A stretch of 64,000 nt of DNA from the NCBI GenBank assembly GCA_965223415.1, contig OZ245002.1:1504001-1568000 (forward strand), written 5' to 3'. Of this stretch, positions 1 to 64,000 are shown piece by piece (position 1 is the stretch's first letter; every line of letters starts with the position of its first letter). Position numbers and translations under genes: made by a program. The notes under the pieces were generated by a model that did no database searches, had not been told where the DNA came from, and worked only from the letters and a program-made list of their open reading frames with translations. This stretch comes from Myxococcota bacterium (GTDB taxonomy: Bacteria > Myxococcota_A > UBA9160 > UBA6930).

Positions 1-347
1 CGCGCCGTCTCGGGGCAACGGGCGCAGCTCGCGTCGAACCGGTGGCCGTAGCCCCAGAGAAAGAAGGTGCGCCAGAGGCGATCGCCCCGGGCGAGCCGTG
101 CGTGGTCCGGCGAGATCTCCTGGATCGCCGGCAGCAGGTCGCCGCGCGCGAGCAGCGCGTCGGCTTCGCCGCGAACGGTCTCCCAGTGCTTCTCCAGCTC
201 GCTCGTGAACGGAAAGGTCCGTGGGTCGAAGAGCGGCGGGTCGCCCACGGCCGACCACCGACCGATCCATCGGTTCGTCACGGAGCGCAGGTCCTTGCCC
301 ATGCGCAGGATCAGCCGGCGACGTCGTGCACGGTCCCATCCCGACAT
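1..347 (-). CDS. Aspartyl/asparaginyl beta-hydroxylase family (LpxO-like) Fe/2OG dioxygenase, N-terminal part; runs off the window edge
   Basis: Not in the ORF track. Manual translation gives MSGWDRARRRRLILRMGKDL...FPFTSELEKHWETVRGEA...IQEISPDH...WRTFFLWGYGHRFDASCARCPETA, matching the family pattern LE.HW..IR.E / W..F.L..YG / CP.T. Confidence 0.8.
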   Translation of the reverse strand, partial: MSGWDRARRRRLILRMGKDLRSVTNRWIGRWSAVGDPPLFDPRTFPFTSELEKHWETVRGEADALLARGDLLPAIQEISPDHARLARGDRLWRTFFLWGYGHRFDASCARCPETA

Positions 348-400
348 GGTGCTAGGTTGGGTCCGATCCGTACTCGGTGCAACCTCCACCTGCAGCCGGT

Positions 401-429
401 TTGAATCCCCAGGTGGCCCTGGGTATAAC
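401..429 (+). promoter_or_regulatory. Possible sigma70-type promoter for the cyclase gene
   Basis: TTGAAT-17nt-TATAAC, 38 nt upstream of the ATG at 468. Confidence 0.35.
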
Positions 430-467
430 TCGGGGTTCCCGATCCCTCGCGGAGGTGCCCTCGGGCC

Positions 468-3400
468 ATGCTGTGCGCGTCGTGCCGTCACGACAACCCG
501 GCCGGCAACCGGTTCTGTGGACGTTGCGGCAGCCAGATCCAGCCTTCGGACGCGGGGGACGGAGAACGCCGCCAGCTCACCATCATGTTCTGCGATCTGG
601 TGGGCTCGACGCCACTCTCGCGCCGGATCGATCCCGAGGACTTCTCCGCGGTGGTCGGCGGCTTCCACGAGGTCTGCGGTCGCGTGATCCACGCATCGGA
701 AGGCCACGTGGCCCAGCTCCTCGGCGACGGCGTCGTCGCCTACTTCGGCTACCCCCGCGCCCACGACGATGACGCCGTCCGGGCCACCGCCGCCGCCCTG
801 CGAATCACGGAGGAGCTGCCCCGGCTGAATGCGAGGCTGGCCGCCGAGCTGCCCGTGCTTCGGGACGAGCCGCTCGAGATGCGCATCGGGATCCATTCGG
901 GGCCGGTCGTGCTCAGCGACACCGGGGGTGGCGGCCATCGCCAGCGCCTGGCGCTCGGCGACACCGCGAACCTCACGGCGCGGCTCCAATCCCGGGCGAG
1001 CCCCGGCACGGTCGTCATCAGCGAGGCCACCCGCCGCCTCCTCGGCCCCCTCTTCGAGACCGAAGACCTCGGCGCCGCCGAGCTCAAGGGCGTCTCCGAG
1101 CCGCAGCACCTCCATCGGGTGATCGCGGCCCGCGGCACCGCCACCCGGCTGGAGCTGGCCGCCGCCGAGGGGCTGACGCCGATCGCGGGTCGGGAGCAGG
1201 AGCTGTCGCTCCTGCTCGACCGCTGGGAGCTGGTCCAGGCGCCGGACGAAACGGTCGGAGGGCGGGGCCAGTCGGCCCTGTTGGTGGGCGAGGCGGGCAT
1301 CGGGAAATCGCGCCTGCTCTTCGAGCTGCGAGCCCGCCTCGGCGAGAAGGTGCCGGTGTGGCTCGAGGGCCGCTGCTCCCCGTACGACCAGAACAGCGCC
1401 TTCCAGCCCATCCTCCGGATCCTGGAGAGCGTGCTGCGCTTCGAGCCGGACGAGCCGCCCGAGGCGCGGCTCGCGAGGCTCGAGGAGGCAGTGGCGCAGG
1501 CGCCCCTGCGCGGGCAGCCGGCCGACGACGCCCTGGCGTTGCTGGCCTCGCGCCTCGCGCTCCCCCTGGAGGAGGGCCGGACGATCCCGCTGGCACCGGA
1601 GGCCCAGCGACAGCGAACGCTGGAGGTGCTGCTCGACTGGATGCTCGGTCTGGCGGACCGGGCGCCGCTCGTAGTCGTCGTGGAAGACGTTCACTGGGCC
1701 GATCCTTCCACGATCGAGCTGCTGACGGGCCTGCTCGACGCCGCGCCCAACGAGCGGGTGCTGCTCCTTCTGACCGCCCGGCCCGACTTCTCCTCGCCGT
1801 GGGGCGGACGCTCCGACCTCACGCGCCTTCCCCTCCATCCGCTGAACCGGCGACAGGTGGGCGAAATGGTCGTCAGCATCGCCCGGGGCGAGGTGCCTGC
1901 CGAGGTGCTCCAGCACGTCGCCGCCAAGACCGACGGCGTGCCGCTCTTCGTGGAGGAGCTGACCAAGGCCCTCATCGAGTCGGACCTCCTCATCCGCGTG
2001 CCCGGCAAGGCCGGCTACGAGCTGCGGGGGCGTCTGCGCGATCTGGCCATCCCCGGAACGCTTCAGGATTCGCTGATGGCGCGGCTCGATCGGCTCGGCC
2101 CGGGGCGCCGCGTCGCCCAGGTGGCTTCCGTGATCGGCCGCGAGTTCTCCCAGGAGCTGCTCGGGGCGGTCATGCCGCGGACCAGCGTCGGGGACCTCCA
2201 GGGCGCACTCGAGCAGCTCACCCGTGCGGGCCTCGTCCGCCGAAGGGGGGCGCCACCGCGGGCGGTCTACACCTTTCGCCACGCGATGACCCAGGAGACC
2301 GCACACCAGTCCCTGCTCCGCGCGCGCCGCCGGGAGATCCACCGGCGCGTGGCACGAGCGCTCGAGGAGCGCTTCCAGGAGCGGGTGGAAGCGCAGCCCG
2401 AGGAGCTCGCGCGTCACTGGCGAGAGGCGGGCGACGCGGAGCGCGCCGCCGGCCAGTACCTGCGAGCCGGCGATCGCGCGACGGCCCGGGGCGAGAACGC
2501 GGAGGCGATCGGCCACCTTCGGCAGGGAATCGAGCTGCTCGACGAGCTGGAGACGGGGCCGGTGCGGGACGAGCTCGAGCTGGAGCTCCAGGTGGCGCTG
2601 GGCGGGCCCCTGCTCGGCGCGAAGGGCCAGAGCCATCCCGAGGTGGAGGCCGCCTACGGCCGCGCCCTCGAGCTGTGCGATCAGGTGGGGGGCAGCCACC
2701 GCCCGCCGAGGTTCCGCGCGCTCTGGGGTCTGGCGCGCTTCTACCAGAGCCAGGGCCGCCTGGACGTCGCGACGGAGCTGGGCGAGCAGCTCCTCGTGCG
2801 GGCCGAGCAGGCCGGCGATCTCCTGGTGCTGCCCTGGGCGCACCTCGGGCTCGGGCTGACCTCGTTCTGGCAGGGCGCTCCGGCTCGGGCCGCCGCCCAG
2901 CTCGAGCGCGCCATCTCGCACCACGACGCCTCGGTGCACCGCCCCACGGCTGCCTCCTACGGACAGGACCTGGACGTGACGACCCACGCCTTCCTGGGCC
3001 TGGCGTGGTGGGTGGCCGGGCACCCCGATCGCGCGCGGGCCGCGGCCGAGCGCGCGGTGGCCCTCGGCCCCGAGGGCGCGATCCCCCTCAGCCATGCCTA
3101 CGCCCTGGACTACGCCTCGGCGGTGTTCGGCCTGCTGGGCGATACCGATCGCCATCGGGCCTATGGCGAGGAGGCCGTGGCGATCGCCAGCGAGCGCGGG
3201 CTCCCGCTCTGGCTGGCCTTCGGTCGGGTGATGGTCGCGTGGGCCGAGAGCGTCGCCAGGCCCGGCCGAGCCGCGGTCGACGGGTTCCGCGGCGCGCTGG
3301 GCGGAATGTCCGGGACCGGCACCGTGCTCGGCGCGCCCTTCCTCCTGGGCATGTTCGCCCAGGCCCAGGCCGCGGCAGGCGATCCCGGCGCCGCCATGGC

Positions 3401-3770
3401 GACGCTGGAGGCGGCGCTCGACGCCGGCCGTCGCCAGCAGAGCCCGTTCTGGGACGCCGAGCTGCTGCGCCTCCAGGGCAAGTTCCGTGTGGCCCGTGCG
3501 GAGATGCTAGGCGAGGCCGCCGGGGAAGAAGCCGAGCGCTGCTTTCACGACGCCCTCGACATCGCCCGCAAGCAGGCCGCCGGAGGGCTCGAGCTGCGCG
3601 CCGCCACGAGCCTGGCGCGCCGGCTCGCGGCCGACGGGCGCCGCGCGGAGGCGAAGGCGCTCCTCGATCCGCTCTGCCCTCGGCCCGAACCCGGCCGCCC
3701 CGCCCCGTCGCAGGACCTGCAGGAGGCCCAGGCGTTGTTGGAGCAGCTCGGCGATGAGGCGGGCGGCTAG
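468..3770 (+). CDS. Class III adenylate/guanylate cyclase with N-terminal double zinc ribbon, AAA/STAND-type ATPase and TPR-like C-terminus
   Basis: CASC..FCGRCG; FCDLVGST, GDG, GDTANLTARLQ; Walker A GEAGIGKS; VVEDVHWAD; GVPLFVEEL; helical C-terminus. Confidence 0.9.
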   Translation: MLCASCRHDNPAGNRFCGRCGSQIQPSDAGDGERRQLTIMFCDLVGSTPLSRRIDPEDFSAVVGGFHEVCGRVIHASEGHVAQLLGDGVVAYFGYPRAHDDDAVRATAAALRITEELPRLNARLAAELPVLRDEPLEMRIGIHSGPVVLSDTGGGGHRQRLALGDTANLTARLQSRASPGTVVISEATRRLLGPLFETEDLGAAELKGVSEPQHLHRVIAARGTATRLELAAAEGLTPIAGREQELSLLLDRWELVQAPDETVGGRGQSALLVGEAGIGKSRLLFELRARLGEKVPVWLEGRCSPYDQNSAFQPILRILESVLRFEPDEPPEARLARLEEAVAQAPLRGQPADDALALLASRLALPLEEGRTIPLAPEAQRQRTLEVLLDWMLGLADRAPLVVVVEDVHWADPSTIELLTGLLDAAPNERVLLLLTARPDFSSPWGGRSDLTRLPLHPLNRRQVGEMVVSIARGEVPAEVLQHVAAKTDGVPLFVEELTKALIESDLLIRVPGKAGYELRGRLRDLAIPGTLQDSLMARLDRLGPGRRVAQVASVIGREFSQELLGAVMPRTSVGDLQGALEQLTRAGLVRRRGAPPRAVYTFRHAMTQETAHQSLLRARRREIHRRVARALEERFQERVEAQPEELARHWREAGDAERAAGQYLRAGDRATARGENAEAIGHLRQGIELLDELETGPVRDELELELQVALGGPLLGAKGQSHPEVEAAYGRALELCDQVGGSHRPPRFRALWGLARFYQSQGRLDVATELGEQLLVRAEQAGDLLVLPWAHLGLGLTSFWQGAPARAAAQLERAISHHDASVHRPTAASYGQDLDVTTHAFLGLAWWVAGHPDRARAAAERAVALGPEGAIPLSHAYALDYASAVFGLLGDTDRHRAYGEEAVAIASERGLPLWLAFGRVMVAWAESVARPGRAAVDGFRGALGGMSGTGTVLGAPFLLGMFAQAQAAAGDPGAAMATLEAALDAGRRQQSPFWDAELLRLQGKFRVARAEMLGEAAGEEAERCFHDALDIARKQAAGGLELRAATSLARRLAADGRRAEAKALLDPLCPRPEPGRPAPSQDLQEAQALLEQLGDEAGG

Positions 3771-4723
3771 GCGCTGGGGGCGCCTTCGCCCGGGCGCGTT
3801 CCGTCGAGAGCGCCGGCGCCGGACGGCGGGCCGGGCGGACGACAACCTCCGCGGCCGTCGGAGATCTCCTCGCAGAGCATCGTCGCGAGCTGCGCCAGGG
3901 CCGGCGGGAGCATGTGCTGATCCTGCTTCGGGTGGTCGTCGACCGCCGCGTGGACGTTCAGGGTCCAATAGGCGTCAGCCCGGTCTCCCAGGGCGCGGCG
4001 ACTGCCCCATTTCAGGAAGGCGAGCAGGAGCGGCGCGCCGTGGTCGGCGCTGAGCTTCGTCATGCCATCGACTTCGCGGGCGAACACGGCCGCCCGCTCC
4101 GCCGAGTGCCGACGCCGGAGGCGCTCCTCCTTGCCCGTCGTGAAGTGGCCCAGAAGCCGCAGGCGGGCGAGCAGGTGGGAGCCCGCGACCACCGGAGAGA
4201 TCCGGACCGGGTCGTCGAAGTCGTTCTTGTGGACCAGGTAGACGACGAGGTCCGGTGCCAGCTCGGGCAGGGTGCGGCGCATGTGGTTCGCGATGTCGAC
4301 GACGTTGTAGCCGGGCACGCCGAGGTTGATCACCTCGACCGCCGGATCGAGGCGTTCCATCTGGTGCTGGAAGGTGTCCGCCAGGTCGACGGACCAGCCG
4401 AAGGTCTCGCTGTCGCCGTAGGTGGCCACCCGAAAGCGGTCGCCACGCGCACCGACCGGGCGCGTCCCCCGGAATCCCTGCTCGTTCACCTGCCAGGTCA
4501 CCGGCCGAGTGAGGCGGGAGTAGAGGCCGGCGAAGCGCACGGTCGCGCCGGGGCGAAGGCGGTAGCCCGTCACCGGATCGGTCAGCAGGAGATCGCGCAA
4601 CGCATCGAAGTCCGGGGGAACGTGGCGCACGACGGCCTCGGCCACGCCGAGGGCCAGGACCAGGGAGATCAGCATCGTGGCGAGCCGGCCCGCCCAGCGG
4701 CGCCATCCGGAGGGAACGGTCAT
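3767..4723 (-). CDS. Membrane-anchored SGNH/GDSL hydrolase family protein
   Basis: N-terminal TM helix; GDSETFG, INLGVPGY, ND, DQH motifs. Confidence 0.8.
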   Translation of the reverse strand: MTVPSGWRRWAGRLATMLISLVLALGVAEAVVRHVPPDFDALRDLLLTDPVTGYRLRPGATVRFAGLYSRLTRPVTWQVNEQGFRGTRPVGARGDRFRVATYGDSETFGWSVDLADTFQHQMERLDPAVEVINLGVPGYNVVDIANHMRRTLPELAPDLVVYLVHKNDFDDPVRISPVVAGSHLLARLRLLGHFTTGKEERLRRRHSAERAAVFAREVDGMTKLSADHGAPLLLAFLKWGSRRALGDRADAYWTLNVHAAVDDHPKQDQHMLPPALAQLATMLCEEISDGRGGCRPPGPPSGAGALDGTRPGEGAPSA

Positions 4724-4819
4724 CCAGGGCCTTATACCTCACGTTTCCCGGATCGCCCGATCCGTTTGCGGGTGGTGGGCGGACCGCCATCCGAGCCAAC
4801 ATACACCCGGAGGAACCGC

Positions 4820-6034
4820 ATGCTTGCCAGACGTCGCCGTCGTGGAGGGGCGCTCGTCGTCGCTCTCCTGCTGGTCCTCGCCTGCGGGCGGTCCGATCCC
4901 GCGCCGGCTCCGGGGAAGGGCGAGGTCGGTCTCACGCCGAAGCCGACGCCGGGCCCGACCCCGGGCGCCTGCGAGTCCGTCGTCCGCTGCGAGGGGCTGC
5001 TCTGCGACGACCGGAACTACCGACGGCTGGTCGAGCTGCTGGAGCGCGCCTTCTCGGCCGCGGGACAGGCGGACGTCCTGATCCTCTCCGGAGGCGGCTC
5101 GAAGGGCGCCTGGGGTGCCGGGGTGCTCAACGGATGGTCGACCCTCACGAGCGGTATGACCCGGCCCACCTTCGAAGTCGTGACCGGCGTGAGCACGGGG
5201 GCGGTACAGGCCACCTTCGCCTTCCTGGGCAAGAGCAAGGACCAGGACCTCGAGATCGGCTACACGACCACGACCAACAGCGACGTGTACGGCCCTCCCT
5301 ACCCCCTGCCGGTCTTCCCGCGCAACCTCGAGGGTCTGCGCCAGACCCTCAAGTCTTACATCCCGGACAGCATGATCGACGAGGTCGGCCAGGTGGCATC
5401 CTCGACCCAGCGGAAGCTCTTCGTCGGCACGGTCAACCTGGAATCCGCGGAGTTCGTCTCCTGGGACATGACCTGCCTCGCCAAGGCGAAGCAATACGAT
5501 CTCTACCGGAACGTGATCCTGGCTTCGTCGGCGAACCCGGCGGGGTTGTGGCCCATCGACGTGATGGGCCAGATGCACGTCGACGGCGGGGTCCGCTACC
5601 GGATCTACGTGGAGACGGTGATGCAGGCCTCCGGTGAGGCCGCGGACATGGTCCCGGCGGCCGCAGGGAAGAAGCGACTCTTCTACATCATCAACGGCAA
5701 GCTGAAGCAGAAGGGGCCGGCGAAGGTGTCGAGCTGGAATCCGCTCAGCATCGTCGAGCGCAGCCTCGACATCGCCTTGCGCGAGTCGATCTTCGGCAGC
5801 CTCTACGCGTCGTGGCACCTGCTGAACAGCGGCTCGGACAAGTGGAAGTTCTACGGCTCCGCGATCCCGAACGACCAATCCGACGTCCCGGACGCCGACG
5901 ACTACGACACGGTGAAGATGACCAAACTTCTCGAAGCGGGTGAAAACTGGGCCAAGACCCAACCCTGGGCCGAGGGAATCCCGAAGTTGACTCCAATGCA
6001 ATGGGGCTGCGACCTGACGGAGGCCAAGCCATGA
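4820..6034 (+). CDS. Patatin-like phospholipase, predicted lipoprotein
   Basis: GGAGG RBS before ATG 4820; lipobox LVLAC; SGGGSKGAWGAG, GVSTG, DGG. Confidence 0.85.
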   Translation: MLARRRRRGGALVVALLLVLACGRSDPAPAPGKGEVGLTPKPTPGPTPGACESVVRCEGLLCDDRNYRRLVELLERAFSAAGQADVLILSGGGSKGAWGAGVLNGWSTLTSGMTRPTFEVVTGVSTGAVQATFAFLGKSKDQDLEIGYTTTTNSDVYGPPYPLPVFPRNLEGLRQTLKSYIPDSMIDEVGQVASSTQRKLFVGTVNLESAEFVSWDMTCLAKAKQYDLYRNVILASSANPAGLWPIDVMGQMHVDGGVRYRIYVETVMQASGEAADMVPAAAGKKRLFYIINGKLKQKGPAKVSSWNPLSIVERSLDIALRESIFGSLYASWHLLNSGSDKWKFYGSAIPNDQSDVPDADDYDTVKMTKLLEAGENWAKTQPWAEGIPKLTPMQWGCDLTEAKP

Positions 6035-7179
6035 CACGCTTTCTGACCCTGCTCGTCCTGGGGCTCGCCGTGGCGGCGCCCGCCGCGGCCCATCCCTGCC
6101 AACACGAATTCCGATGCCTGGGGCCCTCGTGCCGGGACGACGAGTACAAGGCGCTCGTCCGCCTGCTGATGAACAACTTCGTCTCGCAGGGCACCGCGAA
6201 CCTGCTCTTCCTCTCCGGCGGCGGCGCCAAGGGGGCCTGGGGAGCCGGCGTGCTGGACGGGTGGCGGGATCCCGCGCAGGGCGCCGCGATGCCGACCTTC
6301 GACGTCGTGACCGGCGTCAGCACCGGGGCCGTCCAATCGACCTATGCGTTCCTCGGGACCGACGAAGCCTACGAGCTGATGAAGGAGGGCTACACGACCA
6401 TCGAACGCGGCGACGTGTTCGGCTTTCCCTATCCCCTGCCCTGGATCCCGCACAACCTGAACGGGCTTCGCAAGACCCTCGAGAAGAAGTTCCTGAAGGA
6501 CGAGCTGATCCGTCAGGTGGGAGATCTCGACGGGGAGCGGGCGCTCTTCGTCGGGACCGTGAACCTCGATACGACGCAGTTCGTCTCGTGGAACATGACC
6601 TGCATCGCCGCGGCGGGGGACTTCGACCTCTACCGCAAGGTGATCCTCGCCTCCTCGGCGAACCCGATCGGCCTCAAGCCGATCAAGATCGGCGGAGATC
6701 CCCACGTGGATGGCGGCGTGCGCTACCGCATCTACGCCGAGACGGTCTACCAGGCCGCCGGCGAGGCGGCGGAACGTGCCAGCCGCGAGACGCAGGTCGA
6801 CAAGCGCGTCGTCTACGTCGTGAACGGCAAGCTCCGGCAGAAGGGAGCGAAGGAGACCTCCACCTGGTTCCATCCTATCGTCTGGAAGCGCAGCCTCGAC
6901 ATCAGCTTCCGGGAGGGCCTGTTCGGGAGTCTGTACGCGATCTTCCGGGTGCTCCATGCCACCGGCGAGGAGTGGACCTACCAGGGCACGTCGGTTCCGG
7001 ACGATCTGAAGCACCCGGACGATCAGGACGTCGAGCTCGACGTGCCGAAGGCCGACGAGTACGAGCCCGACAAGATGGAGCCCCTCTACCGTGCCGGCGT
7101 CCTCTGGGGCCAGCAGAACGATCTCTGGCACGACTCGATCCCCGACGTCGACGTCGACCGATGGGCGTGTGAGGAATGA
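6031..7179 (+). CDS. Patatin-like phospholipase, secreted tandem paralog
   Basis: ATGA overlap with the previous gene; signal peptide ending APAAA; SGGGAKGAWGAG, GVSTG, DGG. Confidence 0.85.
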   Translation: MTRFLTLLVLGLAVAAPAAAHPCQHEFRCLGPSCRDDEYKALVRLLMNNFVSQGTANLLFLSGGGAKGAWGAGVLDGWRDPAQGAAMPTFDVVTGVSTGAVQSTYAFLGTDEAYELMKEGYTTIERGDVFGFPYPLPWIPHNLNGLRKTLEKKFLKDELIRQVGDLDGERALFVGTVNLDTTQFVSWNMTCIAAAGDFDLYRKVILASSANPIGLKPIKIGGDPHVDGGVRYRIYAETVYQAAGEAAERASRETQVDKRVVYVVNGKLRQKGAKETSTWFHPIVWKRSLDISFREGLFGSLYAIFRVLHATGEEWTYQGTSVPDDLKHPDDQDVELDVPKADEYEPDKMEPLYRAGVLWGQQNDLWHDSIPDVDVDRWACEE

Positions 7180-7220
7180 AGAAGCGGGGCCAGAGCTCAG
7201 CTCTGGCCCCGCTTCTTCAT
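7176..7220. repeat. Perfect palindrome (family A), 22-bp arms with 1-nt centre
   Basis: ATGAAGAAGCGGGGCCAGAGCT-C-AGCTCTGGCCCCGCTTCTTCAT; homologous to 22713-22790. Confidence 0.9.
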
Positions 7221-8039
7221 CTGGACGGCTTGCTGGACGTCGCCCGCGGCCGCAGCGAGGAGCTTCCGGGCGGTGGCTTCGTCGACCTCGGCGAGGGTCG
7301 CGACGATGCGGACCGCGCGCTGCTGGAGCTTGCGCGAGGCCGGGTTCAGGTTCGTCATCAGGTTGCCCTCGACGCGGCCGAGCCGGACCATGACCGTGGT
7401 CGAGAGCAGGTGCAGCACCATCTTCTGGGCGAGGCCACCCTTCATGCGGGTGGAGCCGGCGATCACTTCCGGACCGACCACGGGAGCGATCGCCACCTCC
7501 GCGGCCTGGGCCAGGGGCGAGCCTGGATCGCAGGTGATGGCGATGCGCCGGGCCCCGGCAGCTCTCGCGGCCTCGAGCCCGCCCAGGGCGAAGGGCGTGC
7601 GACCGCTCGCCGAGAGCGCGACCACCGCGTCGCCGGGCATGAGCCCGCGCTCGGCGAGCGTGCGTCGCGCGTCGTCGGCCACGTCCTCCGCGCCTTCGAC
7701 CGCGCGCTCGAGGGCCGAGGCCCCCCCCGCCATCACTCCCTGCACCCGGTCGGCCGGGTAGCCGAAGGTGGGCGGGATCTCCGACGCGTCGAGGACGCCG
7801 ATCCGCCCGCTGGTTCCGGCGCCGACGTTGAACCAACGCCCGCCACCCGTGAGGGAAAGCGCGAGGGCGTCGACCGCCCGCTCGATCTCGTCCAGCACCC
7901 GGCCCACCGCGCGAACCGCATGCAGGTCCTGGCGATGGATCGCCTCCAGCACCTCCCGGGTGCTTCGCCGGTCGAGGTCGCGGGTCTCCTCGAGGACCTT
8001 CTCGGTGAGGAGCTCGTCCGAAGGCGAAGGGCGGGCCAT
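7197..8039 (-). CDS. murQ: N-acetylmuramic acid 6-phosphate etherase
   Basis: GAGTSGRIGVLDASEIPPTFG, AVEGAED, GPEVIAGSTRMKGG, GNLM..KL motifs; start set at MARPSPSDELLTE. Confidence 0.93.
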   Translation of the reverse strand: MARPSPSDELLTEKVLEETRDLDRRSTREVLEAIHRQDLHAVRAVGRVLDEIERAVDALALSLTGGGRWFNVGAGTSGRIGVLDASEIPPTFGYPADRVQGVMAGGASALERAVEGAEDVADDARRTLAERGLMPGDAVVALSASGRTPFALGGLEAARAAGARRIAITCDPGSPLAQAAEVAIAPVVGPEVIAGSTRMKGGLAQKMVLHLLSTTVMVRLGRVEGNLMTNLNPASRKLQQRAVRIVATLAEVDEATARKLLAAAAGDVQQAVQMKKRGQS

Positions 8040-8088
8040 GGTGGGGCGTTTCGGCAGGACCACCGGGCGGACTGAGTAGACTCCCACC

Positions 8089-10464
8089 GTGAGCTTCCAC
8101 GTCGCGGCCAGGACCCTGGAGCGCCTCGAGTGGGCGGAGCTGCTGGCGCGCCTGGCCCACCACCTGCGCACACCCCAGGCCCGGCGCCGGCTCGAGGAGG
8201 AGCCGGACTCGATCTTCGAGCCCAGCGCCGCCAGCGCCGTGGCGCGCCTGGCCGAGACCGCCGAGGCCCTGGCCCTCCTCGAGGAGGGCGACGTCCCTCC
8301 CCTCGGCGGCGCCGCGCCGCTCGGGCCCCTCCTCGGGCGCCTCGCCCGCGGCGGCGTGCTCCAGGGCGAGGAGCTCCTGGCCCTGGGCGCGACCCTGGAC
8401 ACGACCCACCAGACCGCGCGCTTCCTGGCCCAGCGCGCCGAGCCCGCCCCTGGACTGGCGGCCCTCGCGGAGCTCCTCGTCCCCTGGGAGGCCCTCGCCG
8501 AGGAGATCGACGACGCCCTGGAGGCCGACGGCCAGGTGCGCGACGCCGCCTCGGCGGAGCTGGCCGCCGCGCGCCGGGAGGTGCGCGAGATCTCCGGCAG
8601 CGCCCAGGAGAAGATCGAGCGCATGCTGCGCCGGCCGGAGCTCCGCGCCGAACTCCAGGACACCTACTTCACCGTGCGAGGCGACCGCTTCGTCCTGCCC
8701 GTGAAGGCGGAGGCGCGCTCCCGGGTGCCGGGCATCGTCCACGACGCCTCGTCGAGCGGCACGACGATCTTCATCGAGCCCCAGGCGCTGGTGGACCTGA
8801 ACAGCCGGCTCAAGCAGGCGGAGCTCACGGTCGCCCGGGAGACGCGCCGCGTGCTCCAGCAGCTCTCGCTCTCCGCGGCCGCCGCCTGCGACGACGTGGC
8901 CGCGAACCTCGAGGTACTGGCGCAGATCGATCTGGCCTTCGCCCGCGCGCGGCTCGCCCAGGAGCAGCGGGCGGTGGCGCCGACCCTCGACCGGGAGGGC
9001 CGTTTCGACCTCCCCCAGCTTCGCCACCCGCTCCTGGCCGACGACGAGGCGGTGCCCAACGACGTGCGGGTGGGCGGCTCCTACCGGGTGCTCGTGATCT
9101 CCGGCCCGAACGCCGGCGGCAAGACGGTGACGATGAAGGCGGTGGCCCTGGCCGCCCTGCTCGCCCGGGCGGGAATGTTCGTGCCCGCCGATCCAGGCGC
9201 GCGGGTCGCCGCCGTGGACCAGGTGCTGGCCGACATCGGCGACGAGCAGGACATCCGCCAGAGCCTCTCCACCTTCTCGGCCCACGTGGCGAACCTGGCG
9301 ACGATCGTGGCGGAGGCGGGCCCGGACAGCCTGGTCGTGCTCGACGAGATCGGCGTTGGAACGGATCCGGGGGAAGGAGCGGCCCTCGCCCAGGCGGTCC
9401 TCGAGCGGCTCGCCGACGCGGGCGCCCGCGTCGTCACCACCACCCACTACAACCTGCTGAAGGAGATGGCGGACGTCGACGACCGCTTCGAGAACGCCTG
9501 CGTCGAGTTCGACGAGGAGACCCTCGCCCCCACCTATCGCCTCAAGCTCGGCACGCCGGGCAGCTCGTCGGCCACCGCCGTGGCCTCGCGCATGGGCATG
9601 CCGAACGAGGTGCTCGAACGGGCCAACCGGCTCCTCGACCGGGAGGACCGGCAGCTCGACAAGATGCTCGCCGAGCTCTCGAACCACCGGGCCGCCCTCG
9701 AGCGCGAGCGCGCCGAGGCAGAGCGGCTGCGCGCCGAGGGAGAGAGCGCGCGCGCGAGCTATCGCGAGAAGCTCGAGAGGCTCCAGGAGCGCCGCGACCG
9801 GCTCTTCGACTCCATGCGCGGCGAGCTCGACGACGCCTTCCGTCACGCCCACGCGGAAGTGGCGGGCGTGATCCGCGACCTGCAACGCAAGGGCTCCGCC
9901 CAAGAGGCGGCCCGCGCGCGGCAGCGACTGCTCGACCTCGAGGAGAAGGCGCGGGAGAAGGAGGGAAGGCAACGCGACCGCACCCCGGCGGCGCCGCGCC
10001 CCCGCATGGATTGGAGCCGCGCCCGCCCCGGCGACGCGGTGCAGCTTCCGGGCGGCCGGGCCGGCACGCTCCAGAGCCTGCCGGACCGGCGCGGGCGCGT
10101 GGCGGTGCAGGCCGGCAGCGCACGGCTCACCCTGCGCGCCGACCAGGTGGAGCCGGCGGCCGCCGGCGCCGTCCCGAAGGCCCGGGGGCCGCGGGTCCAG
10201 GCCGACCCGCCGGCGCCCGGCGCCGCCGCGCGGCTCGACGTGCGGGGCCTGCGAGTGGACGACGCGCTCAGCCGCGTCGAGAAGGCCCTCGACGATGCGG
10301 CGCGCCGGGGCGCGCCGGCCCTCGAGATCGTCCACGGGATCGGCACCGGAGCCCTGCGCGGCGCGATCCGCGAGCTCCTCGCGCGGCTCCCCCACGTCGC
10401 CGGTTTCCAGGCCGCCGACCCGGAGGAAGGCGGAGAAGGCGTGACCCGGACGAGCCTCGCCTAG
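8089..10464 (+). CDS. mutS2: Endonuclease MutS2 with C-terminal Smr domain
   Basis: GIVHDASSSGTT, ISGPNAGGKT, QSLSTFSAH, LDEIGVGTDP, LDVRG..IVHGIGTGAL. Confidence 0.95.
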   Translation: MSFHVAARTLERLEWAELLARLAHHLRTPQARRRLEEEPDSIFEPSAASAVARLAETAEALALLEEGDVPPLGGAAPLGPLLGRLARGGVLQGEELLALGATLDTTHQTARFLAQRAEPAPGLAALAELLVPWEALAEEIDDALEADGQVRDAASAELAAARREVREISGSAQEKIERMLRRPELRAELQDTYFTVRGDRFVLPVKAEARSRVPGIVHDASSSGTTIFIEPQALVDLNSRLKQAELTVARETRRVLQQLSLSAAAACDDVAANLEVLAQIDLAFARARLAQEQRAVAPTLDREGRFDLPQLRHPLLADDEAVPNDVRVGGSYRVLVISGPNAGGKTVTMKAVALAALLARAGMFVPADPGARVAAVDQVLADIGDEQDIRQSLSTFSAHVANLATIVAEAGPDSLVVLDEIGVGTDPGEGAALAQAVLERLADAGARVVTTTHYNLLKEMADVDDRFENACVEFDEETLAPTYRLKLGTPGSSSATAVASRMGMPNEVLERANRLLDREDRQLDKMLAELSNHRAALERERAEAERLRAEGESARASYREKLERLQERRDRLFDSMRGELDDAFRHAHAEVAGVIRDLQRKGSAQEAARARQRLLDLEEKAREKEGRQRDRTPAAPRPRMDWSRARPGDAVQLPGGRAGTLQSLPDRRGRVAVQAGSARLTLRADQVEPAAAGAVPKARGPRVQADPPAPGAAARLDVRGLRVDDALSRVEKALDDAARRGAPALEIVHGIGTGALRGAIRELLARLPHVAGFQAADPEEGGEGVTRTSLA

Positions 10465-10590
10465 GTCATCTACCGACCGGTAGGTAAACGTTTTCCACGG
10501 CAATAGAACGGACGTTCCTCCGGAGCCGGAATTGGATGCCAGGATCCAATTTTTCTTTTTGGAATCCAGCAGTTTCGCGTTTTCTCCCGT

Positions 10591-10607
10591 TCGGCACGAG
10601 GCTTGCT
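10591..10607 (+). promoter_or_regulatory. Sigma54 -24/-12 promoter of the PEP-CTERM gene
   Basis: TCGGCACGAGGCTTGCT (GG-N10-GC), preceded by an AT-rich tract at about 10548-10560. Confidence 0.75.
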
Positions 10608-10647
10608 GAACACCGGGTCGAATCACTTTCCTGGGGAGGAAATCCAG

Positions 10648-11298
10648 TTGGCTCTTCTACGGCATGTGGGACTCGCCGGCGCCGCGCTGCTCCTGTTGAG
10701 CGCGTCGGCCGGTGCCGCGACCATCGACTTCCGCTCGGGCGGTCCGTCGATCTTCCTCGACGGAACCGGCATCCAGGTCACCGTCAGCGGCTGGGGGGGC
10801 TCGAACGACCCCCAGAACCTGATCGACCCCAACAACCCGGTGGCCTCCGGGCTCACCAATCTGGGAACGAACGTCGGCGGCTCCGGCGTATTCGGAACCC
10901 TCGGCGTCGGATGCGGCATCGCCCAGTGCGACCTCATCCTGCCCGCCGGTGAGGACGCGCTGCTGCTCTCGTTCAACACCACGGTCACGATCGACGCGGT
11001 GATCGGCGCCGCCATCGAGGATCCGGACGACATCAGCGTCTGGTCGTGGAACGGCTCGTCCTGGACGCAGGTGGGCTCGGACAGCTGCAGCACCTTCAGC
11101 TTCTGCGGCGGCGAGGAGCCGCTCTCGGGCTTCATCGGACCGACCCAGCACCTGCTGGTCGTGGCGGAGAGCTCCGGCGCCAGCGCCTTCCGGCTTGCCG
11201 AGCTGACCAACGTCGTGGACGTCCCGGAGCCTGGCGCGCTCGGCCTGCTCGGCCTCGGCGGGTTCGGTCTGTACCGCGCAGGACGGCGGCGGGACTAG
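10648..11298 (+). CDS. PEP-CTERM sorting-domain exported protein
   Basis: GGGGAGGA RBS then TTG; signal peptide; C-terminal VPEPGALGLLGLGGFGLYRAGRRRD. Confidence 0.88.
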   Translation: MALLRHVGLAGAALLLLSASAGAATIDFRSGGPSIFLDGTGIQVTVSGWGGSNDPQNLIDPNNPVASGLTNLGTNVGGSGVFGTLGVGCGIAQCDLILPAGEDALLLSFNTTVTIDAVIGAAIEDPDDISVWSWNGSSWTQVGSDSCSTFSFCGGEEPLSGFIGPTQHLLVVAESSGASAFRLAELTNVVDVPEPGALGLLGLGGFGLYRAGRRRD

Positions 11299-11321
11299 GC
11301 GCCCAACACCGGACCGGGTTC

Positions 11322-11358
11322 GAGCGGCCTCCGGGGGGGGTGCACCCGGGGGCCGCTC
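11322..11358. terminator. GC-rich hairpin between convergent genes
   Basis: GAGCGGCCTCCGGG ... CCCGGGGGCCGCTC stem; no strong U-tract. Confidence 0.5.
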
Positions 11359-11363
11359 TGCGT

Positions 11364-12695
11364 TCAGAGAGACTCCGCCAACGCGTCCGCAGCCCGCTGA
11401 CCGCTCGCCACCGCGCCCTCCACCGTCGGAGCGACCAGGTGATCGCCGGCGTAGACGAGGCGGCGCCCCTGGGCGAGCCGATCGGCGACGACGTCGCGCA
11501 GACGGGCGAGCTCCCGGTAGCGGCCGACGTCGAAGCGCGGGAGCGCGTGCGGATGGCGCAGGACCCGGGTGAAGCGCAGGGCCGCTCCCGCGCGGGGCAG
11601 GACCCGCGCCAGGGAGCCCACCAGCGTCTTCTCCACTGCGTCGTCGGGCGCGTCGAAGTGGGCCCGGCTCCAGGCGGCCGTCGCCACGAGCACGGCCCGC
11701 TCACAGCCCTCGGGAGCCGCCTCGCTCCCGGCTCCGCCGGGCTCGACCGCGAGGCTGGCCACCGGCCGCCGCTCGTCGGGGCGGAAGCGGTAGCGCGAGG
11801 CCTTGCCGGCGAAGCTTCCTTCGAGGCCGGCCACGAGCACCAGCGCAGGCTCCGAGCCGCCGGCTTCGAAGCACTCGCGCTCGGCGTGGACGAGCAGCGA
11901 GTCAGCCAGCGGCACCACGCTCTCTGCTGGCGTCGCGATCACGACGCCGTCCGCCTCGAGCGTGCACTCGGTCCCGTCCTGCTCGAAGACGATCCGGAAG
12001 CCGCCGGCGATCGCCTCGACCGCCCGGGCTCGCGCGCCGAAGCGATCCGCCGGATCCACCAGGGCGCCCGCCAGCCGTGCGAAGCTCCCGCGCAGCGTGC
12101 CCACGGGCGCCTCGTTGCGCGCGAGATGGTGGAGGACGAACAGCAGCCGGCTCGCCTCGTCGGGATCCGCCAGCAGGTCGCCGCCGACCAGCGGCGCGGC
12201 CCAGTGTTCGAGCGCGCTGGGGCCGAAGTAGAGGCGGACGAAGTCGGCGACGCTGCGATCGTCGAGCCGCACCGCCGGGAGCGGATCCGCCGGGTCGAGC
12301 AGATGGGCGAACTTCGCCAGGAGCCGGGGAAGGCGCCGGAGCCGGAGCGCGTCTCGCCAGCGCACCCCGGGCATGCGCGCGATCCCGAGCGTCCGCGAAG
12401 GCTCGATCGGGACGGCGGCGCCGCCGCTCACCTGGAACAGCCGCTCGGGTCGCAGGGGCAGGAGCTCCGCGCCGAGGCCCGCTTCGGCCACGAGCCCGGC
12501 GAGGGCGGCGTCGCGGGCGGAGACCGCGTGGGCACCGCCGTCCCAGGCGAAGCCGTCCTGCTCGCCTCCAACGGCCCGCCCGCCGGGGCCGGGCGCCGCC
12601 TCGAGGAGGGTCACCTCGCACCCGCCCGCCCCCAGGCGCCGGGCGGCCGCGAGGCCCGCCAGGCCTCCTCCCACGACGACGACCCGAGAACGCAC
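11364..12695 (-). CDS. FAD-dependent oxidoreductase, amine oxidase / HemY-like family
   Basis: VVVVGGGLAGLAAA..LLEA..GGR; C-terminal AGDH..VEGAVASG. Confidence 0.8.
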   Translation of the reverse strand: MRSRVVVVGGGLAGLAAARRLGAGGCEVTLLEAAPGPGGRAVGGEQDGFAWDGGAHAVSARDAALAGLVAEAGLGAELLPLRPERLFQVSGGAAVPIEPSRTLGIARMPGVRWRDALRLRRLPRLLAKFAHLLDPADPLPAVRLDDRSVADFVRLYFGPSALEHWAAPLVGGDLLADPDEASRLLFVLHHLARNEAPVGTLRGSFARLAGALVDPADRFGARARAVEAIAGGFRIVFEQDGTECTLEADGVVIATPAESVVPLADSLLVHAERECFEAGGSEPALVLVAGLEGSFAGKASRYRFRPDERRPVASLAVEPGGAGSEAAPEGCERAVLVATAAWSRAHFDAPDDAVEKTLVGSLARVLPRAGAALRFTRVLRHPHALPRFDVGRYRELARLRDVVADRLAQGRRLVYAGDHLVAPTVEGAVASGQRAADALAESL

Positions 12696-12775
12696 CCGAC
12701 CTCCCTGCCTCCCACCCGTCCGGAGGCTCCCTGCGGGGGCCGGAAGCGGCCCGGCGCCGTTATAGCAGCCCGGGC

Positions 12776-12800
12776 GAACCAGGTCCGCGGGGGCCGCGTA
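12776..12800 (+). promoter_or_regulatory. ECF-type promoter, probably autoregulatory
   Basis: GAACC-N16-CGTA, 12 nt upstream of the first ATG of the ECF sigma gene. Confidence 0.6.
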
Positions 12801-12812
12801 CTACGCCCAGAG

Positions 12813-13472
12813 ATGATGGAGCTGGCTCTCTCGACCCCGGCAGCCGCCACCCTTCCGGCGCTGCGCCTCCCGGCGGCGGCCGCGCGGCCGGCGCGGCGGT
12901 GGCACAGGGCGGCTTTGATACCGTCGGCCGCAGTGACGTCGGACGAAGACCTGATGGTCCAGGTCCAGGCGGGCGACGAGGCGGCCCTCGAGACCCTGAT
13001 GGGCCGCTACAAAGGCCCGCTGTTCGGCTTCCTCAACCGTCGGGTCGGCTCCTCCGCCGCCGACGACCTGTTCCAGGAATCCTGGATCCGGGTGGTGAAG
13101 GCCCGCGACCGCTTCGACCCGCGGCGGCGCTTCTCCACGTGGCTGTTCCAGATCGCGAACAACCTGTGCCGGGATCGCGGCCGCCACCTGCTGGTCGAGG
13201 CGCGCTACCGGGATCGGGTGAAGGGCGAGGCCCGGGCCGAGCCGGCTCCCCGCAGCGCGACGCCGCCGGGTGCCGAGCGGATCGACATGCAACGGCACCT
13301 GGCCGCCCTGCCGGATCCCCTGCGCGAGATCCTGGTGCTTCGCTACTACCAGGACCTCTCGGAGCGGGAGATCGCCGAGGTGCTGGGCATTCCGCGGGGA
13401 ACCGTGAAGAGCAGGGCGCACGCCGCGGTGAAGGCCCTGCGGAAGCAGGTGGAGGATGGGACCGATGCGTGA
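12813..13472 (+). CDS. ECF RNA polymerase sigma factor (alternative start GTG 12933)
   Basis: SDEDLM, ADDLFQE, FSTWLFQIANNLCRD, EIAEVLGIPRGTVKSR. Confidence 0.92.
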   Translation: MMELALSTPAAATLPALRLPAAAARPARRWHRAALIPSAAVTSDEDLMVQVQAGDEAALETLMGRYKGPLFGFLNRRVGSSAADDLFQESWIRVVKARDRFDPRRRFSTWLFQIANNLCRDRGRHLLVEARYRDRVKGEARAEPAPRSATPPGAERIDMQRHLAALPDPLREILVLRYYQDLSEREIAEVLGIPRGTVKSRAHAAVKALRKQVEDGTDA

Positions 13473-13887
13473 GCCCCGGGACGAGCTCGAGCGGGCGCTG
13501 GCCGAGCTGGCAGCGGAGCTCGACCGCTACGAGGTGGCGGAGCCCAGCGACGCGCTGGTCTCCGCCACCCTGGAGCGGTCGAGCGCTCTGCTCCGCGGGC
13601 CCGTGCCGACACCGCGGCATGCCGCGATTCCCACCGGCTTCAAGCGCGAGCTCACCCGGCTGCTGGCCGCCGCGGCGGTGCCGCTCGTGCTCGTCGTCGC
13701 CTGGAATGCGTTCGTGCTGCTGAACGCCCCCGAGTGGCTCGCCACCTGGCTCCCCGCCTCCCTGGCCTGGGCCCTGCCCGCCGCCTACGTGCTGGGGGCT
13801 GCCGGCTGGCTCGCCCTCGTCTTCGGCAGTCTTCCCCTCGTCGCCCACCGGCGCGCCTGGCAGCGCCACCGAGAGGCCCTTTCATGA
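13465..13887 (+). CDS. Membrane protein with 2 TM helices, putative anti-sigma factor
   Basis: Overlaps the ECF stop codon; short soluble N-terminus followed by two hydrophobic helices. Confidence 0.65.
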   Translation: MREPRDELERALAELAAELDRYEVAEPSDALVSATLERSSALLRGPVPTPRHAAIPTGFKRELTRLLAAAAVPLVLVVAWNAFVLLNAPEWLATWLPASLAWALPAAYVLGAAGWLALVFGSLPLVAHRRAWQRHREALS

Positions 13888-14231
13888 TCGAGAGCAAGCT
13901 GTGTCCCTACTGCGCCGAGGAGGTGCGGTCCGAGGCCATCAAGTGCAAGCACTGCGGCTCCTTCCTGCGCACGCGGAGCTCCACCTCCGATTGGTTCCGC
14001 ACCGCGGACGATCGCATGGTGGCCGGTGTGTGCGGTGGCCTGGCCGTGCAGTTCGGCGTGCCCACCGCCATCGTGCGATTGGCCTTCGTGCTGATGACGC
14101 TCTTCATGGGCGGAGTGGGCATCGTGATCTACGCGGTGCTGTGGGTGGTGATGCCCCTCGACGACTGGGCCGACGAGGTGGACACGGCCCGCCGCGAGCG
14201 CTTCGGCGAGCCACCCGAGTACCGGGGCTAG
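13884..14231 (+). CDS. Zinc-ribbon / PspC-domain protein
   Basis: ATGA coupling; CPYCAE..KCKHCG followed by DRMVAGVCGGLA..VRLAFV..YAVLWVVMP (PspC). Confidence 0.88.
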   Translation: MIESKLCPYCAEEVRSEAIKCKHCGSFLRTRSSTSDWFRTADDRMVAGVCGGLAVQFGVPTAIVRLAFVLMTLFMGGVGIVIYAVLWVVMPLDDWADEVDTARRERFGEPPEYRG

Positions 14232-14291
14232 GAAACGAAGTGTTGCCACCCTCCTGGCAGTAGCGGGCCAGAGCCGCGATAGGCTCTCCCC

Positions 14292-15007
14292 ATGAGCGAC
14301 ACCTTCCCTCCCGCCCAGCCCCACGAGCCCCCGCGCGAGATCCTCCCGGACGTGCTCTTCGTGCACGGGACCATGCGCATGGGACCGGGCATGACCATCA
14401 ACCGCAACATGGTCGCGCTGCGCCACGAGGGCGAGCTGACGCTCCTGAATCCGGTGCGCCTCTCGGCGGAAGGCGAGGCGGCCCTCGAGGCGTTCGGCAC
14501 GGTGCAGCATGCGGTTCGGCTCGGCTGCATGCACAGCCTGGACGATCCCTACACGGTGAAGCGCTTCGGCGCGCGCTTCTGGTGCGCGCCGGGAGCCGAC
14601 GCCGGCCTCGAGCCGAAGCCGGACGCGCTGCTCGAGGCGAGCGCGGAGCTGCCGATCCCCGGGGCCGAGCTGTTCACCTTCCGCGGCGTCCAGAAGCCGG
14701 AGTGCGCCGTGCTCTTCCGGCGCGCCGATCTCCTCGTCACCTGCGACGCGGTCCAGCACTGGGAGAGCACCTCGGGCTGCTCGCTGCTCGGCAAGCTCGC
14801 CTGTCACGCCATGGGCTTCCTGCACCCGGCCAACATCGGACCGCCCTGGCGGCGGATCCAGACGCCGAAGGGAGGCTCGCTCGAGAGCGAGTTCGAGCGG
14901 CTCTCCTCCCTGGGGTTCGAGAACTGGTCGGCGCACACGGCCAGCCGCTCCTGGGCGGCGCGAGCCGGGCGCTGGCGGAGACGGTGACCCGCGTCTACGG
15001 CGCCTGA
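14292..15007 (+). pseudogene. DUF4336 / metallo-beta-lactamase-like protein with an apparent 1-bp frameshift near 14924
   Basis: RNMVALR..LNPVRL..G.V.H.VRLG.MH motifs. The natural C-terminus LVGAHGQPLLGGA...VYGA* lies in another frame. Confidence 0.6.
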
Positions 15008-15042
15008 ACCACAGACGCCGACCCGCGTCTACGGCGCCTGAA
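14986..15042. repeat. 23-bp direct repeat, 2 copies with an 11-bp spacer
   Basis: GACCCGCGTCTACGGCGCCTGAA at 14986-15008 and 15020-15042. Confidence 0.9.
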
Positions 15043-17653
15043 GCCGGGCCGAGAGGCACTCCAGCCCTTCGATCACGTCGTGGAGATCGTCGAAGGGCTC
15101 GAAGGCGATGCCGCGGGTGCCGAGCTCCTCGGCCAGGGTGTCCTTGGCGAAGACGACATCGGCGGCCTCGCTGGCGCACAGGTCGGAGACGCGGCCGTTG
15201 CCCACGTGCACGACGGTGGCCTTCGGGTGGTGGCGGCGGAAGAGCTCGATGCGGCCGCGCTTGCACACGCCGGTACCGCAGCGGCAGCTGGCGTCCGGCG
15301 CACCCGGAGCCAGGCGCCAGCGCCCGTCCTCGTACCAGAGGTGGTTGGCGTCGTAGGCGAAGCGCACGCCGTGGAGCTCCTGGAGCCGGTCGAGGTTGCG
15401 GTCGAAGCCGTCCGAGAGCACCCGGAAGGGCACGCCCCGCTCCTCGCACCAGGCCACCAGGGCGTGGGCGCCGGGCATGGGCTCGATCGTCTTCAGAAAC
15501 GCGTCGAGCCGCTCCTCGGGGAGGTCGAGGCCGTCGAGCAGCTCCATGTTGTACTGCCAGGCGCTGAGCTCGCCGCGGGTGAGCCGCTCCCAGAGCGCGG
15601 CGCGCCCGTCGCTCGCCCAGGTCTTGGCGATGGTCGAGCCGACGTCCTGGACGGCGAAGGTGCCGTCGTAGTCGCAGAAGACGGCGAGGGGAACGTCCCG
15701 TGAGAAGCGAAGCAGGGACGACTCGTGGGGTGCAAGCCGGAGTGCTCCTTCCTTGGGCTGGGCACCGGCGAGGGGCTCGGGCTGCGCGAGCCCGGCGCGC
15801 TCGTGCAGCTCCTCCGCAGCGCGCTCGCGGCTCTCGTCGCCGGCGTTCAGGGCGTAGAGCCAGATCGTGTCCGCGCCCCGTGCCACCGCACCCGTGGCGA
15901 TCTCGCCCTCGGTGAGGCCGGTGGCCCGCACGGCGCCCTGGGCGCCGGCGGCGTCGATCTCCCGGGCCAGGGCGAGGGTGCTCCGAACGCGCACGAGGTC
16001 GTCGTCGGCGAGGGAAGGAAGGTCGTCCGAGACGACGGTCAGGCCGCCGGTCACCGCGATCGCGCCGGCCAGGGCCTCCACCTCGGCCGGGCTCAGCTCG
16101 GTGTCGCGGCTGCGAGCCATCAGGCAATCCGGGTCGTTGATCCACAGCCGGCGGTGCATCCAGGCCCGGGCCAGGATGCTGCGCAGGGCGCCGCGGGTGC
16201 TGGGCAGCGCCTCCTCGATCCCCGGCGGCGCACCGGGCGGCGGCTCCCAGTGGGGCGCCACGTCGGGGCCGATGCGCATGGCGTCGACCACGCCCACGGC
16301 CGCGCCGAGGGGACATCCGCAGCCGAGCAGGAACGCCTCGTCGCCGGCGCCGCGCCGGATCGCCTCGAGGCCGCGGCGCAAGCGGGCGGCGCGGGTAAGC
16401 GTGGGATCGGCGGCCACGGCCTGCATGGCGGCGACGTAGAGGAAATCGAGCTTCAGGTAGCGGAAGCCCATGCCGGCCAGGGCCGCGAAGGTGCGCAGCA
16501 GGTGCTCCGTCACCTCGTCCCGGCTCGGGTCGAGGGCATGCACCCAGCCGTGCTTCGTCCAGGCCGGGTGGAGCAGGCCGCGATGGGGACCGCCCTCTTC
16601 GCCGTGGCTCCCGAGCAGCCACTCCGGATGGGCCCGGAACAGGTGGCTCTCTCCGACGACGCAGAAGGGCGCGGTCCAGATGCCGGGCCGGAAGCCGGCG
16701 GCGCGGATCTCCGCGGCCAGGGGCGCGATGCCGCGCGGGAACTTCTCGTTCGTCTCGAGCCAATCACCGATCGCGTGCTGGTAGCCGTCGTCGAGCTGCA
16801 CCACGTCGACGGAGAAGCGGGAGCGCAGGCCGGAGAGCGCCTCCAGGTTGCGCAGCAGGTCCCGCTCGGTGACGTCGTGGAAGAACTGGTACCAGCTGCA
16901 CCAGCCCGTCGGCAGCGGCGCGCCGGTGCGGGCCCCTCCGCGCCGCCCGAGCTCCTCCGCATAGCGCTCGAGGAGCACGTTCTCGTCGTCGCCGAGCAGG
17001 ACGAGTGCGGGCTCGATCTCGAGGGCGGCGCCCGGATCGAGCGGGACCTCGAGCTGGATCTCGAGCTCCACCCGCACGCCCTGCGCGTCACGCTTCCAGT
17101 AGACGAGACCGCTCCCGAGCCCGGCCTCGAGCAGGCCGACGAGACACGCCCGACCCTGGCCGTCGCAGGCGACGGAGACGAGGGACGACTCGTGCCAACC
17201 GCTGCGGTCCGGCGGCGCCTCGCCGAGCGGGTGATGGAGACCGCGCAGCCAGGGCCCGGACGGAAAGGGAGGCTCGCCCGCCTCGTCGAGGGCGCGGCCG
17301 CCGGTGAACGACCAGGACTGCCATCCGTTCTTCAGGAAGCGCAGGGCATGGGTGTCCGCGCCACTCCAGCGGAAGCCCAACACCACGGACTCGAGATGGA
17401 GCGGCACGTCGGCGAGGTTGCGCACCGAGAGCTGGAGCTCCGCCCGCTCGCCGGCCAGATCCGCCGCGAGGCCCAGCTCGAAGGCGCCGAAGTGCTGGGC
17501 CCCGGCGGCCAGGCGACCCTCGGCCCACTCCAAGGGACCCGCGACCCCGTGCTCGCTACGGTCCGGGAGCCCCTGGGCGTAGCGCACGCCGAGCCGCACC
17601 GGCTCCAGGCGCCCGGCACGCTCGTCCCGGGCGATGGAGACGGCACGGCTCAT
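15029..17653 (-). CDS. GH36 alpha-galactosidase-like enzyme fused to a C-terminal MtnX-like HAD phosphatase
   Basis: NGWQSWS, GWCSWY, QLDDGYQ, YLKLDF, MRIGPDV, NDPD; then FCDYDGT, LSDG, CRCGTGVCK, VGNGRVSDLCA..VFAK. Confidence 0.85.
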   Translation of the reverse strand: MSRAVSIARDERAGRLEPVRLGVRYAQGLPDRSEHGVAGPLEWAEGRLAAGAQHFGAFELGLAADLAGERAELQLSVRNLADVPLHLESVVLGFRWSGADTHALRFLKNGWQSWSFTGGRALDEAGEPPFPSGPWLRGLHHPLGEAPPDRSGWHESSLVSVACDGQGRACLVGLLEAGLGSGLVYWKRDAQGVRVELEIQLEVPLDPGAALEIEPALVLLGDDENVLLERYAEELGRRGGARTGAPLPTGWCSWYQFFHDVTERDLLRNLEALSGLRSRFSVDVVQLDDGYQHAIGDWLETNEKFPRGIAPLAAEIRAAGFRPGIWTAPFCVVGESHLFRAHPEWLLGSHGEEGGPHRGLLHPAWTKHGWVHALDPSRDEVTEHLLRTFAALAGMGFRYLKLDFLYVAAMQAVAADPTLTRAARLRRGLEAIRRGAGDEAFLLGCGCPLGAAVGVVDAMRIGPDVAPHWEPPPGAPPGIEEALPSTRGALRSILARAWMHRRLWINDPDCLMARSRDTELSPAEVEALAGAIAVTGGLTVVSDDLPSLADDDLVRVRSTLALAREIDAAGAQGAVRATGLTEGEIATGAVARGADTIWLYALNAGDESRERAAEELHERAGLAQPEPLAGAQPKEGALRLAPHESSLLRFSRDVPLAVFCDYDGTFAVQDVGSTIAKTWASDGRAALWERLTRGELSAWQYNMELLDGLDLPEERLDAFLKTIEPMPGAHALVAWCEERGVPFRVLSDGFDRNLDRLQELHGVRFAYDANHLWYEDGRWRLAPGAPDASCRCGTGVCKRGRIELFRRHHPKATVVHVGNGRVSDLCASEAADVVFAKDTLAEELGTRGIAFEPFDDLHDVIEGLECLSARLQAP

Positions 17654-18596
17654 GGCGGCCGAGGATAACAAGAGCCTCCGGGCGCGATTCGCGCGCCGCG
17701 AACGCGCACTGGTGCTGGACGGCGCGACGGGCACCGAGCTGGAGCGGCGCGGTGCGCCCTGCGCGTTGCCGCTCTGGTCGACGGGCGGCCTGCTGAGTTC
17801 GCCGGATCTCGTCCGCGAGATCCACGCCGACTACGCGCGGGCCGGCTGCGACCTGCTCACCGCGGCGACCTTTCGCACCCAGGGGCGGGTGCTCGCGCAG
17901 GTCGGTCTCGGCGGGAGGGCGGCCTCCTTGACCACACTGGCAGTGCGGCTCGCACGGGAGGCGGGCCCGGACCGGACGGTGCTCGGCTCCGCGCCACCCC
18001 TGGAGGATTGCTACCACCCGGAGCGCGTCCCGGCGGACGACGCCCTCGCCCGCGAGCACGAAGAGCACGCGGGGCACCTGGCGACCGCGGGCGCCGACGG
18101 AATCCTGGCCGAGACCCACAACACCGCCCGGGAGGCCAGGGCGGCGGCGCGGGCGGCGGGCGCGGTGGGCCTGCCGGTGTGGGTGAGCTTCGTGTGCGAC
18201 GGATCGGGTCGCCTGCTCTCGGGTGAGCCTCTCGAAGCCGGGCTCGAGGCGGTGGCCGGGGAGGCGCCTCTCGGTGTGGGCGTGAACTGCCTGCCCGCCG
18301 ATGCGGTGGACGCGTGCCTGCCCGTGCTGGAGGCGAGCGGCCTCCCCTTCCTGGTCTCTGCCAACCTGGGTGCGCCGGTCGAGGGCGCACCAAGCGGCCG
18401 CAGCGACCCGCTCGGCCCCGACGAGCTCGCGGCGCGCGCACGGGGCTGGATCGAAGCCGGCGCCGAGATCGTCGGCGGATGCTGCGGAACGAGACCGGAG
18501 CACCTCGCCGCCCTCGCCCGTCTCGTGGCCGCGCACGGGCCGCGCATCGGGACGGCAGCGGATGCGCAGCTCAATTCGGGGCACGGTCGCCGGTGA
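17652..18596 (+). CDS. Homocysteine S-methyltransferase family protein
   Basis: LDGATGTEL, IHADYARAG, GVNC, IVGGCCG zinc ligands. Confidence 0.9.
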   Translation: MAAEDNKSLRARFARRERALVLDGATGTELERRGAPCALPLWSTGGLLSSPDLVREIHADYARAGCDLLTAATFRTQGRVLAQVGLGGRAASLTTLAVRLAREAGPDRTVLGSAPPLEDCYHPERVPADDALAREHEEHAGHLATAGADGILAETHNTAREARAAARAAGAVGLPVWVSFVCDGSGRLLSGEPLEAGLEAVAGEAPLGVGVNCLPADAVDACLPVLEASGLPFLVSANLGAPVEGAPSGRSDPLGPDELAARARGWIEAGAEIVGGCCGTRPEHLAALARLVAAHGPRIGTAADAQLNSGHGRR

Positions 18597-18612
18597 CCCA
18601 AATTGTGTCACC
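18592..18612. promoter_or_regulatory. Dyad operator, candidate enhancer-binding-protein site
   Basis: GGTGACCCAAATTGTGTCACC, near-perfect inverted repeat about 120 bp upstream of a sigma54 -24 box. Confidence 0.6.
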
Positions 18613-18720
18613 CGGCTCCTCTCGGCCGGCGTGAGACGCGCGCCGCGGATGCGCAGCTCCGCCCGCAACCGACCAGCCCGCGGGCCCGCACGAGGGAGCG
18701 TGGGCCGGCCCCCCCGCCGA

Positions 18721-18736
18721 TGGCACGTGCCTTGCT
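18721..18736 (+). promoter_or_regulatory. Consensus sigma54 -24/-12 promoter with no credible downstream CDS
   Basis: TGGCACGTGCCTTGCT, an exact match to TGGCACG-N4-TTGCW. Confidence 0.8.
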
Positions 18737-18744
18737 TTCTCATG

Positions 18745-18828
18745 GTTTCCAGCACGTTCTTGGCGCCCGGGCCGGCTACCCCTCCCCTCGTGCTTGCACG
18801 AGGAGTCGACCCGGGCGCTTTTCTCTTT
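18745..18828 (+). ncRNA. Candidate sigma54-dependent small regulatory RNA (~80 nt)
   Basis: Starts about 12 nt after the -12 box. Stem GCGCCCGGG/CCCGGGCGC, inner CGGCU/AGUCG, ACCCCUCC bulge, apical CCUCGUG-CUUG-CACGAGG, then UUUUCUCUUU. Confidence 0.6.
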
Positions 18829-18834
18829 CCGCGC

Positions 18835-20076
18835 TCAGGACCGGTAGCGGGGCTCGGGCACCGCGTGCAGCACCCATGCGACGGCCGCGAGCTGGAAGGC
18901 GATCGCCGTCCAGAAGACCGCCTCGTAGGAGACGGTGGCCGCCAGCACGCCGCCGACCAGCGGTCCGAGGGCGCCGACGAGCTCGCTGGCGGAGTTGGCG
19001 ACGGCGATGCGCATGGGGAGGTTCTCGCGGCTGCCGAACTCGAGCACCAGGTTCTGGGACGCCATCTGGAAGCCGCCAAAGCCGGCGCCCAGGCCGAGCA
19101 TGATCAGCACGAGCACCGCGGGCTCGTCGCCGGCGGTCATCAGGGCCAGAGCCGCCCCGACCCACAGCAGCAGGGACGCGATGAAGATCGCGCGGAAGCC
19201 GGTGCGGTCGGCGATCTCCCCCCAGGCCAGGTTTCCCATGCTCCAGGAGAGCAGGAACGCCATCGTGAGCGGGCCGAGCATGGCGGGGCCGGCGTCCGCG
19301 TAGAGCACGTAGAACGGCACGGACATCCGGCCCATCGTCGCGAGAGCGCGCGCCAGGAAGTAGCGGGTGAAGGCGGGGTCGCTTCGAAGGAGCGCGGGCA
19401 GCTCCGTGAGCCGACTGCCCACGCGGCTGGCACTGCGAACGCTCGGCGACTCCGGCTCGCGGATGAACGCGAGCATGGAGAGGCCGAGGGCGGTGAGCGC
19501 GAACGAGAGCAGGAAGGTCGCGGCGTAGCCGTTGCCGAGGGCGCCGATCTCGACCAGGTGGCCACCGACGCCGCCCACCGCCACCGCGGTGATTCCCGCC
19601 AGCGCGTTGCGCAGCCCCATCAGGCGTCCGCGGCGCTCGATGGGGATCACCTTCGACACCAGGGTGCTGAAGATCACCCCCTGCATGCCCATGAAGAAGC
19701 CGAACAGCGCCAGGATGGCGCAGATCGCCACCAGCGCGGGGGTGCCCGAGAGGAAGAACCCGACCAGCGCCAGGCCCAACACCTGGACGCGCATCAGACC
19801 GCCGATCCAGAAGCCCATCGGCAGGACGCGGCGACGATGCTCGATGGCGGTGGCGCCGAGCACTGGCGAGAGGAACATGCCCAGGGATTGGAAGGCGCGC
19901 GCTGCGCCGACGGCGATCGGCGTGCCGGCAATCAGCTCCACGTACATCGGGATGAAGGTCGGCGCCTGGATCAGGCGGAAGCCGGTCTGGCCCAGGAGAC
20001 CGTGGGCCAGGTGCGCGAGGTAGTTGCGACGCAGGTGGCGCTGGGCCTCGGCCTGGAAGCGCTCCTCGTCGTTCAC
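18835..20076 (-). CDS. MFS transporter
   Basis: About 12 hydrophobic helices; WGEIADRTGFR motif; GTG start overlapping the folC stop. Confidence 0.85.
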   Translation of the reverse strand: MNDEERFQAEAQRHLRRNYLAHLAHGLLGQTGFRLIQAPTFIPMYVELIAGTPIAVGAARAFQSLGMFLSPVLGATAIEHRRRVLPMGFWIGGLMRVQVLGLALVGFFLSGTPALVAICAILALFGFFMGMQGVIFSTLVSKVIPIERRGRLMGLRNALAGITAVAVGGVGGHLVEIGALGNGYAATFLLSFALTALGLSMLAFIREPESPSVRSASRVGSRLTELPALLRSDPAFTRYFLARALATMGRMSVPFYVLYADAGPAMLGPLTMAFLLSWSMGNLAWGEIADRTGFRAIFIASLLLWVGAALALMTAGDEPAVLVLIMLGLGAGFGGFQMASQNLVLEFGSRENLPMRIAVANSASELVGALGPLVGGVLAATVSYEAVFWTAIAFQLAAVAWVLHAVPEPRYRS

Positions 20077-21380
20077 GGCGCGAGCACGGCGCGGGCGATG
20101 CCGGCCAGGTACATCGAGCCCGTGGCGCACAGGAGATCGTCGGGCCCGGTCTCGGCCGACGCGCGGGCGAGCGCTTCGCGGGGATCCTCGACGCTGCGTA
20201 CGTCCGCCTGGGGAAGAGCCCGGCGCAGCTCGGCGCCCAGGGTCTCGGGCGCGAGCGAGCGCACCGGCTCGGCGCGGGTGGCGTAGAAGACGTCACCTTG
20301 GTCGCCGAGGGCACGGGCGATCGCGTCCAGGTCCTTGCCGGCGGAGACGGACACGACGAAGCGTCCCCGCCGATGGGGCATGTGCGCCAGGGCGTCGGCG
20401 AGGGCCCGGGCAGAAGCCGCGGTGTGGGCGCCGTCGACCACGATCCACGGCCGCTCCGAGAGGATCTCGATCCGCGCGGGCAGGCGGGCCGCCGCGAAGG
20501 CGCGCGGGGCGGCTTCGGCCAGACGCTCCAGCGGCAGCGCCTCCAAGCGCTTGACGCACGCCAGGGCGAGGGCAGCGTTCACGGCCTGATGGGCACCGGG
20601 CGTCGCGAGCTCGGCGCGAAGCTCGAGCTCCCCGTCGCGCACGTGCAGGCGCACGCGCGGCCCCTTCGTCTCGCCGACCTCGAGGAAGAAGTCCCGGCCC
20701 AACGCGACGAGGGGAGCGCCGACCTCGCTACAGCGCGCGCGCACCACCCGCGCCGCCTCCTCCGGCAGCCGGCCCATGACGAGCGGCACCCCGGGCTTCG
20801 CGATGCCCGCCTTCTCGGCGGCGATCGCAACCAGCGTGCTCCCGAGCTTTTCCGTGTGCTCGAGCTCGATGCTCGTGACGCAGGTGACCGCCGGCGCCAC
20901 CGCGTTGGTCGAGTCGAGGCGTCCGCCGAGACCCACCTCGAGGATCGCCACGTCCACCCCTGCCTCCGCGAAGAGCAGGAGTGCCGCCGCGGTCGTGACG
21001 TCGAAGAAGCTGGGCGCGTCCGGTTGTCCGCGCAGCGCCATGACCGGCTCGCGCAGCGTCGCCACCGCCGCTCCGAGGCGCGCGCCGGAGACCGGCGTGC
21101 CACCCAGCCGGAAACGCTCCGTCCAGCTCTCGAGATGGGGCGAGGTGAAGGTCCCCACCTCCAACCCGGTCTCCCGCAACAGGGCCTCGGCGAAGAGCGC
21201 CGTCGAGCCCTTGCCCTTGGAGCCGGCCACGTGGAGAATGCACAGGCCGTCCTGGGGATTGCCGAGCGCCTCGAGCAGCTGCGTCACCGGGGCGAGGGAG
21301 AGGCGTGCGCGGCGCAGGTCGGGCATGCGCTCGACGTTGATCAGCCCGGCCAGCCAGGCCTCCGCCTCCTCCCCGGTCAT
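20073..21380 (-). CDS. folC: Folylpolyglutamate synthase / dihydrofolate synthase
   Basis: HVAGSKGKGST, FTSPHL, EVGLGGRLDSTN, EKAGI, VDGAH, TGSMYLAG. Confidence 0.95.
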   Translation of the reverse strand: MTGEEAEAWLAGLINVERMPDLRRARLSLAPVTQLLEALGNPQDGLCILHVAGSKGKGSTALFAEALLRETGLEVGTFTSPHLESWTERFRLGGTPVSGARLGAAVATLREPVMALRGQPDAPSFFDVTTAAALLLFAEAGVDVAILEVGLGGRLDSTNAVAPAVTCVTSIELEHTEKLGSTLVAIAAEKAGIAKPGVPLVMGRLPEEAARVVRARCSEVGAPLVALGRDFFLEVGETKGPRVRLHVRDGELELRAELATPGAHQAVNAALALACVKRLEALPLERLAEAAPRAFAAARLPARIEILSERPWIVVDGAHTAASARALADALAHMPHRRGRFVVSVSAGKDLDAIARALGDQGDVFYATRAEPVRSLAPETLGAELRRALPQADVRSVEDPREALARASAETGPDDLLCATGSMYLAGIARAVLAP

Positions 21381-21486
21381 GGGGCCCTCCACCCTCTTCG
21401 ACGTCCTACGACGTCTCCCGTGGCTCCAACGCAACGAGGCGGCCCGTGCTCGGACCGCCTCGTGGAACTCCGATCGATCGGCGCGT

Positions 21487-21813
21487 CTACTGCACCATGT
21501 ACTTCTTCCACGAGCGATAGTTCTTGACCGCCGTGCTGGTGCTCTCGACCGCCGGGTAGTAGTAGCGCACCGCGTGGCCGCAGGTATCGCAGATCCTGTA
21601 ACAGAACTTGAACCCGTCGACTTCGCGGACCTGCCCGACCGAGGTGCGGTTCTCGTCGGTGCAGCAGCGCGAGGGCTGCGTGGGCGACACGATCTTCTTC
21701 GGGTAGTCGTTCTTCGGCTTCTCGTCGTCCGAGTAGCGGATGATGTTCTTGACGATGCGGTTCTTCTTGTCATCCGCGTTCTGCTTCCGAATGTTGCTGC
21801 CGATCCGTCTCAA
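21487..21813 (-). CDS. Small Lys/Tyr-rich hypothetical protein with Cys cluster (108 aa)
   Basis: GAGGA RBS then TTG overlapping the NRDE stop; G/C-ending codons; RCCTD...FCYRICDTCGH. Confidence 0.75.
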   Translation of the reverse strand: MRRIGSNIRKQNADDKKNRIVKNIIRYSDDEKPKNDYPKKIVSPTQPSRCCTDENRTSVGQVREVDGFKFCYRICDTCGHAVRYYYPAVESTSTAVKNYRSWKKYMVQ

Positions 21814-22601
21814 GACAGGTTCCTCGTCATGGCCCCGGGAAGCGTGCCGGCCGTCCGGTCCAGCTCGCCCAGGAGCGGGGTCAAGTCTTCGTAGCTCGCC
21901 GTGCACGGCGCACCGTTCGCGTAGAGGAGGCGGTCCCCTTCGCGCCGGCGACCGCGCACGAACAAGGTGGAGCTGCGGGTGCCGTAACCTCCCGCATGGA
22001 TGCAAGTGGCCTCGAAGGGCGTCCGGGTGTCGCCTTCGGGCACGTGCATGCGCAGGATGTGTGCAAGTGCGTCGAGCACGCCCTCGGAGCTGCCGGCGGC
22101 GACCGGCTCGAGCTCCCCCATCAGGCGGCCGACCTTGGGGTGGGCGGCATCGTTCGGGTCGGCGTTGCCGATCACGTGGGGGCCCGGGGCCAGCTTCTCG
22201 GCGCGGGCGCCGCTCTCGAGCACGACCGCGTAGGCGGTCAGGCCGTCGGCCACGAACAGGTTGCACGGGTTGTGGGCGTCCCGAGGCAGCCCGACGAGCT
22301 GCTCCATGGCCTCCTTCGCGCTGGGCGCCGCCAGGACGTCGGTGACGAGATGGCCCCGGGAGCGGCGGGAGGAATCGGGGCTCGGACAGGGCCGATTCGT
22401 GAGCGCGGCGAACACGCCGGCGTCGTTCATGCCGAGCCAGGTGCCGCCCTCCCGCAAGTCCCGCGGCGCAAGCACGACGCGCTCGCCCTCCCGGCGCAGG
22501 CCGGGGCCTGCCGCGGGGCGGTCGTGGTACTCGTCCCGGTTGGCAGCGATCACGAGCGGCGCATCCGGGAAGCAGCGGTGGAGTGCCAGAAGGGTGCACA
22601 T
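21810..22601 (-). CDS. NRDE / TANGO2 family protein
   Basis: MCTL..IAANRDE, GGTWLG, ALTN, YGTRSST. Confidence 0.92.
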   Translation of the reverse strand: MCTLLALHRCFPDAPLVIAANRDEYHDRPAAGPGLRREGERVVLAPRDLREGGTWLGMNDAGVFAALTNRPCPSPDSSRRSRGHLVTDVLAAPSAKEAMEQLVGLPRDAHNPCNLFVADGLTAYAVVLESGARAEKLAPGPHVIGNADPNDAAHPKVGRLMGELEPVAAGSSEGVLDALAHILRMHVPEGDTRTPFEATCIHAGGYGTRSSTLFVRGRRREGDRLLYANGAPCTASYEDLTPLLGELDRTAGTLPGAMTRNLS

Positions 22602-22673
22602 GCGGGGAGGGTCTCGGCGCCGCCTCGCCGGGCCCCCGGGAGGGCTGAGCGGGCAGCTGACACGAGAGCCGAC

Positions 22674-22701
22674 AAGCTAGCGAAATTCCCCCGGGGGTCA
22701 A
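22674..22701 (-). promoter_or_regulatory. Possible sigma70 promoter for the NRDE operon
   Basis: TTGACC-N16-TAGCTT on the minus strand. Confidence 0.45.
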
Positions 22702-22712
22702 GCCGCCCGCCA

Positions 22713-22790
22713 GAATGAAGAAACGGGGCCGGAGTTAAGAATTCAGTTCTTGAGAACTGAATTCTTAACTCCGGCCCCGTTTCTTCATTC
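22713..22790. repeat. Perfect palindrome (family A), 38-bp arms with 2-nt centre
   Basis: GAATGAAGAAACGGGGCCGGAGTTAAGAATTCAGTTCT-TG-exact reverse complement. Confidence 0.92.
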
Positions 22791-22793
22791 CGG

Positions 22794-24137
22794 CTAGGCA
22801 CCGACGACCTTGAGATGGGCTCCCTTGGCGGCTCCGCCGGGGGATTCCTTCTTGCTCACGCGCCAGCCGCGGGCGGCGCGGAGGCGGCTGGCGCGGCGGC
22901 GGGCCGTGGTGCGGTTCATCTCGAGGCCGTAGCGGCCGAGCACCTCGGAGAGCTCGTCGAAGTTGTTCTCGATCGAGACGCGCACGCTCTCGAAGCCCTC
23001 GCGGATCGCGTCGGCGCGCTTCCAGAAGGCGAGCGGGTTCATGCCGAAGAACTCCGCGTCGTGCTCGCGCGGCTCGAGCAGCACGATATCGCCCTTGAAG
23101 CGGGTGTCGCTCAGGTAGCGCTGCAGGGCGGCGCGCAGACGCGAGTGGAGCAAGGTGCGGAACACCTGGTTGATCACGCTGAGCATGCCGTGATCCGCCA
23201 GCGGCGCGCCCGCCGCGAAGTGTTCCTCGTCGTCCAGTCGGTTCAGGAACGGCCGGAACGGGTTGTAACAGATGATCAGGTCGGCGCCCTTCTCGATCGC
23301 CACGTCGATGTTCGCCGTGTTTCGGATGCCGCCGTCGATGTAGTCGACGCCGCCGATGCGAGCGGGGCGGAAGAAGAGCGGAAGCGCCGTGGAGGCCTGT
23401 ACCGCCTTGGAGATGGACACGTCCGCCTTCTCGTCGGGGCCGAAGACGACGCGTTCGGCGGTGTCGAGGTCGCAGGCGGCCACGTAGAGCTTCTTGCCGA
23501 ACTCGCTCTCGAAGGCGCGGAAGTCGTTGGGCGCGCCCATCCGTTCCAGGCTCCGGCGCAGCCAGCCCTCGAGCCGGCTGTTGTCGAAGAGGCCGGTCGG
23601 AACGTGGCTGAACAGCGACGGCACCTCACGCCGCGGCGAGACGTGCTCGATGAGCCGCATCGCCACCTCCTCGGCGCGGGTGTAGCTGGGCTTCTCGGCC
23701 AGCTTCCTCAGAGAGGGTCCGATCACCGAAGGGAGATCGGGAATCTGGCGCGTCAGCTCGAGGGCCACGCTCGGCGCGTAGGTGAGCACGTCGACCAGGA
23801 ACCGCGTCGGCCGGGACAGGAACTCACCGATGTTCGGGTTGTAGAAGTGGTGGGGCGCAAGCTGCTCGAGCTTGGTGCTCGTCCCCTCGAGCACCTTGAT
23901 CATCTCGTCGGGCTTCAGCCCGCCGGCGAGGGAGACCGCCAGGATCGAGCCGGCTGAGAGGCCGATGTAGGTGTCCAGGTCGGAGATGCGGCGATCGACG
24001 AGGTAGTCGTCGAGGGCCTTGAGGCCCCCCACCTTGAAGGCACCGCCAGAGACCGCACCGCCCGCGAGGACCAGGGCGACCTTCGGGTTCGCCTTGCGGC
24101 GGGTGCCGGTGCTCTTGCGAATCAGCGTCAGACCCAC
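22794..24137 (-). CDS. Cytoplasmic patatin-like phospholipase
   Basis: LAGGAVSGG, GLSAG, ASTALP, YIDGG. Confidence 0.88.
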   Translation of the reverse strand: MGLTLIRKSTGTRRKANPKVALVLAGGAVSGGAFKVGGLKALDDYLVDRRISDLDTYIGLSAGSILAVSLAGGLKPDEMIKVLEGTSTKLEQLAPHHFYNPNIGEFLSRPTRFLVDVLTYAPSVALELTRQIPDLPSVIGPSLRKLAEKPSYTRAEEVAMRLIEHVSPRREVPSLFSHVPTGLFDNSRLEGWLRRSLERMGAPNDFRAFESEFGKKLYVAACDLDTAERVVFGPDEKADVSISKAVQASTALPLFFRPARIGGVDYIDGGIRNTANIDVAIEKGADLIICYNPFRPFLNRLDDEEHFAAGAPLADHGMLSVINQVFRTLLHSRLRAALQRYLSDTRFKGDIVLLEPREHDAEFFGMNPLAFWKRADAIREGFESVRVSIENNFDELSEVLGRYGLEMNRTTARRRASRLRAARGWRVSKKESPGGAAKGAHLKVVGA

Positions 24138-24467
24138 GATTCGGGTTCCTCCGCGGTGACCTGTTCACGATCGGCACGACCGGGCTGCTGGCAACGGATG
24201 ACACCGACCGAGCCGATTTGTTGCGCCGCGTCAGAATAGCCCGGCAGCGATCCGCTGCCCAGCGGCGATCGGGGGCGCCGGCACCTTCTCCCTCCGGCAG
24301 GTGCCGCTGCAACTGATTGAAATCATTCGCGTCTGATTCGGAGTCGGCTCGCCCCAAGGGAATGCTCGAAGGCCCCCGACCTGCCGCAACGCGTCGTGAG
24401 ACGGCCGACTGGGAGGGCGCGGGAAGTGCTTTGCGATCGCCCGGGCCGCGAGTACGATGAAGGTTCG

Positions 24468-25766
24468 ATGCTCCTCCCCAAGGCCGCCCTCCCCCCGCTT
24501 CGGGTGCTCTTCACCTGTGTCCTGGTGCTCGGGGTCGGCTGCGCCACCACCGGATCCGACGATCCGCCCCCGGGCCCGACGCCCACCGCAGGCTCTCCGA
24601 GCGCCGATCCCCAGGCCGACGACGCAGCTCCCGGCGCGGGCAAGCGAGCCCAGAGCGCCGTGGAGGGCATGCTGATCGGCGCGATCGTCGGCGGCCAGGC
24701 CGGGCCCATCGGCGCAGCGGTCGGCGGCGTGAGCATGCTGCTCTACGGCGCCATCACCGGTGAAGTCCCGCTCCAGGGCGCGCCGTCCGGCGGGCGCGGA
24801 GGCGGGCGCTACCCGCGCACCTCCGATGCCGCCGACGAGGCGGAGCTCGAAGAGGAGATCGAGCAGGAGATTGCCCGCCAGGGCTCCCTGGAAGACGAAA
24901 TCCAGGCCGAGCTCAAACGCCAGGAGGACATCCTGCGGCGCATCGAGCGCGACGAGGCGGTGCGTGCGGCTCGTGAGAAGGAGTCGGAGACGACCGCCCT
25001 GGACCTCGAGCGCAAGGCCAGCGAGACCCGCCGCGCGCCGAAGGCCGAGCCCCTGCGCGACCTGCCCGCCTCGATCTTCGACGAGTCCCGCCGCCAGGAG
25101 GGCGAGCGCGCCTTCAAGGTGCGCTCCCTCGACGCCGATCGGGACGGCGCGCCGGAAGAGCTCCGCATCTTCGACGACGCCACCGGGCAGCTCGTGCGCC
25201 TCGAGATGGATCGCGACTACGACGGCAACGTCGACGCCTGGAGCACCTTCGAGGGCGGAAAGGTCCGCGAGACACGCCGGGACAACGACGGCGACGGCAA
25301 GGCCGACGAGTGGCTCCAGTTCGGCGCCGACGGCCTCGCGACGTCCCGCGAGGTCGACCGGAACAGCGACGGCACCCGCGACGCGTTCTACGTCTTCCGC
25401 GGCGGCGCGCTCGTGGAAGAGCGCCACGACGCGAGCGGCGACGGAACCCCCGACCGCATCCTCCGCTACGAAGGCGCCCAGCTGAAGGTGGCCGAAGAGG
25501 ACACCAGCGGCGACGGCCGCATGGACACTTGGACCCACTACAAGGTCTTCGCCCGCCAGGAGATCGTCGACCGCATCGAGAAGGACACCGACGGCGACGA
25601 CAAGCCCGACGTCTTCGAGACCTACGAGCAGATCGCCGGCCGCCTGCTCCTCAAGGAGCGCGGCGAAGACAAGAACGGCGACGGCGAGATCGACATCCGC
25701 TCGATCTACGAGGACGGCAAGCTGAAGCAGCGCCAGATCAACGACCCGGCGCTGCTCCCGCTCTAG
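24468..25766 (+). CDS. Lipoprotein with glycine zipper, coiled coil and about 10 DxDxDG Ca-binding-like repeats
   Basis: Lipobox LGVGC; GMLIGAIVGG; repeated D-x-[DNS]-G-D-G-x-x-D units about 22 aa apart. Confidence 0.75.
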   Translation: MLLPKAALPPLRVLFTCVLVLGVGCATTGSDDPPPGPTPTAGSPSADPQADDAAPGAGKRAQSAVEGMLIGAIVGGQAGPIGAAVGGVSMLLYGAITGEVPLQGAPSGGRGGGRYPRTSDAADEAELEEEIEQEIARQGSLEDEIQAELKRQEDILRRIERDEAVRAAREKESETTALDLERKASETRRAPKAEPLRDLPASIFDESRRQEGERAFKVRSLDADRDGAPEELRIFDDATGQLVRLEMDRDYDGNVDAWSTFEGGKVRETRRDNDGDGKADEWLQFGADGLATSREVDRNSDGTRDAFYVFRGGALVEERHDASGDGTPDRILRYEGAQLKVAEEDTSGDGRMDTWTHYKVFARQEIVDRIEKDTDGDDKPDVFETYEQIAGRLLLKERGEDKNGDGEIDIRSIYEDGKLKQRQINDPALLPL

Positions 25767-25825
25767 ACCGAGGAAGGCCGGTACGCGTTTCACATTTGCG
25801 AGACCGGCTCTAGGCTCCCGCAGGC

Positions 25826-26872
25826 CTAGACGGGCTCCCCTTCGATCACCGCGACCGCCCCGAGGGTCGGGACGATCCGGGTGAGCCGGAACCCGGACGC
25901 CTCGTAGAGCCCGCGGAACTCCGCCTCGGAGCGCTGCCGCCCGCCCGTCGACACGAGCATGTTGACGTCGTTCTGGGCCGCCCCCATCGAAGGCAGGCTG
26001 CCGTCGATGCGAGCCGGGTAGACGCCTTCGACGAGGAGCAGCTTCCCGTCGTCGTGCATCGCGGCCCGGCAGCGCGCGAGGATACGCGTGGCGTCCTCGT
26101 CGTCCCAATCGTGGATGACGTGCTTCAGGAGGTACGCGTCGGCTCCGGCCACGACGTCTTCGAAGAAGCTCCCCTCGGAGACGTCGATCCGCTCGGCCAT
26201 GCCGGCCCGGGCGATCTCGGCCCGGGCGCGCGCCGCCACCTTCGGCCGCTCGAACACGACGCCGCGCGGTCCCTCCTGGGCTTTCAGGATCCCGATCAGC
26301 AGCGCACCGTTGCCTCCGCCGACGTCGGCGACCGTCGAGAAGGCCGAGAAGTCGTAGGCAGCTGCGACCAGGCCCGCCGTCTGCGAGGTGAAGGCGGCCA
26401 TGGCTTCGTCGAAGACCGCGGCCTGCTCCGGATCCCAGCTCTCGTCGTCGAACGCGCCGCGGTCGGGCGCGTCCTTCCGGAAGGCCGGATTCCCGGTGCG
26501 CACGCAGTACTCCAGCTCCCTCCAGCCGTCCTGGATCCCGACTCCCGCGAAGAGCATCACGGCCGCACGCATGGACCCGGGGACGTCGGAGCGCAGGGGC
26601 TCGGAGAGCGGCGTCCCGGCGAAGCGCCCGTCGTCCTGCTCCTCGAAGATACCCGAGGCCGCCAGCAGGCGGAGCACGCGTCGCAGCGAGGGCGCGTGGC
26701 CGTCGAAGCCGGCCGCAAGCTCCTCGGCGCTGCGGGGGCCCTCGGCGAGCGCTTCGGCGAGCTCGAGTTTCGCCGCGAGGAAGAGCGCCCGGGAGAGATA
26801 GTGCCCCACCGCCATCTGGTGGAGCGCCAGCATCGGCGGAAGCTGGGCGACGGTCTGCGGGTTCGTCGCCAT
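25826..26872 (-). CDS. SAM-dependent O-methyltransferase with dimerisation domain
   Basis: ADVGGGNG, GSFF, LLKHVIHDWDD, GGRQRS..EF. Confidence 0.92.
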   Translation of the reverse strand: MATNPQTVAQLPPMLALHQMAVGHYLSRALFLAAKLELAEALAEGPRSAEELAAGFDGHAPSLRRVLRLLAASGIFEEQDDGRFAGTPLSEPLRSDVPGSMRAAVMLFAGVGIQDGWRELEYCVRTGNPAFRKDAPDRGAFDDESWDPEQAAVFDEAMAAFTSQTAGLVAAAYDFSAFSTVADVGGGNGALLIGILKAQEGPRGVVFERPKVAARARAEIARAGMAERIDVSEGSFFEDVVAGADAYLLKHVIHDWDDEDATRILARCRAAMHDDGKLLLVEGVYPARIDGSLPSMGAAQNDVNMLVSTGGRQRSEAEFRGLYEASGFRLTRIVPTLGAVAVIEGEPV

Positions 26873-26874
26873 GG

Positions 26875-27285
26875 CTAGGCGTCGGCGAAGGGATCGTAGG
26901 AGCCGAAGCTCCAGACGTTGCCCTCCAGATCGAGGGCGCCGTAGCCGGAGCCGCCGTAGTCCTTGTCCTCGAGCTCCATGACGATCCGGGCGCCGGCCGC
27001 CTTCGCGCGCTCGTAGTGGGCCTTGCAGTCCGCGACGATCACGTACGGGCTCTGGGAGTTGCCTCCGACCTGCTGGGCCGGCTTCACGAACTGGCCCCAC
27101 TCGTCGTCGCTGGCGCTGCCCAGCATGATCATGCTCGAGCCGAAGCGGAGCTGGGCGTGGGCGATGCGGCCGTCGTCCTCGGCGACGACCATCTGCTTCT
27201 CGAAGCCGAAGGCCTCGCACAGCCAGTCGATGGCCTTGGGCGCATCCTGATAGCGAAGGGTGGGAACGATCGTGGGCGTGCTCAT
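26875..27285 (-). CDS. VOC / glyoxalase family protein
   Basis: PTLRYQDA..AIDWL..AFGF, HAQL.FG, DLEGNVWSFGSY. Confidence 0.9.
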   Translation of the reverse strand: MSTPTIVPTLRYQDAPKAIDWLCEAFGFEKQMVVAEDDGRIAHAQLRFGSSMIMLGSASDDEWGQFVKPAQQVGGNSQSPYVIVADCKAHYERAKAAGARIVMELEDKDYGGSGYGALDLEGNVWSFGSYDPFADA

Positions 27286-27357
27286 GGCGTTCCTCCTGGG
27301 TTGGAAAGGGAAGCCTAGGCCGAGGAGGCCGCGCGGCTCTTGTAGAAAACCGCCGCC

Positions 27358-27723
27358 TCAATCGGCCTCGGGAAGGCTCCGTGCGGGCAGCATCCTCCCG
27401 AGGAGCTCGGTCGGCGAGCTTCCCGAGAAGGCGCGGAACTCCTTCACCAGGTGCGCCTGGTCGTGGTAGCCGCAACGGAGCGCGATCTGCCGCTTCTCGC
27501 TCCAGCCCAGCTCGCCGGCCAGGTCGCGGATGCGGAGCGTGCCCGCCGTCGCCTCCAGCCGTCGCCAGGCGAACTCGAAGAACCGACATCGCTCCCGGTC
27601 GGCCAGCTCGCCCAGCAGGAAGCCGGCGAGCCGGAGGCGCGGGTCCGGCTCCCGCGGCGCGACCATCCACCCGCCGATCACCGGCGGGGCGTCTCGCTCG
27701 GGGGTCTGGGCGGCGGTCGCCAT
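27358..27723 (-). pseudogene. Internally deleted AraC-family regulator
   Basis: IRDLAGELGWSEKR is joined directly to QIALRCGYHDQAHLVKEF, so the inter-HTH segment and most of the N-terminal domain are missing. Confidence 0.7.
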
Positions 27724-27766
27724 CGCGCGATTTCACCCGAGGTCGACACGGGATGCAAGCCGGGGG

Positions 27767-28267
27767 TCACCCGGGGCGAGCGACGGCGAGCTGGTACCTC
27801 GCGACGTGGACGCCTCGGACCGTGCGGTCGCTGTGGTACCGGAAGCCCTGCCGCTCGTACGTCGCCCGAAGCCTCTGGCGCGTCGACTCGCAATCGAGGC
27901 GGACGTACCGGGCCCCGCGCGCGACCGCCGTCTCCCCGGCGTGGGCGAGCAGGGCCGCCGAGACTTCGCCCCCGGCGGCGACGCGCCGGACGGCGAGGCG
28001 ATGCACGTAGATGGCCTCCCCCGGCGAGGCCTCGGGCCAGAAGAGCTCGTCCGCGTCGGTCAGGCGCATCGTGCCGAGCGCTCTCCCGGCGTCCCAGGCC
28101 AGGACGAAGAGCCCCTCCCGGCAGTCCGGGGCGACACGATCGACGAAGACCTGCTCCGGGGTCCAGAGCGGCTCGCCCAGGTCGCGGAGCCAGACCGCCG
28201 CCTCGGAGAGGATTCCGGACACGATGGCTGCCTCGTCGGGCGCGGCGAGCTGGATGGCGAGCTCCAT
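27767..28267 (-). CDS. GNAT N-acetyltransferase
   Basis: YVHRLAVRR, VRLDC, LRATYERQGF. Confidence 0.88.
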   Translation of the reverse strand: MELAIQLAAPDEAAIVSGILSEAAVWLRDLGEPLWTPEQVFVDRVAPDCREGLFVLAWDAGRALGTMRLTDADELFWPEASPGEAIYVHRLAVRRVAAGGEVSAALLAHAGETAVARGARYVRLDCESTRQRLRATYERQGFRYHSDRTVRGVHVARYQLAVARPG

Positions 28268-28328
28268 GCCGGCCGGAGCCTACGTCATCGGCAGCGGGAC
28301 CCGCAGAACGGCGCTGGAGGATCGGCCC

Positions 28329-29249
28329 CTACGCGTGCTGCGCGTAGATGTCCATGATCTCGTGGAGCAGATCGATCGCCTCGGTCTTCTCGCGCTGGAA
28401 CGAGTTCCGGCCGATGATCGAGCCGAAGCCTCCGCCCTCGGCGATGCCGCGGATCTCCTCGAGCACGCCCTCGCGGCCCTTGGCGGCGCCGCCGGAGAAG
28501 ATCACGATGCGGCGGCCGTTGAAGGCGCTCTGCACGACGTGACGCACGCGATCGGCGAGGGTCGCGATCGGGACGTTCTCCGCCTCGTAGACCTTGCGGG
28601 CCGCGTCCTGCTCGATCAGCTCCGTCGGCGGCTTCACCTTGATGATGTGGGCGCCGAGCTGGCTGGCGATCTGTGCGGCGTAGGCGGCCACGTCGACCGA
28701 CGTCTCGCCGTCCTTGGAGATGCCGGAGCCGCGCGGGTAGCTCCACACCACCGAGGCCAGGCCCTTGGCCTTCGCCTCCTGGGTGAGCTCGCGAATCTGC
28801 TGGTACATCTCGTTGCGGTTGGCAGACGCGGGATAGATCGTGAAGCCGATCGCGGCGCAGCCCAGTCGCAGGGCCTCGTCGACGCTGCCGGTCACCGCCG
28901 GGCAGGGATCGGAGCCGCCGTAGAGCGAATCCGAGTTGTTGAGCTTCAGGATCAGCGGGATCTGGCCGGCGAACTCCGCGGCTCCCGCCTCGAGGAAGCC
29001 GAGGGGCGCGGCGTAGGCGTTGCAGCCGGCGTCGATGCCGAGCTCGAAGTGGTAGCGCGGGTCGTAGCCCAGCGGGTTCTTGGCAAAGCTTCGCGCCGGC
29101 CCGTGCTCGAAGCCCTGGTCCACCGGCAGGATCACGACCTTGCCGGTTCCGCCGAGACGCCCGTGATCGAGGATCCGAGCCAGGTTGGTGAGCGTTCCCG
29201 GGTTGTCACTGCCGTACCAGGAGAGGATTTCCTTGACGCGCTTGCTCAT
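28329..29249 (-). CDS. fbaB: Class I fructose-bisphosphate aldolase (DhnA/FbaB)
   Basis: ILPVDQGFEHG, WSYPRG, AHIIKVK, IIGRNSFQR. Confidence 0.93.
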   Translation of the reverse strand: MSKRVKEILSWYGSDNPGTLTNLARILDHGRLGGTGKVVILPVDQGFEHGPARSFAKNPLGYDPRYHFELGIDAGCNAYAAPLGFLEAGAAEFAGQIPLILKLNNSDSLYGGSDPCPAVTGSVDEALRLGCAAIGFTIYPASANRNEMYQQIRELTQEAKAKGLASVVWSYPRGSGISKDGETSVDVAAYAAQIASQLGAHIIKVKPPTELIEQDAARKVYEAENVPIATLADRVRHVVQSAFNGRRIVIFSGGAAKGREGVLEEIRGIAEGGGFGSIIGRNSFQREKTEAIDLLHEIMDIYAQHA

Positions 29250-29438
29250 GGCCCCGTAGACCTCCGAGAGAGAATGGGGGCGCCACTCCCCCCGCGGGGG
29301 GTGCGACGCTGAAGGCGTGATGGATAGCAGACCCGCTCGGGCCGGGTCGAGCGCTCGTGGGTGACCGGCCGCCGCCGCAAGGTGACGACCGCCCAAGGGC
29401 CCCCTAGCCTCGGTGCCCACTCGAGGAGGCGGAACGAC

Positions 29439-30041
29439 ATGACGACCGGATCCCACCGGTGGCTCGCGATGTTCGGGGTGCTGCTGCTCTGCGCATCCGG
29501 TGCGCAGGCCGAAGGCGAACCCGCCACCCCCACCGCGAAGGAGAAGCCCGTGGTCATCCTGACGACGTCCAAGGGGACGATCGAGATCGAGCTCGACAAC
29601 GAGAAGGCGCCGATCAGCGCCGAGAACTTCCTGGCCTACGTGGATTCGGGCCACTACGACGGGACGATCTTCCACCGCGTGATCCCGGGCTTCATGGTCC
29701 AGGGCGGCGGCTTCACCGCGGACATGGACCAGAAGGACACGAAGGCGCCAATCAAGAACGAGGCGACGAACGGCCTCAAGAACGACCGTGGCACTCTGGC
29801 CATGGCGCGCACCAACGTGGTCGACAGCGCCACGTCCCAGTTCTTCGTCAACGTCGTCGACAACGAGTTCTTGAACCACTCGAGCCCCGACCCCCGCGGC
29901 TACGGCTACGCCGTGTTCGGCCGCGTCGCCTCGGGGATGGACGTGGTGGACGCCATCGTCGGCGTGCCCACGGGCAACCGCGGCGGTCACGGCGACGTGC
30001 CCAACGAGCCGATCGTCATCGAATCAGCGAAGCGGAAGTAG
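29439..30041 (+). CDS. ppiA: Exported cyclophilin-type peptidyl-prolyl isomerase
   Basis: Signal peptide; [32 protein letters not shown]. Confidence 0.93.
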
Positions 30042-30048
30042 CGCGCAG

Positions 30049-30060
30049 AGGAACGTCCCC
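30049..30060 (-). repeat. Solo copy of the family-B core GGGGACGTTCCT
   Basis: AGGAACGTCCCC, 7 nt after the cyclophilin stop codon. Confidence 0.5.
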
Positions 30061-30118
30061 CGGCTAGCGCGAGAGCAACGGGGCGCGGCGCCAGGCAGCG
30101 GCTGGGGGCTCACCGACG

Positions 30119-31285
30119 TCAGGCGGGCCGGCCGAGCCTCCGCGCCAGGTGCCGCACGGCGATCGCCGCCTCGTCCGGCGGGACGGCCGTGTAGCAGAGC
30201 CGCACCCAGTCGGCATAGTCGCTGCCGGACGAGGCCCCGGGCGAGAGCACGACGCCGTCGTCGAGGCAGTCCTCCAGGAAGCCCAGCAAGCCACGCTCGT
30301 CCAGGGCGGCGGCGACATCGACGAACAGGAAGCAGGAGCCCCCGGGCGCCGGCAGGCCCAGGGCCGCGGCCGCGTCCTCGCCGGCCTTGCGATAGAGCTC
30401 GCGGGCGTTCGCCACCCAGGCGCCGCCGCTCTCCAGGGCCCGCAGCGCGGCGAGCTGGCCGGCGTGGGGCGCATGATAGGCGGAGTGCACGCTCACCTTG
30501 TGGGCCTCGGCGATCACCGGTACCGGACCGGCCAGGTAGCCCACGCGGTTCCCGGCGGTTCCGTAGGCCTTCGAGAAGGAGTGGGCGACGACCGTCCGCT
30601 CCGGCGCGAAACGCGCCAGCGAGACGTGGGCCGCGTCGTAGACGTAGTCTTCGTACACCTCGTCCGAGAGCAGCCACAGATCGTGGCGGCGGACGAGGCC
30701 GGCCACGGCCTCGAGCCACTCCGGCGGCAGCACGCGGCCCGTCGGGTTCGACGGCGTGCACAGGTAGAGGGCGACGCTGCGGCTGCCGATGCGGCGCTCG
30801 ATGGCGCGAAGCGCATCGTCCACCGAGTGCACCCGATCGTAGAAGGGCACCTCGACGGGCACGCCCCGCTGGGATTGCACAATGCCGCGGATCAGCGGCC
30901 AGAACGGTGCGAGGATCAGCACCTCTTCGCCGGGATCGACGAGGGCGCTGACGGCGCAGGCCAGCCCGCTGGTGGCGCCCGCGGTGACGAGCACTTCGTC
31001 CGGCCCGCGGACGGGCGTTCCCTTCGCGCGGAGCGTCTCGACGAGGGCGTCGACCAGGGCGGGGAGGCCGCCGGTCTCGCAGTAGCGGTGCAGGCCCGGC
31101 TGGTCGCGGGTCGCGAGGTCCTCCATTCGGCCGCCCTCGAAGGGCTCCATCCAGGTGTCGCCCACGTTCAGCGGGTAGATCGGGCCCGGATGCCGGCGGA
31201 CCCGATCCGCCAGGGGCGAGTAGACCGAGGCGGGCATCGCGGCCACCGCGCGCGCGGCGGGGAGGGCGGAGCCGGGGCGAGGCAT
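30119..31285 (-). CDS. PLP-dependent aminotransferase, class I/II
   Basis: PSNPTG, SDEVY, SFSKAYG..G.RVG. Confidence 0.92.
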   Translation of the reverse strand: MPRPGSALPAARAVAAMPASVYSPLADRVRRHPGPIYPLNVGDTWMEPFEGGRMEDLATRDQPGLHRYCETGGLPALVDALVETLRAKGTPVRGPDEVLVTAGATSGLACAVSALVDPGEEVLILAPFWPLIRGIVQSQRGVPVEVPFYDRVHSVDDALRAIERRIGSRSVALYLCTPSNPTGRVLPPEWLEAVAGLVRRHDLWLLSDEVYEDYVYDAAHVSLARFAPERTVVAHSFSKAYGTAGNRVGYLAGPVPVIAEAHKVSVHSAYHAPHAGQLAALRALESGGAWVANARELYRKAGEDAAAALGLPAPGGSCFLFVDVAAALDERGLLGFLEDCLDDGVVLSPGASSGSDYADWVRLCYTAVPPDEAAIAVRHLARRLGRPA

Positions 31286-31368
31286 GGCAGGGAACGCTAC
31301 CGCAGGGGCGGGAGGTCCATGTCCGTTTTCCGCGAGCCCTCCCAGGCCGGGCGGGGTATCACGGGGGT

Positions 31369-32820
31369 ATGCGGCTCGACCCGGCCACCTGCGAGCGGGC
31401 CCGGCGCGCCCGGGACCCGCGCTTCGACGGGCGTTTCTTCATCGGCGTGCGCACGACCGGCGTCTACTGCCGGCCGGTCTGCCCCGCGATGCCGAAGGCC
31501 GAGAACGTGCGCTTCTACCCGACCGCCGCCGCCTGCGAGGCCGAGGGCTTCCGCGCCTGCCGCCGCTGCCGACCGGAGACGGCGCCGGGCACCCCGGCCT
31601 GGGCTGGCGCCTCGGCCACCGTCGCCCGGGCGCTGCGATTGATCCAGGAAGGCGCCCTGGACCGGGGCTCCGTCGAGGCGCTGGCGGCGCGGGTCGGTGT
31701 GGGTGCGCGCCAGCTGCGGCGGCTCTTCACGGAGCACCTCGGCGCCTCTCCCCTCGCCCTGGCCCGGACCCGGCGAGCCCACTTCGCCAGGCGCCTCCTC
31801 GACGAGACCGCCTGGCCGATGCACGACGTCGCCCTGGCCGCGGGCTTCGGCAGCCTGCGCCAGTTCAACGACACCGTGCGCGAGACCTTCGGGCGCACGC
31901 CGAGCGAGCTGCGCGGCCGGGCACCCCGCGCCGGCGGGGACCCTGGGGAGGCGAGCCTGCGGCTCCCCTATCGGGCCCCGTTCGACTTCCAGGGCCTGCT
32001 CGCCTTCCTGGAGCCACGGCTGCTTCCCGGTGTCGAGAGCATCGAGGGGACGACCTTCCGCCGCGTGGTCCCGGGCGGTGACGAGCCGGCCTGGCTCGAG
32101 GTCTCGCCGCTCCCGGACGGGGGCGCGCTCCGCCTGCGCACGTCCGGGATCCCGCCCGCGCGGCTCGGGGAGGTGGTCGAGCGGGTGCGCCGCGTGTTCG
32201 ACCTGGCAGCGGATCCCCACGCGGTCGCTTCGGACCTGGGCGCGGATCCGCGGCTCGGACCGGTGGTGGCGGCCCGGCCGGGCCTGCGGGTGCCCGGCGC
32301 GTTCGAGCCCTTCGAGATGGCGGTGCGTGTCGTCCTGGGTCAGCAGGTCTCGGTGAAGGGCGCGACGACCCTGGCCGGACGGCTGATCCGCGCCGCCGGC
32401 AAGCCGGCCGCGGGCCTGCCCCACGGTCTCGCCTTCCTCTTTCCCACACCGGAGGCCCTCGCCCGGGCCGACCTCACCGGCATCGGCATGCCCGGCGGGC
32501 GGGCCCGGGCCGTGGGCGCGCTGGCCGCCGCCGTGGCCGAGGGCCGTGTGCGCCTGGGGGGGGAGGACGAGTCCGAGGCAGTGCAGACCGCCCTCTGCGA
32601 GCTCCCGGGCATCGGCCCCTGGACGGCCCAGGTGATCGCGCTGCGCGCCCTCGGCGATCCGGACGTGTTTCCGGCCGGCGATCTGGGGCTGCGAAAGGCC
32701 CTGGGGCGGCGCGGCAGGCTCGCCGGCGAGCGCGAAGCGGAGGCCCGGGCCCGGGCGTGGAGGCCCTGGCGCGCCTACGCCGCGCTCTGGCTGTGGGCCG
32801 AGTTAGCATCGAGCGCATGA
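31369..32820 (+). CDS. alkA: Ada zinc domain / AraC / AlkA DNA-3-methyladenine glycosylase fusion
   Basis: TTGVYCRPVCPA, GFRACRRCRP, LGQQVSV, GIGPWTA, WRPWRAYA. Confidence 0.93.
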   Translation: MRLDPATCERARRARDPRFDGRFFIGVRTTGVYCRPVCPAMPKAENVRFYPTAAACEAEGFRACRRCRPETAPGTPAWAGASATVARALRLIQEGALDRGSVEALAARVGVGARQLRRLFTEHLGASPLALARTRRAHFARRLLDETAWPMHDVALAAGFGSLRQFNDTVRETFGRTPSELRGRAPRAGGDPGEASLRLPYRAPFDFQGLLAFLEPRLLPGVESIEGTTFRRVVPGGDEPAWLEVSPLPDGGALRLRTSGIPPARLGEVVERVRRVFDLAADPHAVASDLGADPRLGPVVAARPGLRVPGAFEPFEMAVRVVLGQQVSVKGATTLAGRLIRAAGKPAAGLPHGLAFLFPTPEALARADLTGIGMPGGRARAVGALAAAVAEGRVRLGGEDESEAVQTALCELPGIGPWTAQVIALRALGDPDVFPAGDLGLRKALGRRGRLAGEREAEARARAWRPWRAYAALWLWAELASSA

Positions 32821-33608
32821 CGTACACGACGCTCGACTTGCAGCGAGACGGCTCCGTCGTCTGGTGCACCTTGAACCGTCCCGAAGCGTTGAACGCGCTC
32901 AACCCGACCCTGGTCGACGAGCTGCACGCCTTCTACGACGAGCTGAAGGAGGATCCCTCGGTTCGCGTGGTGGTGCTGCGCGGCGCCGGGCGCGGCTTCT
33001 GCGCCGGCCTCGACCTGAAGGAGCCGGGCTCGGGGGACGGCAGCGTCGGGTCGTCCCTGCGCGGGCAGCACCACATCGCGGAGCTGTCCCTCAAGATGCG
33101 CCGGCTGCCCCAGGTGTTCGTCGCCTGCGTCCACGGCCCGGCCTGCGGCGGCGGCTTCATGCTGGCGCTCGCGTCGGACCTGCGCCTCGCCGGCACGTCC
33201 GCGCGCATGAACGCCGCCTTCATCCGGATCGGCCTCTCGGGCTGCGACGTGGGCGTGAGCTACCTGCTGCCGCGGCTCGTCGGCGCCTCGGTGGCGGCCG
33301 AGCTGATCCTCACCGGTCGCTTCGTCGATGCGGAGCGCGCGCGGGAGCTGGGCCTGGTGTCCTGCGTCGTGCCCGACGACGAGCTGGAGGACGAGGCCCG
33401 CGCGCTCGTCGCCGACCTGCTGCGCACCTCGCCCCTCGGCCTGCGCCTCTCGAAGGAAGCCCTGAACGCGAGCCTCGATATGAACAGCATGGACGCCGTC
33501 GTCGCCATGGAGGACCGCAACCAGGTCCTGTGCGCCCGCACCCGCGACTTCCAGGAAGGCATCCGCGCCTTCCTGGAGAAACGCGACCCGAAGTTCCAGG
33601 ACGCGTAG
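32817..33608 (+). CDS. Enoyl-CoA hydratase / isomerase
   Basis: LNRPEALNAL, FCAGLDL, GGGFMLALASD, FLEKR.P. Confidence 0.93.
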   Translation: MTYTTLDLQRDGSVVWCTLNRPEALNALNPTLVDELHAFYDELKEDPSVRVVVLRGAGRGFCAGLDLKEPGSGDGSVGSSLRGQHHIAELSLKMRRLPQVFVACVHGPACGGGFMLALASDLRLAGTSARMNAAFIRIGLSGCDVGVSYLLPRLVGASVAAELILTGRFVDAERARELGLVSCVVPDDELEDEARALVADLLRTSPLGLRLSKEALNASLDMNSMDAVVAMEDRNQVLCARTRDFQEGIRAFLEKRDPKFQDA

Positions 33609-33704
33609 TGAGACAAGGGGACGTTCCTGTCTGTCTCACTCCCAACAGGTCGCCCAAGGCCCATGTCGAGAAGTGAGACAGACAGGAACGTCCCCTTGTC
33701 TCAC
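33608..33704. repeat. REPIN-like element (family B): 33-bp perfect inverted arms, 31-nt spacer
   Basis: GTGAGACAAGGGGACGTTCCTGTCTGTCTCACT at 33608-33640, exact reverse complement at 33672-33704. Confidence 0.9.
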
Positions 33705-33705
33705 G

Positions 33706-33732
33706 CTCATCTCGAGGGGTCGGGCGGCCGAT
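33706..33732 (+). promoter_or_regulatory. Sigma28/FliA-like promoter
   Basis: CTCATC-N15-GCCGAT. Confidence 0.5.
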
Positions 33733-33741
33733 GGGGACTGC

Positions 33742-33897
33742 ATGCGCTTCGTCGTCTCGGTGGCCCTCGCCCTGTGGATCTTGATCGGTACGGGCGTCCT
33801 GCTCTCCCGCGGTGACGGCGCCGGCCTCGAGGCCGCCTGGCCCGGGATCAGCGCCAGGCTCGGCCTGTTCGAGCGCCCGGCCTCCGAGGGGCCCTAG
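33742..33897 (+). CDS. Small membrane protein (51 aa)
   Basis: MRFVVSVALALWILIGTGVLL single hydrophobic helix; directly downstream of a promoter-like motif. Confidence 0.5.
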   Translation: MRFVVSVALALWILIGTGVLLSRGDGAGLEAAWPGISARLGLFERPASEGP

Positions 33898-33922
33898 CCC
33901 CGCCGTCCGCTAGCCTCAGCTC

Positions 33923-35218
33923 GTGCAGCAGAGTGGGGATTGCTTCGTCGTCGAGGGGGGAAAGCCGGTCTGCGGCCGCCTGCTCCCGGCCGGCAACAAG
34001 AACGAGGCGCTTCCGGTGCTGGCGGCGGCGCTGCTCGCCCCGGGGCCGTCCCGGCTCGCGAACGTGCCCGAGATCCGCGACGTCGGCACCCTGCTGCGCA
34101 TCCTGGCCGAGATGGGTGTGGTCACCTCCCGGGACGCGGCGTCCGACGAGCTCCGGATCGACACGGCGAACCTGGAGGGTGGCGCCCCCAGCGCGGAGCT
34201 GGGCCGGGCCATCCGCGGCTCCTTCCTGCTGGCGCCGGGGCTGCTCCATCGCACGGGCCAGGCGGCGCTGCCCCGGCCGGGAGGCGATCGCATCGGCCGC
34301 CGGCGGATCGACACCCACCTCCACGCCCTGCGGCTACTCGGGGCGGAGGTCGAGACCCGGGAGCGCCAGATCCACCTGAGCCTCACCGGGCGCTTCCGTG
34401 GCACGGACATCTTCTTCGACGAGGCCAGCGTGATGGCCACCGAGAACGCGGTGATGGCGGCTACCGTCGCCGAGGGCACGACCCGCATCGCCAACGCGGC
34501 CTCGGAGCCCCACGTCCAGGGCCTGTGCCGCTACCTGAACGCGATGGGCGCCCGCATCCGCGGCGTCGGCACCAACATGCTCGAGATCGAGGGCGTGCCC
34601 GAGCTCTCGCCTGCGGTGCACCGGATCGGCCCGGACCACATCGAGATCGGCTCGTTCCTCGCCATCGCCGCGATGACCGGCGGCGCGCTCGAGGTGGCCG
34701 ACGTCGTTCCCGACGACCTGCGCATGATCCTGATGGTGTTCGCCCGGCTGGGCGTCGAGGCGCGCCTCGAGGGCACCACCCTGCACGTCCCCGCCAAGCA
34801 GGAGCTCGTGATCCAGGACGACATGGACGGCGCCATCCCCAAGGTGGACGACGCCCCCTGGCCCGGCTTCCCGACCGACCTCTCCTCCATCGCCCTGGTG
34901 CTGGCCACCCAGGCCGCCGGCACCGTGCTGATCCACGAGAAGATGTTCGAGAACCGCCTGTTCTTCGTGGACCGGCTGATCGCGATGGGCGCCCGGGTGG
35001 TGCTGTGCGATCCCCACCGGGCCGTGGTCACCGGCCCCACCCGCCTGCAGGGGGAGACCATCACCTCCCCGGACATCCGTGCGGGAATGGCCCTGATTGC
35101 CGCCGCCCTGTGCGCCGAAGGCCGCTCGGTAATCATGAATGCCCACCAGATCGACCGCGGCTACGAGCGCATCGACGACCGGCTGCGGGCCCTCGGCGCC
35201 CACATCCACCGCACCTGA
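33923..35218 (+). CDS. murA: UDP-N-acetylglucosamine 1-carboxyvinyltransferase (Asp at the Cys115-equivalent position)
   Basis: [44 protein letters not shown]. Confidence 0.95.
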
Positions 35219-35289
35219 TCCGGGTCGGGGGGCGGCACCCCCCGAATGGGTGAGGCAAGCTCTCCGCGAACCGGGGGGAGCGCGGGCGG

Positions 35290-35988
35290 ATGACGCGGAA
35301 CGAAGAGCGGCGCCGGATGCTGTCCAAGCTGGAGATCTTCTCCCAGCTCGGCGACCGGGAGCTCGAGGAGCTGATCGAGGTCGCCCGCGTCGAGAACGTC
35401 CCGGCCCGCGCCGAGATCTTCCACAAGGGGGACGAGGCCCAGACCCTGTTCGTGATCCTCTCGGGCCGCCTCAAGGTCACCGCAACCTCGGCGGAGGGCG
35501 AAGAGGTGATCCTCTCGATCATGGAGCCCCACGAGACGATCGGCGAGGTGGCGCTCTTCGCCAGCTCGCCGCGCACGGGTACGGTCACCGCCCTCGAGCC
35601 CTGCGAGCTCCTGGTCCTCCACAGGCGGGACCTGATGCGTTTCCTGAAGGCGCGTCCGGAGGTGACGCTCCACGTGCTCGAGATCCTCGCCGGGCGGCTC
35701 CTGCGTCTGAGCGAACGCGTGGAAGATACCCGCTTCCTCAACCTGCCGGGCCGCCTCGCCAAGCAGCTGCTCCGACTCGCGGGTCGCTTCTCGCGTCCGG
35801 CGGAGACCGGTGTGGTCATCGACCTGCGGCTCTCCCAGACGGACCTGGCGGAGATGGCGGGCGCCACCCGCGAGGCCGTCAACAAGCAGATGCAGGCCTG
35901 GAAGCAGGAGGGCATCGTCCACCACAAGAAGGGCCAGGTGACGATCCTGGATCCGGATCGCCTCCGGGGCGAGGCAGGCGAACGTTAG
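35290..35988 (+). CDS. Crp/Fnr family transcriptional regulator
   Basis: cNMP domain GEVAL..PRTGTV; HTH SQTDLAEMAGATREAVNK. Confidence 0.93.
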   Translation: MTRNEERRRMLSKLEIFSQLGDRELEELIEVARVENVPARAEIFHKGDEAQTLFVILSGRLKVTATSAEGEEVILSIMEPHETIGEVALFASSPRTGTVTALEPCELLVLHRRDLMRFLKARPEVTLHVLEILAGRLLRLSERVEDTRFLNLPGRLAKQLLRLAGRFSRPAETGVVIDLRLSQTDLAEMAGATREAVNKQMQAWKQEGIVHHKKGQVTILDPDRLRGEAGER

Positions 35989-36635
35989 GCGTCTCCCTCC
36001 GGCGTGCCCCAGCGGTTCCAGTAGGTGACCTCCCGCGCCGGGCGCCGCGTGGCCGGGCGCAGGCGGGCATCGGCCATGTGGCCGATGGGGAGCAGCACCG
36101 TCTGGGTGACACCTTCCGGGATGCCGAGGGCCCGGGCCGCCTCCTCCTCGTGCACGAGATGGAGCGTCGTCCACGTGCTGCCGACGCCCCGCGCGCGCAG
36201 GGCCACCATCAGCGACCACGCGGCGGGCAGGACCGAGCCGTAGAACGCCACCCGCATGGCGTTCGTGTCCACCAGCGGTCCACCCTCGGCGCACACCAGG
36301 ATGAGGGCCGGGGTGTCCTCGAGGCGATCGGCGAGCTCGCGGGCGCGCGGCTTGGGCCCGTCGGCGCCGGGTCGGAGCGCCGCGTAGCGGTCCATCGCCC
36401 GCCGGTAGAGCTCGGCGAGCGCCGCCTTGGGCGCCGGCTGGTCGAGGACAAGAAAGCGCCAGGCCTCCTGGTTCGCGCCGGTCGGCGCCTGGACCGCCAC
36501 GTCGATGCAGGCCTCGATCAGGCCGCGATCGACCGGCCGGTCCCAGTGGAGCCGGCGCCGCACGCTGCGGGTGGTCGAGAGCGCCCACTCCACGGCGGCC
36601 GCGAAGCCCGGCGAGGTCTCGTCGATCTCCTGCAT
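35985..36635 (-). CDS. Nitroreductase family protein
   Basis: TTRSVRR, APTGANQEAWRF, ALRARGVGSTWTT. Confidence 0.9.
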   Translation of the reverse strand: MQEIDETSPGFAAAVEWALSTTRSVRRRLHWDRPVDRGLIEACIDVAVQAPTGANQEAWRFLVLDQPAPKAALAELYRRAMDRYAALRPGADGPKPRARELADRLEDTPALILVCAEGGPLVDTNAMRVAFYGSVLPAAWSLMVALRARGVGSTWTTLHLVHEEEAARALGIPEGVTQTVLLPIGHMADARLRPATRRPAREVTYWNRWGTPEGDA

Positions 36636-36636
36636 A

Positions 36637-36750
36637 GCCCGGAGCCTACCGCGCCGATCTCACGGATCGCCCCGAGCCTACCGCGCCGATCTCGTGGATC
36701 GCCCGGAGCCTACCGCGCCGATCTCGTGGATCGCCCGGAGCCTACCGCGC
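36637..36750. repeat. 32-bp tandem repeat, about 3.5 copies
   Basis: GCCCGGAGCCTACCGCGCCGATCTCGTGGATC units starting at 36637, 36669, 36701 and a partial unit at 36733. Confidence 0.9.
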
Positions 36751-38007
36751 GCCGGGCGCGAGACCGCGGTGCAAGGCGACGAAGCCGAGGGTGGCGGTGG
36801 CGCTGATCACCGCGCACAGGGCCAGCACCCAGCCCCCGAGGCCACCCCAGCCGGCGAAGCCCAGGAAGAGCGCCATGCCGAGGAACGGCGCGTAGGCCCC
36901 CCGCAGACCCGTGAGGGTGGCGTGCAGCCCCATGTAGAGACCCGCCCGCTCCGGGTGGGCGAAGTCGTTGTGGCCGAGCTGCCAGGCCAGCATGCCCCCA
37001 CCGCGGGCCAGGCCCAGGAGCGCGCGACCCGCCCCGATCCAGGCGAGGGATCCGGTGATGGCGCCGACCGCGGTCAACGCCTGGGAGAGCGCCCACAGCC
37101 AGCTGTGCCGCGCCCGGAACTCGGCAATGTGGACCCGATCGACGTAGCCGGCCCAGAGCGGGATGGTCGCGACCGCGAGGGCGGTCGGCACGACGGTGAG
37201 GAGCGCGATGCTCGTCGTGTAGTCGGCGGCGAGCTGGCGCGAGACCACGTAGAGCACGATCGGCTCGGTCATCATGTTCGAGCTGCCGAGCAGGAACTGC
37301 CACGCCAGGTACCGGGCGTAGACGGGATCCGTGCGCAGGATGCGCAGCGCGGCCAGGGGCCCGCCGTCCTGGGCACGGCTCTCGGCGCCGATGGCCACCG
37401 CATCGCGAGCCTCCTCCCCGGCGAGGCGGACCCGGGCGAAGGCGAGGACGCCGGGGAGGACGAGGGCCGCGGCACCGGCATACACCCAGCGGAAGGCCTC
37501 GGGCTGGCGGTCGAGGAAGACCCCCCCGGCGAAGGCCGTGCTCATCAACACCAGGTTCGCGATCACCGTGAGACGCGAGGTCACCCGCGCCCGCACGTCG
37601 GCGGGGTAGTTCACGGTCCAGACGACGCTGCGCACGGTGACGACGCCGCCGATCACGAGACGGCTGGCCACCATCGCGCCGATCAGCAGCCAACCCCCCA
37701 GGCCGCCTTCGGGAAGCAGCGCGACGCAGGCGACGAGGAGCACCAGGACGAGGTGCATCACCACAAGCATCGGCACCTTGCGGCGCCGCTCGGCGATCCG
37801 CGCCCACAGGACGCTCGAGAGGTTGCCGAACATCGGCGCCGCGCTGATCAGCGCCAGTGCCGCTGGGTGGACGTGAAAGGCCTTGTCGGCGATGACGCCG
37901 ACGAAACCGCCCTCCATCAGGGAGAAGGAGATCGGCAGGAACAGCTGGGCCAGGCGCTCGTGGCGGTAGCTCTGGGCCGCAGCCTCCGAGAGGGGCGGGA
38001 GCGGCAC
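36742..38007 (-). CDS. MFS transporter
   Basis: About 12 TM helices; WARIAERRRK and WAGYVDRV loops. Confidence 0.82.
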   Translation of the reverse strand: MPLPPLSEAAAQSYRHERLAQLFLPISFSLMEGGFVGVIADKAFHVHPAALALISAAPMFGNLSSVLWARIAERRRKVPMLVVMHLVLVLLVACVALLPEGGLGGWLLIGAMVASRLVIGGVVTVRSVVWTVNYPADVRARVTSRLTVIANLVLMSTAFAGGVFLDRQPEAFRWVYAGAAALVLPGVLAFARVRLAGEEARDAVAIGAESRAQDGGPLAALRILRTDPVYARYLAWQFLLGSSNMMTEPIVLYVVSRQLAADYTTSIALLTVVPTALAVATIPLWAGYVDRVHIAEFRARHSWLWALSQALTAVGAITGSLAWIGAGRALLGLARGGGMLAWQLGHNDFAHPERAGLYMGLHATLTGLRGAYAPFLGMALFLGFAGWGGLGGWVLALCAVISATATLGFVALHRGLAPGAR

Positions 38008-38013
38008 GGCGGC

Positions 38014-39231
38014 TCAGGCGAGCAGGCGGTGGGCCCGGCCGACCAGCTCCGGGACGGCGACACCGTGGGGGCAGGCTCCGGCGCAGGGCGCGCTGGAGCA
38101 GGAGAGGCAGGCAGCCGCGTTCCGGCCCACGCCGGCGTAGCTCTCGCGGCCCTGGTCGAGATCGCCGTAGTCCTGGGCGTACATGCGGCTGCGCAGCACC
38201 TGGGAGATCTCGACGCCGGCGGGGCAAGCGCTCTCGCAAACGTCGCAACCGTAGCGGCACTGGCTGCGTTCGGCGCGGCGGGCGTAGCGGGTGAGGAGGC
38301 CGGCGTCGGCGGAATGAGGCGCGTCCCAGCCGGACGCGGCCACGTACTCGTCGACCTCGGCGGGGGTTCGCATGGTGATGATCGCGGCGTCGACGATGGA
38401 ACTCGCCAGGGTCCAGCGGAGTGCGGCCTGGGCGAAGGTGGCACCGCCGCCCTCGTAGGGACGCATGTCGTTCAGCCGGGCGCCGCGCAGGGTCTTCATC
38501 GCGACGACGCCCACGCCCTTCTCCCTGGCGCGGGCGAGGACGCGGGGCAGGTCCGGCTGGACGGCGATGAAGTCGAAGCGCCCCGTGAACTTCTGCACGA
38601 AGGACGGATCCTGGCCGAAGTTGTAGCCGACGAGCACGACGTCGAGGTGATCCGTGTCGAGGGCGCGGTCGATGCACGGAACGAGGCGTCCGCCGTGGCC
38701 GGAGAGGCCGGTGAAGCGGATCTTGCCGTGCTGCTTCGCGCGGGTCGTGAACTCGAGCCACTCGTCGTTCTCGAGGCGGCGCAGGTCGTTGACGGCGTGC
38801 TGGAAGTAGACGTCGATGCGATCGGTGGCGAGGCGGGTGAGGCTGGCCTCGAGGCGGGCGAGGAGCTCGTGGCGGTCGTCGTCCCGGTCGTCCATGACCT
38901 TGCTCGCCAGGACGATGCGCTCACGATCGGCGCCGAGAGCCCGGCCGAGGGTTCGCTCCGCCTCGCCACGGGTGTAGCCCTCGGCGGTGTCGAAGTAGGT
39001 GACGCCGCGGTCGAGGGCGTGGCGCACCACCGCCTCGTCACCGGACAAGCGGCTCGAGCCGAAGCCGACGTCGCCGATCTCGAGGCCGGTGCGGCCGAGC
39101 CGCACGGTTCGGCGGATCGCCGGCTCGGGGGGGCGGGGCTCGCTCCCGGCGGCGGCCCAGGGTGCCAGGGAGAGGCCCGAAGCCAGGGCGGCGCCCCGCC
39201 GAAGGAGCTCGCGTCGGTCGATCTCCGCCAT
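38014..39231 (-). CDS. Tat-exported aldo/keto reductase with C-terminal Fe-S binding Cys cluster
   Basis: DRRELL twin-Arg signal; LGRTGL, FDTAEGY, AMKTL; CRYGCDVCESACP and CLSC..CAGACP. Confidence 0.88.
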   Translation of the reverse strand: MAEIDRRELLRRGAALASGLSLAPWAAAGSEPRPPEPAIRRTVRLGRTGLEIGDVGFGSSRLSGDEAVVRHALDRGVTYFDTAEGYTRGEAERTLGRALGADRERIVLASKVMDDRDDDRHELLARLEASLTRLATDRIDVYFQHAVNDLRRLENDEWLEFTTRAKQHGKIRFTGLSGHGGRLVPCIDRALDTDHLDVVLVGYNFGQDPSFVQKFTGRFDFIAVQPDLPRVLARAREKGVGVVAMKTLRGARLNDMRPYEGGGATFAQAALRWTLASSIVDAAIITMRTPAEVDEYVAASGWDAPHSADAGLLTRYARRAERSQCRYGCDVCESACPAGVEISQVLRSRMYAQDYGDLDQGRESYAGVGRNAAACLSCSSAPCAGACPHGVAVPELVGRAHRLLA

Positions 39232-39310
39232 CGCATGCCTCCCCGGGGATCCTAGCAGGAGCCGATTTCTCCTTGCGAATCGAAGACTTCGCAGATCCCG
39301 ACGGATGCGG

Positions 39311-39337
39311 CTCAAGTTGCCGGTCGGTGAGGTCGAT
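39311..39337 (+). promoter_or_regulatory. Sigma28/FliA-like promoter
   Basis: CTCAAG-N15-GTCGAT. Confidence 0.45.
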
Positions 39338-39364
39338 TCCTGGGTACGCCCCCGGGAGAACGTC

Positions 39365-39709
39365 ATGGCCGCTTCTGCCTGGATCGTCCCCGGCCCCGAA
39401 ACCGCTTCCCGCGAGGAGCTCCCGCCGCCGCGGGCGCTTCCGGGCCGTCCGGGCCTGACGTGGGCGCTGCTGCTGGCCCCGTTCCCGGGCTTCGCCCTCG
39501 GCGTGGCCCTCGCCCTCGCCCAGGCACCACCCAGCACCGCGCCGGAGCTGCGCGCGAGCGCCCCGCCACCTGTGCCCGCACCCACCCTCCCCCCCGCGCC
39601 GCCCACCCGCTTCTGGAAGCCCGCCGGCTCCACGGCCGTCCCGCCGCCGACGCGCCTGACCCAGCGCCACTACCGCCCCGAGCTCCGCCTCGCCAGGCAA
39701 TCGAACTAG
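39365..39709 (+). CDS. Pro-rich single-TM hypothetical protein
   Basis: GGGAG RBS before the ATG; hydrophobic segment then a Pro-rich tail; fills an otherwise empty gap. Confidence 0.45.
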   Translation: MAASAWIVPGPETASREELPPPRALPGRPGLTWALLLAPFPGFALGVALALAQAPPSTAPELRASAPPPVPAPTLPPAPPTRFWKPAGSTAVPPPTRLTQRHYRPELRLARQSN

Positions 39710-39712
39710 GAA

Positions 39713-39782
39713 CGCAAGAGTGGGGACGTTCCTTGCAACTTGCGCATCTGCGCAAGTTGCAAGGAACGTCCCCACTCTTGCG
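39713..39782. repeat. Perfect palindrome (family B), 34-bp arms with 2-nt centre
   Basis: CGCAAGAGTGGGGACGTTCCTTGCAACTTGCGCA-TC-exact reverse complement. Confidence 0.92.
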
Positions 39783-39784
39783 GT

Positions 39785-42700
39785 TCAGCTCTCGGCGGGG
39801 GCTTCGGATTCGGCGACGGGGTCGGCCGCGTCGTCCTCGGCGGCCTGGGCGTCGCGTGTGGCGCGGCGGAGGCGCGCGGGGGCGCGGGTGTCCAGGCGGC
39901 CGCTCAGCAGGAGCGACAGGTCCTCGACGACGAGATGGGCGCAGGGAACGAAGAAGAGCGTGATCAGGCTGGCGAAGATCACGCCGAAGGCCAGGGCGAT
40001 CGCCATCGGGATCATGAAGCGCGCCGAGAGGCTCTGCTCGAGCATCATCGGGGTGAGGCCGGCGAAGGTCGTGAGAGAGGTCAGCAGGATCGCGCGTAGG
40101 CGAGCGCGGCCAGCGTCGCGCACGGCCTCGGCCAGGCGCGCCCCCTGGCTGCGCAGGTGGTTCACGTGATCGACGAGCACGAGGCTCGCGTTCACCACGA
40201 CACCGGACAGGGCCACGAAGCCGATGATCGAATACATGCTGAAGTCGTATCCGAGCAGCATGTGACCGGCGATGCCGCCGATCAGGCCGAAGGGAATGGC
40301 GCTCATGATGATGAGCGGCTGCACGTAGGAGCGGAGGGGTACGGCCAGCAGTGCGTAGATCACGAGGAACGCGATCACCTGGCCGCGCAGCATGGCGCTC
40401 ATGAACATGCGCTGCTCGGCCTGCTCGCCCTCGAAGGAGTGGCGCACCCCCGGGTAGCCCGCCAGGAGCTCCGGGAGCACCCGCTCTTCCAGGTCGGCGA
40501 CGATCTCGTTGGCGTTCGCGACCGCCACGTCCACGTCCGCCGAGACGGTGACGACGCGCCGGCGATCGACGCGGCGGATCGCGGCGAAGCCGCGCCCGAG
40601 CTCGGCCGCGGCCACGGAGGTGAAGGGCACCTCGTCGCCCTCACGGGTGCGGATCCGCATCGCCTCCACGTCGCCGAGGGAGCGCCGCCGCTCGGCCGGA
40701 TAGCGGACCATTACCTTCACTTCGTCGCGGCCGCGCTGCAGGCGTTGCGCCTCCTCACCGTGGAAGGCCTGCCGCACCTGCCGCGCCACGTCCTGGAGGG
40801 ACACGCCGAGGGCCTCGGCGGAGGGCAGCACCCGGAACTGGAGCTCCTGCTTGCCGCCCTGGAAGGAATCGGCGATGTCGAACACACCAGGATAGGCGGC
40901 CAGCTGCGCCTTCAAGTCGCCGGCTGCGAGTCGCAGGCTCTCGAGATCGCTGCCGCGAAGCTCCAGCTCGACCGGCAGTCCAGCCGAGATCAGGCTGTTG
41001 TTGAAGCTCAGCTCCTCGGCGCCGGCGATATCTCCCACCCGCTCGCGCCAGCGCCGCTGCATCTCGTCCGTTCCGATGAAGCGCTGCTCCGGCTCGATCA
41101 TCTCGACCTGCACCTCACCCAGATGGGCCGCGCCTCCGGTCGAAGCCAGGTTGGGCAGCGGCCCCGCGTGGCGCGAGGAGGGCTGCTCGCCCACCGTCAC
41201 CATCACGTGGCTGAAGATGCTCTCGCCCTCCTCGCCCCGTTCCGCGTCGGCCTCTGCCTGCACCGCTCTCGCCGCCTGCTCCAGGCGCTCGATGGCCCGT
41301 GCCGTCGCGGCCGCCGGCGTGCCGGGCGCCATGGTGAGGCTCGCGCTGATCACGTCCCCTTCCACCGGCTCCTGGAAGGTGAAGCGCAGCCAGCCGCCGG
41401 CAAGGAGCCCGGTGCTCACCAGGAGCATCGAGCAGGCCAGCGCGATGGTCAGGTAGCGCCACTCGAGGGCCCACTCGAGGGCGGGCCGGTAGCGGTGCTC
41501 GATCAGGTAATCGAGCTGGTGCGCGACGCGGTCCTGGAGCGCCCTCCAGCGGCGACTGACGGGATTGCTGGGCGCGGCGTCGAGCTGGCTCCTCCCGTGC
41601 CCCAGGTGCGCGGGCAGGACGAACATGGCTTCCACGAGGGAGAACACCAGACAGGCGATCACCACCGTCGGCAGCACCGCGGTGAGCTTTCCCATGGAAC
41701 CGGGGATGAACAGCATCGGTGCGAACGCGGCAATGGTGGTGGCCACGCCGAACACGACCGGCACGGCGATACCCGTCGCGCCGCGCACCGCGCCTTCGAG
41801 CTTCTTGCCGGTGCGATGCTGCTCCGTATAGGTGTTCTCGCCGACCACGATGGCGTCGTCCACGACGATGCCCAGCACCACGATGAAGCCCAGCAACGAG
41901 ATCCAGTTGATGGTCTGGTCCAGGCTCGGGAGCACCGCGATCGCACCCAGGAAGGCGATGGGGATGCCGAGGCTCACCCAGAGCGCGAGGCGGAGCCGCA
42001 GAAAGATGGCCAGCACGGCGAGAACGAGCAGGAAGCCGCCCCGAGCGTTGCGGAACATGCTGCCGAGCCGGTCGTCCAGGAAGTCCCCGGCGTTCATCCA
42101 GATGGTGAGGGAGATGCCGGGCGGAAGGCTACGATCGGCGCCCGCGACGTAGCGCTTCACGGCGTTCGAGACGTCGAGCATCTTCTCGTCGCCTACCTGG
42201 AACACCTGGACCATCGCGGAGGACTCGCCGTCGAAGCTGGAGAACTGGTCCGTCTCAGCGAAGCCGTCGGTCACCCTGGCGACGTCGCCGACGGTGAGGC
42301 GTGTTCCGTCGTGACGGGAGACCAGCGCGATCTGCTCGAAGGCCGGCGCGCTCGTGGCCTTGCCCTTCGCCCGCAACAGGATCTCCCCGCCGGAAGCGCG
42401 CACGGAGCCTCCGGGCAGGTCGACGGAGGAGCGTCGCACGGCCCCGGCCACGTCGTCGAAGGTCACGCCGAAGCGCTGCAGCGCCTCCTCGGACACCTCG
42501 ATCTGGATTTCGTAGGGGCGAACCGAGGCCACCTGGGCCTGGGTGATCTCCGGAAGCGCCGTCAGCTCGTCCCGCACGTGCTCGGCGGCGCGCTTCAGCG
42601 TGCGCTCGTCAACGGCACCGGCGACTGCGATCGAGAGCACGATGCGGCCGATCTCCGCCTGCTTCACGACCGGGCGCTTGGCCTCGTCCGGGAAGCCCTC

Positions 42701-43048
42701 GATGGCGTCGATGCGCGCCCGCACGTCGGCGAGACGGCGGCTCAGATCTTCGCCGGCCTGCATCTCCACGACGACCGAGGCGATCCCCTCGCTGGCCGTC
42801 GATCGGACGCGCTTGATGCCGGGCATCCCGTCGAGCGCCTCTTCCACGCGGATGGCGATCGCCTGCTCGACCTCCTCCGGCGACGCGCCCGGGTAGGCCA
42901 CGCTGACGGTCACGATGTCGAGGTCGACGTCGGGGACCATCTCCTGCCCGATGGTCGGCAGGGTCATCAGGCCGCCCACCACCAGCAGGGCCATCAGCAG
43001 GTTCGAAGCGACGTGGTTCTCGGCGAACCACGCGATGGCGGCTTTCAC
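39785..43048 (-). CDS. RND efflux transporter permease (AcrB family)
   Basis: YPGASPEEVE, LGIVVDDAIVVGEN, GVVVNASLVL, RLRAILLTSLTT. Confidence 0.95.
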   Translation of the reverse strand: MKAAIAWFAENHVASNLLMALLVVGGLMTLPTIGQEMVPDVDLDIVTVSVAYPGASPEEVEQAIAIRVEEALDGMPGIKRVRSTASEGIASVVVEMQAGEDLSRRLADVRARIDAIEGFPDEAKRPVVKQAEIGRIVLSIAVAGAVDERTLKRAAEHVRDELTALPEITQAQVASVRPYEIQIEVSEEALQRFGVTFDDVAGAVRRSSVDLPGGSVRASGGEILLRAKGKATSAPAFEQIALVSRHDGTRLTVGDVARVTDGFAETDQFSSFDGESSAMVQVFQVGDEKMLDVSNAVKRYVAGADRSLPPGISLTIWMNAGDFLDDRLGSMFRNARGGFLLVLAVLAIFLRLRLALWVSLGIPIAFLGAIAVLPSLDQTINWISLLGFIVVLGIVVDDAIVVGENTYTEQHRTGKKLEGAVRGATGIAVPVVFGVATTIAAFAPMLFIPGSMGKLTAVLPTVVIACLVFSLVEAMFVLPAHLGHGRSQLDAAPSNPVSRRWRALQDRVAHQLDYLIEHRYRPALEWALEWRYLTIALACSMLLVSTGLLAGGWLRFTFQEPVEGDVISASLTMAPGTPAAATARAIERLEQAARAVQAEADAERGEEGESIFSHVMVTVGEQPSSRHAGPLPNLASTGGAAHLGEVQVEMIEPEQRFIGTDEMQRRWRERVGDIAGAEELSFNNSLISAGLPVELELRGSDLESLRLAAGDLKAQLAAYPGVFDIADSFQGGKQELQFRVLPSAEALGVSLQDVARQVRQAFHGEEAQRLQRGRDEVKVMVRYPAERRRSLGDVEAMRIRTREGDEVPFTSVAAAELGRGFAAIRRVDRRRVVTVSADVDVAVANANEIVADLEERVLPELLAGYPGVRHSFEGEQAEQRMFMSAMLRGQVIAFLVIYALLAVPLRSYVQPLIIMSAIPFGLIGGIAGHMLLGYDFSMYSIIGFVALSGVVVNASLVLVDHVNHLRSQGARLAEAVRDAGRARLRAILLTSLTTFAGLTPMMLEQSLSARFMIPMAIALAFGVIFASLITLFFVPCAHLVVEDLSLLLSGRLDTRAPARLRRATRDAQAAEDDAADPVAESEAPAES

Positions 43049-44211
43049 GACCCGCTCTCCGCAGCGGAGGGCTCGGGAAGCACCTCCATGCCGTCGGTGA
43101 GAAGCGCGAGGGCGCGGGACGCCACCCGCTCGCCGTCCTCGAGACCGGCGCCGATCAGCACCCGTTCGCCATCGGCGCGCAGCACTTCGACCTCGCGCAC
43201 ACGAACGCGGGAATCCGCTCCGATCACCAGCACCTGCCGGGTGCCGCGCAGGGCGCCGCGGGGCAGGTCGAAAGCGGCGGGCACGCTGCGGCCCTCGATC
43301 TCGGCCTCGACGAACAGGCCGACGGGCAAACCCGGCCCAGCGGCCGTGCCGCGCTCGATGCGGGCCACCGCGACGAGCATCCGCGTGCGCGCGTCGAGTG
43401 CGCCCTCCATGCGCACGAGTCGGCCGGTCCACTCCTGGCGACGACCGGCGAAGTGCCCGGCGAGCATCACCCGGGGCGCCGACTCGGTGCCGGGCGAGGC
43501 GAGATCGAGGAAGGCCAGCTCGTCGCTCGGGATCGGCAGGCGCACCTCGAGGGCGTCGGTCGCGTAGACCCGGGCCGCGGCCGCGCCGCGTCCGGCGAAC
43601 TGGCCCACGGCCACCGCGCGGCTGCGGACGCGACCGTCGAAGGGAGCACGCACCTGCGTCCGCTCGAGATCGAGCTCGGCCTGGGCCAGGGCCGCCCGCG
43701 CTTCGCGAAGGCTGGCGCCCGCGACGCCGGCGCGGCTCTCGGCCTCGTCCAGGGCGGCGGGGCTGGCGGCACCGACACCGCGCAGCGTCCTGCGCCGCTC
43801 GAGGGTGGAGGCGGCCAGCCGGTGCTGGCTCTCGGCTCGTTCGACTCCGGCGCGGGCGCGCTCGAGGGCGGCCTCGTAGTCCCGGGCGTCGATGCGCAGG
43901 AGCGGCTCGCCTGCGGTGAAACGGCCGCCGGCTTCGAGGGCTGGCGCGATCCACGTGATGCGACCGGCGGCCTCCACGACGAGGTCGGTCTCGAGGCGCG
44001 GCTCGACGGTTCCCTGGGCGCGCACCCGCAGCTTCACGGGCTCTGCCCGGGCGACAGTGACCGCCACCGGCGGAATGCGCTCGGTGATCGCTTCGGGCTC
44101 GCCCCGAGGCTCGATGGCGACGAGCCCGGTCGTGGCGAGAAGGCCGGCACCCAGCACGATGACCGGGGCGAGGGCCTTGGGGCCGATCTGTCGGAGAGTC
44201 CGCGGCATCAT
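43045..44211 (-). CDS. RND periplasmic adaptor (MFP) subunit
   Basis: AQGTVEP, VRAPFDGRV, GLFVEAEI. Confidence 0.92.
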   Translation of the reverse strand: MMPRTLRQIGPKALAPVIVLGAGLLATTGLVAIEPRGEPEAITERIPPVAVTVARAEPVKLRVRAQGTVEPRLETDLVVEAAGRITWIAPALEAGGRFTAGEPLLRIDARDYEAALERARAGVERAESQHRLAASTLERRRTLRGVGAASPAALDEAESRAGVAGASLREARAALAQAELDLERTQVRAPFDGRVRSRAVAVGQFAGRGAAAARVYATDALEVRLPIPSDELAFLDLASPGTESAPRVMLAGHFAGRRQEWTGRLVRMEGALDARTRMLVAVARIERGTAAGPGLPVGLFVEAEIEGRSVPAAFDLPRGALRGTRQVLVIGADSRVRVREVEVLRADGERVLIGAGLEDGERVASRALALLTDGMEVLPEPSAAESGS

Positions 44212-44307
44212 CTCTCGCGGCCTTGGGCGGCAGCTCTCTGAGGGGGGAAGAGGGGGGCGGCGCCCCGGGGCTCCTTGCACCCGACCGATCGGGCGGGTGT
44301 CTCCGGG

Positions 44308-44336
44308 CTATCGGCAGAATGGGGGCAGAGGATGAG
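44308..44336 (-). promoter_or_regulatory. Sigma28/FliA-like promoter of the RND operon
   Basis: CTCATC-N15-GCCGATAG on the minus strand. Confidence 0.5.
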
Positions 44337-44426
44337 CAGCCGTTCGTCCACGGGACAGGCTCGACGCGGGTCGGAACCCCCGGGGGGAGGCCGGCCAACG
44401 CGGAGCGGCCGTGTCACCATGCGCCC

Positions 44427-45206
44427 ATGCCGCGCCTCAGCCACCTCAGCCGCTCGATCGCCGGCCGGATCGCCCTGGTGACCGGGGCCGCCAGCGGCAT
44501 GGGCCGGGCCACCGCCCACTTGTTCGCCGACGAGGGCGCGCGGGTGGCCGTGTGCGACCTGAACGCGGAGGGCACGGCGACGGTCGTGAAGGAGATCCGG
44601 TCGGCCGGGGGCGAGGCCGAGGGCTTCCCGTGCGACGTGGCCGATCCGGTGGCTGCGGCAAGCCTGGTGCAAGACGTGGCCGGGCACTTCGGCGGCCTGC
44701 ACATCCTCGTGAACAACGCCGGCGTCAGCCTCGGCGCGCCCCTCGAGAGCGCCGAGTTCCCGGAGATCTGGGATCGCAGCTTGGCGGTGAACCTCACCTC
44801 CCAGATCCAGCTGATCCGCGCGGCCCTCCCCCACCTCCAGGCCGACGGCGCCGGACGCATCGTCAACATCGCCTCCACCGAGGGGCTCGGCGCCACCGCC
44901 GGCATCCCCAACTACACAGCGAGCAAGCACGGCGTGGTGGGCCTGACCCGGTCCCTCGCAGTGGGGCTCGGCAGCCAGGGCGTGACCGTGAACTGCATCT
45001 GTCCGGGCCCGATCCACACCGGGATGACCGCGGCGATTCCGGACGGGATGAAGGAGAAGTTCGCGCGCCGGCGGGTGCCGGCGCGGCGCTACGGCGATCC
45101 CGAGGAGGTGGCCCACGCGACGTTGTCGCTCGTGCTGCCCGCTGCCTCGTTCATCAACGGCGCCATCCTGCCCGTGGACGGCGGGTTGGTCGTGCAGAAC
45201 ACCTAG
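44427..45206 (+). CDS. SDR family oxidoreductase
   Basis: TGAASGMG, NNAG, YTASK. Confidence 0.93.
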   Translation: MPRLSHLSRSIAGRIALVTGAASGMGRATAHLFADEGARVAVCDLNAEGTATVVKEIRSAGGEAEGFPCDVADPVAAASLVQDVAGHFGGLHILVNNAGVSLGAPLESAEFPEIWDRSLAVNLTSQIQLIRAALPHLQADGAGRIVNIASTEGLGATAGIPNYTASKHGVVGLTRSLAVGLGSQGVTVNCICPGPIHTGMTAAIPDGMKEKFARRRVPARRYGDPEEVAHATLSLVLPAASFINGAILPVDGGLVVQNT

Positions 45207-45214
45207 GAGCATCC

Positions 45215-45964
45215 ATGGCCGCGGAACGAATCGACGCCTATCTCGTCGCAGCAGGGCGCTACCACGACATCGACTATGCGCGGGTCGAGCTCCTCAAGCA
45301 CCTGGCGGTGCACGAGCAGGTCCGCGTGCGGGTCGCGGACAGCTACGCCGATACGGAGGCGATCGCTGCGAGCCGCTTCCTCGTCACCTACACCTGCGAC
45401 GTACGACCGACCCAGCAGCAGCAGGAGGCGCTCCAGCGCTACGTCGAGGGTGGGGGCCGCTGGCTGGCACTGCACGGGACGAATGCGGCCCTCGACTTCA
45501 CCGCCGAGGGAGTGGTCGCGCCACGTGTGATCGGCACCCTGGCCCACACCCTGGGCAGCCAGTTCCTCGCACACCCGCCGATCCAGCCCTACAAGGTGGA
45601 GCCCTGCGCCCCGGACCATCCCCTCGTCACGGGCATCGACGCCTTCGAGACCGACGACGAGCTCTACCTCTGCGAGTACCACGAGCGCGAGAAGCTCGTC
45701 CCGCTGCTCGACACCCAGTACGCCGGCGACGCGGCGGGCTTCGTGGAAACCGACTGGTCCGACGCCGACCGCCACCTCGTGATGTACCTACGTCCCCTCG
45801 GCGAGGGTGCCGTCCTCTACAACACCCTCGGCCACTGCCGCGGCCACTACGACATGCAGCCGGTGATGGACTACTACCCCGTCGTCGAGCGCTGCAGCTG
45901 GGAGAAGCCCGAGTACCACGAACTCCTCCGCCGCAGCCTCCGCTGGTGCCTTGGCGAGCTGTGA
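45215..45964 (+). CDS. ThuA-like domain protein (class I glutamine amidotransferase fold)
   Basis: HDID, GGRWLALHG, DELY, YNTLGH. Confidence 0.8.
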   Translation: MAAERIDAYLVAAGRYHDIDYARVELLKHLAVHEQVRVRVADSYADTEAIAASRFLVTYTCDVRPTQQQQEALQRYVEGGGRWLALHGTNAALDFTAEGVVAPRVIGTLAHTLGSQFLAHPPIQPYKVEPCAPDHPLVTGIDAFETDDELYLCEYHEREKLVPLLDTQYAGDAAGFVETDWSDADRHLVMYLRPLGEGAVLYNTLGHCRGHYDMQPVMDYYPVVERCSWEKPEYHELLRRSLRWCLGEL

Positions 45965-45977
45965 AGAAGCGGCGCGA

Positions 45978-46514
45978 CTAGATCCAGGGGGGGTTGGCGA
46001 AGCTGCGGGCGGCGACCGCCTGGTGGGGGTGGAGGCCGGCCATGGCGGCGACACGATCGGCGAGGACGCGCTCGAAGGCGGGCATCAGACCGTCGGTGTA
46101 GGCGAGCTCCCAGGCGAGACCCATGATGCGCATGCGTTGGCTCGTGTCGAAGGCGTCGCGCACCTGGGCGGCGGGATCGTGGCCGCGCCGGTCGACGTCA
46201 CTCTCGGCGAGCCGCAGAATGGCCGTGGCCTGGCGCCGCGTCACGCCGAACAGATCCTGGATGCCCCGGCGGATCGTCCGCCGCTCCGCCTCGATGGAAT
46301 CCGCATCGGCGTAGGCGGTGGTCACGAGGAAGCGCGCCGTCGCGATCTGGAGCGGGCGCGACACCGGAAGCCCGTAGCGGTCCCGCGCCAACGGAGCACC
46401 GCCAGTCAGGCGAATGCGGGCCCGCCCGATCCAGCGGCGAGCCACCGCCTCGACCCGGCGTCCCCGCCGGAAGGCCGTGTTCGTCTCGATGTACTCGCGG
46501 TCGAGCAGATCCAT
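45978..46514 (-). CDS. TerB-like protein
   Basis: AYAD..EAERRTI and WELAYTDG..FERVL duplicated TerB pattern. Confidence 0.65.
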   Translation of the reverse strand: MDLLDREYIETNTAFRRGRRVEAVARRWIGRARIRLTGGAPLARDRYGLPVSRPLQIATARFLVTTAYADADSIEAERRTIRRGIQDLFGVTRRQATAILRLAESDVDRRGHDPAAQVRDAFDTSQRMRIMGLAWELAYTDGLMPAFERVLADRVAAMAGLHPHQAVAARSFANPPWI

Positions 46515-46616
46515 GTCCCTGCCTGCCCCGGTGGCCAGCTTCGGCCGAGCACATCCTAGTACGTCTCGGCGCGGCTTCGCGTTCCTCGGGTCCGATGCCG
46601 CAGCCGGGGCCGGGTC

Positions 46617-47093
46617 TCACCCCGAGGGGATCCGCTCCTCGGCCAGCTTCTCGGCATCCTGGAGGATCTCGGCCAGCTCGTTGAGATCACTGGCCAGGTC
46701 GACCAGGGCATCGCCGTCCCGCAGCGTCATGCGCGCGCCGTAGTCGCCGCTCTTCAGGGCCTGGACGTGGCGCCGGAACACCACTTCGGGCCCGATCATG
46801 CGATGGGTGTGGATGATGCACACCGCACTCACCAGGCCGAAGTAGATCGCGCCGGTCGCGGCGACGCCACCGAGCAGACTCGCGGCCTGGAGCTCGACCA
46901 GCCAGTCGCCGGCGTGCAGCCCGGCGTCCGCCAGGAGATCGCCGAAGGCGATGTAGGCGAAGCTGACGCAGAGGATGGCATAGGCCGAGGTCGCGCAGAA
47001 GAGGAAGAACGGGAGACGAAGCTGCCGCATCGGGTCGACGAGCAGGTTGCGCGCCCGCCGCTGCGATCTGGCGATACGAAGATGTCGCTCCAT
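46617..47093 (-). CDS. 2-TM protein with HAMP-like C-terminus
   Basis: Two hydrophobic helices; THRMIGP..LRDGD.LVDLA..LN. Confidence 0.7.
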   Translation of the reverse strand: MERHLRIARSQRRARNLLVDPMRQLRLPFFLFCATSAYAILCVSFAYIAFGDLLADAGLHAGDWLVELQAASLLGGVAATGAIYFGLVSAVCIIHTHRMIGPEVVFRRHVQALKSGDYGARMTLRDGDALVDLASDLNELAEILQDAEKLAEERIPSG

Positions 47094-47255
47094 TCGAGGC
47101 GCTCCGATTGGGCTCCGCTCCCAACCGCGGGGAGGGGGTCAATGGCTCTCTTCGGCGAACCCGGCGCGTCACCGGACTCGTTTTTCCGGGTACGCTCGGC
47201 GATGCGCAACATGGCACCGAAGTCGGCTTCCAAGCTGCGATAAGCTCGCCGGATC

Positions 47256-48770
47256 ATGCACACCTTCGCCGACCCCCTTGCCCGAGCGCAGCGCGTCGCC
47301 GCCGAACGCCTCGCCGTCGTGTGCGGCGACCGACGTCTCACCTACTCCGACCTGTGGCGTCGCTGCCGCATGCTCGCCGGCGCCCTGGACGCGGCCGGGA
47401 TCGGACGCGGCGATCGGGTCGCCATCTGGGCGGGCAACTGCCACGCCTACATCGAGACCTACACCACCGTTCCCGCCTGCGGGCGCGTCGCCGTCCCCCT
47501 GAATACCCGCCACGCCGAGCCCGAGCTCCGCTACGCCCTCGGGGATTCCGGCGCACGGCTCCTGCTGACGGACCGGGACGCGTCGGGGCTCGCGGACATC
47601 GTGGAGCGGGTGATCCGCATCCCGGACGAGTACGACGCGTGGATCGGTGCGGCGGCGGAAGCGGAGCTCGGCGCCGGCGTGGACGAGCAGGACCTGGCAG
47701 GTCTCTTCTACACCGGCGGCACCACCGGGGCCTCCAAGGGCGTGATGCTCACCCACCGCAACCTGATCGCGAACACCTTCCACTGGATGGCCGCGGTCCC
47801 GCAGCGGCCGGACGACACCTTCCTCGTGATGGCGCCGCTCTTCCACGCCGCCGGCTCCAACGGCGTGCTCGCGAGCCTGTGGACCGCCGGCTGCCAGGTC
47901 ATGCTCCCGGCCTTCGACCCAGCCGTGGCCCTCGATCTGATCGAGCGCGAGCGGGTGACCGAAACGCTGGGCGTGCCGACCATGCTGGCGGCCCTGGCCG
48001 AGGAGCAGCACGCCCGGCCGCGCGAGACGGGCACGTTGCGCTGCATCGGCCACGGCGGCTCTCCCATCGCCACCGAGGTGATCCGCCGCACCCACACGGC
48101 GTTCCCGACCGCCGAGCTGATCGAGGTCTACGGCGCCACCGAGCTCTCGCCCCTGGCGACCGGGCTCCGAGGCGAGGAGGGCCTGGTCGAACAGAAGCGG
48201 GCGCGCTCCTGCGGCCAGGCCATGCCGGGCGTCGACGTGCGCGTGCTGGACCCCGACGGCAAGGAGCGGCCGGCCGGCGAAGTGGGCGAGGTGGTCGTGC
48301 GCGGGCCCAACGTGATGCGCGGCTACTGGAACAAGCCGGAACAGACGGCCGCCGTCCTCCGTGACGGCGCCTACTGGACCGGCGACCTCGGCTTCATGGA
48401 CGACGAGGGCTACCTCTTCCTCGTCGACCGCTCCAAGGACATGATCGTCTCCGGCGGCGAGAACGTGTACTCGACCGAGGTGGAAGAGGTGCTCTACCAG
48501 CATCCCGCCGTCCTCGAGGCAGCAGTGTTCGGCGTGCCCGACGAGAAGTGGGGCGAGGCGGTCTGGGCGGTCGTCGTCCCGCGAGAGGGGCACGGCGACG
48601 TCGATCCCGCCGAGCTCATCGGCTTCTGTCGCGAGCAGATCGCCGGCTACAAGGTGCCGAAGGGCGTCGACCTGCGGACGGAGCCGCTGCCCAAGTCCGG
48701 CCCGGGCAAGGTGCTGAAGCGCGAGCTGCGCGCCCCCTTCTGGGAGGGGCGGGACCGCCAGGTGAGCTGA
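47256..48770 (+). CDS. Long-chain acyl-CoA synthetase (AMP-binding)
   Basis: YTGGTTGASKG, YGATE, TGDLG, GGENVY, GKVLK. Confidence 0.94.
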   Translation: MHTFADPLARAQRVAAERLAVVCGDRRLTYSDLWRRCRMLAGALDAAGIGRGDRVAIWAGNCHAYIETYTTVPACGRVAVPLNTRHAEPELRYALGDSGARLLLTDRDASGLADIVERVIRIPDEYDAWIGAAAEAELGAGVDEQDLAGLFYTGGTTGASKGVMLTHRNLIANTFHWMAAVPQRPDDTFLVMAPLFHAAGSNGVLASLWTAGCQVMLPAFDPAVALDLIERERVTETLGVPTMLAALAEEQHARPRETGTLRCIGHGGSPIATEVIRRTHTAFPTAELIEVYGATELSPLATGLRGEEGLVEQKRARSCGQAMPGVDVRVLDPDGKERPAGEVGEVVVRGPNVMRGYWNKPEQTAAVLRDGAYWTGDLGFMDDEGYLFLVDRSKDMIVSGGENVYSTEVEEVLYQHPAVLEAAVFGVPDEKWGEAVWAVVVPREGHGDVDPAELIGFCREQIAGYKVPKGVDLRTEPLPKSGPGKVLKRELRAPFWEGRDRQVS

Positions 48771-49690
48771 TGAGCGCGACCACGCCCGCCCTCTCGATCC
48801 AGCTGTGGAACTTCGCTGCCAGGGACCCGGGGCCCGCCGGCTGGGAGCCCCTCCTGGCCCAGGCCCGGGCCGCCGACGAGGCCGGCGTGGACCGGCTCGT
48901 CGTCTCGGACCATGTGGTGTTCGGCGAGAACCTGGAGGCCTACGGCCGGCCCGAGCTCGGCGGCGTCGAAGGAGGCCGGCAGCCCACCGGACCGGACGGC
49001 CATTGGCTCGAGCCGCTCACCCTGCTCTCGGTAATCGCCGGTGCCACCACCCACTGCCGGCTGATGACCGGCATCCTGATCGCCGCGCTCCGACGACCGG
49101 TCGTGCTGGCCAAGACCACCTCCACCCTCGACGTGCTCTCCGGCGGGCGCCTCGATCTCGGCGTAGGCGTCGGGTGGCAACGGGAGGAGTACGAGGCCGC
49201 GGGCCTCGCCTTCGAGGGGCGCGGCCAGCTGCTGGAGCGGAGCCTCGAGCGGTGCCAGGGCTTCTGGCGGGATCCCGTCGTCGAGGGCGCCCACATGATG
49301 CCCAAGCCGCTCCAGCCCGGCGGCGTGCCCGTCTGGGTGAGCGGCCGCATGGGTCGGCGCGTCCTCGATCGCATCGCCCGCTTCGGCAGCGGCTGGATTC
49401 CGTGGGGCGACGACGCCCTCGACCCGGCGGCCAGCGTGCCGCGCATCCGAGAGGCGCTCGAGGCTGCCGGTCGCGACGCGACGGGCTTCCAGGTCACAGG
49501 CTCGCTCCCTGCCGTGTTCGACGAGCGCAAGCAGCTCGATCTCGCGGGCACGATGGAACGGGTGCCGCCGCTGGTGGACGCGGGCCTCACGGACTTCCGC
49601 GCTCAGCTCCGGCTCGCCGCCGATCCGAGCGAAGCCAGGGATCAGCTGGCGGAGGTGGTCTCGGCCTTCCGGAAGGCGGTCGGTCGCTAG
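48770..49690 (+). CDS. LLM-class (probably F420-dependent) oxidoreductase
   Basis: VSDHVV, LDVLSGGRLDLGVGVGW, PKPLQPGG. Confidence 0.88.
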   Translation: MSATTPALSIQLWNFAARDPGPAGWEPLLAQARAADEAGVDRLVVSDHVVFGENLEAYGRPELGGVEGGRQPTGPDGHWLEPLTLLSVIAGATTHCRLMTGILIAALRRPVVLAKTTSTLDVLSGGRLDLGVGVGWQREEYEAAGLAFEGRGQLLERSLERCQGFWRDPVVEGAHMMPKPLQPGGVPVWVSGRMGRRVLDRIARFGSGWIPWGDDALDPAASVPRIREALEAAGRDATGFQVTGSLPAVFDERKQLDLAGTMERVPPLVDAGLTDFRAQLRLAADPSEARDQLAEVVSAFRKAVGR

Positions 49691-49789
49691 GCTCCACCTC
49701 CGAGGTATCGGCAGGGCTACGCTCGGGCGGCTGGCGATCGATCACGACGAGGAGCGGGCCGCGCGCCGGGCTTCCGCTACATCCTGGGG

Positions 49790-50746
49790 ATGCCGAAGCT
49801 CCGGGTCTTCGTCGCCACGCGCCTGCTGGAAGAGGTCCAGGAACGACTCGGCGAGGCCTTCGACGCGACCTTCGTGGAGGCCCGCGAGCCCGGCACGGCG
49901 CTCGCCGCGACCGGGCGGCCCTTCGAAGCGGTGCTGGTCTCCCTCGACGCGCCGCTTCCCGAGACACAGATCCAGGCCCTGCCCGAGAGCGTGGGGGCCA
50001 TCGCCACCTACTCCGTCGGAACGGATCACATCGCGCTCGCCGCGGGCGAGCGGCGCGGCATCGCCGTCTTCAACACCCCCGGCGTGCTGGCAGACTCCGT
50101 CGCCGAGAACGCGATGTTCCTGATGCTGGGCGCCGCCCGACGCGCCACCGAGAGCATCGAGCTCGTGCGCAGCGGCGCCTGGGAAGGATGGAGCGCCACC
50201 CAGCTCGTCGGAACCGAGCTCGCCGGAAAGCGCCTCGGCGTCCTCGGCCTGGGCGACATCGGCGGGCGGATCGCCCTGCGCGCTCGTGCCTTCGGAATGG
50301 AGATCCTCTACTGCAACCGGAAGCCCCTCCCGACCGACCATCCGGCCCGCGGACGCTTCCTGCCGACACCGGCCGCCCTGATCGCCGCCTCCGACGTGCT
50401 CGTGCTCGCGTGCCCTTCGACGCCGGAAACCCGCGGCATCATCGACGCCGAGCTGCTGGCCCGGGCGCCGCGCGAGCTGATCCTGGTGAACATCGCGCGC
50501 GGGGACCTGGTCGACGACGAGGCGCTCGTGGCGGCCCTGCACGAGCGCCGCATCCGGGCAGCGGCGCTCGACGTCTTCGCGGGGGAGCCGGCGTTCCACC
50601 CCGCCTATCTGGAGCTGCCCAACGCGTTCCTCCTGCCCCACATCGGCAGCTCCACGATCGAGGCACGTCGACGCATGGGCGAGATCCTGATCGACGCCCT
50701 CACGAGCTGGGCCGCCGGCGGCGCACCCCTGAACCGTGTCTGCTGA
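49790..50746 (+). CDS. D-isomer 2-hydroxyacid (glyoxylate/glycerate) dehydrogenase
   Basis: GLGDIG, VNIARG, LDVF..EP, LPHIGS. Confidence 0.92.
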   Translation: MPKLRVFVATRLLEEVQERLGEAFDATFVEAREPGTALAATGRPFEAVLVSLDAPLPETQIQALPESVGAIATYSVGTDHIALAAGERRGIAVFNTPGVLADSVAENAMFLMLGAARRATESIELVRSGAWEGWSATQLVGTELAGKRLGVLGLGDIGGRIALRARAFGMEILYCNRKPLPTDHPARGRFLPTPAALIAASDVLVLACPSTPETRGIIDAELLARAPRELILVNIARGDLVDDEALVAALHERRIRAAALDVFAGEPAFHPAYLELPNAFLLPHIGSSTIEARRRMGEILIDALTSWAAGGAPLNRVC

Positions 50747-50759
50747 TACGCTCGCCGTC

Positions 50760-51269
50760 ATGAACGCTCTCGACACCCTGATCGCGAAGCAGGAGATCCG
50801 CGACGTCCTGTCGCGCTACTGCCGTGGCCTCGATCGCATGGACAAGGAGATGGCCGAGGCGGTCTGGCACGAGGACGGCACGGCGAACTACCTCGAAATG
50901 TACGAGGGCACCGGTCGGGGATTCGTCGACTGGGTCTGGGAAGCCCACGCGGCCATGCAGTGCCATTCCCACCAGATCACCAACGTGCTGATCGAAGTCG
51001 ACGGAGACCGGGCGACGAGTGAAGCCTACGTGACGGTCGTGCTCTGGACGAAGCCTGGCAGGGACGGACGCCAGCGGGAGATCCTGGTGCGGGGCCGCTA
51101 CCTCGATCGCTGGGAGCGGCGCCAGGGGAGCTGGGCGATCGGCCATCGCACGCACGTCGTCGACACCCAGACCGTGTCGAAGCTCGAGCCGGCGCCCGTG
51201 AGCGCAGCGTCGGCTCGCGACGAGAGCGACCCCTCCTTCGCGTTCATCCCGAAGGCGGGCCGGGAGTGA
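50760..51269 (+). CDS. NTF2/SnoaL-like protein
   Basis: YCRGLDR, SHQITN, GRYLDRW. Confidence 0.87.
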   Translation: MNALDTLIAKQEIRDVLSRYCRGLDRMDKEMAEAVWHEDGTANYLEMYEGTGRGFVDWVWEAHAAMQCHSHQITNVLIEVDGDRATSEAYVTVVLWTKPGRDGRQREILVRGRYLDRWERRQGSWAIGHRTHVVDTQTVSKLEPAPVSAASARDESDPSFAFIPKAGRE

Positions 51270-52132
51270 GCCGCACCGCCCGAGCGTGGGCGTCCATGGG
51301 GTCGATCCTCGCCGCCGGGACCGCGATCGCGTGGGCCGGCAGCCAGGGCAGCGTGCTCGCGTGGGGCGTGCCGCTCTTCGCCCTGTGCGGCGCCCTCTCG
51401 TTCGCCGTCAACTGGGCGGCCTTCGTTCCCGCCTACGTCCTCCAGACCGAGCACTACTTCGACCTGATGGGCAGCGTCACCCACTGCACCCTGATGCTGT
51501 CCGGCCTGGCCCTGGGCGGCGCAGCGGATGCCCGCAGCGCGCTGCTGGCCGCCCTCGTCGTCGCCTGGGCGCTCCGTCTCGGCTCGTTCCTCTTCACGCG
51601 CATCCGGCAGGACGGAAGCGACGGACGCTTCGACGCCATGAAGCCCCACTTCCCGACCTTCCTCATGGTGTGGACGCTGCAGGGGCTTTGGGTCTTCGTC
51701 ACGGTCTCCTGCGCCCTCGCCGCCGTCACCTCGGCGCGGAAGGCCCCCCTTGGCTGGCCGGCTCTGGTCGGAACCGCCCTCTACACCGCGGGCCTCGCCA
51801 TCGAGGTGACCGCAGACCGCCAGAAGCGCGCCTTCCGCGCCGCCCCGGCCAACCGCGGCCGCTTCATCACGTCGGGTCTCTGGAGCCGCTCCCGCCATCC
51901 GAACTACTTCGGCGAGATCCTGCTTTGGTGCGGCATCGCCCTGGTCGCCGCGCCGGCGCTCTCGGGCTGGCAGTTCGTGACCTTGGTGTCGCCAGTGTTC
52001 GTGTACTTCCTGCTCATGCGAGTGAGCGGAGTTCCGCTCCTGGAGGCGCGGGCGAAGCGGAAGTGGGGCGAGGAGCCGGAGTACCGGGCGTACAAGCGGC
52101 AGACGCCGGTGCTCGTGCCGCGACTCTGGTGA
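51266..52132 (+). CDS. DUF1295 / steroid 5-alpha-reductase-like membrane protein
   Basis: WALRLG, DGRF, ADRQK, GLWSRSRHPNYFGE. Confidence 0.9.
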   Translation: MSRTARAWASMGSILAAGTAIAWAGSQGSVLAWGVPLFALCGALSFAVNWAAFVPAYVLQTEHYFDLMGSVTHCTLMLSGLALGGAADARSALLAALVVAWALRLGSFLFTRIRQDGSDGRFDAMKPHFPTFLMVWTLQGLWVFVTVSCALAAVTSARKAPLGWPALVGTALYTAGLAIEVTADRQKRAFRAAPANRGRFITSGLWSRSRHPNYFGEILLWCGIALVAAPALSGWQFVTLVSPVFVYFLLMRVSGVPLLEARAKRKWGEEPEYRAYKRQTPVLVPRLW

Positions 52133-52195
52133 GAGGGTACTCGAGGCTTGGGTTCGGTTGGGATGGGGCGCGGTTGGAGTGCTTCGCGGCTTCCT

Positions 52196-53344
52196 TCACT
52201 CCTCCGCGTCGTCCGCCTCCCACTGGAACCGCTCGAACAGATCGGCGAGCTCCGTGCGGATCGCGTCCGCTTCGAGGCCGAACTCCTCGAGGCTGTAGCT
52301 GTGCTGGGTCTTGTGCTTCCGCTCCTGCTTGCCCTCGCTGGCGAGCTGCTCGCGGAAGGCGTCGGTCATCGGGAGACCGAGGTCCTGGTAGACGCGCTCG
52401 ATGGTGGCGGCAGGGTCGGAGGTGAGGTCCCGGTAGTCGACGACGGCGCCCCGGGTTCCGGGGGTGGCGTCCAGGCTCTCGAGGGGATGCCGGTAGGTGT
52501 GCCAGGACTGCTCGGCGAGCACGCGCAGGCAGCCGCGCTGACGGTCCTCGTCCCAGCCGAGCTGCTTCCAGGCGGCGCGCATCAGCTTGAGCAGGCTGGG
52601 GATCGTCTCCCGGGGGTCGCGCACGTTCACCACGATCCGTGCGTCCGGGAAGGCCTCGATCAGGCATGCCACGCGCCCGGACCAGAGGGGGTTCTTCGCC
52701 AGGTGGGTCTTCTCGGGACCGTTCAGGTAGAGCTGGCGGCGGACCACGTCGCGATAGAACTCGTTCACCCGGCGTCGCTTCCGCTCCGACCAGCGCGCCA
52801 TGTGGTAGAAGTCGAGATCCTCCATCCAGGGCATCTTCGTGATCCAGAAGCCCGAGGCCATGGAGTAGAAGAGCGAGATGTCGTCCTCTTCGGGGATCGT
52901 GAGGCCCATCTCGTGCATGTGCCGCATGGCCCCGTAGCGGCGCTCCTCCCACGCGGCGACCCGCCGGGCGAGCCATCCGCCGAGCACGCGGCGGTCGAAG
53001 GCCGCGCCGGCGCGGATCAGCTGCTTCTGGAGGAGGGAAGGGAAGTAGCACTCGTAGAGCAGGAAGGAGCTGAAGCGGCCGCTGTCCTGGCCCATCAACC
53101 GGTGGGCGAGGGTCGTGCCACTGCGGGCGTGCCCCACCATGAAGATCGGGGCCTTCATCTCGACCCTGCGGAGCCCCGGGAAGAGCAGGCCGTCCAGGAA
53201 GAAGCAGATCGCGTGGAAGCTTGCGACCACGGGGACCCAGAGGCACAGCACCGCCAGGTAGTAGAAGCGCGCCCGGGGCTCCTTCTCGCCCCAGGCGAGC
53301 CGGATCATCTTGAAGTAGTTGGCGAAATCGAAGTGGAAGAGCAC
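52196..53344 (-). CDS. Sulfotransferase family protein
   Basis: GHARSGTT PAPS loop; KNP; FPDAR; RDP..TIPS. Confidence 0.88.
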   Translation of the reverse strand: MLFHFDFANYFKMIRLAWGEKEPRARFYYLAVLCLWVPVVASFHAICFFLDGLLFPGLRRVEMKAPIFMVGHARSGTTLAHRLMGQDSGRFSSFLLYECYFPSLLQKQLIRAGAAFDRRVLGGWLARRVAAWEERRYGAMRHMHEMGLTIPEEDDISLFYSMASGFWITKMPWMEDLDFYHMARWSERKRRRVNEFYRDVVRRQLYLNGPEKTHLAKNPLWSGRVACLIEAFPDARIVVNVRDPRETIPSLLKLMRAAWKQLGWDEDRQRGCLRVLAEQSWHTYRHPLESLDATPGTRGAVVDYRDLTSDPAATIERVYQDLGLPMTDAFREQLASEGKQERKHKTQHSYSLEEFGLEADAIRTELADLFERFQWEADDAEE

Positions 53345-53348
53345 GGGC

Positions 53349-54200
53349 TCAGGCCGTGGCCTCGACGTCCGCCTCCAGGAAGGCGTCGCCGAGGATCTCG
53401 GTCCCGTCGAGGCTGTGCACCCTGCCGCCGACCTCGTGGACGAGATCGCGGCTGAACACGACCCTTCCCACGTGGCGACCCGTGCAGAGCTCCAGCGCCG
53501 CCTGGGCCATCATCTCGACGGGCTCGACCATGTCCGGATTCTTGCGCGCGATGTCCCGCACGTAGTCGGCTCCCTGGGTGAGGACGATGGCGACGGGCGC
53601 CATGGCGTTCACGAACACGTCGCTCTCGGCGAGCTCGTGGGCGAGGGCCTGGGTGTAGCGATCGAGGGCCGCCTTGGTGGCGCCGTAGGGCCCGATGACG
53701 AGCGCCGCGGTCTTGGAATCCCGGTAGGGGACGGCCGGCTGGAACGAAGTGGCGCTGCTGATGTTCAGGATCCAGCCGGCGCCCTTCGCCTTCATCGCGG
53801 GAATCGCCTGCTGGGCGAGATCGACGGGCGCGTTCACGTTGACCTCGAACATCGTGCGCCGATCCTCGAGGCTCGACTGGCTGGGGAGCTTCATCGTCGC
53901 GACGGCTGCGTTGTTCACCAGGATGTCGATCGGGCCGAAGGCCTCGCTCGCCCGCTCGACCAGGTCGGCGCGCGCCTCCCCGTCGGAGAGATCCGCCGCG
54001 ACGGCCGCAGCCTTGCCTCCCGCGGCCTGGATCTCCGAGACCGCCTCTTCGAGCGTGCCCTGGAGCCGGCCGTGGGCGCCGAGACGCGAGGCGTTTAGCA
54101 CCACCGAGGCGCCTTCCGCAGCGAAGCGGCGCGCGATGGCGCGGCCGATGCCGCGGCTGGCGCCGGTAACGAAGGCCACTTTGCCGTCGCAGCGTCCCAT
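53349..54200 (-). CDS. SDR family oxidoreductase
   Basis: TGASRGIG, NNAA, YGATK. Confidence 0.92.
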   Translation of the reverse strand: MGRCDGKVAFVTGASRGIGRAIARRFAAEGASVVLNASRLGAHGRLQGTLEEAVSEIQAAGGKAAAVAADLSDGEARADLVERASEAFGPIDILVNNAAVATMKLPSQSSLEDRRTMFEVNVNAPVDLAQQAIPAMKAKGAGWILNISSATSFQPAVPYRDSKTAALVIGPYGATKAALDRYTQALAHELAESDVFVNAMAPVAIVLTQGADYVRDIARKNPDMVEPVEMMAQAALELCTGRHVGRVVFSRDLVHEVGGRVHSLDGTEILGDAFLEADVEATA

Positions 54201-54265
54201 GAGCCGATCCTCCCTTTGCGTGGACCGGCCATCCTACCACCGTTCGTCGTGGCAACCGCGCGGCT

Positions 54266-54688
54266 CTAGGCCGCGGGCTCCGCGTCGCCCCGGGCGCGGC
54301 CCAGGCGCAACACCCACAGGCCCGCGGCGGCGCCGGCGATCTCGAGGCCGAGCAGGACCCGGGCGAAGCCCACCGGCGGCCCGTCCACGGCGATGCTCAC
54401 GAACCGTCCCGCCACCAGGCCGCCGACCAGGAGCAGCCAGAGCTGGAGGAGCGGTCTCCAGAGGCCGGGCCGCAGCGCGCCGGCCAGGAAGAGGCCCGCG
54501 ATCGCGAGCTGCATGCCGCCGTACATGGCCCGCGCCTCGTTCAGGGCGTCGACCGCCGGGAGCACGATACCGACACGCCCGAGGAGGGCCTCGGGATCGA
54601 CGACGCCCGGCAGCCCGACGGCGAGGAAGACCAGCCCCGCGAGGGCCAGAAAGGCCTGCACGATCCGATCACGCGTGTGCTCGGCCAT
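54266..54688 (-). CDS. DUF4345-like membrane protein
   Basis: 4 TM helices; NEARAMYGG, GRFVSIAVDG. Confidence 0.8.
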   Translation of the reverse strand: MAEHTRDRIVQAFLALAGLVFLAVGLPGVVDPEALLGRVGIVLPAVDALNEARAMYGGMQLAIAGLFLAGALRPGLWRPLLQLWLLLVGGLVAGRFVSIAVDGPPVGFARVLLGLEIAGAAAGLWVLRLGRARGDAEPAA

Positions 54689-54761
54689 GACCGGGAGCCT
54701 ACACGCCCCTCCCGCGAAGGGCCTGCGCGAGCCGAAGCGGGTCGTGTACGGTTGCGGTGTG

Positions 54762-55163
54762 ATGCGAGCCGCCGCCCGACTCCTGCTCCCGCTCCTCGCC
54801 GCTGCGCTGGCCGGCTGCGCCGGAACCGCCTCCCTCTTCGACTTCGACGCGCCCGCCTTCGAGACCGTCGTCTCGCGCTACTCGGCCATGGAGGACCGGA
54901 AGGCCCTGGCGCTGGCCACCGAGGCGAACGGGCGCTTCGCCTGGGGCATCGCCACCGGCGAGGCGAGCGAGGCAGACGCGCGTGCCGGCGCCGCCGATCG
55001 CTGTCGCCGCGCCGCCCGCTCCGGCGGAATGCGCGCCGACTGCCACGCGTTCGCGGTGGACGACGCGCCGGCCCGGGACACCGTGGAGGGCTGCGCAGCC
55101 CGGCAGCTCCCGTCCCGCCGCTGCTTCATGCAGCGCCAGTTCCAGGGGAAGCTCGGCCGGTAG
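54762..55163 (+). CDS. Cys-containing hypothetical lipoprotein
   Basis: Lipobox ALAGC; KALALA..WG..A...C...C. Confidence 0.7.
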   Translation: MRAAARLLLPLLAAALAGCAGTASLFDFDAPAFETVVSRYSAMEDRKALALATEANGRFAWGIATGEASEADARAGAADRCRRAARSGGMRADCHAFAVDDAPARDTVEGCAARQLPSRRCFMQRQFQGKLGR

Positions 55164-55173
55164 GCCGGCGCGC

Positions 55174-56046
55174 TCAGATCGCGACGGTCCCCTCGACGAC
55201 GGTGACGCAGCGCCCGCCGACCTCGATGCGGTCGCCGAGGGTCACCTGGATCCGGCCGTCGCGGCCGAGGAAGCGGCCCTGGCGGGCTTCGTACCGACTG
55301 CCCGTCAGCGCATCGACGCCGGTCGTGCGCAGGTGCTGACCGGCGGCCGCGTTCCCACTCCCGCACACCGGGTCCTCGTCGATGCCGTCGGCGGGGGCGA
55401 AGGATCGCACCTCGACCCCGCCGTCGGCGGCGACGGCGTAGACGTTGAGGCCGTCCCAGCCTCCCTCCTCCGTCGCCGTGGCGATCGCCACGAAGTCCGG
55501 GCGCAGCCGATCCAGGTCACCGGCCCGCTCCAGGCGCACGGTGAGCCAGCGCGGCCCGACGTCGATGAGCAGGGGATCCTGCACCGGAACCCCGCCGAGC
55601 AACGCTTCGAAGCGCTCCGGCGGCGACGTGGAGGCTCCGACCTTCGCGGGTGGTGCGCTGAAGACCAGGGCCCCGTCGGCCTCGAGCCGGATCGGGATCG
55701 GCCCTGCGGCACACTCCTGCACGATGCGTTCCTTCCGCGGGAATCGTCCGGCCTCGAGGAGGGCGTGGCAGGTACCGAGGGTCGGGTGGCCCGCGAAGGG
55801 AAGCTCCTGGCGGGGCGTAAAGATGCGGACGAGGTAGTCGGCGCCCGCCGCCGTCGCCGGAAGGACGAAGGTGGTCTCGGAGAGATTCGTCCAGCGGGCG
55901 AATCGGACCATCTCCTCGTCCGAGAGGCCCTCTCCGTCGAGGACGACGGCGACCGGGTTCCCCAGGCCCGGCTGGTCGCTGAACACGTCCACCTGCTGGA
56001 AGCTCCGCATGCAGGGAGGGTGCGCCGGCTCCCGCGGATCGGCCAT
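55174..56046 (-). CDS. PhzF family isomerase
   Basis: QVDVF..GNP, NLSETTF, ELPFAGHPTLG, EDPVCGS. Confidence 0.92.
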   Translation of the reverse strand: MADPREPAHPPCMRSFQQVDVFSDQPGLGNPVAVVLDGEGLSDEEMVRFARWTNLSETTFVLPATAAGADYLVRIFTPRQELPFAGHPTLGTCHALLEAGRFPRKERIVQECAAGPIPIRLEADGALVFSAPPAKVGASTSPPERFEALLGGVPVQDPLLIDVGPRWLTVRLERAGDLDRLRPDFVAIATATEEGGWDGLNVYAVAADGGVEVRSFAPADGIDEDPVCGSGNAAAGQHLRTTGVDALTGSRYEARQGRFLGRDGRIQVTLGDRIEVGGRCVTVVEGTVAI

Positions 56047-56185
56047 CCGTCAAGCGCTCCGGTCCTGCCCACCACCGAACCGGACACGGACCGGACAATC
56101 CCGGGCGCAGCGTCCGGGCTGAGGGCATTCCGGAGGTTTCGGCCGTCCCTGCCCGGAGCCGCAAGGGACGTGCCCGGGCGGCCGT

Positions 56186-57319
56186 TCAGCTGGTGGCCGC
56201 ACCCGTGAGCAGCTCCCGCACGACCAGCAGCTTCATCACCTCTTCGGCACCGTCGCCGATCTGCCATCCGATCACGTCACGCAGGCGCTGCTGGATCGGG
56301 AGCTGCTTGGTGTAGCCGTAGTGGCCGTGGAGCGTCAGACACTTGTGGATGACGTCGGCGGCGGTCTTCGGCGCCCACCATTTGACCATCGCGCCCTCGT
56401 GGCGGCAGGGCATGTCGTTCTGCCGCATCCACAGCACGCGGTAGCAGCCCAGCCGGGCGTGATCGAGCAGGGTCACGCCTTCGGCCAGGGGAAAGGTCAC
56501 TCCCTGGTGCGCGGTCATGGGCTGCCCGAACACGTGCCGCTTGCTCGCGTAGTTCACAGTCTCCGCGACGCTCTGGAGCGCGGCGCCGACGCACTTGAGC
56601 CCGATGATCGCCCGGTTGACGTCGAAGAAGCGGCTGATGCGGATGAAGGCGGTGCCCGGTGGGCCGACCATCGCGTCCGCGGGCACCCTGACGTCGTCCA
56701 TTCGCAGGATCCCACGCGGGACGGCGCGGCATCCGAGATCGTCGTAGGGCTCGAAGGAAAGGCCCTTCGTGTCCCGGGGAACCAGGAAGCCCGAGATCCC
56801 CTGCCAGCCGCTGGCCTTCGGATCGGTGCGGACGAACACGTAGAAGACGTCGGCGTTCAGGAAGCTGACCGAGTTCTTCACGCCGGAGAGCACCCACTCG
56901 TCGGCCTGCGGCCCCCCCGTGGCTTCGAGGCGGGCCATGTCCGAGCCGGCGGCGGGCTCGGTGATGCCGAGGGCGATGGTCGCGCGACCGGACAGGAGCT
57001 CTTCCGCCCACCGCTCGCTCTGCGCGGCGGAGAAGTCGGACATGAACTGGCTCTGATAGGGACGGCCCAGGGTCGGCAGCACGCAGTTGAAGTCGCCCCG
57101 AGCGACCTCCTCGGCGGTGATGCCGACGCTGACCAGGTCCCAGCCTGCCTCCCGTCCTCGCCAGAAGTCCTCGGCGAAGCGATTGATGCGCCGGATCTGA
57201 TCGTGGGGGTAGGCCTCGCGGTCGCCCTCGGCGTAGCGCGGGAGGAGCTCGTCCCGAGCGATGCGGCGCAACGCCTCGCGGTACTCCTCCTGGTCCGGCG
57301 TGAAGCTGAAGTCGAGCAT
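56186..57319 (-). CDS. Acyl-CoA dehydrogenase (cyclohexanecarboxyl-CoA dehydrogenase-like)
   Basis: ITEPAAGSD, MVKWWAP, HGHYGY, RDVIGWQIGDGA. Confidence 0.88.
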   Translation of the reverse strand: MLDFSFTPDQEEYREALRRIARDELLPRYAEGDREAYPHDQIRRINRFAEDFWRGREAGWDLVSVGITAEEVARGDFNCVLPTLGRPYQSQFMSDFSAAQSERWAEELLSGRATIALGITEPAAGSDMARLEATGGPQADEWVLSGVKNSVSFLNADVFYVFVRTDPKASGWQGISGFLVPRDTKGLSFEPYDDLGCRAVPRGILRMDDVRVPADAMVGPPGTAFIRISRFFDVNRAIIGLKCVGAALQSVAETVNYASKRHVFGQPMTAHQGVTFPLAEGVTLLDHARLGCYRVLWMRQNDMPCRHEGAMVKWWAPKTAADVIHKCLTLHGHYGYTKQLPIQQRLRDVIGWQIGDGAEEVMKLLVVRELLTGAATS

Positions 57320-57386
57320 CGAGCCTTCGGTCCCGCCACCGCCTCCCGTCTGGTGTTCTCGGGACGCCCAGTCTAGCGTGGACGCC

Positions 57387-57902
57387 ATGCCGGATGCCCT
57401 TCCCGCCGATCTCCAGAGGCTCCTCGACGAGCGCGCGATCACCGAGGTGCTGCACCGCTACTGCCGCGGCGTCGACCGGCTGCACGAGGAGCTCCTCGCT
57501 TCCGCCTATCACGAGGACAGCCACGACGACCACGGCCTCTTCAAGGGCACGGGGCGCGAGTTCGCGCGCTTCGTGGTGAAGGTGCTGCGGGAGCACGCCG
57601 ACGCGACCCAGCACTGCCTGACGAACGTGAGGATCGAGGTGGACGGCGAGGTGGCCCATTGCGAGAGCTACGTCGTCGCCCGGCACTGGCGGGAACGAGA
57701 GGACAGCACGCGGCTCGAGACCGCCGGCGGGCGCTATATCGACCGCCTCGACAGGCGGAGCGGCGAGTGGAAGATCGCGCACCGCGTGGTCGTGCTCGAG
57801 TGGGGCACCGTCGAAGAGGTCGTCCGCCCCTTCCCGATGGAGGGCTACGAGCGCGGCCGACGCTCCCGCGACGATCTCTCCTACCGTCGGCCTCTTCCAT
57901 GA
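57387..57902 (+). CDS. NTF2/SnoaL-like protein
   Basis: YCRGVDR, DDHG.F.G, GGRYIDR. Confidence 0.87.
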   Translation: MPDALPADLQRLLDERAITEVLHRYCRGVDRLHEELLASAYHEDSHDDHGLFKGTGREFARFVVKVLREHADATQHCLTNVRIEVDGEVAHCESYVVARHWREREDSTRLETAGGRYIDRLDRRSGEWKIAHRVVVLEWGTVEEVVRPFPMEGYERGRRSRDDLSYRRPLP

Positions 57903-58010
57903 GGCCGGGCTCATCGACGCCGGCGCTCACTCGCGTACCATGAAGCCGGATCTCGCGGCCGCCCGGGGACGACGGACGCCTCGACACCGCGGGCCCGCAG
58001 GGAGTCCTCC

Positions 58011-59756
58011 ATGACCCAGGTAGACGGCGGCGAGCTGTTCGTCCGCGTGCTCCGCAGCGCGGGCATCGACACCGTGTTCACCCTTCACGGCGGCCACCTG
58101 GACGCGATCCTCCAGGCCGCGGCGGCGGACGGCATGCGCCTGGTCGACATGCGCCACGAGCAGGCCGCGGGCCACGCCGCCGACGGCTGGGCGCGAACCA
58201 CCGGACAGGTGGGGGTCGCGATCGTCACCGCGGGGCCGGGCTTCACGGATTGTGTGACTGCCATCGCCAACGCCTACCTCGATTGCGTGCCCACGCTCTT
58301 CGTCGCCGGCGCCGCTCCCCTGCGGGAGGCGGAGACCCTTCCGCTCCAGGGCGGCATCGACCAGGTCGCGATGGTCGCGCCCATCACCAAGTGGGCGCTC
58401 CAGGTGACCCATACCGAGCGCATTCCCGACCTGACCGCCCAGGCCCTGCGCGTCGCCAGCTCCGGGCGGCCCGGTCCGGTGTTCCTCGAGCTTCCCATCG
58501 ACGTGCTCTTCTCGCGGGTCGACGAGGGGGCCGTGCGCATGCCGACGCGCATCGCCCCGGACGCCGCTCCCGCGCCGCCGGCGCGCAGCGTGGAGCAGGT
58601 GGTGGACCTGCTGCGCGAGGCCGAGCGTCCCGCCATCCTGGCGGGCGGGGGCGTCTGGTTCTCGGGAGGCGGAGCGGAGCTCCTGGCCCTGGCCCGCCGC
58701 ACCCGCACGCCGGTCTTCTCCAACGCCAAGGCTCACGGCCTCGTGCCGGGAGCCGACCCGCTGTGCGGCCGCGGCTTCGCGAACCTCGCGATCGCCGCGG
58801 CGGTCGGCGCCGAAGCGGACCTGGTCCTCGTGCTGGGCGCGCGCCTCGGCCTCTTCACCGGCGGCCGGGGCGCGCGGCTCATTCCCACCGGCGCGCGGCT
58901 GGTGCAGATCGACATCGCCGCCGAGGAGATCGGCCGCAACCGGGAGCCGGACCTGGCGATCGTCGCCGACTGCCGGGAGGCCCTGGCGGCCCTCGACGAG
59001 GTGGCCGCCGGGCACGCATGGCCCGAGCGCAGCGAGTGGCTCCGCGCGATCCAAGGCGTGCGAGAGGGCCACCGGGCGAGCTTCGCGGCGGCCCTGGAGC
59101 AGGACAAGCCGCCGATCCATCCCTACCGCCTGGCCTCGGAGGTGGCGGCGGCCCTTCCCGAGGGCACGATCGTGACCGCCGACGGGGGCGAGACCGCCTC
59201 CTGGATGGACATGGTCGCCCGCGTCCCCGCCGGCGGGAGCTGGATGTCCCACGGCTACCTGGGCTGCCTCGGCACGGGCATGCCCTTCGCGATCGCAGCG
59301 AAGGTGGCGCATCCGGATCGCCCGGTGCTCTGCATCGTGGGCGACGGCTCCGTCGGGCTGAACTTCTCCGAGTTCGACACGATGGTGCGTCACCAGCTCC
59401 CGATCGTGACGGTCGTGAACAACGATCAGATCTGGGGCATGTCCGCCCATGGCCAAGACCTCATCTACGGCGAGGGCAAGCGCGTGGTGACGGAGCTGGG
59501 ACCGACCCGTTACGACCTGGCGGCGGCGGGATTCGGCGTCCACGCGGAGCACGTGACGGAGCCCGGGGACCTCCCGGCGGCCCTCGAGCGGGCCTTCGCG
59601 AGCGGAAAGCCCGCCTGCGTCAACGTCATGTCGGATCCGTCGGTGATCGCGCCGGTGACGGTCTCGATGGTGGGGGCACCCCGGCCCAAGGAGCCCGCCG
59701 GAGAGAGCGAGTCGATCCAGATCCCCTACTACGAAGACATCGAGGAGTCCCGGTGA
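58011..59756 (+). CDS. ThDP-dependent enzyme, benzaldehyde-lyase-like
   Basis: LHGGHLD, RHEQAAGHAADG, LQGGIDQVAM, HGYLG, GDGSVG..NN. Confidence 0.88.
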   Translation: MTQVDGGELFVRVLRSAGIDTVFTLHGGHLDAILQAAAADGMRLVDMRHEQAAGHAADGWARTTGQVGVAIVTAGPGFTDCVTAIANAYLDCVPTLFVAGAAPLREAETLPLQGGIDQVAMVAPITKWALQVTHTERIPDLTAQALRVASSGRPGPVFLELPIDVLFSRVDEGAVRMPTRIAPDAAPAPPARSVEQVVDLLREAERPAILAGGGVWFSGGGAELLALARRTRTPVFSNAKAHGLVPGADPLCGRGFANLAIAAAVGAEADLVLVLGARLGLFTGGRGARLIPTGARLVQIDIAAEEIGRNREPDLAIVADCREALAALDEVAAGHAWPERSEWLRAIQGVREGHRASFAAALEQDKPPIHPYRLASEVAAALPEGTIVTADGGETASWMDMVARVPAGGSWMSHGYLGCLGTGMPFAIAAKVAHPDRPVLCIVGDGSVGLNFSEFDTMVRHQLPIVTVVNNDQIWGMSAHGQDLIYGEGKRVVTELGPTRYDLAAAGFGVHAEHVTEPGDLPAALERAFASGKPACVNVMSDPSVIAPVTVSMVGAPRPKEPAGESESIQIPYYEDIEESR

Positions 59757-60274
59757 CCACCTTCGACCCCGACCGAAGCTGGGCTGCGCTCGAGCGGCGC
59801 ATGGAGACGGAGAAGGACCCCCGGCGGCGACAGCTGTTGGCCCAGGTACGGGACCATATGCGCACGGAGATCGGCGGACAGCTCGACCCGCTGATGGCCA
59901 CCCTGGTCGACGAGCCGCGCTACCACTTCCGCGGGCTCGGCTTCGACATGGGCCCGAAGGGACGCGAGGCCGTCCACGCCTTCTACAAGGACATGATCGC
60001 GGGCGGCGGAAACCGCTTCATGTTCGACATCCAGCGCATCGTCGTGGACGAGAACGCTGTCGTGACCGAGGGCTTCATGCGCACCACGACGACCGGCGCG
60101 GACCTCATCGCGAGCGGCGTCAGCGAGGTGGACGGCCAGCCCGTGGAGGCCGGGGCCCGCTATCTCTCCGAGAGCCTGATCCTGACCGTCTGGCCCGCCG
60201 ACGAGGACGGGCGCCTGGTGGGCGAGGACATCTGGTTCGGCAGCCCGCCCAACTCGAAGCTCAGCCGGCTCTAG
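59753..60274 (+). CDS. NTF2/SnoaL-like protein
   Basis: GTGA coupling; HM..E..G.LD.LMATL..EPRY; GRLVGED. Confidence 0.75.
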   Translation: MTTFDPDRSWAALERRMETEKDPRRRQLLAQVRDHMRTEIGGQLDPLMATLVDEPRYHFRGLGFDMGPKGREAVHAFYKDMIAGGGNRFMFDIQRIVVDENAVVTEGFMRTTTTGADLIASGVSEVDGQPVEAGARYLSESLILTVWPADEDGRLVGEDIWFGSPPNSKLSRL

Positions 60275-60301
60275 CCGCCTGCGAACCGGGAGACGCACCA
60301 G

Positions 60302-62230
60302 GTGCCGTCGAAGAGAAGGATTGCCGCCCTCGTCCTCGCGGCGCTCGCGACGCCGGCCTGCCAGCAGGCCGCGCCCCCCGAGCGCGGAGCCGGAACCGCC
60401 GCGACGTGGACGGCCTGGGGCGGCACGCCGGGCGGCGGCCACTATTCGCCGGCCACCCAGATCACGCGGGAGAACGTGCGCTGGCTGAGGCCGGCCTGGG
60501 AGCACCGCTCCGGGGACATTCGCCATCCGGGCCACCCCAGCGAGTACGGCATGCCGCTTCCCGCTAGCGGCTTCCAGACGACACCGATCGTCATCGACGA
60601 CACGCTCTACTACTGCTCGTCGTTCAACATGGTCTTCGCGCTGGACGCCGAGACCGGCGAGGAAAAGTGGCGCTTCGACCCGGAGCTCGATAAGAGCGTG
60701 CACCTGCTGCCGAACTGCCGCGGCGTGAGCAGCTGGCGATCCGGTGGCGAAGGCCCCTGCGAGCACCGCATCTTCGTGGGCACCCTCGACGCGCGGCTGA
60801 TCGCCCTCGATGCCGCGACCGGTGAGCGATGCACCGGCTTCGGCGAGGGCGGCGAAGTCGACGTCACCCATCGGATCTCCGAGCACCAGCCGATCGAATA
60901 CAGCATCACCTCCCCTCCGGCGATCCTGGGCGACCTGGTGATCACCGGCTCCCTGGTGCTCGACAACACCCGTACCGACGCGCCTAGCGGGGTGGTGCGC
61001 GCCTACGACGTCCGCAGCGGCGAGCTCCGCTGGGCATGGAACCCGGTACGCGAAGGCATGGAGGGCCTGAACGAGGATGGCACCTATCGAAGCGGCACCA
61101 CCAACGTCTGGTCGGTGATCGCCGTCGACGAGGCGCGGAAGCTCGTCTTCGTGCCCACGGGCAACACCAACCCGGACTACTTCGGCGGGCACCGCAAGGG
61201 CCTCGACCACTACTCCAGCTCCGTCGTCGCCCTCCACGGCGATACGGGTGAGGTCGCCTGGCACTACCAGATGGTCCACCACGACCTGTGGGACTACGAC
61301 ACCCCGTCCCAGCCGACGCTCATGGACCTGCGCATCAGCGACGAGACCGTACCGGTCGTCGTCCAGGTCACGAAGATGGGCATGACCTTCGTGCTCCACC
61401 GCGAGACCGGCGAGCCCGTGTGGCCGGTGGACGAGCGCCCGGTGCCCCAAGGCGCGGTGGAGGGCGAGTACCTCTCCCCGACGCAGCCCTTCCCGACCCA
61501 CGTCCCCCACCTGCTGCCTCCGCTCACCCCCGAAGACGCCTGGGGCTTCACCTTCCTCGACGAGGGGGCCTGTCGCGATCGGATGCAGGAGCTGCGTTAC
61601 GAAGGCATCTACACGCCGCCGTCGCTCCAGGGCTCGATCCTCTACCCGAGCAACGGGGGTGGCAACAACTGGGGTTCGCCCGCCATCCACCCTGGAGAGG
61701 GGATGATGCTGGTCGTCACCTGGCGCCTCCCGGCCACCTCTCGCCTGATCCCGCGCGATCGTTGCGAGGGCGTTCTGCAGCAGCAGGCCGGAACGCCCTA
61801 CTGCGTCGAGACGGACCTGCTCACCTCTCCCATCGGCGTGCCCTGCACCGCGCCGCCCTGGGGCACCCTGGACGCGGTCGACCTGGCAGCCGGCGGGATC
61901 CGCTGGAGCGTCCCCCTGGGCACGACCCGGGACATGGCGCCCTTCCCCTTCTGGTGGATCCGGGGCATTCCGGGCGTCGGGGGACCGATCGTCACCTCCA
62001 CCGGGCTCGTCTTCGTCGGCGCCGCCATGGAGCACGTGCTCCGCGCCCATGACCTCGCCAACGGCGAGGTCCTCTGGGAGGGAGACCTGCCGACCTCCGC
62101 GAACTCGGTTCCGATGAGCTACCAGGTGCGCGAAGGCGGTCGCCAGTACGTGGTCGTCGCGGCCGGGGGGCATTGGGGCGCGCCGACTCCAGTGGGAGAC
62201 CACCTGGTGGCCTTCGCGCTGCCCGAATAA
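60302..62230 (+). CDS. PQQ-dependent dehydrogenase (glucose/quinate/shikimate-like), lipoprotein
   Basis: Signal peptide with Cys; YSPATQITRENV, HHDLWDYD, GGNNWG, APPWG, PMSY..GRQYVV. Confidence 0.92.
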   Translation: MPSKRRIAALVLAALATPACQQAAPPERGAGTAATWTAWGGTPGGGHYSPATQITRENVRWLRPAWEHRSGDIRHPGHPSEYGMPLPASGFQTTPIVIDDTLYYCSSFNMVFALDAETGEEKWRFDPELDKSVHLLPNCRGVSSWRSGGEGPCEHRIFVGTLDARLIALDAATGERCTGFGEGGEVDVTHRISEHQPIEYSITSPPAILGDLVITGSLVLDNTRTDAPSGVVRAYDVRSGELRWAWNPVREGMEGLNEDGTYRSGTTNVWSVIAVDEARKLVFVPTGNTNPDYFGGHRKGLDHYSSSVVALHGDTGEVAWHYQMVHHDLWDYDTPSQPTLMDLRISDETVPVVVQVTKMGMTFVLHRETGEPVWPVDERPVPQGAVEGEYLSPTQPFPTHVPHLLPPLTPEDAWGFTFLDEGACRDRMQELRYEGIYTPPSLQGSILYPSNGGGNNWGSPAIHPGEGMMLVVTWRLPATSRLIPRDRCEGVLQQQAGTPYCVETDLLTSPIGVPCTAPPWGTLDAVDLAAGGIRWSVPLGTTRDMAPFPFWWIRGIPGVGGPIVTSTGLVFVGAAMEHVLRAHDLANGEVLWEGDLPTSANSVPMSYQVREGGRQYVVVAAGGHWGAPTPVGDHLVAFALPE

Positions 62231-62238
62231 CACGAGGT

Positions 62239-64000
62239 ATGCTCGTCGGCATGCGTGTGCTGGCGGCCGGCCTCGTCCTCCTCCTCTCGCTCGCGGCTCG
62301 CGCCGACGACGAACGCCGGCTCAGCCATCTCGCCCTCGACGTGATGATCGAGGGACAGGCGCGGGTGATGGGCATCGCCGATCGCATGCGAATCGACGGA
62401 GCCGATCTCTGCGGGCGGAACGTCGCCCCGGTGGTCGGCGCCTTCGCGGCCGACCGCAAGACCATCGATGACATGTACCGCGACAAGGACTTCGTCGACC
62501 CGTTCATCGACGCGGGCATCGAACGCTGGGAGCTGACCCGACAGCCGAGAATCCTGCGAGTGGTTCCCGGACTGCCGGCCGCGGAGGCCGGGCTCGGGCC
62601 GGGCGACCTGGTGGTCGCCGTCGACGGGAAGAAGGTGAGGAAGCGCGTCTTCCTCGACGTTCTGCGGGGGCGCGGGAAGAAGGGCACGCTCCAGCTCGAC
62701 GTCGAGCGCGCCGGCGCGGTGCAGTCGATCCCGGTCGAAGTGCGGATGGGATGCGCCATCCCGAGCCGCTTCATGCACGGCCCGGACATCAACGCCTTCG
62801 CAACGAGCTTCGGGAGCCTTACGGGCATCTACTTCTACAGCGGCCTTCTCCGCTACTTCCCCGACGACGACCACCTGGCGATGATCGTCGGGCACGAGCT
62901 GGCCCATCACGTCCTCGGCCACACGAACCAACCGCGCACCAGCGAGCGGATCGAGGCCGAGGCCGACTACCTGGGCCTCTACTTCGCGGCGCGATCCGGC
63001 TTCGACATCTCGGTGGCGCCGGAGGTGGAAGAGGCCCTGGCGAGGACCACGCCCTACCAGTCGATCCAATGGGGCTACTACTCCCATCCGATCTCGGCGC
63101 GGCGTTCCCTCGAGCAGCGTGCGGCCATCGAGGAGATCGAGGGCAAGCGGAGTCGGGGCGAGTCCCTCGTCCCGGAGAAGGGGAGGCGATGGCTCGAGCG
63201 TCCGGAAGCCGACGAGGCCGAGGTCGACGAGTACACGGCCAGGCTTCGCGAGCAGGCGCTGGAGCTGTTCCGCTCCCATCAGGCTGCGATCCAGCGCGTG
63301 AGCCATCGCCTCGCCACGGCGGGCACCGACGTCTGCGGCCCGCGCACGTCGCCGGTCCTCGGCGCCACCCTCGGCCGGGTCCGCGACTTTGCACACGCGA
63401 AGCAGGAAGAGGTGGAGGCCGCCTTCGGGGTCGGGGAAGAGGTGACGGTCTTCGCGGTCGCCGAGGGCTCACCGGCGGCGGAGGCTGGCCTCCGGGTCGC
63501 GGACCGCGTACTCGAGGCCGCCGGCGATCGCGTCACCCGCACGAAGCACGTCTTCGAACGACTGCGGCGTTCGGAGGGAGGCCCCATCGCGCTCCGCGTC
63601 GGGCGCGGCGACGAGACGCTCGAGCTCTCGCTCCGGTCGGTTCCGGGGTGTGAGTTCGGCGTCATGACGGCGCCAAGCACGAGCATCTCGACCTGGAACC
63701 ACGACAACGAGAAGGAGATGTTCGTTCCCACCGGCCTCGTCCGCTTCGCTCGCGACGACGACGAGCTCGCCTTCGCGATCGCCCACCAGATGGGTCATCA
63801 CCTGGTGGGAAGCTTCCGGACCGAGGAGGACGAGCCCCGAGCCGACGAGCTCGGCCTCCGCATCGCCGCGAGGGCCGGCTTCGACGTGGGCCGGGCGCCG
63901 GCCTTCTGGGACCGTTGGGCCGCCGAGCAGTTCTGGACCATCAGCGACGACATGGACGGCACCTACATCCGGCACGGCGCGATGGCGGTGAGAGCCCCGG
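62239..64000 (+). CDS. Secreted M48 metallopeptidase with two tandem PDZ-M48 modules; runs off the window edge
   Basis: Not in the ORF track. Manual translation shows a signal peptide, PAAEAGL PDZ twice, INAFA..GHELAH..EAEAD..SHP, and a second module AHQMGH..EPRAD. Confidence 0.85.
   Translation, partial: MLVGMRVLAAGLVLLLSLAARADDERRLSHLALDVMIEGQARVMGIADRMRIDGADLCGRNVAPVVGAFAADRKTIDDMYRDKDFVDPFIDAGIERWELTRQPRILRVVPGLPAAEAGLGPGDLVVAVDGKKVRKRVFLDVLRGRGKKGTLQLDVERAGAVQSIPVEVRMGCAIPSRFMHGPDINAFATSFGSLTGIYFYSGLLRYFPDDDHLAMIVGHELAHHVLGHTNQPRTSERIEAEADYLGLYFAARSGFDISVAPEVEEALARTTPYQSIQWGYYSHPISARRSLEQRAAIEEIEGKRSRGESLVPEKGRRWLERPEADEAEVDEYTARLREQALELFRSHQAAIQRVSHRLATAGTDVCGPRTSPVLGATLGRVRDFAHAKQEEVEAAFGVGEEVTVFAVAEGSPAAEAGLRVADRVLEAAGDRVTRTKHVFERLRRSEGGPIALRVGRGDETLELSLRSVPGCEFGVMTAPSTSISTWNHDNEKEMFVPTGLVRFARDDDELAFAIAHQMGHHLVGSFRTEEDEPRADELGLRIAARAGFDVGRAPAFWDRWAAEQFWTISDDMDGTYIRHGAMAVRAP

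Follow-up and report, generated by a model that had tools for sequence, protein, structure and literature searches.

Just 3' of a homocysteine S-methyltransferase (HMT) gene, the 64 kb stretch of bacterial DNA analysed here (the window) carries what we read, with a probability of about 0.6, as an independent, enhancer-dependent sigma-54 unit for an ~80-nt non-coding RNA, the C-rich bulge of which would pair with G-rich ribosome-binding sites. The predicted transcription unit itself is well supported in silico, and that support covers the promoter consensus, the fold, the covarying conservation and the unpaired invariant motif. Because two distantly related uncultured bacteria have kept both promoter and fold, the hairpin RNA gene probably encodes a genuine regulatory RNA that has yet to be catalogued and belongs to a familiar kind. 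The elements of the locus, in window coordinates, are these:

18592–18612, no strand assigned: dyad GGTGAC-N9-GTCACC, read from the sequence, a candidate site for an enhancer-binding protein acting as activator
18721–18736, + strand: sigma-54 (-24/-12) promoter TGGCACGTGCCTTGCT, an exact match to the consensus TGGCAC-N5-TTGCW
18747–18761, + strand: predicted single-stranded 5' leader, its start placed ~12 nt past the C of TTGC from the geometry of the -12 element
18762–18819, + strand: conserved hairpin, from the MFE fold, covariation and RNAalifold
18762–18777 with 18804–18819, + strand: basal stem, from the fold
18778–18785, + strand: one-sided unpaired bulge ACCCCUCC, from the fold and its invariance; a candidate seed, anti-Shine-Dalgarno-like and putatively pairing
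18786–18792 with 18797–18803, + strand: apical stem CCUCGUG/CACGAGG, from the fold
18793–18796, + strand: CUUG loop closed by a G-C pair, from the fold
18820–18829, + strand: U-rich tail TTTCTCTTTC right after the stem, read from the sequence, part of an intrinsic terminator

The upstream gene on the + strand is recognised as HMT by Pfam (PF02574, E 1.9e-60), and its TGA stop codon (18594–18596) lies within the dyad. Downstream, an MFS gene on the - strand (18835–20130; PF07690, Pfam) has its 3' end faced by the promoter, which is wholly intergenic and begins 125 nt past the HMT stop codon. The initial annotation of this DNA had described a dyad, a perfect sigma-54 promoter facing the 3' end of the antisense MFS gene, and a long stem that is interrupted by a bulge, closed by a G(CUUG)C tetraloop and followed by a U-rich tail. 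The dyad and the promoter are both present where they had been placed, and the hairpin folds exactly as had been claimed.

A single exact match to the consensus TGGCAC-N5-TTGCW is present in the window's 64 kb, where 0.01 would be expected, and just 1 of 100 shuffles had any; with up to one mismatch allowed there are three matches against 0.83 expected, a count reached by 5 of 100 shuffles. For comparison with relatives, the two closest HMT loci in the genome collection (L001 and L002, out of 39 loci collected in all) were used. Their HMT proteins are 55–58% identical to that of the window, 58% being the best match in the collection, and the third codon positions of HMT are 47–48% identical, i.e., saturated. 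Just 3' of HMT, both loci keep the promoter, the hairpin, the bulge and a related dyad. The orthologous promoters (L001 6997–7012, L002 7083–7098) are exact too, with 11 of 11 consensus positions kept in all three genomes and the N5 spacers between them differing (GTGCC, GTCGC and ACGCA), and no exact promoter match is found in the remaining 37 loci.

Transcription from sigma-54 promoters usually starts ~12 nt past the -12 element, and the predicted leader that would begin there is unpaired in the MFE fold and variable in both length and sequence, with about 15, 22 and 57 nt in the three copies. The hairpin that follows has an MFE of -39.7 kcal/mol (z -4.1 to -4.4), which was equalled by 0 of 200 shuffles, and each nucleotide of its bulge has an unpaired probability of at least 0.99 in the window and L001 and of 0.75–0.96 in L002. 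The stem is followed by the tail UUUCUCUUUC, and T makes up 8 of the first 10 nt past the stem; in L001, TTTTT comes 3 nt past the stem, and L002 has a weaker tail, TTTGATCGTT, with 6 T in 10. A GC-rich stem with a U tract on the transcribed strand has the form of an intrinsic terminator; a consensus terminator scan of 17500–20500, whose rule demands a loop of 3–8, found none. In all three genomes the hairpin and its U tail lie 166–295 nt 3' of the HMT stop codon, with no other obvious terminator between that stop and the hairpin.

Selection on the hairpin is evident from the comparison of the loci, because its alignment has a mean column identity of 82% against the saturated third codon positions of HMT, and because, of the 20 blastn HSPs that link L001 or L002 to the window, it is the sole non-coding one. 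This match is to L002 (81% over 63 nt); the L001 hairpin gave no blastn match at the settings used. The same architecture is reached by each of the three hairpins when folded separately, and RNAalifold independently gives the same structure. Across the 23 pairs of the three-sequence alignment 94.2% of 69 cells are paired, with the 4 unpaired cells distributed as two in L001 (at the base), one in L002 and one in the window. Four pairs have changed on both sides, i.e., in a compensatory manner, among the three sequences, a number reached by 6 of 500 shuffles, which are to be read as a shuffle control and not as a probability, and covariation statistics from just three sequences are thin; controls in which the sequences were slid gave 33–46% paired and 0–1 compensatory pairs. 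The loops of the copies are CUUG, GAGA and UUCG, which are three different stable tetraloop types, and the CCCCUCC of the bulge is invariant in all three. A single long hairpin is seen in two of the three copies, an extra 5' hairpin being present in L002 alone.

The + strand is clearly the one from which the RNA would be read, because the G.U/U.G pairs (two in the window, four in L002) become A.C mismatches on the other strand, because the U tail is found on the + strand only, and because the covariance model R1 built on the three copies scores 91 bits on + versus 27 on -. The loop length differs by 2 nt between copies and the leader varies from ~15 to 57 nt, so the segment appears to be non-coding. 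Nor does it behave as the leader of a downstream gene, because that gene is a convergent MFS gene in the window, a convergent Mur ligase gene in L001 and a co-directional GH20 gene in L002 (starting ~30 nt after the weak U tract, on the same strand), while the RNA stays constant; in the window and L001 the stop codon of the convergent gene lies 6–13 nt past the tail. The initial annotation had allowed for the hairpin being only the shared terminator of two convergent genes, and this is argued against by the G.U pairs, the one-sided bulge, the U tail restricted to the + strand and the downstream gene differing in all three genomes. It had also looked to relatives for conservation of the unit, and there promoter, stem and, more weakly, dyad are kept in two of two, with compensatory changes.

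The centre of the dyad lies ~145 bp upstream of the predicted transcription start. By itself the dyad is unremarkable within the window: its 5+5 form has two matches against 1.96 expected, with 59 of 100 shuffles reaching two, and its 6+6 form with up to one mismatch has two against 0.24 expected. Thus, its weight derives from conservation between the loci and not from rarity in the window. The dyad block is the best-conserved 19-mer block in the whole upstream region, its counterparts being identical at 17 of 19 positions in L001 (6877–6895) and, as a weakly kept version, at 13 of 19 in L002 (6925–6943), and the summed conservation of 30/38 was reached by 0 of 300 shuffles (null maximum 29). 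The distance from the dyad to the promoter GG is 112, 120 or 150 bp among the three loci, without helical phasing. Among the ORFs tested with Pfam, none encodes an activator, be it in the 64 kb of the window or, in L001 and L002, at a distance of up to 6 kb; a six-frame scan for GAFTGA-like and Walker A motifs gave no matches. Of the complete circuit that had initially been proposed, the self-contained unit is supported and the completeness is not, since neither the window nor the relatives' loci hold an activator gene.

That the RNA gene is unannotated, as had been supposed, agrees with the absence of any matching Rfam family at each of the three loci. The whole window at gathering thresholds gave no matches; in 18400–19000, with E up to 10, there was only a sub-threshold ncS54; and in L001 and L002, with E up to 1, only an irrelevant miRNA model elsewhere and no ncS54. 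This RF02871 ncS54 (Burkholderia sRNA 54) match was rejected, with its 17.5 bits (E 0.27) against a gathering threshold of 43 and a similarity confined to the GC stem and the U tail. Blastn of 18715–18830 found no match in the plasmid collection, and the intergenic region, searched by blastn against the window, gave only short chance matches and a 15-nt direct repeat. No description of this RNA was found in a limited search of the literature. When run over the window and the 39 loci (492,837 bases), model R1 recovered only its three training copies, at 85–91 bits. The next + strand match, in L030 at 24.2 bits, is without CCCCUCC and looks like coding sequence, and with the filters off the next matches within the window are unrelated palindromic intergenic hairpins.

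From these features we infer that the unit is transcribed, where its RNA would start and end, where the activator would bind and how, and with what targets, the bulge would pair. The activator would be encoded at another place in the genome; it would bind the GTGAC-N9-GTCAC dyad ~140–175 bp upstream and switch on the TGGCAC-N5-TTGCT promoter, and transcription from near 18747 to the U tract after the hairpin would yield the ~80-nt RNA; the hairpin probably also terminates read-through from HMT. The RNA would consist in essence of a single rigid hairpin, rich in GC, that ends in a stable tetraloop and displays CCCCUCC unpaired on one side. Its most likely action would be pairing of the bulge in trans with GGAGGGG-like Shine-Dalgarno regions, with ribosome binding being blocked as a result. 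Seeds are more usually found in a loop or at a 5' end than, as proposed here, in an internal bulge flanked by two strong helices.

The 7-mer complement of the bulge, GGGGAGG at 10633–10639 in the ribosome-binding site of a PEP-CTERM gene, is real, and for pairing with it the apical stem would have to open by 2 nt. At the window's GC content of 71.6% such G-rich 7-mers abound, with dozens of matches, and the scan for 7-mer complements is governed by composition. The link to the PEP-CTERM gene that had been suggested initially gains no support, as neither relative has this gene in its syntenic block. A near-consensus sigma-54 site precedes it; the same dyad was looked for at this promoter and is not there, a different, AT-rich dyad being present. 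No conserved G-rich Shine-Dalgarno region was found at HMT, the start regions of which are not G-rich in all three genomes, and RNAduplex energies on the syntenic genes, where start codons are uncertain, had no consistent pattern. Across the window and the syntenic genes no conserved target of the bulge was found. A 9-nt complement, GGGGAGGGG at 47129–47137, was set aside: it precedes only a 33-codon ORF, and by rough composition arithmetic a handful of such complements are expected by chance.

A real sigma-54-driven RNA might also act by binding a protein or another RNA, be it as a decoy or sponge, as a mimic of the 16S rRNA anti-Shine-Dalgarno, or as a hairpin scaffold presenting CCCCUCC to a protein, and this we regard as unlikely, if worth serious thought. 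Strong helices on either side constrain the 8-nt bulge that holds the motif, conservation extends to the whole hairpin and not to the motif alone, no conserved mRNA target was found, and M. xanthus, which is another organism than the host, is reported to be without an hfq homologue (PMC5684412). Against this, such a reading comes without a candidate protein partner, the repeated binding motifs usual in sponge RNAs are absent here, and the C-rich unpaired motifs of characterised sRNAs are described as pairing with Shine-Dalgarno regions (PMC10746234, PMC11187230). A signal-gated version of the 16S rRNA mimic, in which the CCCCUCC of the stable hairpin would compete with ribosomes for a whole class of extended G-rich ribosome-binding sites, in place of the few targets of an ordinary sRNA, is quite a long shot. 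Whole-scaffold conservation and the unusual internal-bulge position of the seed would fit it, and, if true, it would mean global translation reprogramming in an uncultured, probably myxobacteria-like lineage.

It is improbable that the element acts in cis, either as a sigma-54-driven leader or attenuator for the downstream gene or as an antisense source into the convergent gene. The GH20 gene of L002, ~30 nt after the weak U tract on the same strand, and the convergent stop codons 6–13 nt past the tail in the window and L001 would suit such a role, but the downstream gene and its orientation differ among all three genomes (MFS, Mur ligase, GH20) with the RNA remaining constant, and the U tract is good in every copy but that of L002. 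We consider it likewise improbable that the hairpin is the intrinsic terminator of HMT and nothing else, with a non-functional promoter match: a terminator has no need of an invariant 7-nt bulge sequence, the exact 11-position consensus is kept in three of three across saturated divergence with its spacer varying, and the other intergenic hairpins of the window are of a different style, being long perfect palindromes. In favour of the hairpin being only a terminator are its position, together with the U tail, 166–295 nt past the stop codon of HMT in each of the three genomes, the absence of any other obvious terminator in that interval, and the confinement of the sole Rfam similarity to the terminator-like part of ncS54 (17.5 bits versus the 43 needed). 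An element working at the DNA level, be it a palindromic site for a protein or a repeat of the REP/MITE type, could appeal to the palindrome CCCGGG contained in the basal stem and to the other palindromic intergenic repeats of the window; it is nevertheless hardly credible, given that it is single-copy in the 492,837 bases searched and that selection at the level of RNA is indicated by the G.U pairs, by a bulge on one side only and by compensatory changes beside three different tetraloops.

Among the sRNAs comparable to the candidate, GlmY is a decoy, and the Qrr RNAs are Hfq-dependent and multi-hairpin. Activator (GlrR) sites upstream of a sigma-54 promoter are described as driving the sRNA in the GlmY/GlmZ system (PMC3045617), and Qrr is described as a sigma-54-dependent sRNA with a response-regulator-type activator, LuxO (PMC10162802). 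The proposed circuit logic is alike in the candidate, and Rfam scans of the three loci gave no sequence or structure similarity to either. A parallel might also be struck with Pxr of Myxococcus xanthus and related Cystobacterineae, an sRNA with a predicted sigma-54 promoter and an upstream enhancer-binding region, the gene of which, pxr, lies directly downstream of the NtrC-like activator gene pxrR (nla19), with the RNA forming three stem-loops (PMC5684412, PMC5568312). As far as these descriptions of Pxr extend, the likeness lies in a predicted sigma-54-driven small RNA, in the partial keeping of local synteny and in a loop or unpaired element, which is key in Pxr, whereas the candidate follows an HMT gene, has no activator gene nearby and forms one long hairpin (with the extra 5' hairpin in L002).

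The display of the seed has its closest counterparts outside this group. The alpha-r14/NfeR1 RNAs of alpha-proteobacteria are described as having three hairpins, each with the identical anti-Shine-Dalgarno motif CCUCCUCCC unpaired, on stems that diverge, and NfeR1 as silencing mRNAs by occlusion of the ribosome-binding site in an Hfq-independent manner (PMC10746234). The candidate resembles them (and AbcR1/2), on that description, in having a conserved unpaired C-rich motif with diverging stems; it differs in being one hairpin, with a single CCCCUCC in a one-sided bulge, and in its sigma-54 promoter, NfeR1 not being sigma-54-driven by the same account. CJnc230 (FlmE) of Campylobacter jejuni is described as an RpoN-dependent sRNA that is encoded just 3' of a protein gene and has a putative anti-Shine-Dalgarno stretch, conserved and single-stranded (PMC11187230). 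To the extent of that account, the candidate is similarly placed 3' of a protein gene and has an unpaired anti-Shine-Dalgarno-like stretch, and it differs in having its own exact sigma-54 promoter within the intergenic region. The sRNAs embedded in 3' ends, e.g., DapZ and MicL, have their own promoter and share the terminator of the upstream gene. Here too one terminator would serve both sRNA and mRNA, and the promoter lies downstream of the gene, though, unlike in DapZ and MicL, it is fully intergenic, at 125 nt past the stop codon.

Sigma-54-controlled sRNAs such as Pxr, Qrr and GlmY/GlmZ act at major decisions, namely development, quorum sensing and envelope synthesis, and, to our knowledge, examples from beyond the proteobacterial model organisms are very few. 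As far as we know, the lineage of the candidate is known only from metagenome-assembled genomes. In this lineage, the locus is a clean candidate backed by genome comparison, in which a defined promoter and a compact structure are joined by candidates for the activator site and for a seed of seven bases, and model R1 can be used as a query to map the RNA family. If the anti-Shine-Dalgarno reading holds, this RNA would be a sigma-54-driven, apparently single-seed addition to the sRNAs with C-rich seeds and, while introducing no new principle, would mean that an internal bulge can serve to present such a seed.

The candidate RNA gene lies in a 238-bp gap between two convergent genes, one for a homocysteine S-methyltransferase (HMT) and one for an MFS transporter, in a window with a G+C content of 71.6%. 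The initial annotation had placed a dyad, a sigma-54 promoter, a hairpin and a tail in this gap, and all four were found there when the sequence was re-read:

17634–18596, + strand: HMT gene (Pfam PF02574, E 1.9e-60)
18592–18612: dyad GGTGACCCAAATTGTGTCACC, overlapping the HMT stop codon
18721–18736, + strand: sigma-54 promoter TGGCACGTGCCTTGCT, a consensus match
18762–18819, + strand: hairpin, then the tail UUUCUCUUUC
18835–20130, − strand: MFS transporter gene (Pfam PF07690)

The minimum-energy fold computed here is the one first proposed: a basal stem of 16 positions with a single C/A mismatch, an 8-nt bulge ACCCCUCC restricted to the 5' side, and a 7-bp apical stem topped by a CUUG loop with a G-C closing pair. 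At −39.7 kcal/mol (z −4.1 to −4.4), this fold was equalled by none of 200 shuffles. The exact promoter pattern TGGCAC-N5-TTGCW occurs once on both strands of the 64 kb, against 0.01 expected, with a match in 1 of 100 shuffles; at one mismatch there are three sites versus 0.83 expected, one of them upstream of a PEP-CTERM gene.

Searching a genome collection with the HMT protein (tblastn) recovered 39 loci, none of them from the window's own genome. Two of these, L001 and L002, stand closest, with best-segment identities of 58% and 57% (57% and 55% over the whole codon alignment), while the remaining loci, from other phyla, reach at most 46%. The exact sigma-54 consensus is present in just two of the 39, precisely L001 and L002, in both cases just downstream of HMT. 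The corresponding features, in each locus's own coordinates, are:

L001 3–11083: synteny block (window 8089–24137)
L001 6997–7012: sigma-54 consensus, exact match
L001 7045–7096: homologous hairpin, 3' of the consensus
L002 2–9984: synteny block
L002 7083–7098: sigma-54 consensus, exact match
L002 7166–7225: homologous hairpin, 3' of the consensus

The block shared by all three runs MutS2, amine oxidase, (melibiase/HAD), HMT, a variable position, Mur ligase, TANGO2 and patatin; L001 has no intact melibiase/HAD gene and retains a similar 0.6-kb remnant. By record title L001 is an uncultured delta proteobacterium MAG and L002 an uncultured Spirochaetaceae MAG; despite the latter title, L002 has 71.7% G+C and matches L001 and the window in gene order and RNA gene, and its label may have arisen from faulty binning or classification.

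Across the three genomes all 11 promoter consensus positions are identical and the 5-nt spacers differ (GTGCC, GTCGC, ACGCA); at the level of sequence, a constant consensus with a changing spacer is the pattern expected for a working −24/−12 promoter. Each hairpin folds on its own to the common architecture (z −3.2 in L001, −3.1 in L002). Their alignment has 23 pairs with 94.2% of cells paired and four pairs in which both partners have changed (two uppermost in the apical stem, the other two at opposite ends of the basal stem), figures that derive from three sequences only. Sliding the 3' partners by 1–3 columns lowers pairing to 33–46% with 0–1 compensatory pairs, values as high as those of the real alignment came up in 6 of 500 column shuffles, and RNAalifold returns the identical structure plus one additional pair. 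The loops are CUUG, GAGA and UUCG, which we take to be three separate classes of unusually stable tetraloop, and the loop thus appears to be a structural cap rather than a functional sequence. The bulge core CCCCUCC is invariant in all three copies, with a predicted unpaired probability per base of at least 0.99 in the window and L001 and of 0.75–0.96 in L002.

The mean column identity of the hairpin alignment is 82%. HMT third codon positions are 47–48% identical between these genomes and, given the ~90% G+C at the genome's third positions, are on this composition saturated. When L001 and L002 were compared with the window by blastn, 19 of 20 HSPs were coding (67–79% identity), the sole non-coding one being the hairpin itself (L002 7165–7227 against 18761–18821, 81%, E 3.9e-9). 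At the settings used the L001 hairpin is absent from the HSPs; its similarity is seen in the alignments and in a score of 86.6 bits with a covariance model built from the three copies.

By itself the dyad is not unusual at the window's composition. When each 19-mer of the window's upstream region was compared with those of L001 and L002, the best-conserved block was the dyad (summed matches 30/38; 0 of 300 shuffles reach that, null maximum 29), its counterparts being GTGACGCGAATTGTGTCAC in L001 (17/19) and CGGACGCATTTTGAGTCAC in L002 (13/19). The initial annotation had staked its reading on conservation of promoter, dyad and stem in relatives; all three are seen in both loci, the dyad more weakly in L002. 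The dyad centre lies ~137–175 bp upstream of the predicted start, a spacing without phasing, and the element fits, without proving, a putative enhancer-binding-protein site. The description of the unit as an orphan also holds, in that no enhancer-binding protein was found encoded in the window, L001 or L002: Pfam gave no sigma-54 activator domain on the tested ORFs of the three, and a six-frame scan with activator signature motifs gave 0 matches. L001 carries a weaker second dyad-like site, GTGACCCGAATCGAGACTC (6934–6952; 14/19 against the window dyad by manual count), 57 bp downstream of the first, with no counterpart seen in the window. An exact 15-nt direct repeat, GCGGATGCGCAGCTC, flanks the window dyad at 18558–18572 (inside the HMT 3' end) and 18645–18659 (intergenic); it has no conserved counterpart in L001 or L002 and may be a small duplication.

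Several other readings of the locus were weighed. The RNA is unlikely to act as leader or antisense for one constant neighbour, since what comes next changes from genome to genome: in the window an MFS gene and in L001 a Mur ligase gene, both convergent, and in L002 a GH20 gene on the same strand. The MFS and GH20 genes are insertions lying precisely in the interval from the RNA gene to the Mur ligase gene, where L001 has no insertion. A conserved peptide is excluded by the 2-nt difference in loop length and by the promoter-hairpin segment, whose length ranges from ~15 to 57 nt and whose copies hardly resemble one another. The promoter, the U tract, the restriction of the bulge to one side and the G.U and U.G pairs (two in the window, four in L002) all speak for the + strand, for which the covariance model gives 91 bits, as against 27 for the − strand. 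With a single copy in the 492,837 bases searched (window plus 39 loci), it is not a dispersed repeat on that evidence, nor is it an ordinary intergenic palindrome of this genome, those being long, perfect and symmetric. Such hairpins lie at 22706–22797, 7177–7226 and 39710–39785 (stems ~42, 20 and 36 bp; z −16, −7 and −13), and the first two have a common arm, AATGAAGAA[A/G]CGGGGCC[G/A]GAG, so that they may represent a small family, either palindromic elements or terminators working in both directions, with G+C below the genome's. L002 alone has a second small hairpin (7236–7260, GCCCCCC-TATGCT-GGGGGC), past the RNA's weak U tract and 1 nt short of the GH20 ATG, which could sequester the G-rich ribosome-binding region of GH20. 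Rfam, one of the checks proposed with the initial annotation, assigned no family to the RNA gene in the window, L001 or L002; the only Rfam 15 match there, ncS54 in the window, scored 17.5 bits where 43 are required.

We place the probability that this is a real, selected, sigma-54-driven RNA at about 0.8, judging from the comparison of sequences. In the most likely mechanism, an activator encoded elsewhere would bind the dyad and switch on the promoter, yielding an RNA of ~80 nt (~120 nt in L002) that would start near 18747 and terminate in the U tract. HMT transcripts would probably end at this hairpin as well. The hairpin would serve as a stable scaffold exposing CCCCUCC, which is complementary to GGAGGGG and contains CCUCC, the core of the 16S anti-Shine-Dalgarno sequence. 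The fuller statement, which adds this pairing mechanism by analogy, is somewhat favoured.

The best-supported analogy is with the C-rich anti-SD sRNAs. The alpha-r14/NfeR1 family keeps an identical CCUCCUCCC motif unpaired while its stems diverge, silencing mRNAs at ribosome-binding sites (PMC10746234), much as the C-rich bulge here is constant and unpaired; in the RpoN-dependent CJnc230 of Campylobacter, too, a putative anti-SD stretch is conserved and single-stranded (PMC11187230). For GlmY/GlmZ it is established that sigma-54 control works by way of upstream activator sites (PMC3045617), and for Pxr the same is predicted (PMC5684412, PMC5568312); the RNA differs from Pxr, as described in those sources, in genomic context and fold, and is unlikely to belong to that family.

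As to targets, the PEP-CTERM gene put forward at the outset stays a weak candidate: G-rich 7-mers are everywhere in a complement scan of the window, the syntenic blocks of L001 and L002 do not contain the gene, its upstream dyad is a different, AT-rich one, and pairing of the bulge with GGGGAGG requires two apical-stem bases to open. In the region 10500–10660, that gene (PF07589) has a probable TTG start at 10648 and the SD GGGGAGG at 10633–10639, with a near-consensus sigma-54 site, CGGCACGAGGCTTGCT, at 10592–10607, preceded by an unusually AT-rich stretch with the dyad AATTGGAT-N6-ATCCAATT. As this dyad differs from that of the RNA gene, its promoter is likely under a different activator. 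Comparison across the three loci gave no consistent target signal at HMT start regions or other syntenic genes. The window's longest complement (9 nt) to the C-rich tract, within the composition's expectation, is a very strong G-rich ribosome-binding site, GGGGAGGGGG (in 47129–47243), 4 nt before the ATG of a 33-codon ORF; this ends 12 nt before an AMP-binding enzyme gene (47256–48770), and may therefore act as a small upstream ORF or encode a leader peptide.

No description of this RNA was found in the literature searched or in Rfam. Enhancer-dependent sigma-54 sRNAs carrying C-rich seeds are well known as a kind, and the RNA gene would be no surprise for the specialist; it is a solid, testable candidate from genome comparison, the less usual aspects of which are the internal-bulge seed and the keeping of the whole unit over deep divergence in an uncultured lineage.
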